Shown here: one piece after another, positions 1-19,879 of the stretch
How positions within the stretch are numbered: the first letter of the stretch is position 1
Layout: each line of letters opens with the position of its first letter
DNA from: a virus
Reading direction: 5' to 3' (one strand)
DNA length: 19,879 nucleotides
IMG/VR virus record: IMGVR_UViG_3300025099_000200
Coordinates: 1-19,879 of that record
Translations under genes and position numbers: made by a program
The notes under the pieces: generated by a model
Told to the model about the DNA's origin: nothing
Seen by the model: only the letters and a program-made list of their open reading frames with translations
The model's database searches: none

Positions 1-444
1 GTTACATATAAAGAGGGTGTGTATAGCAATACTGCAATGAGGCTAGGTTTAAAAAATGAACCTACAGAAGCCCATTTAAGTAACATGGAGTTACTATCAG
101 AAAAAGTATTCGAACCCCTTAGAGTGCACGTAAACGGCCCTATAAAGATCAATTCGTTCTATCGAGGACCTGAATTGAATAAAGCGATCGGAGGATCGAG
201 TAAATCACAACATTGTAACGGCCAAGCGATGGATATTGACGATACTTATGGCTACATGAGTAACGCTGATATGTACGAGTATATAAAGAAAAACTTATCG
301 TTCGATCAAATGATATGGGAATTCGGAACGGATTCTAACCCAGACTGGGTACATGTAAGTTACGTAAATGAAGAGGCTAACAGAAATAGATGTTTGCTAG
401 CTTATAAAGATGAAAATAATAAAACAAAATACAAAACTATATAA
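1..444 (+). CDS. Peptidase M15 (VanY / D-Ala-D-Ala carboxypeptidase-like) cell-wall hydrolase, probable endolysin. The 5' end is probably cut by the window edge.
   Basis: The frame is open from base 1 (the track starts at GTG 19). Zn-ligand layout SQHCNGQAMDID (H-x6-D) followed by DWVHVS, preceded by INSFYRGPELN. This is the SxHxxGxAxD ... H pattern of M15 peptidases. Confidence 0.85.
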   Translation, partial: VTYKEGVYSNTAMRLGLKNEPTEAHLSNMELLSEKVFEPLRVHVNGPIKINSFYRGPELNKAIGGSSKSQHCNGQAMDIDDTYGYMSNADMYEYIKKNLSFDQMIWEFGTDSNPDWVHVSYVNEEANRNRCLLAYKDENNKTKYKTI

Positions 445-445
445 G

Positions 446-916
446 ATGGCATACAAAATGGACCCCACCAAAAAGAAAAATAAAAATGGTGGAATAAACA
501 AAATAGTAAAAGGAATAGCAGAAGCAGGTAAACATTTATTGATTCCTGGCTATTCAATTATCAAAGGAGCTAATAAAACACTTACAAAGTTAAAGCCCAA
601 ACCTGGTATATTACCTAGTATACAGGCATACAAACAGTCACAAGTGGGTGTAACCCTTACTAAAACCTTAACTTCTAAGCCAAAGGCAAAAGCAGCAAAC
701 TTGGAAAGAAAGAAACCGGTTAAAAACAAAAAATATGCCAGTTCAGTTCAAGTTTCAGGAGGATCAGGTGTTCAGCCAACTGCTAAGTCTGAACTTCCAA
801 AAGGTAATACTAATATTAAACCAGTTAAGCCTAAAGTAAAAGCGGCTGAGGCTAAACCTAAAAAGGTAAAAGTCAAAATTAAACACAATAAGACTAAAAT
901 TAAAATTAAAAAATGA
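446..916 (+). CDS. Lysine/proline/alanine-rich, highly basic protein of unknown function (histone H1-like composition)
   Basis: ATG at 446 lies 1 nt after the endolysin stop (the track's 410 start overlaps it). K-rich repeats such as KPKAKAA, KPVKPKVKAAEAKPKKVKVKIK. The stop overlaps the next start (ATGA at 913-916). Confidence 0.6.
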   Translation: MAYKMDPTKKKNKNGGINKIVKGIAEAGKHLLIPGYSIIKGANKTLTKLKPKPGILPSIQAYKQSQVGVTLTKTLTSKPKAKAANLERKKPVKNKKYASSVQVSGGSGVQPTAKSELPKGNTNIKPVKPKVKAAEAKPKKVKVKIKHNKTKIKIKK

Positions 917-1266
917 AACTATGGAAAATTGTCCTTTTTGCACTTTTTGTATTTGTAGCTAGTTGCGCAGTACAAAATAAACCCAAAATAAAGATTACCC
1001 ATGTGTTAGCTATAACACAAGAAGGTGACACATTAACTATACCTATTGATGTTATAAGGCCTATTAATTATAGAATAATAAACTATAATACAACGCCAAG
1101 TTATGGGTGGTATCACGGTGGCAGAACATATCATTATGATTATAGTTATGCGCCATCAAATAGAGGAAGTAATAATAATAACAAAGGCTCAGATAAAATT
1201 GTGCCTAGAGAAGATCCCGGAGATGGAAGACCATCTGGTGAAGTTTTAATGAAGGGAAAAAAATAA
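913..1266 (+). CDS. Putative lipoprotein (signal peptide plus lipobox)
   Basis: The N-terminus MKLWKIVLFALFVFVASC has a hydrophobic core and a V-A-S-C lipobox. ATGA overlap with the upstream gene. The role (o-spanin-like lysis factor or exclusion lipoprotein) is not determinable. Confidence 0.65.
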   Translation: MKLWKIVLFALFVFVASCAVQNKPKIKITHVLAITQEGDTLTIPIDVIRPINYRIINYNTTPSYGWYHGGRTYHYDYSYAPSNRGSNNNNKGSDKIVPREDPGDGRPSGEVLMKGKK

Positions 1267-1272
1267 TATAAT

Positions 1273-1800
1273 ATGAATACAATATCGCCGGAATATAAAG
1301 AGCAGATTACAAAATATCACGCAAGCAGGCCGTGGGGTGGCGCTGTTAGAGGTTCAGGTCAGATGCTACATAAGTATCTGATATTAACTAATTCAAAATC
1401 TATATTGGATTATGGAGCCGGAAGAAGTGATTTAAAAAAAGAATTAGACTCATCTTACCCTGATCATCCTTATATAATAAATGAATACGAACCAGGTATA
1501 CCTGAGCTAGCAGAAGATCCGCCAGTAAGTGATGCAGTAGTTTCATTTGATGTAATGGAACACGTTGAACCTGATTTAGTTGATAATGTCATACAACATA
1601 TATATGATAAAACTAACTTATGGACATATCACAAGATATGTTTAAAAGCGGCAACGGGTGTATTTCCTGGTACAAAACAAAACCTACACTTAACTATAAA
1701 ACCTGGATTTTGGTGGTTAGAAAAATTTAACAAGAAGTTTGAATTTTTAGAAACCGGAATGAATTCAGGATATGTATATTTTTTAGGAGTAAAGAAATGA
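1273..1800 (+). CDS. Class I SAM-dependent methyltransferase
   Basis: Motif I ILDYGAGRS and a later acidic/hydrophobic strand VVSFDVMEHVEP, typical of Methyltransf_11/23-like enzymes. The substrate is unknown. Confidence 0.7.
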   Translation: MNTISPEYKEQITKYHASRPWGGAVRGSGQMLHKYLILTNSKSILDYGAGRSDLKKELDSSYPDHPYIINEYEPGIPELAEDPPVSDAVVSFDVMEHVEPDLVDNVIQHIYDKTNLWTYHKICLKAATGVFPGTKQNLHLTIKPGFWWLEKFNKKFEFLETGMNSGYVYFLGVKK

Positions 1801-1919
1801 AATTTTTTGATTTTAATAATAACGGAAAGTATGATTGGTGGGAGTATATATTACCTTTTGTAATAATACTTATCATTGAAATTATTGCTGAGATTGTGGC
1901 ACGATACGTGACGTTTTAG
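1797..1919 (+). CDS. Hypothetical 40-aa single-pass membrane peptide (not in the supplied track)
   Basis: ATG 1797 overlaps the methyltransferase stop (ATGA). Translation: MKFFDFNNNGKYDWWEYILPFVIILIIEIIAEIVARYVTF, with one hydrophobic helix. Its 3' end overlaps the convergent gene 1882-2688 by 38 nt. Confidence 0.3.
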   Translation: MKFFDFNNNGKYDWWEYILPFVIILIIEIIAEIVARYVTF

Positions 1920-2688
1920 AAAATTTTGGTGCAGTCTTCATTATCTTTTGACCCCTCATCCAATTAGTATACGGTACTTCATTTTCTTTCAAGTCTGAAA
2001 GTATATGCCAATTTATTAATCCCCTTCGTTGAAGAGACCTCATATATTGTTGTTCCATATCTTTATCATGAGCTGGTCTATTTAAAATATAGACTGGCAA
2101 GTGCCAACTGTGTGGATCACAATTACTAACTTTACCACGTTTATCACGCGGTCTTTTATTAATTGTTTTAGCAAAGAAGTCAAAGCCTATAAGATCAATA
2201 CTTTTATAGGTTTTTATTTTTTGTAAAAACCATACTATAGTAATAAAACCTGCACTAGGTCTATAATCATTAGTACCTTTCAAATCTTTACCAAACTTAT
2301 TCATAACCGTAATAAGTTCTTTATCAGAATACATTTGTGTGTATTCAGGAAAGTCTTTTGGTAACCTATCTTCTAATACCCAATCCTTAAGCATTAAGTT
2401 ACCTCGACTTCTATTTATTAATACTTTCGTATTTTTAAATTTGCCTGTAGCAAATTCTTCTTTAACATTGTTAAACGCTGGCGCTCTAAATTGACCGGTT
2501 ACCCATATGTCACATTTAGTGCCAAGACTTTTTTCTTGTAAAGGTGTAGCTTCAATAGCTCTTCCAAACCTTATAACAATATCATACTTATCGATAAAGT
2601 CTGAAAGATTATGATTCATAATCTCTACAGAGTTACCGATAAATATAATACGTTTATCTTTTACAAACTGTTGTATATCCTCCACCAT
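1882..2688 (-). CDS. Sialyltransferase-like glycosyltransferase (GT29/GT42-like motif layout)
   Basis: N-terminal RIIFIGNSVEIMNHNLSDFIDKYDIVIRFG resembles sialylmotif L and the CstII N-terminus. RPSAGFITIVWFLQKIKTYKSIDLIGFDF resembles motif S. It is followed by HSWH (motif III-like) and HDKDME (H-x4-E, motif VS-like). Confidence 0.55.
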   Translation of the reverse strand: MVEDIQQFVKDKRIIFIGNSVEIMNHNLSDFIDKYDIVIRFGRAIEATPLQEKSLGTKCDIWVTGQFRAPAFNNVKEEFATGKFKNTKVLINRSRGNLMLKDWVLEDRLPKDFPEYTQMYSDKELITVMNKFGKDLKGTNDYRPSAGFITIVWFLQKIKTYKSIDLIGFDFFAKTINKRPRDKRGKVSNCDPHSWHLPVYILNRPAHDKDMEQQYMRSLQRRGLINWHILSDLKENEVPYTNWMRGQKIMKTAPKFSKTSRIVPQSQQ

Positions 2689-3311
2689 TCTTCTGAAGCT
2701 TCTGCGTCTTTATAACTATCAAACCAAGGTCCGCCGTTTGTATAATGTAATGCCTTAGCACCTTCTATATTATAATAACCAACTAATGAATTATATTCTT
2801 TAGGTATTGAACCTATGTTATCTTCATTTATAAAATGAAATTCATGTAGCTGTGCTGGCGTTGCGTTATCTAAATATTCTTTTGTTAATTTATTTTTATA
2901 CCATTCATTTCTGAATATCATTAAGCTAGACCAGTTTTTCTTTGGGTAACTTTTATTAACAACACCATTCATTTTGTTAGCGTCTGCTTCATAGTCATCA
3001 TGCTTTACAACAGCTAAGTTATATTGATTTATATATTTTCTTATTTCTCTTGGATCACATTTCCATAAGAAATCATTATCACAAAACATTGCAATACCTT
3101 CGTAATTACAAAGTAATGGTACATAGAATCTAGTAAAAGAAAATTCTGTTGATTCTCCATTAACATCATCTCTGCCATAGATGCCAGCATCTTTTAACTT
3201 AGCTTTATCTAACCAAGTTATTTTAGCTTCTGGCCAATAATATTTAATTGATTGTGCGCAAACTTTTGTTGCGTCTGTATATCTTGAGTCGTGTCCTATA
3301 AATATTCTCAT
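2661..3311 (-). CDS. GT-A fold glycosyltransferase, GT8-like
   Basis: FTRFYVPLLCNYEGIAMFCDNDFLW contains the DxD-type motif (DND) in the usual GT8 context. The size and layout match the small GT8-like proteins of marine phages. Confidence 0.7.
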   Translation of the reverse strand: MRIFIGHDSRYTDATKVCAQSIKYYWPEAKITWLDKAKLKDAGIYGRDDVNGESTEFSFTRFYVPLLCNYEGIAMFCDNDFLWKCDPREIRKYINQYNLAVVKHDDYEADANKMNGVVNKSYPKKNWSSLMIFRNEWYKNKLTKEYLDNATPAQLHEFHFINEDNIGSIPKEYNSLVGYYNIEGAKALHYTNGGPWFDSYKDAEASEEWWRIYNSL

Positions 3312-3313
3312 AA

Positions 3314-3658
3314 CTATGCTTTTTTACCTGATGATCTTCTGTTAATATCATCATGATTAAACTCTGCCCAGTACAATTCAAAAGCAACACCATCTTCTAA
3401 TCCTTCAAACTGATGAAACTTTCCTGGCTTTACCATAGTAAAATCACCAGCTTCTAATATTGTTTCATCAACAAGACCTTGATCATCTTGCCAAACTCTA
3501 ACGAGCATTTTACCGGATTCAACAAAAAATCCGTTCCATTTAAATTTGTGTTCATGTTCTGAACATTTAAATCCTTTATTATATTCTATTCTATGAAATT
3601 CTAATACACCGTTCTTGTGTATCATTTCTGTTTTACCCCAAATTTTTCCTGCTTTCAT
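3314..3658 (-). CDS. Small single-domain cupin protein (mannose-6-phosphate-isomerase-type cupin)
   Basis: KIWGKTEMI...EFHRIEYNKGFKCSEHEHKFKWNGFFVESG...GKFHQFE matches the cupin His-rich motif 1 and motif 2 pattern. The start overlaps the upstream stop (TAATG). Confidence 0.7.
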   Translation of the reverse strand: MKAGKIWGKTEMIHKNGVLEFHRIEYNKGFKCSEHEHKFKWNGFFVESGKMLVRVWQDDQGLVDETILEAGDFTMVKPGKFHQFEGLEDGVAFELYWAEFNHDDINRRSSGKKA

Positions 3659-4470
3659 TATTTACTTTGTTTAAAATATGGTTTAGACCAGTTAGACTTA
3701 TTTGATTTAACGTGTTGAACTTTTTTTGTAACTCTCACTTTAGTATAAGGCGCCCAGTTATACCATTTGCCTCTTCTATTTTGTGATACAGGTGTTATTT
3801 TAAAGTTCTTTAATGTTTGATCTGGTTTATTTTTGAAGTGTATACTTAATAATATTCTAGGTCCTATAGTATCAACTTTATGATATTGATAAGACGGAAT
3901 ATATAACATATCTCCAGGCTCTAAAACAAATTCATCTATTATTGTTTTAGGTTTATCAGGAGTAAACTCTTCATATATAGTCCATTTGGTTTTACCTTCA
4001 GTATGAAATAAAAAGTTTTCAGTTGCATCTGCATGTGCAGGAAACGACTTTGATTCAGCATTTGGAGAAGCATAAACATTTACTTGTCCGTGCCCAAAGA
4101 ATTTTTCAAATTCAAAACAAACTTTAACTAAGTTTTCTTTTTCGTATTCAGCAAAAGGTATTACAAATGTTTTATTTTGTTTTTTCCAAAAATCAAATAT
4201 TTGTTCTTTACTTAACATAGGTAACTTTAATTTACCTTTAAGTATTTTATCTAAGCACCATCTACCATCTTTGGTTTTATCGGTACCCTCTATTATTTGT
4301 AAACTTTTTACATTCGGGTATCTGTTTAAATAATTATTTAAATCATCCCACGTAAATAAATTCTTAAATTTATTTCTTCTTATTACTAAATGTTTTTTAC
4401 CCCAGTAATTTTGAAAAAAGTTTTTTACACTAATAGGCTCTAGTATATTTTCTAATGTTATTCTATCCAT
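3658..4470 (-). CDS. JmjC / cupin_4 family 2-oxoglutarate-Fe(II) oxygenase (ribosomal-oxygenase-like)
   Basis: HxD...H facial triad: FPAHADATENF (H-A-D) and the distal YQYHKV. The N-terminal FFQNYWGKKHLVI is typical of cupin_4/JmjC proteins. Confidence 0.7.
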   Translation of the reverse strand: MDRITLENILEPISVKNFFQNYWGKKHLVIRRNKFKNLFTWDDLNNYLNRYPNVKSLQIIEGTDKTKDGRWCLDKILKGKLKLPMLSKEQIFDFWKKQNKTFVIPFAEYEKENLVKVCFEFEKFFGHGQVNVYASPNAESKSFPAHADATENFLFHTEGKTKWTIYEEFTPDKPKTIIDEFVLEPGDMLYIPSYQYHKVDTIGPRILLSIHFKNKPDQTLKNFKITPVSQNRRGKWYNWAPYTKVRVTKKVQHVKSNKSNWSKPYFKQSK

Positions 4471-6184
4471 CGCAAGCTAAACAATTTTCGTCCATTGCTT
4501 GATCGGCAATATCACCTCTCAATACAGACTCGGTTCTCATATAATATAATGTTTTAATTCCTTTTTTCCAAGCAGCCATATGCACTTTATTAATCCACTT
4601 TGGCGTTGCTGTTGAAGGAAAGGCTAAATTCAAACTAACTGACTGGTCAACATATTGTTGTCTTATACCAGCTTGATTAACTAATTCTAATTGATTAATT
4701 TCTTTGAAAGTTCTGAATATTTCTTTGACGGGTATGTCGTGAGGTCCATGAGTAACACTGTCTAATTGTTTTAAACCTTGTATAGACCCTCCGTCCTTTA
4801 GTATCTTCGACCATATTCTTTCGTTATCTATTTTATTTTTTCGTAATATTTTTTTAAGTGTTGGGTTTTTACGAATGAAAGTACCTTTCGCACTTTGCTC
4901 TGTGAATACATTAGCTGCCCACGGTTCAATACCTGGGCTAACATTTCCACTAAGCTTAGAGTTACTGACAGTAGGAGCAATAGCGCGTAGGTGGGTATTA
5001 CGTAAACCAGTACCGACACACCAAAGAGGTTCTCCAAAAATTTCAGCCATAGCTCGTGAAGCTCTTTCAGATTCGATTTTAATTTGACTAAATATTTTTC
5101 TTGTTTCATATTGTGATAATAATCCTTCAAATGGTAAACCTTTTTCCTGTAAATATGTATGCCAGCCTAGCACACCTAATCCTAAAGCTCTACCTTTTTC
5201 AGCAGATCTAACAGAATTATGGAAGCCAACTTTACCTTTTGATTTCTGTATAAATTCTTCTAACACGCCATCAAGAAACCATGTGGCGTCATATATTAAA
5301 TTGGTTCCTTTCCATTCATCATACTTGGCTAAGTTTAATGATGATAAACAACAAACAAAAGAATGAGACTCATCAGTATGTAATGTAATTTCACTACATA
5401 TATTTGTCATATGTACTTTTAATCCGTGTTTTTTGTAAGCATCTGGGTTATTCTTGTTTGTATTTCCCTTAAATAAGATATAAGGTTCTCCAGTTGCTTT
5501 ACGTTTTTGTAATAGCTTACCCCATATCCTCCTCGCATCTTGATCTCCAGCATCAAGTCTTCGCATGAACTTGTCGCCGACCACAGCGCACTGGTGTAGG
5601 TTGAGCGATTGACGATTAACGTCTCCTTTAGGTTCTCGTATTTCCAACCACTCTTCAAAATCGGGGTGGTCAATATTAATATTAACGCTTGCAGCTCCTC
5701 TTCGGACAGATCCTTGGTTCGTTGCGAGTATAGTGCTATCGTAGATTTTACAAAAAGGCACAGTTCCATCAGATGTTCCATTTCCAGTTATGTTTGCACC
5801 GGCGGGTCTAATCATATTCAATCCAATGCCAACTCCACCGCCGTGCTTTGCGAGTAACATCATCTCTAAATTTTTCATACCAATGTCATAGATGCTGTCC
5901 GCAACATCAATTCCAAAGCATGATATAGGCAATCCTCGATCTGTACCAGTATTAGATAGCACAGGAGATGCCAAACACAGCCAACCTTTCCATATATATT
6001 CAAAAAAAGTTTCGGCTAGTTCTGGACGCTTTAAACGCTTCGCTACAGTTTCAGCAACACGCATATAAGCATCGCGAGGAGACTCAGTATTAATTAAATA
6101 ACCTCCAGCAATTGTTTTCTTATATACATCTGTATCACCCCAGCTAGGATAATCAATTCCCTTTTTCCAGTTGTTGTTCCACAT
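4463..6184 (-). CDS. nrdA: Ribonucleoside-diphosphate reductase alpha subunit, short form without ATP-cone
   Basis: Catalytic NICSEITL (N-x-C-x-E), CCLSSLNL, a C-terminal redox pair CLACDG, and many conserved class I RNR blocks. There is no VxKRDG-type ATP-cone at the N-terminus. Confidence 0.95.
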   Translation of the reverse strand: MWNNNWKKGIDYPSWGDTDVYKKTIAGGYLINTESPRDAYMRVAETVAKRLKRPELAETFFEYIWKGWLCLASPVLSNTGTDRGLPISCFGIDVADSIYDIGMKNLEMMLLAKHGGGVGIGLNMIRPAGANITGNGTSDGTVPFCKIYDSTILATNQGSVRRGAASVNINIDHPDFEEWLEIREPKGDVNRQSLNLHQCAVVGDKFMRRLDAGDQDARRIWGKLLQKRKATGEPYILFKGNTNKNNPDAYKKHGLKVHMTNICSEITLHTDESHSFVCCLSSLNLAKYDEWKGTNLIYDATWFLDGVLEEFIQKSKGKVGFHNSVRSAEKGRALGLGVLGWHTYLQEKGLPFEGLLSQYETRKIFSQIKIESERASRAMAEIFGEPLWCVGTGLRNTHLRAIAPTVSNSKLSGNVSPGIEPWAANVFTEQSAKGTFIRKNPTLKKILRKNKIDNERIWSKILKDGGSIQGLKQLDSVTHGPHDIPVKEIFRTFKEINQLELVNQAGIRQQYVDQSVSLNLAFPSTATPKWINKVHMAAWKKGIKTLYYMRTESVLRGDIADQAMDENCLACDG

Positions 6185-6377
6185 TTTTCTTTTCTAATTT
6201 TTGTAATTCTTTAACTAATTCTTTCCATTTGTCCTCTCCAATATGTAATTGAAAAGCGGTTAATGTACCCTGAGCTAAGCTTGTAACTTGTTCTAAGTCT
6301 TTAAGTGTTCTTGTTAGAGCACCACCTAAAACTTCAACTTGCTGCTGTAATTGTTTAACATTTTTTTGTATTCCCAT
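6153..6377 (-). CDS. Hypothetical coiled-coil protein (74 aa)
   Basis: ATG start. Heptad-like, Q/E/K/L-rich sequence. Sits between nrdB and nrdA on the same strand and overlaps the nrdA start by 32 nt. Confidence 0.5.
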   Translation of the reverse strand: MGIQKNVKQLQQQVEVLGGALTRTLKDLEQVTSLAQGTLTAFQLHIGEDKWKELVKELQKLEKKNVEQQLEKGN

Positions 6378-6378
6378 A

Positions 6379-6630
6379 TTAAGTTATTAAATGTTTTATC
6401 CACGCAAATAAACCATTAAGGTTTAATGCTACTAAGTTCCATTGCTTTCTTGATCCAGTCTGTACCATCACACAAATAAAACCTATTATATACAACCAAG
6501 GTTCTAATGTCCATTGTGCGGCAACTAAAAGACCGGCACCCATATATCCAATACGGGTAGCCATTCTTTCTAATGGTCCTAGTTGTCTTCTTCTTTCAAC
6601 AAGAAACCTTTTATATTTATTTATTACCAT
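6379..6630 (-). CDS. Small integral membrane protein (2-3 TM helices)
   Basis: Hydrophobic stretches IGYMGAGLLVAAQW, WLYIIGFICVMV and LVALNLNGLFAWI. The start overlaps the nrdB stop (ATGGTAA). Confidence 0.6.
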   Translation of the reverse strand: MVINKYKRFLVERRRQLGPLERMATRIGYMGAGLLVAAQWTLEPWLYIIGFICVMVQTGSRKQWNLVALNLNGLFAWIKHLIT

Positions 6631-7634
6631 ATATCTTCAAAATCTTCTCCTTCATTCGCTTTGCTATAGTCAGTCGGCCTAACAGCAAAGAAATCAGTGT
6701 GAGTGTGACCCCCAGTAAGATGATCGAACCAAGCCATTTTTTCAATTGATTTTTCGTCATAAAAAGTAAAATCCCATTGTTTATATTTCTTTGATGTATA
6801 ACCTAACTCAGCTAGCTTATCGCCAACTCTTTTCTTAATAAAATGTTTAAGATCGTATTGCGTTATACCTTCTATATCACCCATTTCAAATATCTTACTA
6901 ATGTAAGTCATTTCAGCATTGTGCATTGTTAAAGCCGCTTCAAATATATGTGGTTCACATTCAGCTTTTAATCCTGGTACTTGCGAACACATGTGTCTAA
7001 ATAATTGACAACCCATTTTACTATGCAATGATTCGTCTCTTACAGACCATTTCATTTGTTGGCCAATACCTTTAAGTAAATTACGTAACTGAAAACTGTA
7101 AAGCACGGCAAAAGCAGAGTATAAAGAAACTCCTTCTGCGAAAGCTGAAAAAGTAGCCAATGACTTTCCGATACCAACGGGATCGTTGCCATCATATGCA
7201 ACAAGATTATCAAAGCGAGCAGCCGTAGCTGGCTCATGAAGAAAAGCTTCATAGTCTTCGAGTCCAAGTGTTTCATTTAAATAACTGTAAGCTACAGCGT
7301 GTATTGTTTCTTGTGAGCCGAACATCATAGCCATTTGCTGTATCTCATGTTTAGGAAACCATGATACGACTTTCTGTGTCCAGTAATCTGATACTGCACA
7401 TTCTGTTTGAGCAAAGCCTAATAGTATATTACCAACTAAATTCTTTTCTTCAGCTGTTAACTTTTCGTTCCAGTCTTTAACATCACCGCTCATTGGTATT
7501 TCAGTATGTAACCAAAATGCTTGAGCTTGTTTTAACCAGCCCTCAGTATAATACTCAGGATATTCAAAAGGTTTATAAGGTATTCTTTCTGTAAATAAAG
7601 GTGCTTTACTCATATTAATTATTTGTTTTTCCAT
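6624..7634 (-). CDS. nrdB: Ribonucleoside-diphosphate reductase beta subunit
   Basis: Di-metal and radical-site motifs: QETIHAVAY (E-x2-H-x3-Y), FAEGVSLYSAF and VRDESLHS (E-x2-H). Confidence 0.95.
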   Translation of the reverse strand: MEKQIINMSKAPLFTERIPYKPFEYPEYYTEGWLKQAQAFWLHTEIPMSGDVKDWNEKLTAEEKNLVGNILLGFAQTECAVSDYWTQKVVSWFPKHEIQQMAMMFGSQETIHAVAYSYLNETLGLEDYEAFLHEPATAARFDNLVAYDGNDPVGIGKSLATFSAFAEGVSLYSAFAVLYSFQLRNLLKGIGQQMKWSVRDESLHSKMGCQLFRHMCSQVPGLKAECEPHIFEAALTMHNAEMTYISKIFEMGDIEGITQYDLKHFIKKRVGDKLAELGYTSKKYKQWDFTFYDEKSIEKMAWFDHLTGGHTHTDFFAVRPTDYSKANEGEDFEDIW

Positions 7635-7780
7635 TCTATAGCAAGATCAATAAATGGTATATAGAACACCACTTGTGACCAGATAGGTCCTTCATAAGTT
7701 CTAACCCCGAATAATAATCCAGGATATAAACCTATAGCCATTGACCAATCATCTTCCTTGCCCTCGATATTGTTTGACAT
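7619..7780 (-). CDS. Hypothetical 53-aa protein (below the track length cut-off)
   Basis: My translation: MSNNIEGKEDDWSMAIGLYPGLLFGVRTYEGPIWSQVVFYIPFIDLAIEWKNK. The stop overlaps the nrdB start region. It fills an otherwise unexplained gap in a very compact array. Confidence 0.4.
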   Translation of the reverse strand: MSNNIEGKEDDWSMAIGLYPGLLFGVRTYEGPIWSQVVFYIPFIDLAIEWKNK

Positions 7781-7883
7781 AATTTTTACTTGATTTTAAG
7801 TTTGACGTTTTAGATTTCGCATGAACTCCAGGACGACGAACTTTTGATTTAATTTTATATTGATATATATTTACTTTAGCCAT
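7749..7883 (-). CDS. Hypothetical 44-aa very basic peptide
   Basis: My translation: MAKVNIYQYKIKSKVRRPGVHAKSKTSNLKSSKNYVKQYRGQGR. The start overlaps the upstream small ORF's stop (ATGGCTAA). Confidence 0.35.
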   Translation of the reverse strand: MAKVNIYQYKIKSKVRRPGVHAKSKTSNLKSSKNYVKQYRGQGR

Positions 7884-8049
7884 AACATTTTATTCCGTAT
7901 TTATTATGTATAAACTCTAAATCTTTCCATCTTAAATAACCTCGTGTAGCTAAAGACCATCTGATGAACGTATCAATCTTACGTTCTTTATATTTACGCC
8001 TAGCTAAATGCTTGGCGGATTCTCTAGTATTTCTATTACGCGGTCGCAT
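7876..8049 (-). CDS. Hypothetical 57-aa basic protein
   Basis: My translation: MRPRNRNTRESAKHLARRKYKERKIDTFIRWSLATRGYLRWKDLEFIHNKYGIKCYG. It overlaps the 3' end of the nuclease gene by 46 nt in another frame. Confidence 0.35.
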   Translation of the reverse strand: MRPRNRNTRESAKHLARRKYKERKIDTFIRWSLATRGYLRWKDLEFIHNKYGIKCYG

Positions 8050-8459
8050 TCTTTTTGATTTTGTGGTTTAAATAAAGTATAGTTTGGAAACTGTTGAGTT
8101 ACCAATCTTTTAAATAATTTCCAACGCATTGGAAAAGATTCGTTAGGTCTACCTTTTGTTTCTATAATAAAGTCTTTACCAATAAAATCTGGTGTATACT
8201 TTATAGGTAATACTCTTTTACTACCTCTGTTTTTGAATAAGCCTTTACTGTTGGCTTGTCTTTCATAAGCTTCATTATCAAAATGAAAACCATTTAATAA
8301 CACAAATGTTTCACCTTCGTATTTAGCTTTTATGTTTGCTTTTTTCAAAGCCATATACATATATTTTTCTAAGCCAGATGCAAAGGTTATTCCATCGTAT
8401 TCAACTTTTTTAGAAACTACAGGTCCTCTTTTCTTTTTTCTATAGTACTTTTTCTTCAT
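8004..8459 (-). CDS. PD-(D/E)XK nuclease, T7 endonuclease I / DUF1064-like (Holliday-junction resolvase or host-DNA nuclease)
   Basis: FASGLEKYMYMAL...KYEGE followed by YTPDFIGKDFIIETKG (PD ... E-x-K) parallels T7 gp3 (SGLE...YTPDF...VETKG). The first ATG is at 8459; the track start at 8468 is TTG. Confidence 0.65.
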   Translation of the reverse strand: MKKKYYRKKKRGPVVSKKVEYDGITFASGLEKYMYMALKKANIKAKYEGETFVLLNGFHFDNEAYERQANSKGLFKNRGSKRVLPIKYTPDFIGKDFIIETKGRPNESFPMRWKLFKRLVTQQFPNYTLFKPQNQKECDRVIEILENPPSI

Positions 8460-9291
8460 TGACTTCAATATCTTTTACAAATGTACCATTGATCATTTTG
8501 CCTTTTCTATTGCATATTTCTTTAAATGCAGCAGATATACATTCTTCTATAGTAAAGCCTTCGAGATAAGCTAAGTTCGTTAACACAACTACAATGTCGC
8601 CAACAGCATCTTTAATTTCATCATTATCTTTATTAAGCAATGCTTTAGCTAATTCTCCAGCTTCTTCTTGAAGCTTAACATATTGTGTGTGACTATTACC
8701 TTTTTCGTATATACCTCTTTCAGCAGCCCAGTTTCTTATTAAATCAAACTCTGTTAGAGTTGTTAATTCAGTTGTGCCAGCTTTATATTTATTTAAAGGC
8801 ATTTTCTTTATGTTAGTCTTCATGGTTTCTATTAAGCTATTTAAACTGTTTATTTCACTAAATGCTTCCCATAAAGCTTTATTATATACATAGCTTCTAT
8901 CGCTATTGTATCTAGATATAAGGGCATTATTAGAAATCCAGTCTGCTAATTTAGCACATAATAATATTTTTCCAAATTCAGTTTTCCATGTTAGCCCGAG
9001 TTGATCGTGCAATCTGCCTCGTAATTTTGATACAGGCACTGGAAAAGTTGTGGTTTGTTCGGTTACGTTTATTTTCATTTTAAATAAATTTTTATAAAGT
9101 TTAGTGTCTCTCCTATATCCGAAAGACTTTTGAAGTTCTATCTCTCTGTCTGATATATAATCTATATCGTCCGATTGATCAAGAACTTCATATTCACTAG
9201 GTTTATAACCCTGCGTTTGCGTAACCCTTTTATAAAGATCACGTGTAACGCCGATTTTTTTACCCGGAATGTGATATAAATAGTATGTCAT
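8440..9291 (-). CDS. Fusion protein: N-terminal GIY-YIG-superfamily (T5orf172/MUG113-like) domain plus C-terminal MazG-like NTP pyrophosphohydrolase domain
   Basis: N-terminus: YYLYHIPGKKIGVTRDLYKRV...YEVL...DREIELQKSFGY. C-terminus: KLQEEAGELAKALL...EIKDAVGDIVVVLTNLA...RKGKMINGTFVK (EExxE ... D metal-binding helices of MazG-type enzymes). The start overlaps the TS-like stop (TAATG). Confidence 0.7.
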   Translation of the reverse strand: MTYYLYHIPGKKIGVTRDLYKRVTQTQGYKPSEYEVLDQSDDIDYISDREIELQKSFGYRRDTKLYKNLFKMKINVTEQTTTFPVPVSKLRGRLHDQLGLTWKTEFGKILLCAKLADWISNNALISRYNSDRSYVYNKALWEAFSEINSLNSLIETMKTNIKKMPLNKYKAGTTELTTLTEFDLIRNWAAERGIYEKGNSHTQYVKLQEEAGELAKALLNKDNDEIKDAVGDIVVVLTNLAYLEGFTIEECISAAFKEICNRKGKMINGTFVKDIEVNEEKVL

Positions 9292-10145
9292 TACTTACCA
9301 ACGTTTAATTTTGCCGGTATTGCCGACATAGGATTATAATTAATTAACTCGAAATTTTTCTTTTTTGGTATTTCTAAACCAGGGTTACTTCTATGGCCAC
9401 CTTTAAATACAATACCATCGCCGTGTATTTTTAATTTAGGTAACTCTATTGGCTTATGTGGGTTAAAAGGATTTCTATATACATAAGTTTGCGCAGCATC
9501 AAGATGATTTAAATATAAATGACAATCACCAAGTTGGCCTATTAATTTACCTGGTTTGTATACTGTATTAACACAAAGCAATTCAAGTAATACACCGTAC
9601 ATTGCAATATCATAAGGCAAACCTAAGAATACATCTGCAGATCTTTGAACCCATATTAAATCCATTTTATCACCATTTATATTGACTTGTATAGCATAAT
9701 GGCATGGAGGTAAAACCATATTCTTTAATTTATCTGGTCTCCACGCACTTAGTATATGTCTTCTTGACATTGGATCAATCATTATACCGTATATTAAATT
9801 CATAAGCTGGTCATAACCATTAAAGTCACGCCATTGTGCTCCGTACACTGGGCCAAGCTTACCATCTTTACGACCTGATCTTTTATAATCATCATCCCAA
9901 TAATGAACGCCATTTTCATGTAAATATCCCATATCAGTTCTACCATTTAATATCCATAATAGTTCTGATATAACATGATTAAAATACATTTTCTTTCCAA
10001 CTAACATTGGAAAACCTAATGACATATCGTGCTCAATCTGTCTACCGAATAGATGCTTAGTACCTACACCTGTTCTGTCTTTCTTTTCAGGAGCATTCAA
10101 TAAGTTTGCTACTAAAGCTCTATACTGTTGTTCTATATTTGTCAT
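9291..10145 (-). CDS. Thymidylate synthase (ThyA) family pyrimidine-nucleotide C5 (hydroxy)methylase. It carries Asp at the dUMP-specificity Asn position, so it is predicted to be dCMP-directed.
   Basis: DRTGVGT, SRRHILSAW, catalytic LPPCH, QRSADVFLGLPYDIAMY, GDCHLY. It aligns colinearly with E. coli ThyA (QRSCDVFLGLPFNIASY), but N177 is D. The ATG at 10145 (MTNIEQQYR) is preferred over the extended track start. Confidence 0.9.
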   Translation of the reverse strand: MTNIEQQYRALVANLLNAPEKKDRTGVGTKHLFGRQIEHDMSLGFPMLVGKKMYFNHVISELLWILNGRTDMGYLHENGVHYWDDDYKRSGRKDGKLGPVYGAQWRDFNGYDQLMNLIYGIMIDPMSRRHILSAWRPDKLKNMVLPPCHYAIQVNINGDKMDLIWVQRSADVFLGLPYDIAMYGVLLELLCVNTVYKPGKLIGQLGDCHLYLNHLDAAQTYVYRNPFNPHKPIELPKLKIHGDGIVFKGGHRSNPGLEIPKKKNFELINYNPMSAIPAKLNVGK

Positions 10146-10401
10146 AATAATATTTACAAAATTTATAATATTCTGGCCATAACGAATGCTTGTCATAAAT
10201 AGACGGAGCAAAGTTACATTTTTCTCCTCGTTTATATGGCCCTATGTTTATACATATTTTCCATTGTCCGTCTAATCCTGTTGACCAAGGTGATATTCTT
10301 ATATTGTTTCTTGTACAAAACAATTTCCATTCTTGTTCTTCAGGCGTAGCCACATATGCTGGCAACGGATTTGGTTTTCTTTTTTTATATAAACTTTTCA
10401 T
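10120..10401 (-). CDS. Hypothetical protein (93 aa, Cys/Trp/Tyr-rich)
   Basis: ATG at 10401 overlaps the primase-helicase stop (TAATG); the track start at 10410 is TTG. It overlaps the TS-like start by 26 nt. No motif was recognised. Confidence 0.55.
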   Translation of the reverse strand: MKSLYKKRKPNPLPAYVATPEEQEWKLFCTRNNIRISPWSTGLDGQWKICINIGPYKRGEKCNFAPSIYDKHSLWPEYYKFCKYYYDKYRTTV

Positions 10402-12128
10402 TAATCCCAAGGCATAGCCTCATCTTCAGTTACTGATTCATAATGAGGAATAAAGCTACCTGATTTAGGTTCCCATTTAAATATTGCTTCAGCACCATTC
10501 TCGCCAAGATTTTGAAACTTAACTTTTAAAACTTTTGCTTTAACAGTTTTAGCATCGTAATCTCTATGAACTAATAAGCCATGATAAGATGCATCATACC
10601 ATTCACCACCACCTTTAATGTTATACATAGTTGGCTCTTCAATTTTACCATCTTGTGTTTTATACATTTTAGTTGGGTGAGCTACAATAAATACTAAGAC
10701 ATCAAACTTCTTTGCAAATGTTTCAATCTTAGTTAGATATTCCATTGTATATCTGTTTACATCTTCAGTCTTACAATCTACGTCTCTGATCTTATTAAAA
10801 GGATCTATAACTAGACATTTAATACCTTTACGCTTAACTAACTCAGCACCTTTACGCAATACTGTTTCAAGAGTATAGCGTTCCATATCAATAAAGAAAA
10901 AGTTATCATTGACGTGCTCAGCTATTTGTTTCCATTTACTTGTGCCAATATCAGATTTACGTGGCATATCTTGCCACACCTTTCTCATTAGCTTATGAGC
11001 GTGTAAATACGTTGGCGCGTTTTCAGGTGATGCAAATGCTGTTTTCCATTGGTAGTTATTATTATAACCAACTACCATCTGATCAACGAAATCTGACTTT
11101 CCGCTAGATGGTATGCCAGTAACAGTGATAAACTGGCCAGTGTAAGTAGAAAAAATATTATCAAAATTAGGTAACCCAACTTGATAACCTTTCTTAAAAC
11201 CATTTTGTACAAAGTCTGTAACTTCATGTTCTATATCTTTAAAAGTTGTTACATTCTCAAGTGGTACAGGTCTACATTCTGTTATTGCATTTGCTAGATC
11301 TTCTTTACCGTACTTGATTAAATAATCGTTAGCATCTTTACAATCAATAAAGTTTACTAAGTAACATACTTCCGCACCTAGTCTTCTTATTAATTCATTT
11401 TGTAATGCAACGCCAGCTTCGTCTTGATCAACTGCTAATATTATTTTTTCTTTGTCTGTGAAATAATCTATACAGTTATCAAGATAATCTAAATTGTTAT
11501 GATTAAGTGTAGCTCCATTAGGAACAGACACTACGTTTTTAATACCAGCTTCATGAAACGCTAACGCATCCATTTCACCTTCAACAATAACACATGTATC
11601 ATAACCTACTATGCTATTAATATTATAAAAGACTTTCTCGGCACCTTTATATAATTTAAAATGCTTTCGTCCGTCTCTGTATTTAATATTGATAAGCTCA
11701 TCACCTATCATATAGTTGAACTTAATTGTATTTTCAACCTTGCCAGTTTGTGGCATGAATTCTGGGCCCACTGATACATTACAATCTTCTAATGTACTCT
11801 GCGATATACCTCTTGTTTTAAACCATTCAATTACTTTATCACTAGCACTTACTGGCTTATGTGTTTTAGTAGTAAACTCTGGTTTAGTATATACTTTATC
11901 ACTGCCGCCTTTGCGTTGATAAGTATGTAATTGAAATGTTGAGTCACAGTTGTGGCAAGTACCCAAACCACGATCCCAATCATAACTAGCACACTTTGCT
12001 TTTTTATTCTCAGGTTTACGGTTATGTGAACACAGGGGACAAATCCCCTGCGTTGCACCAACCTTTAAATCGTGATGGTTAAACTGGTCGATTAAAAATC
12101 CGTTAATCTCCGTGTTGTTTACTTGCAT
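10401..12128 (-). CDS. Bifunctional DNA primase-helicase (T7 gp4-like)
   Basis: N-terminal Zn finger CPLCS...CHNC. TOPRIM motifs VIVEGEMDALAF and AVDQDEAG. DnaB/RecA-type Walker A GIPSSGKSDF and Walker B CLVIDPF. Confidence 0.92.
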   Translation of the reverse strand: MQVNNTEINGFLIDQFNHHDLKVGATQGICPLCSHNRKPENKKAKCASYDWDRGLGTCHNCDSTFQLHTYQRKGGSDKVYTKPEFTTKTHKPVSASDKVIEWFKTRGISQSTLEDCNVSVGPEFMPQTGKVENTIKFNYMIGDELINIKYRDGRKHFKLYKGAEKVFYNINSIVGYDTCVIVEGEMDALAFHEAGIKNVVSVPNGATLNHNNLDYLDNCIDYFTDKEKIILAVDQDEAGVALQNELIRRLGAEVCYLVNFIDCKDANDYLIKYGKEDLANAITECRPVPLENVTTFKDIEHEVTDFVQNGFKKGYQVGLPNFDNIFSTYTGQFITVTGIPSSGKSDFVDQMVVGYNNNYQWKTAFASPENAPTYLHAHKLMRKVWQDMPRKSDIGTSKWKQIAEHVNDNFFFIDMERYTLETVLRKGAELVKRKGIKCLVIDPFNKIRDVDCKTEDVNRYTMEYLTKIETFAKKFDVLVFIVAHPTKMYKTQDGKIEEPTMYNIKGGGEWYDASYHGLLVHRDYDAKTVKAKVLKVKFQNLGENGAEAIFKWEPKSGSFIPHYESVTEDEAMPWD

Positions 12129-12138
12129 CGATTTTTAA

Positions 12139-12450
12139 TTAAAATGGTAAATCATCAACTGGTTGTTGAACTTGTTGAGGCATAGCAGCCGGAGCATTAT
12201 CTCTAGGTGCTACTTCAACGTTGTCGCCGTTCGTCCAAACTACTTTTACATTACCAAGATAAACTTTCTCAGTCTTAGCATCTCTTTCGTCTTTTGATTG
12301 TTGAACAATCACAGGACCTTGATTACCAAACTGATCAACTTCATCGTTGATAGTAATTGTAATTGGTAAGTATTTACCTTTCTTACCGTCGATAATTTTA
12401 TCTTTCGGTATTTTTGTTAAGTCAATACTCGTTGCTATTATACTTGCCAT
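12139..12450 (-). CDS. ssb: Single-stranded DNA-binding protein
   Basis: Small OB-fold-sized protein with a Pro/Gln-rich linker and the acidic C-terminal tip DDLPF characteristic of SSB partner-binding tails. It sits between the primase-helicase and the recombination genes. Confidence 0.75.
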   Translation of the reverse strand: MASIIATSIDLTKIPKDKIIDGKKGKYLPITITINDEVDQFGNQGPVIVQQSKDERDAKTEKVYLGNVKVVWTNGDNVEVAPRDNAPAAMPQQVQQPVDDLPF

Positions 12451-12451
12451 A

Positions 12452-12670
12452 TTATGCTGTTGTTTTAAATAAATTATTGAACATAGTTCTTAGCTCAGTA
12501 GTTCCTACTGTAGCTCCCGTAGCTTGTAATCTACGTCTAAAGTTGTCAGCTTTTTTACTGTACAAATGTAATCCGTCTGCTGATTTTGAATTAGCATAGA
12601 ATTCTGTTGTAGGAAATGTCATTCCTGTCATTGCACATTCTTTTGTTGTAACTTTTTTTCTTCTTCCCAT
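12452..12670 (-). CDS. Hypothetical basic protein (72 aa)
   Basis: ATG start, with the stop 1 nt before the ssb start. No motif was recognised. Confidence 0.55.
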   Translation of the reverse strand: MGRRKKVTTKECAMTGMTFPTTEFYANSKSADGLHLYSKKADNFRRRLQATGATVGTTELRTMFNNLFKTTA

Positions 12671-12677
12671 AATTAAA

Positions 12678-13409
12678 TTAAAGTGTTAAATTAATAAAAA
12701 ATTGTGATGGATCAAATCCATCGGTTTTGTAGAATAAATCGTAAGCTTCTACGGCTCTCTTTACCTTGTCTTTACCTGATTCATAAAATTCAGGTGAACA
12801 ATCCATAACTGCTATTTGATGAGTTTCTTTGTCAATTACTATAAAACAAAATTCATATCCAAATAGAGTACTGTATATATAAGCTTGGCTGTCGTAATTA
12901 AAACGGTTAGCAGACCACTTGAAAGAGTTTATATCTTTGGTTGTTTTCAAATCAATTATAAGCTTCTCGTCATGGTTTACAATATCAGCTTTACCCTTCC
13001 ACATCGCTCCTTCAAGCTCTGCTACACCAGGCTTCTCATACTCAACATCAATGCCCTTGATCAATCCTCTGCATACATCATTCTCCATTATCTTTTGCGT
13101 CATCAATTCTATTTGGTCAACTTCTTTTTGTAATAAGCAAAGTTCACCGCCAGACATTTCTTTATAAGCTTTTGTATTTCTTGTACTGCTTTCGATAACC
13201 TTATATTTCTTTAACTTGTTAGGTTCGAGTATCGCAGTATGGAAATATCCACCTACTAAAAATGCTGGACTTGGTTTGGATTGTTGTCCAAGTGCTAAAG
13301 GATTATTAAGCAAAGTTCTTATATCACTATTGCTAAGAAATTGTTTACCAAAATCTCCATAATAGTTTTCATCTTCTCTAAGCTTTTCAATAATCGCTTC
13401 TTTGTTCAT
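12678..13409 (-). CDS. PD-(D/E)XK recombination exonuclease (RecE/Exo VIII C-terminal, DUF3799-like)
   Basis: GKADIV ... LIIDLKT (D ... D-x-K) followed by YDSQAYIY (QxxxY). Adjacent to the Erf annealase. Confidence 0.75.
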   Translation of the reverse strand: MNKEAIIEKLREDENYYGDFGKQFLSNSDIRTLLNNPLALGQQSKPSPAFLVGGYFHTAILEPNKLKKYKVIESSTRNTKAYKEMSGGELCLLQKEVDQIELMTQKIMENDVCRGLIKGIDVEYEKPGVAELEGAMWKGKADIVNHDEKLIIDLKTTKDINSFKWSANRFNYDSQAYIYSTLFGYEFCFIVIDKETHQIAVMDCSPEFYESGKDKVKRAVEAYDLFYKTDGFDPSQFFINLTL

Positions 13410-13435
13410 ATTATCCGAATTAAATCGTATTTAGT
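13408..13435 (-). promoter_or_regulatory. Copy 4 of bipartite motif ACTAAAYACGA-N8-GGATAAT-AT
   Basis: - strand: ACTAAATACGA TTTAATTC GGATAATAT. The last AT is the first two bases of the exonuclease ATG. The upstream half lies in the last codons of erf. Confidence 0.4.
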
Positions 13436-13965
13436 TTGTTAACTTGACTTTCGGTTAACGCGTATTTAGCTTTAATAGCATCTAATTTACCACCAGCTTT
13501 AATATAACCTACAGCTTTTTCAATATCATTAAGCGTTGGCTTATTTGTTTTTGGAGCTGTAAATTTCTTTTTGCCATGATCATTAGTTGCATCGCTATCC
13601 TGTGTGTCATCTATTAATAATAGATTACCCAAAGCATACTTCTTAGCATAACTCGACGCACTACCAAATTGTTGTGGAGTCTGCATACCTTTTTGGTTGA
13701 GATCCACACCAACTATCGCAACAGCCGATACTTCCATACCTTTATCATCCATCAACTTTGCAGTTGTTTGAATTATAGGCATAGGATTAGTTTCAATTAA
13801 TTCTTCATTAATTGTGACTGCAACTCCTAACTCTAAGAGAAAGGGTTTTATGCTTTCGAGAATGTCTTCGGCACTTCTGAAGTAATACTTGCCGAATGAA
13901 TTAAATCTACTTTTCTTCGATTTAAATTTTGTTTGCAGGTTTGCAAGTTTCTGGTTTATGGTCAT
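13420..13965 (-). CDS. erf: ERF-family single-strand annealing protein
   Basis: FNSFGKYYFRSAEDILESIKPFL and GSASSYAKKYALGNLLLID match the ERF-superfamily conserved blocks. Paired with an exonuclease and SSB. Confidence 0.75.
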   Translation of the reverse strand: MTINQKLANLQTKFKSKKSRFNSFGKYYFRSAEDILESIKPFLLELGVAVTINEELIETNPMPIIQTTAKLMDDKGMEVSAVAIVGVDLNQKGMQTPQQFGSASSYAKKYALGNLLLIDDTQDSDATNDHGKKKFTAPKTNKPTLNDIEKAVGYIKAGGKLDAIKAKYALTESQVNKLNTI

Positions 13966-14019
13966 AATAATATAATTACATATTTTAAATTAAACTTAAA
14001 CGGTTTTGAGCACCGTAAC

Positions 14020-14787
14020 TTACAGGTAATCAAGCACTTGTGAACTATCTACATTATCGATAAGCACTTGTATAGCATCGCGTTTTATCTGTGAAATGCG
14101 TACATGTGCAGTTAGTACATTGATACCCACCTTAGCTGCGATTTCATTAGCGGAATGCTTATCACAGTCTAGTCCATAACCTAATCTTAATACATCATAT
14201 TGTACTGGTGTTAAGTGTTGTCTCATTAACGATAGTAAATAAGTATTAAGTAAAGCTATATTATATGGTTCTGACTTATCTATAACTTGATAAGCCATAT
14301 TGTCTTCATCGCCAGGTGGCTTTGAATCAATACTAGAAAATATACTATTGAAAAACATAGCAACCATCTTTTCATCTTTTGGATTCTTGCGTATTTCATT
14401 TAGTTTATGTTCTGGTATTCTTATATCGCCTCTATTTGTATCTACGGCTCTTCGTATTGCGCCCTTTATTCTTTTTGATAGAAACGACTTTAATGTTTTT
14501 TCTTGGTCATCAGACTTAGCTAAAAGCTCTCGATCAAGTTTAGTTACAGCAGCACATAATCCTAACGCACCTTCTTGTAATAAGTCATTAATACTTAATA
14601 CACCTGAGGCTTGATCTGAGGTTGATTGTTTTCTTGCTAACGTTTCAACAAGCGGAAGAAAATTGATTTCAATTTCTTTGTTTGTTAAAAAACAATAATC
14701 ACCATCAACAGGTTTTTTAACCCGCTTGAGCTGTGCTTCAACATCTTTTTTATATCTAACGTAGTTAGCTATATTATATTTTCTCAT
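14020..14787 (-). CDS. Sigma-70 family RNA polymerase sigma factor (phage-encoded)
   Basis: Region 2: DLLQEGALGLCAAVTKLD ... FLSKRIKGAIRRAV ... IRIPEH. Region 4 HTH: LTPVQYDVLRLGYGLD...SANEIAAKVGINVLTAHVRISQIKRDAIQVL. Confidence 0.85.
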   Translation of the reverse strand: MRKYNIANYVRYKKDVEAQLKRVKKPVDGDYCFLTNKEIEINFLPLVETLARKQSTSDQASGVLSINDLLQEGALGLCAAVTKLDRELLAKSDDQEKTLKSFLSKRIKGAIRRAVDTNRGDIRIPEHKLNEIRKNPKDEKMVAMFFNSIFSSIDSKPPGDEDNMAYQVIDKSEPYNIALLNTYLLSLMRQHLTPVQYDVLRLGYGLDCDKHSANEIAAKVGINVLTAHVRISQIKRDAIQVLIDNVDSSQVLDYL

Positions 14788-15422
14788 ATCTCTTTATTTA
14801 GTAATTCTTTTTCAAGTTTTAATTGTCTGCCAATATTTCTGTATATAGTTCGTGTTGAACATTTAAAATAATCAGCAAGTTTTTTGTATGTTATAACCTC
14901 TTTCATTTCATTTATATCCATCATAGCATCGTAGATCATATCTCTGGTAATCATTTTACTTCGGCCTATTAACTTGCCTACAATGCTTAGCTTCTCACTT
15001 AGTTTTAATAATGTATACGGTTTGAATATAACTTTACGTATACGATTTTTTGGTGGCGTATCACCTGCTCCGAATACTTCTTTAATCATGTTGTTAAGCA
15101 CTTTTTGTTTCATAAAGAATGTAACGAAACCATTTTCTTTGTTTGCAATAAAATTAAATACAGATCGCATGTCGTCTTCAAGTGAAACTTCATCGCCTTC
15201 GATGCCATCATAATTTAAATAATACAATACTAGAAAATGCCACTTCAAAGATTTATATGTAGTAATCTTTGCTTTACTTCTGAATAAGCTATAGCATTGA
15301 TACGTACCTTCCGCGTAGTAATCATATAGATCAGTTGACTCGGTTGGTATGTCTGTGATAGGGTTACGATAATATATTACTCGCCTATCATTCAGCCACT
15401 TCATGTTTCTGTCCTGTGACAT
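14784..15422 (-). CDS. Hypothetical protein with a C-terminal helix-turn-helix, putative transcription regulator
   Basis: The C-terminal ITYKKLADYFKCSTRTIYRNIGRQL is a resolvase/HTH_7-like DNA-binding motif. The stop overlaps the sigma start (ATGA). Confidence 0.6.
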   Translation of the reverse strand: MSQDRNMKWLNDRRVIYYRNPITDIPTESTDLYDYYAEGTYQCYSLFRSKAKITTYKSLKWHFLVLYYLNYDGIEGDEVSLEDDMRSVFNFIANKENGFVTFFMKQKVLNNMIKEVFGAGDTPPKNRIRKVIFKPYTLLKLSEKLSIVGKLIGRSKMITRDMIYDAMMDINEMKEVITYKKLADYFKCSTRTIYRNIGRQLKLEKELLNKEI

Positions 15423-15478
15423 TAGCTTATTACTAATTATTATTTATTAGCTTTCGTCGCTCTTCGCTTTCTTAGCTT
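15422..15478. repeat. Three direct TTAGCTT heptamers at exact 25-nt spacing in the intergenic region upstream of the HTH-protein/sigma-factor genes
   Basis: TTAGCTT occurs at 15422-15428, 15447-15453 and 15472-15478 (AAGCTAA on the coding strand). This is one of the few real intergenic gaps (63 nt) in the leftward array. The first copy abuts the ATG at 15422. Confidence 0.45.
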
Positions 15479-15485
15479 CTTTATT

Positions 15486-15785
15486 TTATCTTGTAAACCG
15501 AATAAGTTTACTTTGTATTGATGCAATATATGTTTTCTCATTTTGCTCATAATCTTTTAGTGTTATTTGTTCTGGTCCTTCAATTAATAGTTCTATATTT
15601 GCTCTTGAATAATACTCTTGCTCAGGCCAATTTAACCACCTGGTTTTCAGTAAAGTATAATCATCTGGTGGCAGATCTACTGCCCACACCATAGTGGCAT
15701 AACAGCTAATTATAGCCGCAAACACCATTAAAGTAACGGTCCATAACATCCGTTGGAACCGTATTAAATTCATAGGGTATTTCAT
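15486..15785 (-). CDS. Hypothetical protein, possibly membrane-anchored; the start is ambiguous
   Basis: The track start at 15812 is TTG. In-frame ATGs lie at 15785, 15773, 15749, 15728 and 15692. The longer forms carry the hydrophobic segment LWTVTLMVFAAIISCYATMVWAV but overlap the upstream gene by up to 80 nt. The 15692 start avoids the overlap. Confidence 0.4.
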   Translation of the reverse strand: MKYPMNLIRFQRMLWTVTLMVFAAIISCYATMVWAVDLPPDDYTLLKTRWLNWPEQEYYSRANIELLIEGPEQITLKDYEQNEKTYIASIQSKLIRFTR

Positions 15786-16221
15786 TTTTATTACAAATTT
15801 TTCGTTTATCAATTATATAGTATCTCCAATAACCGTGTATAGCATTTTGACGTTTATGTTCGTCCGGCATACACTGTGGAGGCTGTTCAAATTTTTTGGT
15901 CGGCATTTCAGATGGTGGATGCAATAGTGGTTCGGAGCACTTATCAATAGTTAAGTGACGTTTGCCATATCGCTTAGTATATTCATCGCCTAATGCTAAC
16001 ATGTGTTCGTATAGCCAATAGTAGTGATGAGTATTCTCGCGCACCCAAATGGTAGACGGATGATTGTAATGTACTTTTTTGTAAGGTACATTATCATATC
16101 CGAAATGATGGTGTGCAGTACACAACATCTGAGCCGACTCTAATATCATTTTAACCTTATGCTTGTCATATACATAACTAGCGGCGGTTATTGGTGATTC
16201 GTGTAAATAAAATATATTCAT
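15706..16221 (-). CDS. Conserved phage protein of unknown function. A relationship to endonuclease-V-type pyrimidine-dimer glycosylases is tentative.
   Basis: The N-terminal MNIFYLHESPITAASYVYDKHKVKMILESAQML is a motif I recognise from many phage and bacterial hypothetical proteins, and it is loosely reminiscent of the T4 endoV ELADQHL...E region. His-rich. Confidence 0.5.
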   Translation of the reverse strand: MNIFYLHESPITAASYVYDKHKVKMILESAQMLCTAHHHFGYDNVPYKKVHYNHPSTIWVRENTHHYYWLYEHMLALGDEYTKRYGKRHLTIDKCSEPLLHPPSEMPTKKFEQPPQCMPDEHKRQNAIHGYWRYYIIDKRKICNKNEIPYEFNTVPTDVMDRYFNGVCGYN

Positions 16222-16460
16222 TACATATCTTTAAGATGTTTGTTTATAATTAGATCTGGAACTGTTTTAGACGTGCCTAATACATCTTTAACTTTTTCAA
16301 TATAGTTAACAGCATCCATTAATTCTTCTTGTATATGTGTTAGCCATACGTCAAGAGGTTGATCGTCGTCTTTAAGTGTAACACCGTATTTTTTAAAACC
16401 AACATCAGATCGGTTTTTAAATTTTTGTACTACTCTATCAATTATTACGTCTCTACTCAT
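16221..16460 (-). CDS. Small all-alpha protein, possibly MazG-like/DUF1599-like
   Basis: FKKYGVTL...DVWLTHIQEELMDAVNYIEKV resembles the KYG ... EExxD helix pair of small MazG-type pyrophosphohydrolase-fold proteins. The assignment is weak. Confidence 0.4.
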   Translation of the reverse strand: MSRDVIIDRVVQKFKNRSDVGFKKYGVTLKDDDQPLDVWLTHIQEELMDAVNYIEKVKDVLGTSKTVPDLIINKHLKDM

Positions 16461-16480
16461 ATCTTTTATTATTTAATCTG

Positions 16481-16618
16481 TTATAGTGTTTGTCTAATAA
16501 GAGGTTTGCTACCTCCTCTGAGATCATGTTTTCGCTGTATAGTTGCCAAATAAGTTTGCTCATCTTTAATTTGTTTTTGTATTATATTAAAATATCTATC
16601 TCCTAATGAATCATTCAT
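16481..16618 (-). CDS. Hypothetical 45-aa protein
   Basis: ATG at 16618 overlaps the ligase stop by 8 nt (ATGAATGA). The track's longer form starts at TTG 16702, inside the ligase gene. Confidence 0.35.
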   Translation of the reverse strand: MNDSLGDRYFNIIQKQIKDEQTYLATIQRKHDLRGGSKPLIRQTL

Positions 16619-17456
16619 AATTTCTAATTGCTTTAAACATTGGGTGTCTGTAGCTACCAGCATTAGTTCGCTGGAAGTATGTAAACGTAGCACGCTGGCC
16701 AATATAATCGCCTATATTGTTTAGCATATTAGCAAGATCTTTGTAGTTATAGCCTTTGCCGGGAGGGCAACCAAACTTATTACCATCATCGTCTCGCATT
16801 AGAAATTTACCGAGCGTGCCTGAACGCTTACCTTGACCAATTTCGTAGCCCACAATTGTTGCTTCTGCGTCGCTAAAGTCTTTGAACTTCATTAGCCCGT
16901 ATGATCGGCCGTGCTTATATAAAGCGCTACCGTCACGGAGTATGGAGCCCTCGTAACCATCAGAAAGAAATTCGTTCATGTGATAGTACAACGCTTCGTC
17001 ATGTTTACGTACTTTGTATGCTGGTACATATTTAACTTGTACGTCATATATATCAGCTACGGTTAGATTATTCATTCTGGTTTTGTAGTTGTCGTACATT
17101 GTACCGTCGAAATAATCGTATACATGAAACTGAACAAGGTGTTGTGCATCTCGTCTATCTTCTTCGGTTGGCTTTTGCTTTCGTACAAGCGATACGATCT
17201 TTTCAAAATCGTTTTTCAACTTGTGATTATATAATTCGCCATCGAGCACTACATCTGGTTGTTGTTCAAAGAAAGGTTTAAGAGCCATTTCAATATGTTT
17301 TAGGTTCATAAACTTTTTATTGTTACGCGAGTATGCACCATCAGCAGTAAATAAACATCTGATGCCATCGAGCTTTGGTTGTATGTAGTAGCCTTCTGAT
17401 TGTGTATAATCAACTCTGTCGATATTAAACTTGTGGGCTAGCATTGGTTTCATCAT
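16611..17456 (-). CDS. ATP-dependent DNA ligase (compact phage type)
   Basis: Motif I KLDGIR (adenylated Lys), motif III VLDGELY, motif IV YEGSILRD and motif V GLMKFK. The start overlaps the upstream stop (ATGA). Confidence 0.9.
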   Translation of the reverse strand: MMKPMLAHKFNIDRVDYTQSEGYYIQPKLDGIRCLFTADGAYSRNNKKFMNLKHIEMALKPFFEQQPDVVLDGELYNHKLKNDFEKIVSLVRKQKPTEEDRRDAQHLVQFHVYDYFDGTMYDNYKTRMNNLTVADIYDVQVKYVPAYKVRKHDEALYYHMNEFLSDGYEGSILRDGSALYKHGRSYGLMKFKDFSDAEATIVGYEIGQGKRSGTLGKFLMRDDDGNKFGCPPGKGYNYKDLANMLNNIGDYIGQRATFTYFQRTNAGSYRHPMFKAIRNYE

Positions 17457-17737
17457 AATTGGTTTCTTAAGTAATTAATTCTTTTTTTCATTATAGCAGC
17501 TTTTTCGTATTCTTCATTTTCTTCGTACTTTTTCATAACTAGTTTTAGCTGTTCTATTTCTTCCTGTATAACTTCTTGTGTATTTTGTATTTTATACCTA
17601 GGTTTATCTTCCTTTTGTCGCATGACATCAGCTCCGTAATTAGCTGTTTCAGGGTTAATAAACTCATCATATAAATCAATTTTTATTCTATTATATAATG
17701 CTTGGTATTCTTCTTCACTCATATTTATATTATCCAT
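17453..17737 (-). CDS. Small coiled-coil protein with a UVR-like motif
   Basis: The C-terminal EENEEYEKAAIMKKRINYL resembles the UvrB/UvrC UVR motif. An alternative start at ATG 17722 (MSEEEYQ) would place the repeated 28-nt motif fully upstream. Confidence 0.55.
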   Translation of the reverse strand: MDNINMSEEEYQALYNRIKIDLYDEFINPETANYGADVMRQKEDKPRYKIQNTQEVIQEEIEQLKLVMKKYEENEEYEKAAIMKKRINYLRNQL

Positions 17738-17754
17738 ATCACTTCGTGTTTAGT
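17727..17754 (-). promoter_or_regulatory. Copy 3 of bipartite motif ACTAAAYACGA-N8-GGATAAT-AT
   Basis: - strand: ACTAAACACGA AGTGATAT GGATAATAT, followed by AAAT then ATG at 17722. It spans the stop of gene 17739-18197. Confidence 0.4.
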
Positions 17755-18197
17755 CTGTATCTTGTTTCATTATTAGCAAAATCTGTATAACCGGGGTTTA
17801 TATTTTCCGCATATTTATCGATGATTTGTTGTGGTGTATAGCAAAATACATTTGTATTACTATATTGATTCCAACAACTAATCCATATATCTTTTTTACC
17901 AGTCCATATAATATATGTATATTGATGGTCTATATGTTGATGATCGGAATATAGGTAGCAACTGTCATAATAATGATCGTGTACCAGCTTTGCCGCTAAT
18001 GCACTACCATCTTGTCTATTGTTAGCTAATACCCAGTTTGCTAATTGTACACCTTGCCATTCAGGATAACCATCATGGTGTAAATACATATTTACATAGC
18101 TATTGTCTGAGTATACACAGGGATCGGCAGCGAAGCCTTCACTATGTTCTTTTGCGTGTTCTCGGTCTACGACCATTGTTACATTTCTTGTTGCCAT
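17739..18197 (-). CDS. Hypothetical His/Tyr-rich protein
   Basis: ATG start, tightly packed with its neighbours. Contains YLHHDGYPEWQG and DHQHIDHQY. No family was recognised. Confidence 0.6.
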   Translation of the reverse strand: MATRNVTMVVDREHAKEHSEGFAADPCVYSDNSYVNMYLHHDGYPEWQGVQLANWVLANNRQDGSALAAKLVHDHYYDSCYLYSDHQHIDHQYTYIIWTGKKDIWISCWNQYSNTNVFCYTPQQIIDKYAENINPGYTDFANNETRYRLNTK

Positions 18198-18198
18198 A

Positions 18199-18666
18199 TT
18201 ATTCTTCTTCTATATATTCGTGTCCATTTTCGGTTAGCATATCAACTTTGTCTGCGTGTAAATCTTCATACACTCCTGACCACCATTCGGCTAGCATAAA
18301 ATCCATATCAGATTCCATTTCATCCCATACATGGTCAGCAATCCATACATCTTGATAGTTACATAGTGATTCTAAAGCTCGTTCAGCGAACTCTTCACCA
18401 GCTGCATAGTAATATATATCACTGCCAAAATCTTTAACACCATTGTGATCGCTTGTTACAGCATATACATCATAACTGTCTGCAGTTGTTTCAGTATATA
18501 TTAATAAGCCCTCACCGCCTTTAGCCCAACCAGAAGTATAATCTAGTTTAGCACTATATTCGATGTCAATATATTCAAGAATCCAGTTCATATCTGGTTC
18601 TTCCATAATGCCGTCGATTCTTAGCATTTCAGCGACGTCATCGTAATCATAGGTCTTGTTTTTCAT
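18199..18666 (-). CDS. Highly acidic hypothetical protein (candidate DNA mimic / anti-restriction type)
   Basis: By hand count, 20 Asp plus 20 Glu against 6 Lys plus 2 Arg in 155 aa. Ends in YIEEE. Lies in an early-type region of small ORFs. Confidence 0.6.
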   Translation of the reverse strand: MKNKTYDYDDVAEMLRIDGIMEEPDMNWILEYIDIEYSAKLDYTSGWAKGGEGLLIYTETTADSYDVYAVTSDHNGVKDFGSDIYYYAAGEEFAERALESLCNYQDVWIADHVWDEMESDMDFMLAEWWSGVYEDLHADKVDMLTENGHEYIEEE

Positions 18667-18859
18667 TTATTAAATTTAGTATGTATTCGTAGGTTTCTTT
18701 CTGTCTTTTCTTATATTCAATGACACTTAAATGTAGTTCCATTGGTATAAATTTAGTAGCTAAACCGTTATCAATATCAAACTGATCGGCTACTATTTCG
18801 TTGTCTATTGCTTTTATTTTAGCGTAAACTTTATCGTAAGCTCGTGTATTAAGACTCAT
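18647..18859 (-). CDS. Hypothetical protein (70 aa; an 86-aa form is possible from ATG 18907)
   Basis: ATG 18859 overlaps the upstream stop by 11 nt. The upstream ATG at 18907 adds a hydrophobic MISLIILFVTVKILL but overlaps the previous gene by 59 nt. Confidence 0.5.
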   Translation of the reverse strand: MSLNTRAYDKVYAKIKAIDNEIVADQFDIDNGLATKFIPMELHLSVIEYKKRQKETYEYILNLINEKQDL

Positions 18860-19082
18860 CTTCAATAATATTTTTACCGTAACAAAAAGAATTATAAGAG
18901 AAATCATTACTTGTAATGTTAGCCCATAAAAATAAATCTTTCATGTTCTCGATAGTTAATTCATGCCAACTGTGTTTTGACATTAGAGTGTATTTAAGTC
19001 TACTAACGCTGTTATATTTTTCAACGCTTTCGTTCAGTTTTGTTCTGAATTCTGGTTTTAGTCTTTCGTATAAATTTTTCAT
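18849..19082 (-). CDS. Hypothetical protein (77 aa)
   Basis: The first ATG is at 19082 (MKNLYERLK); the track start at 19088 is TTG. It is preceded by a copy of the 28-nt motif. Confidence 0.55.
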   Translation of the reverse strand: MKNLYERLKPEFRTKLNESVEKYNSVSRLKYTLMSKHSWHELTIENMKDLFLWANITSNDFSYNSFCYGKNIIEDES

Positions 19083-19090
19083 ATTCAATT

Positions 19091-19118
19091 ATATTATCCG
19101 TGTTAGTTCGTGTTTAGT
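19091..19118 (-). promoter_or_regulatory. Copy 1 of bipartite motif ACTAAAYACGA-N8-GGATAAT-AT
   Basis: - strand: ACTAAACACGA ACTAACAC GGATAATAT, followed by AATTGAAT then ATG at 19082. It lies in the short intergenic gap after the 51-aa ORF. Confidence 0.4.
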
Positions 19119-19123
19119 TTGTA

Positions 19124-19279
19124 TCAAACCATTTCCTCATATATACCGATTAACTCACTGGTTACCAGCGTTATACATGCCGCTACTATATTGAAAGGTA
19201 TTAGCGTATACCCGGCAATTCTTACTATGCTCTTCAGAATTGACACATAAAAATGTTTCGTTGCATTTGGATATTCCAT
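19124..19279 (-). CDS. Hypothetical 51-aa hydrophobic peptide (not in track)
   Basis: My translation: MEYPNATKHFYVSILKSIVRIAGYTLIPFNIVAACITLVTSELIGIYEEMV. The ATG lies 3 nt after the tRNA 3' end. Confidence 0.35.
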   Translation of the reverse strand: MEYPNATKHFYVSILKSIVRIAGYTLIPFNIVAACITLVTSELIGIYEEMV

Positions 19280-19282
19280 TAG

Positions 19283-19355
19283 TTGCGCTGGCCGGATTCG
19301 AACCGACGACCTTCGGGTTATGAGCCCGACGAGCTGGCCACTGCTCTACAGCGCT
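19283..19355 (-). tRNA. tRNA-Met (anticodon CAT) with initiator (fMet) identity features; CCA is not encoded
   Basis: Reverse complement: AGCGCTG TA GAGC AGTGGCCA GCTC G TCGGG CTCATAA CCCGA AGGTC GTCGG TTCGAAT CCGGC CAGCGCA A. The cloverleaf is complete. From the D-stem to the T-stem it is almost identical to my recollection of E. coli tRNA-fMet. It has three G:C pairs closing the anticodon stem, A11:U24, an unpaired 1:72 position (A/A) and A73. Confidence 0.93.
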
Positions 19356-19410
19356 ATGTCAGAGGACACCACCATACTTCATAGGAATTACGTGCCCTCG
19401 TATTATAAAA

Positions 19411-19533
19411 GGTGAGGCGGACAGCACTGGAATGTCGTACGCAGTCTCTGTTTATACTGTCTTTCTTACTTCAACGCCAACGACCACGCATTTGTGGGTA
19501 CGACGTTTTAGTCTTCCAACCTTAAACCTCACC
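19411..19533 (-). ncRNA. Candidate structured non-coding RNA (nested long-range helices); class unknown and strand uncertain
   Basis: GGTGAGG (19411-19417) pairs with CCTCACC (19527-19533). TGGAA (19428-19432) pairs with TTCCA (19514-19518). GTCGTAC (19434-19440) pairs with GTACGAC (19498-19504). There is an inner CCAC/GTGG hairpin. On the - strand the outer helix is followed by TTTTAT. The region has no ORF and is G+C-richer than its surroundings. Confidence 0.3.
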
Positions 19534-19606
19534 TATTTTGATGTGTAATACACTTCCGTACGCTCACATATGCCCGTCAGCAGTCGGCACCACATACACA
19601 CCAGTA

Positions 19607-19798
19607 TTATTTTCTTCGCCAAGCTTTATGTACTGAAGCTGACACTTCTTGCGAAACGATCTGTACTTCTAGCACTTGTTTGTTTGCGATAATTGGTACA
19701 TAACTATATTGTTGTGTTGTACTACAATTAACACAGGTATTGTAACCTAGCTTGACTCTACCAATTGGTATTATATTATTGCATTTACATTTTCTCAT
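19607..19798 (-). CDS. Small C4 zinc-finger protein (DksA/TraR-like)
   Basis: The CKCNNIIPIGRVKLGYNTCVNC layout (C-x-C ... IP..R ... C-x2-C) resembles TraR/DksA-type zinc fingers of phages. It is preceded by a copy of the 28-nt motif. Confidence 0.55.
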   Translation of the reverse strand: MRKCKCNNIIPIGRVKLGYNTCVNCSTTQQYSYVPIIANKQVLEVQIVSQEVSASVHKAWRRK

Positions 19799-19804
19799 AC
19801 AATT

Positions 19805-19832
19805 ATATTATCCATCATTGGTCGTATTTAGT
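19805..19832 (-). promoter_or_regulatory. Copy 2 of bipartite motif ACTAAAYACGA-N8-GGATAAT-AT
   Basis: - strand: ACTAAATACGA CCAATGAT GGATAATAT, followed by AATTGT then ATG at 19798. Confidence 0.4.
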
Positions 19833-19879
19833 TCGTGATACATCATTTCGATCGCTCTGGACATGACGTGAGAATGTAT
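19808..19879 (-). CDS. Possible 3' end of a gene continuing beyond the window
   Basis: The frame is open from the window edge to TAA at 19808-19810 (...IHSHVMSRAIEMMYHELNTTNDG). Only 23 codons are visible. Confidence 0.25.
   Translation of the reverse strand: MHSHVMSRAIEMMYHELNTTNDG

Follow-up and report, generated by a model that had tools for sequence, protein, structure and literature searches.

The window analysed here, the whole 19,879-nucleotide (nt) stretch of marine phage record IMGVR_UViG_3300025099_000200, carries four minus-strand genes directly downstream of the ribonucleotide reductase (RNR) gene nrdA, encoding a JmjC-type oxygenase, a cupin, a GT8-like glycosyltransferase and a GT29-like glycosyltransferase (Table 1). 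RNR, MazG and a thymidylate synthase (TS) homologue of predicted dCMP specificity are encoded directly upstream. The end of nrdA and the beginning of the JmjC gene share 8 nt, the JmjC and cupin genes overlap by 1 nt, a gap of 2 nt separates the cupin from the GT8-like gene and the two glycosyltransferase genes overlap by 28 nt, while the last of them converges on a plus-strand methyltransferase gene and a 40-amino acid (aa) open reading frame (ORF), with a convergent overlap at 1882–1919. Re-examination of the sequence reproduced all the coordinates and junctions given in an earlier note on this DNA, whose gene identities and link to the nucleotide-metabolism operon were correct.

Table 1 Features of the cassette and its context in the window
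Feature	Position	Strand	Length and evidence
SAM-dependent methyltransferase gene	1273–1800	+	175 aa, phrog_24759
40-aa membrane protein ORF	1797–1919	+	conserved in 11 relatives
GT29-like gene	1882–2688	-	268 aa, PF00777 sub-threshold + predicted fold
GT8-like gene	2661–3311	-	216 aa, phrog_28018 + motifs
cupin gene	3314–3658	-	114 aa, PF07883
JmjC-type oxygenase gene	3658–4470	-	270 aa, PF08007 JmjC_2
nrdA, ribonucleotide reductase large subunit (context)	4463–6184	-	PF02867 at 1.3e-90
thymidylate synthase homologue (context)	9291–10211	-	TIGR03284 at 214 bits

A conserved four-gene unit and its plus-strand neighbours

The order nrdA–JmjC–cupin–GT8-like–GT29-like recurs in every one of the approximately 45 related IMG/VR loci that span the region (56–100% amino-acid identity), with the overlapping junctions kept, that between nrdA and the JmjC gene included, and all four minus-strand genes are under purifying selection (dN/dS 0.03–0.39). 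Invariant order and purifying selection together identify a core cassette, so that the term 'accessory island' used in the earlier note does not hold for these four genes, which are one conserved unit; only the methyltransferase is variable. The methyltransferase occurs in only about 8 of the 45 loci, all from the closest relatives. The gene overlaps are compatible with the single transcription unit that had been assumed, but promoter and terminator scans gave results at chance level.

This conservation also bears on whether there is a single pathway at all. Independent host-manipulating genes might have been packed by chance at the operon end, with, for example, the JmjC protein acting on a ribosomal protein, the cupin in a redox or metabolic role and the glycosyltransferases on unrelated targets. 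Phage genes are generally packed close together, stand-alone 2-oxoglutarate (2OG) oxygenases and cupins are numerous in marine phages, and the cupin occurs without other cassette genes in many lineages. We nevertheless regard this as very improbable, given that order and junctions are invariant in relatives, that the KdsA and KdsB genes of sister phages occupy precisely the position between the cupin and the glycosyltransferases, and that the pairs cupin/GT8-like, GT8-like/GT29-like and methyltransferase/GT8-like recur in unrelated phages.

The methyltransferase has no Pfam match but matches phrog_24759 ('methyltransferase', 2e-15) and displays a visible GxGxG-type motif, ILDYGAGRS. It is a variable accessory gene and probably encodes a sugar O-methyltransferase of the same functional network. 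A homologue lies near the cupin in 11 of the 23 viral loci (among 80) where the cupin stands alone or with a methyltransferase only. In one locus (L054), a 175-aa gene adjoining the cupin matches PF13578. In Stenotrophomonas phage DLP6, a homologue (29% identity, E 1e-6) is found directly upstream of GT8-like and GT29-like genes, in a genome that encodes ThyX and dCMP deaminase and is entirely devoid of ThyA-family genes. Eleven relatives share the 40-aa ORF as a conserved protein (40 aa in 10 of them, 47 aa in one). It has a conserved N-terminus, MKFFDFNNNGKYDWWEY, followed by a hydrophobic helix, and contains an EF-hand-like loop; its gene lies in the lysis-side operon that converges from the plus strand, and it probably has no role in glycosylation.

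Predicted activities and a link to Kdo synthesis

The GT29-like protein scores 22.4 bits against PF00777, just under the 23-bit cut-off that its counterpart in a relative (L048) passes at 25.1 bits, and contains four invariant sialylmotif-like blocks (VGNS, RPSAGF..GFDFF, PHSWH and AHDxxxE) and a basic, disordered C-terminal tail (pI ~9.65). Its AF2 model (pLDDT 86, pTM 0.87) bore out the earlier description of a sialyltransferase-like protein, as GT29 sialyltransferases fill the first 30 places among its PDB fold matches and Maf, which transfers ulosonic acids to flagellin, comes next. To our knowledge, the donor of every characterised GT29 enzyme is a CMP-ulosonic acid, and the fold and four sialylmotifs therefore point to a CMP-activated ulosonic acid here. 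From this fold and the gene context, we propose a CMP-Kdo-dependent Kdo transferase. The Kdo residue of plant RG-II depends on the GT29 protein RCKT1, a proposed CMP-Kdo transferase (PMC11288761), and GT29 sequences that have no transmembrane segment are known from bacteria (PMC5811610).

The metal-binding cupin (PF07883, 31.2 bits) shows the strongest conservation in the cassette (dN/dS 0.03–0.06). It belongs to a family of more than 1,674 clusters, of which the best 120 each reach 78% identity or more, and it is at least 76% identical between unrelated phages. H35, H37, H82, N42 and C32 are invariant, and the model (pLDDT 85) adopts a cupin fold. The gene adjoins KdsA and/or KdsB in approximately 37 of 80 viral loci and has such neighbours in at least four further phage lineages; KdsA and KdsB both adjoin it in 6 of 10 MAG contigs that carry the cupin. 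In the sister phages with an insertion between the cupin and the GT8-like gene, KdsA (Kdo-8-phosphate synthase) scores 309 bits on NF003543 (cut-off 242 bits), and the best matches of the adjoining KdsB-like cytidylyltransferase are all Kdo cytidylyltransferase families, all below their cut-offs; KdsB is the CMP-Kdo synthetase of the pathway. KdsA and KdsB are not encoded in the window itself, so the CMP-Kdo donor is deduced from relatives.

One contig with cellular neighbour genes carries a consecutive bacterial operon, KdsB–cupin–KdsA–KdsC, in which each Kds protein scores above its curated NCBIfam cut-off and from which KdsD is absent. Arabinose-5-phosphate isomerase is the sole missing step there, and we propose that the cupin supplies it. 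Metal-dependent cupins are established as aldose-ketose isomerases (phosphomannose, phosphoglucose and lyxose isomerases). The structural matches of the cupin are generic (minimal phosphomannose isomerase, D-lyxose isomerase, the CapF cupin domain and cysteine dioxygenase) and the 23 loci above lack Kdo genes, both of which weigh against the assignment; we see about even chances that the protein is a non-orthologous arabinose-5-phosphate isomerase, in which case the gene would look like an undescribed enzyme type for the first step of Kdo synthesis.

The GT8-like protein matches phrog_28018 (3.3e-46) and has no Pfam or NCBIfam match, so that 'GT8-like' denotes motifs read from the alignment (invariant D78-x-D80 and H189..G193-x-P195-W) and the annotation of homologues, rather than a profile or fold. 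It is probably a nucleotide-sugar glycosyltransferase, more precisely a retaining hexosyltransferase.

The JmjC protein (PF08007 JmjC_2, 61.6 bits) belongs by sequence to the JmjC protein-hydroxylase family of Fe(II)/2OG oxygenases and not to the TET/JBP family. Its nearest solved relatives are MINA53 (E 7.8e-12), then NO66, YxbC and FIH; the metal triad H146, D148 and H197 is invariant among 15 family members. The protein comprises the catalytic domain and a very basic C-terminal tail (pI 9.65), its family (135 clusters) is confined to this phage group, and dN/dS is 0.10–0.39.

The cassette thus most likely builds a Kdo-containing sugar decoration, and we hold the Kdo chemistry itself to be likely. 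This Kdo-centred chemistry, with the GT29 fold, the KdsA and KdsB genes of sister phages and the linkage of the cupin to Kdo genes, is new relative to the earlier note. The cupin would convert ribulose-5-phosphate to arabinose-5-phosphate, the committed first step of Kdo synthesis, raising flux to CMP-Kdo through host KdsA, KdsC and KdsB (sister phages would supply their own KdsA and KdsB). The GT8-like enzyme, judged by its motifs, would use a UDP-sugar to place a hexose on the acceptor, and the GT29-fold enzyme would add Kdo from CMP-Kdo, probably to that hexose. The JmjC oxygenase may hydroxylate the acceptor or the sugar, and the methyltransferase, where present, may O-methylate the glycan.

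Candidate acceptors of the sugar decoration

The earlier note hedged among DNA, host glycans and proteins as acceptors, and this hedge stands, as our evidence separates none of the three; we rank a host envelope glycan first, then phage DNA, then protein. A host envelope glycoconjugate (lipopolysaccharide (LPS) core or capsule) is our tentative first choice because each of the four activities has a counterpart in the LPS pathway: KdsD; the GT8 enzymes WaaI, WaaJ, WaaO and LgtC; the Kdo transferases; and the hydroxylases LpxO (lipid A) and KdoO (Kdo). A second reason is that GT8-like relatives occur in phage clusters with sulfotransferases, methyltransferases, GT9 or GT25 genes. They are found alongside KdsA and KdsB in a glycan cluster of Synechococcus phage S-SCSM2R, with two methyltransferases and a sulfotransferase in Pelagibacter phage Mosig, with a sialyltransferase-like and a GT9 gene in Caulobacter phage CcrColossus, in a glycan cluster of DLP6, and with four GT25 genes and an epimerase in a further lineage (L050); in an unrelated phage lineage, the GT8-like gene directly follows the cupin. 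The phage would then remodel its own receptor surface, blocking superinfection or keeping progeny off debris. On the other side, the JmjC protein has protein hydroxylases as its nearest relatives and shows no sequence homology to KdoO or LpxO. When GTDB genomes were scanned by pattern, no LPS locus yielded a cellular relative of the GT29-like protein. A cassette that is lineage-core, translationally coupled to nrdA and in one operon with TS and MazG is also more what would be expected of a DNA function than of a typically variable envelope AMG island.

The nucleotide-metabolism context bears on the phage's own DNA as acceptor of the same sugars, which we consider possible but rather unlikely. 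The TS homologue has W80, Y94, L143, C146, H147, D169 and N177D (E. coli numbering), the Asp being kept in all relatives with TS, while a T4-like dCMP hydroxymethylase occupies the TS slot in four relatives (L037 and L061–63). Under published residue rules that link these positions to the product (PMC13326640), retention of L143 and D169 indicates 5-methyl-dCMP, not 5-hydroxymethyl-dCMP; the enzyme should thus be dCMP-specific with 5-methyl-dCMP as its predicted product, and the C5-hydroxymethylating step invoked in the earlier note is unsupported in the window, N177D notwithstanding. If DNA were the acceptor, TS would supply 5-methyl-dCMP (5-hydroxymethyl-dCMP in relatives with the T4-like enzyme), MazG would remove dCTP, the JmjC protein would act as a functional TET analogue converting 5mC to 5hmC after replication, the two glycosyltransferases would decorate the hydroxymethyl group with a glycan of hexose and Kdo, and the cupin (with KdsA and KdsB in relatives) would meet a large CMP-Kdo demand; such DNA would resist host nucleases.

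Phages that make 5hmC usually encode a DNA glycosyltransferase too, and a DNA acceptor would fit the dCMP-specific TS, MazG and RNR directly upstream, the lineage-core status of the cassette, the T4-like hydroxymethylase of relatives and the basic tails of the JmjC and GT29-like proteins. By our estimate, replacing every C would take about the host's whole LPS Kdo output, a demand that would explain phage-borne Kdo-synthesis genes. In validated phage clusters, a dioxygenase, an epimerase for sugar supply and two successive glycosyltransferases glycosylate 5hmC, the first-encoded glycosyltransferase being GT8-like and adding secondary sugars, and one phage glycosyltransferase, in E. coli, decorated 5hmC with a Kdo-like sugar acid (bioRxiv 10.1101/2023.12.21.572611). 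These published cases, in which phage 5hmC is modified with Kdo-like sugars and by GT8-like enzymes, keep a DNA acceptor in play.

Several observations nevertheless argue against DNA. The oxygenase belongs with the MINA53/NO66 protein hydroxylases, not TET/JBP, and we know of no JmjC enzyme, nor any GT29-fold enzyme, that acts on DNA. The published Kdo-adding phage enzyme has a GT-B fold (bioRxiv 10.1101/2023.12.21.572611). The JmjC protein is intact, with its full metal triad (dN/dS ~0.5), in relatives predicted to make 5hmC directly, where a 5mC oxidase would be redundant, and the TS of the window is itself predicted to make 5-methyl-dCMP. The methyltransferase, GT8-like and GT29-like trio of DLP6 occurs without a ThyA-family gene, which also favours the envelope over DNA; in other phage lineages, no TS homologue lies within 6 kb of the cupin–KdsA–KdsB modules; and the window yielded no dNMP kinase.

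Those hydroxylase relatives lead to the third acceptor, a virion or host protein, which we consider unlikely: the JmjC enzyme would hydroxylate Lys, Pro, His, Arg or Asn, the GT8-like enzyme would add a hexose to the new hydroxyl and the GT29-like enzyme would cap it with Kdo. The logic of a hydroxylase plus glycosyltransferases is established in eukaryotes and giant viruses, and hexose on a hydroxylated side chain is known from collagen hydroxylysine and Skp1 hydroxyproline glycosylation. The close characterised JmjC relatives MINA53, NO66, FIH and YcfD are all protein hydroxylases (PMC2938197), Maf ranks directly behind the sialyltransferases among the fold matches of the GT29-like protein, and the related glycosyltransferases of CcrColossus directly follow a tail protein gene. 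Maf is reported to transfer ulosonic acids, Kdo included, to flagellin Ser/Thr (bioRxiv 10.1101/2020.06.03.131540). However, the cassette sits in the replication and nucleotide-metabolism operon rather than among late structural genes, the Kdo need of virion proteins would, by our estimate, be far too small for a phage-borne cupin, KdsA and KdsB, and no candidate target, such as a collagen-like repeat protein, was identified.

Comparison with known systems

The GT29-like protein shares its fold and sialylmotifs L, S, III and VS with GT29 enzymes, among which RCKT1/MGP2 of rhamnogalacturonan II synthesis (PMC11288761) provides a precedent for an inferred CMP-Kdo donor within GT29. Like bacterial GT29 sequences (PMC5811610), it has neither a transmembrane anchor nor the conserved disulfide cysteines; it differs from known GT29 enzymes in being phage-encoded and cytoplasmic, only 13–17% identical in structural alignments and below the Pfam gathering score. 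The ribosomal oxygenases MINA53, NO66 and E. coli YcfD/RoxA, the group that holds the best sequence matches of the phage JmjC protein, have Pfam JmjC_2 and the HxD...H triad in common with it, whereas the 270-aa phage protein lacks their dimerisation and winged-helix domains, has a basic tail rich in aromatic residues and is encoded within a sugar cassette. In the KdsB–cupin–KdsA–KdsC operon, and likewise in phage cupin–KdsB–KdsA trios, the cupin holds the pathway place of KdsD; it has no SIS domain and no sequence or fold kinship with the SIS-domain proteins KdsD, GutQ and KpsF, so the likeness would be one of analogy, not homology.

Phage DNA-glycosylation clusters, which combine a C5-methyltransferase or TS homologue with a 5-methylpyrimidine dioxygenase and glycosyltransferases (bioRxiv 10.1101/2023.12.21.572611, PMC13326640), share the gene grammar of the window: a base-modifying TS homologue in the neighbourhood, then a 2OG dioxygenase and a sugar-supply enzyme ahead of two successive glycosyltransferases, the first-encoded GT8-like, with Kdo-type sugar acids among the sugars added. 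They differ in that the window's dioxygenase is JmjC rather than TET/JBP, its second glycosyltransferase has a GT29 fold unreported on DNA, and its TS is predicted to yield 5-methyl-dCMP rather than 5-hydroxymethyl- or 5-hydroxy-dCMP.

The putative cell-wall/LPS synthesis islands of S-SCSM2R (PMC12801897) and Mosig hold GT8-like homologues with methyltransferases and other glycosyltransferases nearby. Among the annotated phages examined, only DLP6 has a GT29-like gene, none has the JmjC gene of the window, and only two Synechococcus phages have a cupin match, a distant one (40%). The S-SCSM2R cluster brings together KdsA, KdsB and a 2OG oxygenase, and the Mosig island lies downstream of RNR genes, as in the window. 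Such marine myophage islands are variable and genome-specific, whereas the cassette described here is lineage-core and fused to nrdA.

A fixed four-gene cassette downstream of nrdA

A scan of the window for open reading frames (ORFs) reproduced exactly the gene layout described in the earlier note between 1273 and 6184, with four minus-strand genes for a JmjC-family oxygenase, a small cupin and putative GT8-like and GT29-like transferases following nrdA. Searches with the GT29-like and JmjC proteins retrieved approximately 45 related IMG/VR loci, and a tblastn map of these showed the order nrdA-JmjC-cupin-GT8-like-GT29-like to be the same in every locus covering the region. The four genes, previously taken as part of an 'accessory island', are therefore a core, and this fixed four-gene architecture is new. 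The cassette genes are real and under purifying selection, the cupin being more tightly constrained than nrdA (dN/dS computed against four relatives, and for the methyltransferase against one relative only); that they are unrelated to one another seems very unlikely. The convergent methyltransferase gene was found on the same map in the closest relatives only, and the variable slot is the interval from the GT29-like gene to the endolysin.

Genes of the window in and around the cassette, with amino acid identity and dN/dS among relatives
Feature	Position	Strand	Placement or content	Identity to window (aa)	dN/dS
M15 peptidase, 168-aa and 117-aa proteins	19-1266	+	lysis side
175-aa ORF (methyltransferase)	1273-1800	+	convergent on minus-strand array	70-97% where present	0.17 (one relative)
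40-aa ORF	1797-1919	+	convergent on minus-strand array
268-aa ORF (GT29-like)	1882-2688	-	28-nt overlap with GT8-like ORF	61-99%	0.08-0.32
216-aa ORF (GT8-like)	2661-3311	-	2-nt gap from cupin ORF	61-97%	0.14-0.30
114-aa ORF (cupin)	3314-3658	-	1-nt overlap with JmjC ORF	89-100%	0.03-0.06
270-aa ORF (JmjC)	3658-4470	-	8-nt overlap with nrdA	56-99%	0.10-0.39
nrdA	4463-6184	-	from ORF scan	80-98%	0.07-0.10
74-aa and 83-aa ORFs	6153-6630	-	between nrdB and nrdA
MazG-like protein (283 aa)	8440-9291	-
Thymidylate synthase (TS) homologue	9291-10211	-

The window comes from a phage of the Bacteroidota type whose lineage is known from metagenomes only. The nearest cultured relative, Cellulophaga phage phi10:1, has a primase-helicase with 43% identity to the one encoded here, and a megablast search of the island against GenBank phages gave no nucleotide match. 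Promoter and terminator scans of the window stayed at chance level, Bacteroidota-type promoters lying outside the models of the scan. The 83-aa ORF, one of two small ORFs between nrdB and nrdA, is hydrophobic and kept in relatives. The stretch on the lysis side looks like a lysis module. After the M15 peptidase (endolysin) come a 168-aa protein, very rich in lysine, whose gene overlaps that of the peptidase, and a 117-aa protein that has a lipobox-like FVASC signal and could be a spanin. The 40-aa ORF, last in the lysis-side operon, overlaps the 3' end of the GT29-like gene. It encodes an N-terminal loop, DFNNNGKYDWWE, that matches the pattern of an EF-hand calcium loop, and behind it a single hydrophobic helix. 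It is kept with conservative substitutions in 11 relatives (40 aa in 10, 47 aa in 1) and is a genuine gene, part of this convergent operon.

Two transferases and a probable Kdo donor

The GT29-like protein scores 22.4 bits against PF00777 (Glyco_transf_29; cut-off 23), a 58% identical relative in locus L048 reaches 25.1 bits, and precomputed PF00777 matches exist for many members of the family, which numbers over 160 clusters, every one of them from a marine metagenome. Across 29 aligned sequences, G18-N19-S20, R143-P-S-A-G-F148...G168-F-D-F-F172, P192-H-S-W-H196 and A206-H207...E212 are invariant. By our reading of the alignment these blocks correspond to the four sialylmotifs, L (VGNS), S (RPSAGF...GFDFF), III (PHSWH) and VS (AHDxxxE), the last with its His-x4-Glu. 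Searches of the PDB by sequence and by profile with the GT29-like, GT8-like, cupin and methyltransferase proteins returned nothing useful, and the identity of the GT29-like protein was resolved by fold comparison only. Its AF2 model (pLDDT 86, pTM 0.87) retrieved GT29 sialyltransferases as all of the first 30 Foldseek matches in the PDB (ST6GalNAc2, ST3Gal-I, ST8SiaIII and ST6Gal1; E 3.6e-9 to 1e-4, TM ~0.45-0.52). The next match was Maf, which transfers ulosonic acids onto flagellin. The model thus places the protein in the modified GT-A (sialyltransferase) fold.

GT29 enzymes use CMP-activated ulosonic acids as donors. A plant member, RCKT1, is needed for the Kdo of rhamnogalacturonan II (PMC11288761), and GT29 sequences lacking a membrane anchor are known from bacteria (PMC5811610). 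In several relatives of the window (L043, L048/49 and L061-63), two genes are inserted between the cupin and GT8-like genes. One is a Kdo-8-phosphate synthase, KdsA (NF003543 at 309 bits, cut-off 242), and the other a cytidylyltransferase whose best matches are all Kdo cytidylyltransferase families, below their cut-offs. From the fold and from these KdsA and KdsB genes inside the relatives' cassettes, we infer a CMP-ulosonic acid as donor of the GT29-like enzyme, which is the only cassette transferase that could take a CMP-sugar, and the chemistry of the cassette is probably that of Kdo. The window version, without kdsA and kdsB, would rely on host enzymes. A GTDB genome scan for GT29-like relatives, made with strict patterns, found none. 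These proteins are a new, large phage clade of predicted GT29-fold enzymes tied to Kdo, which bears on the origin of sialyltransferases. The Kdo-gene-bearing cassettes also hold one more gene, placed after KdsA and before the GT8-like gene and encoding a 59-aa membrane protein in L048 (4028-4207) and a 143-aa cysteine-rich protein with a CxxCxxCC start in L061 (11501-11932).

For the 216-aa protein, 'GT8-like' is a motif-level call, since no GT8 profile matched: no Pfam or NCBIfam family, Glyco_transf_8 included, was found at E <= 0.1 or 0.01, a PDB sequence search gave chance matches only, and the protein matches phrog_28018 (function not given; 3.3e-46). The motifs, read by eye, are a DxD and a C-terminal H..GGPW (H-x-x-G-x-x-x-P-W-type); among 11 homologues, down to 31% identity, D78, D80, H189, G193 and P195 never vary and G194 and W196 hardly do. 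Homologues lie in glycan clusters of four cultured phages. That of S-SCSM2R also holds KdsB, KdsA and a 2OG oxygenase (PMC12801897); that of Pelagibacter phage Mosig follows RNR and includes a sulfotransferase and two methyltransferases; CcrColossus has sialyltransferase-like and GT9 genes in a cluster between tail and lysis genes; and the fourth phage is Stenotrophomonas phage DLP6. The GT8-like gene of DLP6 is flanked by a true GT29-like homologue on its downstream side (HMM E 3.6e-31) and by a methyltransferase homologous to that of the window on its upstream side (E 1e-6). The ~260-aa genes in the corresponding position in Mosig, S-SCSM2R and the lineage of locus L050 were considered as remote GT29-like proteins and rejected, the HMM finding nothing at E <= 1.

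The cupin as a candidate arabinose-5-phosphate isomerase

With a Cupin_2 match at 31.2 bits, the 114-aa protein belongs to a family of more than 1,674 clusters (at 90% identity) that are 76-100% identical to it; the best 120 clusters are all at least 78% identical. Few phage proteins in these data are better conserved, and it moves between unrelated phage lineages. We examined 6 kb around the cupin in 80 of at least 579 IMG/VR loci. KdsA and/or KdsB lay within this distance in about 37 of the 80, JmjC accompanied the cupin in 29, and 23 had the cupin without any other cassette gene. Its arrangements include a position directly before a GT8-like gene, in a cluster that also has an epimerase and four GT25 genes; the order cupin-Vut_1-KdsA-KdsB; the company of another cupin, KdsA, KdsB and a gene that resembles an aldolase by a weak Pfam match; and a bare cupin-KdsB-KdsA trio by the RNA polymerase of a T7-like podovirus. 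Vut_1 (YhhQ-like, of the queuosine-precursor transporter family) stands directly after the cupin and before KdsA/KdsB in L064/L065 (6370-7026) and L066 (6542-6979); the family is otherwise tied to 7-deazaguanine metabolism. Three oxygenase families, JmjC_2, 2OG-FeII_Oxy_3 and 2OG-FeII_Oxy_5, occur near the cupin, KdsA and KdsB in phages. Homologues of the window methyltransferase lie near the cupin in 11 of the 23 'cupin-only' loci. Together with the DLP6 neighbourhood, this indicates that the window methyltransferase (no Pfam match; phrog_24759 'methyltransferase' at 2e-15) belongs to the same functional network as the cassette, though it is absent from most close relatives.

The cupin also occurs on ten contigs of metagenome-assembled genomes, some assigned to SAR324 and Marinimicrobia, and KdsA and KdsB adjoin it in six. 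On a 74-kb contig (L156) with plainly cellular neighbours (L,D-transpeptidase, EamA, TauE and aldo-keto reductase), KdsB (273 bits, cut-off 193), the cupin, KdsA (354, cut-off 242) and KdsC (TIGR01670 at 141, cut-off 107) follow in a row, which is the full Kdo pathway minus arabinose-5-phosphate isomerase. Just upstream of this row (5762-7099) lies a Gig2-like protein (PF07350 at 430 bits), a family (DUF1479) that we take to be 2OG-oxygenase-like; if so, it would be a further oxygenase beside Kdo genes.

Metal-dependent cupins are established aldose-ketose isomerases. Structural neighbours of the cupin model include minimal phosphomannose isomerases and lyxose isomerase, as generic matches, and the fold search as a whole returned approximately 1,000 generic cupin matches from which no function could be assigned. 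Given the missing step in the L156 row, the isomerase cupins and these structural neighbours, we propose for the cupin the role of a non-orthologous arabinose-5-phosphate isomerase, as a functional analogue only: a single cupin barrel with no SIS-domain fold, it is not a member of the KdsD/GutQ/KpsF family. To our knowledge, only SIS-domain enzymes are known for this step, for which the cupin would be a candidate new enzyme. A full-text literature search found no paper describing a cupin-type isomerase of this kind, and we regard the candidate as new.

Acceptor of the glycan and relation to known systems

The JmjC protein matches PF08007 (JmjC_2) at 61.6 bits (cut-off 22), and its HxD...H triad, invariant in all members as H146, D148 and H197, aligns on the HYD...H residues of MINA53. 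Among characterised proteins in the PDB, it is closest to MINA53, NO66 and FIH, all protein hydroxylases. Compared with the full ROX architecture, the 270-aa protein lacks the dimerisation and winged-helix domains, its match spanning only residues 19-222 of the 442 of MINA53, and it carries a basic tail. Its Pfam matches (JmjC_2, Cupin_8, Cupin_2 and JmjC) include no TET/JBP family. Neither KdoO nor LpxO is among its PDB sequence matches, which sets aside homology with these two, of which it may yet be a functional analogue. Four homologues (P0269, P0280, P0292 and P0335) reach 313-342 aa through a ~55-aa N-terminal extension (GLGDTF...IKWLII...CGC...), perhaps derived from the fusion of a small upstream gene, perhaps a module for metal binding or the membrane. 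The JmjC pedigree, like the similarity of the GT29-like model to Maf, would fit a protein acceptor. We consider such an acceptor unlikely; the place of the cassette early in the operon and the outlay on Kdo supply speak against it.

A host envelope glycan is the acceptor that we tentatively favour. Each cassette activity has a counterpart in the LPS pathway, and the GT8-like family is found in settings, with GT9, GT25, methyltransferases and sulfotransferases, that resemble polysaccharide tailoring; against this, it is unusual for such genes to be core and fused to an operon. Were LPS the acceptor, receptor remodelling would be a core, not an accessory, function of a lytic phage.

Phage DNA as acceptor is suggested by the operon itself. 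The TS homologue carries Asp at E. coli position 177 (...GLPYDIAMY...; N177D, dCMP substrate), as do 16 relatives, and keeps L143 and D169, with neither L143D/E nor D169N. Published residue rules tie N177D to dCMP, L143D/E to a hydroxymethyl product (given as a correlation) and D169N to a 5-hydroxy product (PMC13326640). Since both L143 and D169 are retained, the enzyme is predicted to be a dCMP methylase yielding 5-methyl-dCMP (5mC DNA), not a hydroxymethylase. The linkage to an Asp-type TS proposed in the earlier note thus stands, the Asp being present in all relatives, whereas the C5-hydroxymethylating step that it mentions is not supported, L143 and D169 being retained in the window. In some relatives, a T4-like dCMP hydroxymethylase of 213 aa occupies the exact TS slot (L037 715-1356; L061 3832-4473). 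The operon also encodes MazG, which may be a dCTP-clearing enzyme of a modified-cytosine pathway; the MazG-like pyrophosphatase occupies only the C-terminal ~100 aa of the protein, the N-terminal ~140 aa have no family match, and the fusion is kept in relatives.

In phage clusters that have been validated, a dioxygenase and a sugar epimerase go with two glycosyltransferases acting in succession, of which the GT8-like one is encoded first and extends the glycan, and one phage transferase places a Kdo-like sugar acid onto 5hmC in E. coli (bioRxiv 10.1101/2023.12.21.572611). The same preprint gives 477 Da for Kdo-5hmC and 419 Da for hexosyl-5hmC. This literature makes a DNA acceptor credible and removes the objection that Kdo on DNA is without precedent. 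Several points weigh the other way, and we consider DNA somewhat unlikely. By the PMC13326640 rules the window TS homologue should yield 5-methyl-dCMP. The JmjC enzyme would then need to be a 5mC oxidase, and it is intact even in relatives that make 5hmC directly. We know of no precedent for a 5mC oxidase in the JmjC family. In addition, DLP6 has the transferase pair and no ThyA-family enzyme in its whole genome. A rough weighing of features gave near-equal posteriors for the acceptor readings.

The most novel form of the DNA reading would run as follows: the TS homologue would fill phage DNA with 5-methylcytosine, a JmjC-family enzyme, not TET/JBP, would oxidise it to 5hmC, the GT8-like and then the GT29-fold transferase would glycosylate the 5hmC, and a new cupin-type arabinose-5-phosphate isomerase would meet the demand for CMP-Kdo. 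We hold this hexose-and-Kdo glycan on phage cytosines, taken jointly, to be improbable. If true, it would provide the first JmjC enzyme to hydroxylate DNA and the first GT29-fold enzyme to glycosylate it, account for the frequency of the cupin, KdsA and KdsB in marine phages, and imply that acidic, Kdo-decorated DNA is widespread in the ocean virome. Any DNA acceptor would constitute a new hypermodification enzyme class, with bearing on phage defence evasion and virome sequencing bias.

Many marine phages carry role-less 'LPS-like' or 'cupin / 2OG oxygenase' genes; the cassette points to Kdo supply and transfer and offers four individually testable enzymes. Among the rows listed in the MetaGPA supplementary tables (PMC8670742), we found only an uninformative Cupin_4 row. 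Known here from its genes, the cassette differs from phage DNA-glycosylation clusters by having no TET/JBP enzyme, and from phage glycan/'LPS' islands by not being a variable island. By analogy it appears to work like the glycan/'LPS' islands and possibly like the DNA-glycosylation clusters, and it is a member of neither as they are now defined.

Follow-up and report, generated by a model that had tools for sequence, protein, structure and literature searches.

Thymidylate synthase (TS) homologues with Asp in place of Asn at position 177 (E. coli ThyA numbering) are an established marker, already known from other phages, and residue 177 is a published, experimentally validated substrate discriminator (cited in PMC8670742 and PMC13326640). 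The closest functional analogues of the protein described here are the engineered mutants N177D of E. coli ThyA and N229D of L. casei TS, in which only the specificity Asn of the same ThyA scaffold was changed to Asp. As these studies are cited in PMC8670742, the mutants shifted their preference to dCMP and methylated it (Hardy & Nalivaika 1992; Liu & Santi 1992). Among natural enzymes, that of phage Xp12 made 5mdC in vivo, and five of seven metagenomic TS homologues with dCMP use predicted from residue 177 produced 5mdCMP in vivo (bioRxiv 10.1101/2024.12.05.627091). In the DNA of Xp12, whose enzyme is validated for 5mdCMP, 5mC fully replaces C.

In T4, the dCTP-destroying pyrophosphatase gp56 (dCTPase) accompanies gp42, a TS-family enzyme with the specificity Asp. 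Cyanophage S-2L combines a MazG-like NTPase with a base-modifying enzyme whose substrate is the monophosphate. Co-occurrence of TS and PRA-PH genes is reportedly specific to virome contigs whose cytosine modification was shown experimentally (PMC8670742; bioRxiv 10.1101/2024.12.05.627091). Two product signatures have been published: in hydroxymethylases the catalytic Cys is preceded at a distance of three residues by Asp or Glu, the catalytic Tyr at a distance of two by Ser, and the C-terminal tail is missing (PMC6400193), and the 5-hydroxy-dCMP synthases RB69 gp48 and DLP3 gp80 combine D169N with L143E (PMC13326640).

A ThyA-type protein with Asp at the pyrimidine-specificity position

The window, i.e., the whole 19,879-nt stretch of the virus record IMGVR_UViG_3300025099_000200 analyzed here, comes from an uncultured marine phage. 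It encodes a 284-aa protein (9291..10145 (-)) that is a ThyA-type TS homologue according to Pfam, TIGRFAM, alignment and AlphaFold modeling, and a predicted deoxycytidylate C5-methyltransferase. An identical protein is present on three metagenome contigs, where the independently called gene boundaries agree. A search for near-identical DNA in cultured phages found none, and the best phage protein matches were only about 40% identical. All annotation sources name the protein thymidylate synthase (K00560). The Pfam profile Thymidylat_synt (PF00303) matched with E = 5e-72 over profile positions 1–265 of 266, TIGR03284 scored 214 bits (cutoff 108), and the best PDB sequence matches were canonical thymidylate synthases (E = 1e-48 to 1e-53). 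The AlphaFold model (pLDDT 95.5, pTM 0.94) agreed; the 50 PDB neighbours listed for it were canonical thymidylate synthases only, and it superposed on closed, full-length enzymes, the TM being about 0.9 across the entire E. coli chain.

Every motif named in the initial annotation (DRTGVGT, SRRH, LPPCH, QRSADVFLGLPYDIAMY, GDCHLY, YWDDDY and GPVYG) was located in the translation. The protein is full-length, and in E. coli numbering all catalytic residues are kept except Asn177: the phosphate-binding R21, R126, R127 and R166, as well as E58, W80, Y94, L143, C146, H147, Q165, S167, D169, G173, H207 and Y209, are canonical, and the C-terminal tail (AIPAKLNVGK) is complete. Two further features are shared by the family, namely an insertion of roughly 20 residues near residues 236–262 and a conserved C-terminal extension of 1–2 residues (...SVG(K)). 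It had been suggested that the YWDDDY segment and the insertion before GPVYG might affect hydride transfer; these are not diagnostic, because the T4 thymidylate synthase td (PDB 1TIS) carries an equivalent WDENY and insertion.

The GAT codon at 9609..9611 (-) encodes Asp179, which corresponds to E. coli Asn177, L. casei Asn229 and T4 gp42 Asp179. This placement, proposed by the initial annotation, agreed with two alignments. HMMER placed the query segment 'qrsadvflglpydiamy' on 'QRSADVFLGVPFNIASY' without a gap, and in a MAFFT alignment of the query with E. coli ThyA, Xp12 TS, PaMx74 TS and T4 gp42, Asp179 fell in the Asn177 column together with Asp179 of gp42 and the Asp of the Xp12 and PaMx74 enzymes. 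Of the 120 homologues closest to the protein (57–93% identity), 119 have Asp at position 177 and one is gapped there. Among the 150 best of the more distant representatives, clustered at 50% identity, the position holds Asn in 137, Asp in 11, Ser in one and a gap in one. Both Asp codons are used across the relatives (GAT 37, GAC 4). Judged by this comparison, Asp179 is under selection, being neither a chance substitution nor a sequencing error, and Asp at position 177 defines the clade. Co-variation of Phe176Tyr with Asp177 was also considered, and the two showed no association among the representatives.

In ThyA, Asn177 confers uracil specificity by hydrogen bonding to O4/N3 of dUMP. Because Asp179 occupies this column, the protein should not be classed as a genuine thymidylate synthase, even though all sources annotate it so. 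Asp at this position instead predicts a dCMP-directed enzyme, and the earlier suggestion that the substrate is dCMP rather than dUMP is supported as far as sequence and comparison reach.

One genomic slot, two enzyme types

The TS gene is preceded by a T7-type primase-helicase (10401..12128 (-)), with a small conserved ORF of 93–96 aa between the two (10120..10410 (-)) that overlaps the start of the TS gene by 26 nt. The primase-helicase served as the family marker, and 80 related phage loci were selected by it only. A TS-family gene was present in the slot at 80/80 loci, being ThyA-like in 46 and gp42-like in 34. Wherever position 177 could be resolved it was Asp (77/77), never Asn (0/77). 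The ThyA-like genes encode Leu143 and, at 147, either His or Tyr; those of the gp42-like type encode Asp143 and Thr147 along with Asp177, and match T4 gp42 at every diagnostic position. The two types thereby divide exactly along the published product signature (PMC6400193, PMC13326640), and the gp42-like genes are the predicted hydroxymethylases of the sister phages; at locus L035, the gp42-like gene shows all three parts of the hydroxymethylase signature. The TS homologue marks a large, undescribed phage family.

These counts bear on the reading that the enzyme has remained a thymidylate synthase, or acts on both dUMP and dCMP, with Asp being tolerated and the neighbouring MazG-like protein supplying dUMP in the manner of a dUTPase. 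The MAFFT alignment gives 40% identity between the protein and E. coli ThyA, the TIGR03284 score is above the cutoff, and every source annotates a thymidylate synthase; the genome is 66% A+T, and the window encodes ribonucleotide reductase with no second thymidylate synthase seen. We nevertheless regard this reading as unlikely: canonical enzymes keep Asn177, as the 137 of 150 representatives illustrate, the N177D and N229D mutants prefer dCMP as cited in PMC8670742, and every resolved family member has Asp, half of them on an unrelated gp42-like scaffold that is never a thymidylate synthase.

Residues separating the possible products

The codons of Leu145-Pro-Pro-Cys148 (E. coli L143...C146) lie at 9702..9713 (-), so that Leu, rather than Asp or Glu, stands upstream of the catalytic Cys by three residues. 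Pro, not Ser, is found two residues before Tyr94. The protein shares the specificity Asp with dCMP hydroxymethylases, being equivalent there to T4 Asp179, and has none of the three signature features. Sequence identity to T4 gp42 is 24%, and gp42 has Asp145, Ser94 and no tail, in contrast to the Leu, Pro and tail of the window protein. Since Leu, Pro and the complete tail favour the methyl product, 5-methyl-dCMP is the likeliest predicted product. The features of the Xp12-type methyltransferases are likewise present, namely the TS fold, Asp179, Asp171 (= D169) and the non-acidic Leu145 (= L143). The rule that Leu143 denotes a methyl product is only correlative, because the validated Xp12 enzyme shares only 27% identity, carries Asn143 and Pro147, and is truncated in its tail.

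The Xp12 (MT664984) and PaMx74 (NC_028809) enzymes resemble the window protein as phage TS homologues with Asp177, Asp169 and a non-acidic residue 143. At 26–27% identity, they form a separate lineage and do not qualify as orthologues; they differ in having Asn143, Pro147, Leu165 and a shortened tail. Compared with the engineered ThyA and L. casei mutants, the window protein is natural and evidently selected, and additionally carries the insertion before GPVYG (as in T4 td), the insertion of about 20 residues and the C-terminal extension.

Other activities were also weighed. The enzyme might be a dCMP hydroxymethylase, in which water takes the place of hydride in capturing the exocyclic methylene, giving 5-hydroxymethyl-dCMP and THF, the DNA then containing 5hmC, possibly decorated. 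Such an activity would fit the 34 of 80 sister loci with a gp42-like predicted hydroxymethylase in the same slot, if the two types were functional equivalents; the C-terminal extension could upset the closure required for hydride transfer, no DHFR is encoded nearby, and a glycosyltransferase-like accessory cluster accompanies both slot types. Set against this are the complete lack of the published signature (0/3), the finding that even D145N abolishes 5hm-dCMP formation by T4 dCH (PMC6400193), and the methylase activity of the engineered N177D and N229D enzymes, as cited in PMC8670742. We consider a hydroxymethylase rather unlikely.

A flavin-dependent 5-hydroxy-dCMP synthase of the RB69 gp48 / DLP3 gp80 type, an outcome that the initial annotation had not considered, would also be a TS homologue with Asp177, a feature common to such enzymes. 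Both diagnostic changes, D169N and L143E, are missing; the retained Asp171 (= D169) disfavours this product under the published rule (PMC13326640), and together with the retained Leu145 (= L143) it led us to reject this identity, to which we would give almost no chance. The window protein has Asp at 177, which by the Asn177 rule alone separates it from dUMP hydroxymethylases. Those of the SPO1 / SP8 type achieve uracil specificity via Asn177.

The MazG-like partner gene

Directly downstream of the TS gene lies a gene for a 283-aa MazG-like protein (8440..9291 (-)) with an all-alpha NTP pyrophosphatase domain of the MazG/PRA-PH type at about residues 180–265. Both Pfam matches were above cutoff (MazG 1.3e-6, PRA-PH 4.4e-5), and the four-helix domain carries the invariant EExxE...ExxD metal-binding motif (E209, E210, E213, E225 and D228). 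Fold matches included 1VMG, 5IE9 and DCTPP1; these structural matches are generic (E = 4e-3 to 0.1), the dCTPase DCTPP1 scoring no better than MazG/HisE. The N-terminal part (about residues 1–60) is weakly GIY-YIG-like, with sub-threshold Pfam matches to T5orf172 and MUG113. An hhalign comparison of this domain with T4 SegA was negative (probability 0.1%), and a fold search with the protein matched the MazG part only, with no N-terminal match.

Base 9291 is common to the TS stop codon and the MazG-like start codon (TAATG), and the two genes are translationally coupled. The arrangement is preserved in the family: the MazG-like gene begins 0–12 nt after the TS gene in 30/30 loci and is paired with a TS-family gene in 79/80. 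We predict that the protein is a dCTP pyrophosphatase and the source of dCMP for the methylase, a pathway logic that would be shared with T4 gp42 and gp56. The MazG-like and PurZ proteins of S-2L (PDB 7ODY, which is among the fold matches of the partner) offer an analogy, differing in that they belong to a purine (2-aminoadenine) pathway. Around the Xp12 and PaMx74 genes, by contrast, lie genes for a hydrolase (assigned to the HAD superfamily in the Xp12 record), for a dCMP deaminase and for a DHFR, in place of the MazG-like pyrophosphatase found here.

Other neighbours of the locus

The small (6624..7634 (-)) and large (4463..6184 (-)) subunits of ribonucleotide reductase belong to the same co-oriented nucleotide-supply block as the TS gene. 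An Xp12-like dCMP deaminase, DHFR or HAD hydrolase was found in none of 30 related loci (10 kb either side; tblastn for the deaminase). The deaminase matters for the reading that 5-methyl-dCMP is mainly an intermediate on a thymidylate route, with 5-methyl-dC nucleotides deaminated to dT and the DNA partly or not 5mC-substituted. In support, a 5mC-selective deaminase adjoins the TS homologue in Xp12-type phages and is proposed to convert 5mdCTP to dTTP (bioRxiv 10.1101/2024.12.05.627091), and the AT-rich phage studied here has no canonical thymidylate synthase in view. We consider this route improbable given that the deaminase homologue is absent, both by tblastn from those 30 loci and by Pfam from the window.

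Downstream of the ribonucleotide reductase genes is an accessory cluster encoding a JmjC dioxygenase (3658–4470), a cupin (3314–3658), a phrog_28018 protein (2661–3311) and a sialyltransferase-like protein (1882–2688), and in sister phages it additionally includes genes resembling those for CMP-sugar synthetase and KdsA. The cluster is found with both slot types and is missing from many relatives that keep the TS–MazG pair, for which reason involvement in glycans of the host or virion is the more parsimonious explanation. That the cluster hydroxylates the C5-modified cytosine of the DNA and/or glycosylates it with a Kdo-like ulosonic acid seems very improbable; if true, it would be a new sugar-type hypermodification resting on nucleotide-level 5mC or 5hmC. 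A role of JmjC as a 5mC oxidase was likewise considered and found unsupported, the cluster also occurring in gp42-like phages.

No P-loop dNMP kinase was recognized in the window, where the only Walker-A motifs were that of the helicase and one matching by chance in the cupin and there were no kinase Pfam matches, nor in the precomputed Pfam annotations of relatives 10 kb either side. Homologues of a gp1-like kinase and of DNA glucosyltransferases were not identified. Strong incorporation in published assays required co-expression of T4 gp1.

Proposed pathway and implications

Together, our results point to the TS homologue as probably a folate-dependent deoxycytidylate C5-methyltransferase, which evolved from a canonical ThyA through replacement of Asn by Asp at the base-recognition residue. 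By analogy with the engineered N177D/N229D mutants and Xp12 enzymology, the Asp carboxylate would pair with cytosine N3/N4. The enzyme would bind dCMP, transfer the methylene of 5,10-CH2-THF and reduce it by hydride transfer (dCMP + CH2-THF -> 5-methyl-dCMP + DHF), the C-terminal tail sealing the cofactor for this last step. Deoxynucleotides would come from the phage ribonucleotide reductase, and the MazG-like pyrophosphatase would convert dCTP to dCMP, feeding the methylase and emptying the dCTP pool. A host kinase, or an unrecognized phage kinase, would phosphorylate 5-methyl-dCMP for incorporation at replication, and the resulting replacement of cytosine by 5-methylcytosine in virion DNA may protect it from restriction.

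We infer the modification of virion DNA, in line with the initial annotation, with support from the coupled MazG-like gene; the lack of a recognized dNMP kinase weakens it. Avoidance of restriction sites was considered as a proxy for modification. Depletion of 4-mer palindromes is mild (0.67–1.06), compared with strong avoidance in Cellulophaga phi10:1. GATATC (0.10) and GGTACC (0.32) are avoided, and the 5mC-containing DNA of Xp12 is cut by KpnI, but cut and resistant sites are not systematically separated.

The window enzyme leaves the known paradigm unchanged. If the prediction is correct, the public label 'thymidylate synthase' (K00560) misnames the enzyme in an abundant family of ocean phages, which are about 40–70 kb in size and occur in marine samples of both Tara and JGI. 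Among cultured phages, Cellulophaga phage phi10:1 is the closest relative, and only a distant one; the hosts are probably marine Bacteroidota. As a natural, minimally diverged N177D ThyA, the protein offers a model for the evolution of pyrimidine specificity. If true, the DNA of the family would be globally cytosine-modified, which would affect virome sequencing and quantification by restriction-, bisulfite- and EM-seq-based methods and by nanopore basecalling, and would bear on the ecology of host defence in marine hosts. The alternation of methylase-type and hydroxymethylase-type enzymes in one conserved slot presents a clean natural experiment on modification switching.

Identity of the thymidylate synthase homologue

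Translation of the minus-strand ORF 9291-10145 yielded a 284-aa protein with all the motifs quoted in the initial annotation; an identical protein is encoded on three JGI marine metagenome contigs, where independently called gene boundaries are the same. The protein aligns along the whole Pfam Thymidylat_synt profile (E = 5e-72) and scores above the TIGR03284 cutoff; by sequence, canonical thymidylate synthases (TS) are its best hits in the PDB. Its AlphaFold model (67 sequences) is very confident, with a pLDDT of 95.5 and a pTM of 0.94; its 50 best structural neighbours in the PDB include only canonical TS, and the whole E. coli chain is covered at a TM of ~0.9.

The protein was originally proposed to be a TS homologue with Asp replacing Asn at the specificity position (177 in E. 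coli ThyA numbering, used hereafter), and the profile matches and both alignments confirmed this. In the HMMER alignment with canonical TS, 'QRSADVFLGLPYDIAMY' of the window protein stands opposite 'QRSADVFLGVPFNIASY' without gaps. MAFFT was used to align the protein with E. coli ThyA and, from annotated records, the enzymes of Xanthomonas phage Xp12 and Pseudomonas phage PaMx74 and T4 gp42; the Asn177 column holds Asp179 of the query (codon GAT, 9609-9611), Asp179 of T4 gp42 and an Asp from each of the Xp12 and PaMx74 enzymes.

The 120 nearest homologues in the database, which are 57-93% identical, show Asp in this column in 119 cases and a gap in one; Leu143, Cys146 and His147 are kept in 120/120 and Asp169 in 119/120. 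The 150 best representatives of 50%-identity clusters carry 137 Asn, 11 Asp and one Ser at position 177. A rough neighbour-joining tree recovers the query family as a clean all-Asp clade with Asn-type TS as its nearest outgroups, the remaining Asp-type sequences being scattered, and relatives use both Asp codons. The homologue counts, tree and codon use argue that the substitution is clade-defining and under selection, and several independent switches seem to have occurred, this family's being one of them.

Predicted reaction product

In hydroxymethylases, an acidic residue (Asp or Glu) at position -3 from the catalytic Cys activates the substrate water, position -2 from the catalytic Tyr is Ser, and the C-terminal tail is missing; the D145N substitution kills T4 dCH (PMC6400193; PMC13326640). 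D169N is carried by 5-hydroxy-dCMP synthases (PMC13326640). The corresponding features of the window protein are Leu, Pro, a full C-terminal tail and Asp169, and it can be regarded as, in effect, a natural N177D ThyA. Since E. coli ThyA engineered to N177D and L. casei TS engineered to N229D methylate dCMP (work cited in PMC8670742), 5-methyl-dCMP and DHF are the favoured products. The earlier prediction of an enzyme acting on dCMP is thereby supported and narrowed to a methylase: dCMP is very probably the substrate, and dCMP methylase is a reasonably probable assignment for the enzyme. The Leu143 rule for a methyl product is correlative, because the validated Xp12 methylase, only 27% identical to the window protein, combines Asn143 and Pro147 with a shortened tail.

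A second caveat on the methyl product is that the C-terminal region (9291-9460, minus strand; TS residues ~229-284) has two family-specific features, a ~20-residue insertion (IHGDGIVFKGGHRSNPGLEIPKKK) and a conserved extension of 1-2 residues beyond the usual C-terminal end, ...KA(P/E/K)L(S/N)VG(K), e.g., ...SVG(K). In other relatives, whether Asp-type or Asn-type, the sequence stops at ...VAV or ...IAV.

Two enzyme types in one genomic slot

The conserved gene block comprises the sigma-like protein, ERF, exonuclease, primase-helicase, small ORF and TS, followed by a MazG-like protein, DUF1064 and the ribonucleotide reductase small and large subunits. Eighty IMG/VR loci were selected solely by primase-helicase similarity (at least 76% identity), and the gene in the slot downstream of the primase-helicase was classified. 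It is ThyA-like in 46 loci (38 Leu143/His147/Asp177, 6 Leu/Tyr/Asp, 2 unresolved by this pattern) and a short gp42-like TS homologue in the other 34, 33 of them Asp143/Thr147/Asp177; none of the 77 resolved slot genes has Asn177.

The gp42-like enzyme (213 aa) was first met in L035 (2832-3473), a locus of sister phages whose primase-helicase is 76% identical to that of the window, and it also occurs in L036 besides the 34 of the 80 loci (L037-L116). It equals T4 gp42 at every diagnostic position; with Asp143, Thr147, Asp177, Ser-Asn-Tyr and no C-terminal tail, it is predicted to be a dCMP hydroxymethylase, and it is a non-orthologous replacement of the ThyA-like gene of the window. That two non-orthologous enzymes share one slot, with the cytosine-specifying Asp as their only common departure from TS, provides the strongest evidence here that the slot would serve C5 modification of dCMP.

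Between the primase-helicase and TS lies a conserved ORF of 93-96 aa (10120-10410, minus strand), which overlaps the TS start by 26 nt and is kept in most relatives at 50-85% identity. The replication module (12678-19088, and relatives L004-L016) encodes ERF, a PDDEXK exonuclease, the primase-helicase, an ATP-dependent ligase (16611-17456), a DenV-like pyrimidine-dimer glycosylase (15706-16221) and a sigma-70 region-2-like protein (14020-14787).

The MazG-like partner

The TS stop codon overlaps the start codon of the next gene (TAATG), encoding a MazG-like protein (8440-9291, minus strand) whose MazG/PRA-PH domain scores above Pfam cutoffs and contains an invariant EExxE...ExxD motif. Its fold matches, all with weak E-values, are MazG, HisE, mouse and human dCTPase DCTPP1 and S-2L MazG. 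The gene follows the slot gene in 30/30 loci and in 79 of the 80 primase-helicase-selected loci, the single exception having just 730 bases of downstream sequence. Co-occurrence of TS and PRA-PH has been reported as specific to experimentally cytosine-modified virome contigs (PMC8670742; bioRxiv 10.1101/2024.12.05.627091). By analogy with T4 gp56/gp42, we infer that the protein is a dCTPase, which would supply dCMP and deplete dCTP.

An N-terminal extension of ~175 residues is also conserved in the protein. The modelled fold of residues 1-60 is beta-beta-alpha-beta-alpha (pLDDT 80-89), and this part gave only sub-threshold Pfam matches, to T5orf172 and MUG113 of the GIY-YIG clan; residues 80-175 gave no match. 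A nuclease-pyrophosphatase fusion, if true, would echo T4, with its cytosine DNA destruction and dCTPase.

Accessory genes and genomic background

Downstream of the ribonucleotide reductase, a four-gene minus-strand cluster (1882-4470; 8001-12346 in L035) encodes a JmjC_2/Cupin_8 dioxygenase (3658-4470), a Cupin_2 protein (3314-3658), a phrog_28018 protein (2661-3311) and, by a weak match, a GT29 sialyltransferase-like protein (1882-2688). L035 additionally carries CTP_transf_3 (CMP-sugar synthetase-like) and DAHP_synth_1 (KdsA-like) genes, and the related locus L007 a SIS+CBS gene; together, these genes resemble a pathway that would make a CMP-ulosonic acid (Kdo-like) sugar and transfer it. 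About 13 of the 17 close loci have the cluster. Because many relatives lack it and it accompanies both slot types, its connection to DNA hypermodification is possible but unsupported. Just past the ribonucleotide reductase, the opposite strand in relatives encodes a protein of 2200-2970 aa. A 175-aa plus-strand ORF (1273-1800) matches phrog_24759 ('methyltransferase', E = 2e-15) and no Pfam or NCBIfam family; among 30 loci tested, it occurs only in the closest relatives, L001, L018 and L032.

Neither the window nor the annotated flanks of relatives (10 kb on each side) show a dNMP kinase, no Xp12-type deaminase or DHFR was found in 30 loci, and the replication module shows no phage DNA polymerase; these points weaken the case for fully modified DNA.

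The window has a G+C content of 33.8%, and no close cultured relative was found. Cellulophaga phage phi10:1, the nearest cultured phage by primase-helicase (43% identity), encodes DNA methyltransferases and, unlike the window, no TS gene. Palindromes were counted in 180 kb pooled from the window and relatives: GATATC is strongly under-represented (5 observed vs 49 expected), as are GGTACC (0.32), ATGCAT (0.34) and ACTAGT (0.38), and four-base palindromes show mild depletion only. Phage phi10:1 differs, with GATC at 0.19 and GGCC and CGCG absent.

Marine samples from Tara, JGI and ENA are the source of the TS homologues, every one of which carries the plain annotation thymidylate synthase. Reading Asn177Asp in phage TS homologues as action on dCMP is established practice: the substitution served MetaGPA as a benchmark for residue-level association, and metagenomic homologues carrying it were validated in vivo as making 5mdCMP (bioRxiv 10.1101/2024.12.05.627091). 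The novelty is thus modest: the enzyme belongs to a lineage independent of Xp12 and very near canonical ThyA, is fixed in a large, undescribed marine phage family, is always paired with a MazG-like fusion protein, and alternates with a gp42-like enzyme in one slot.
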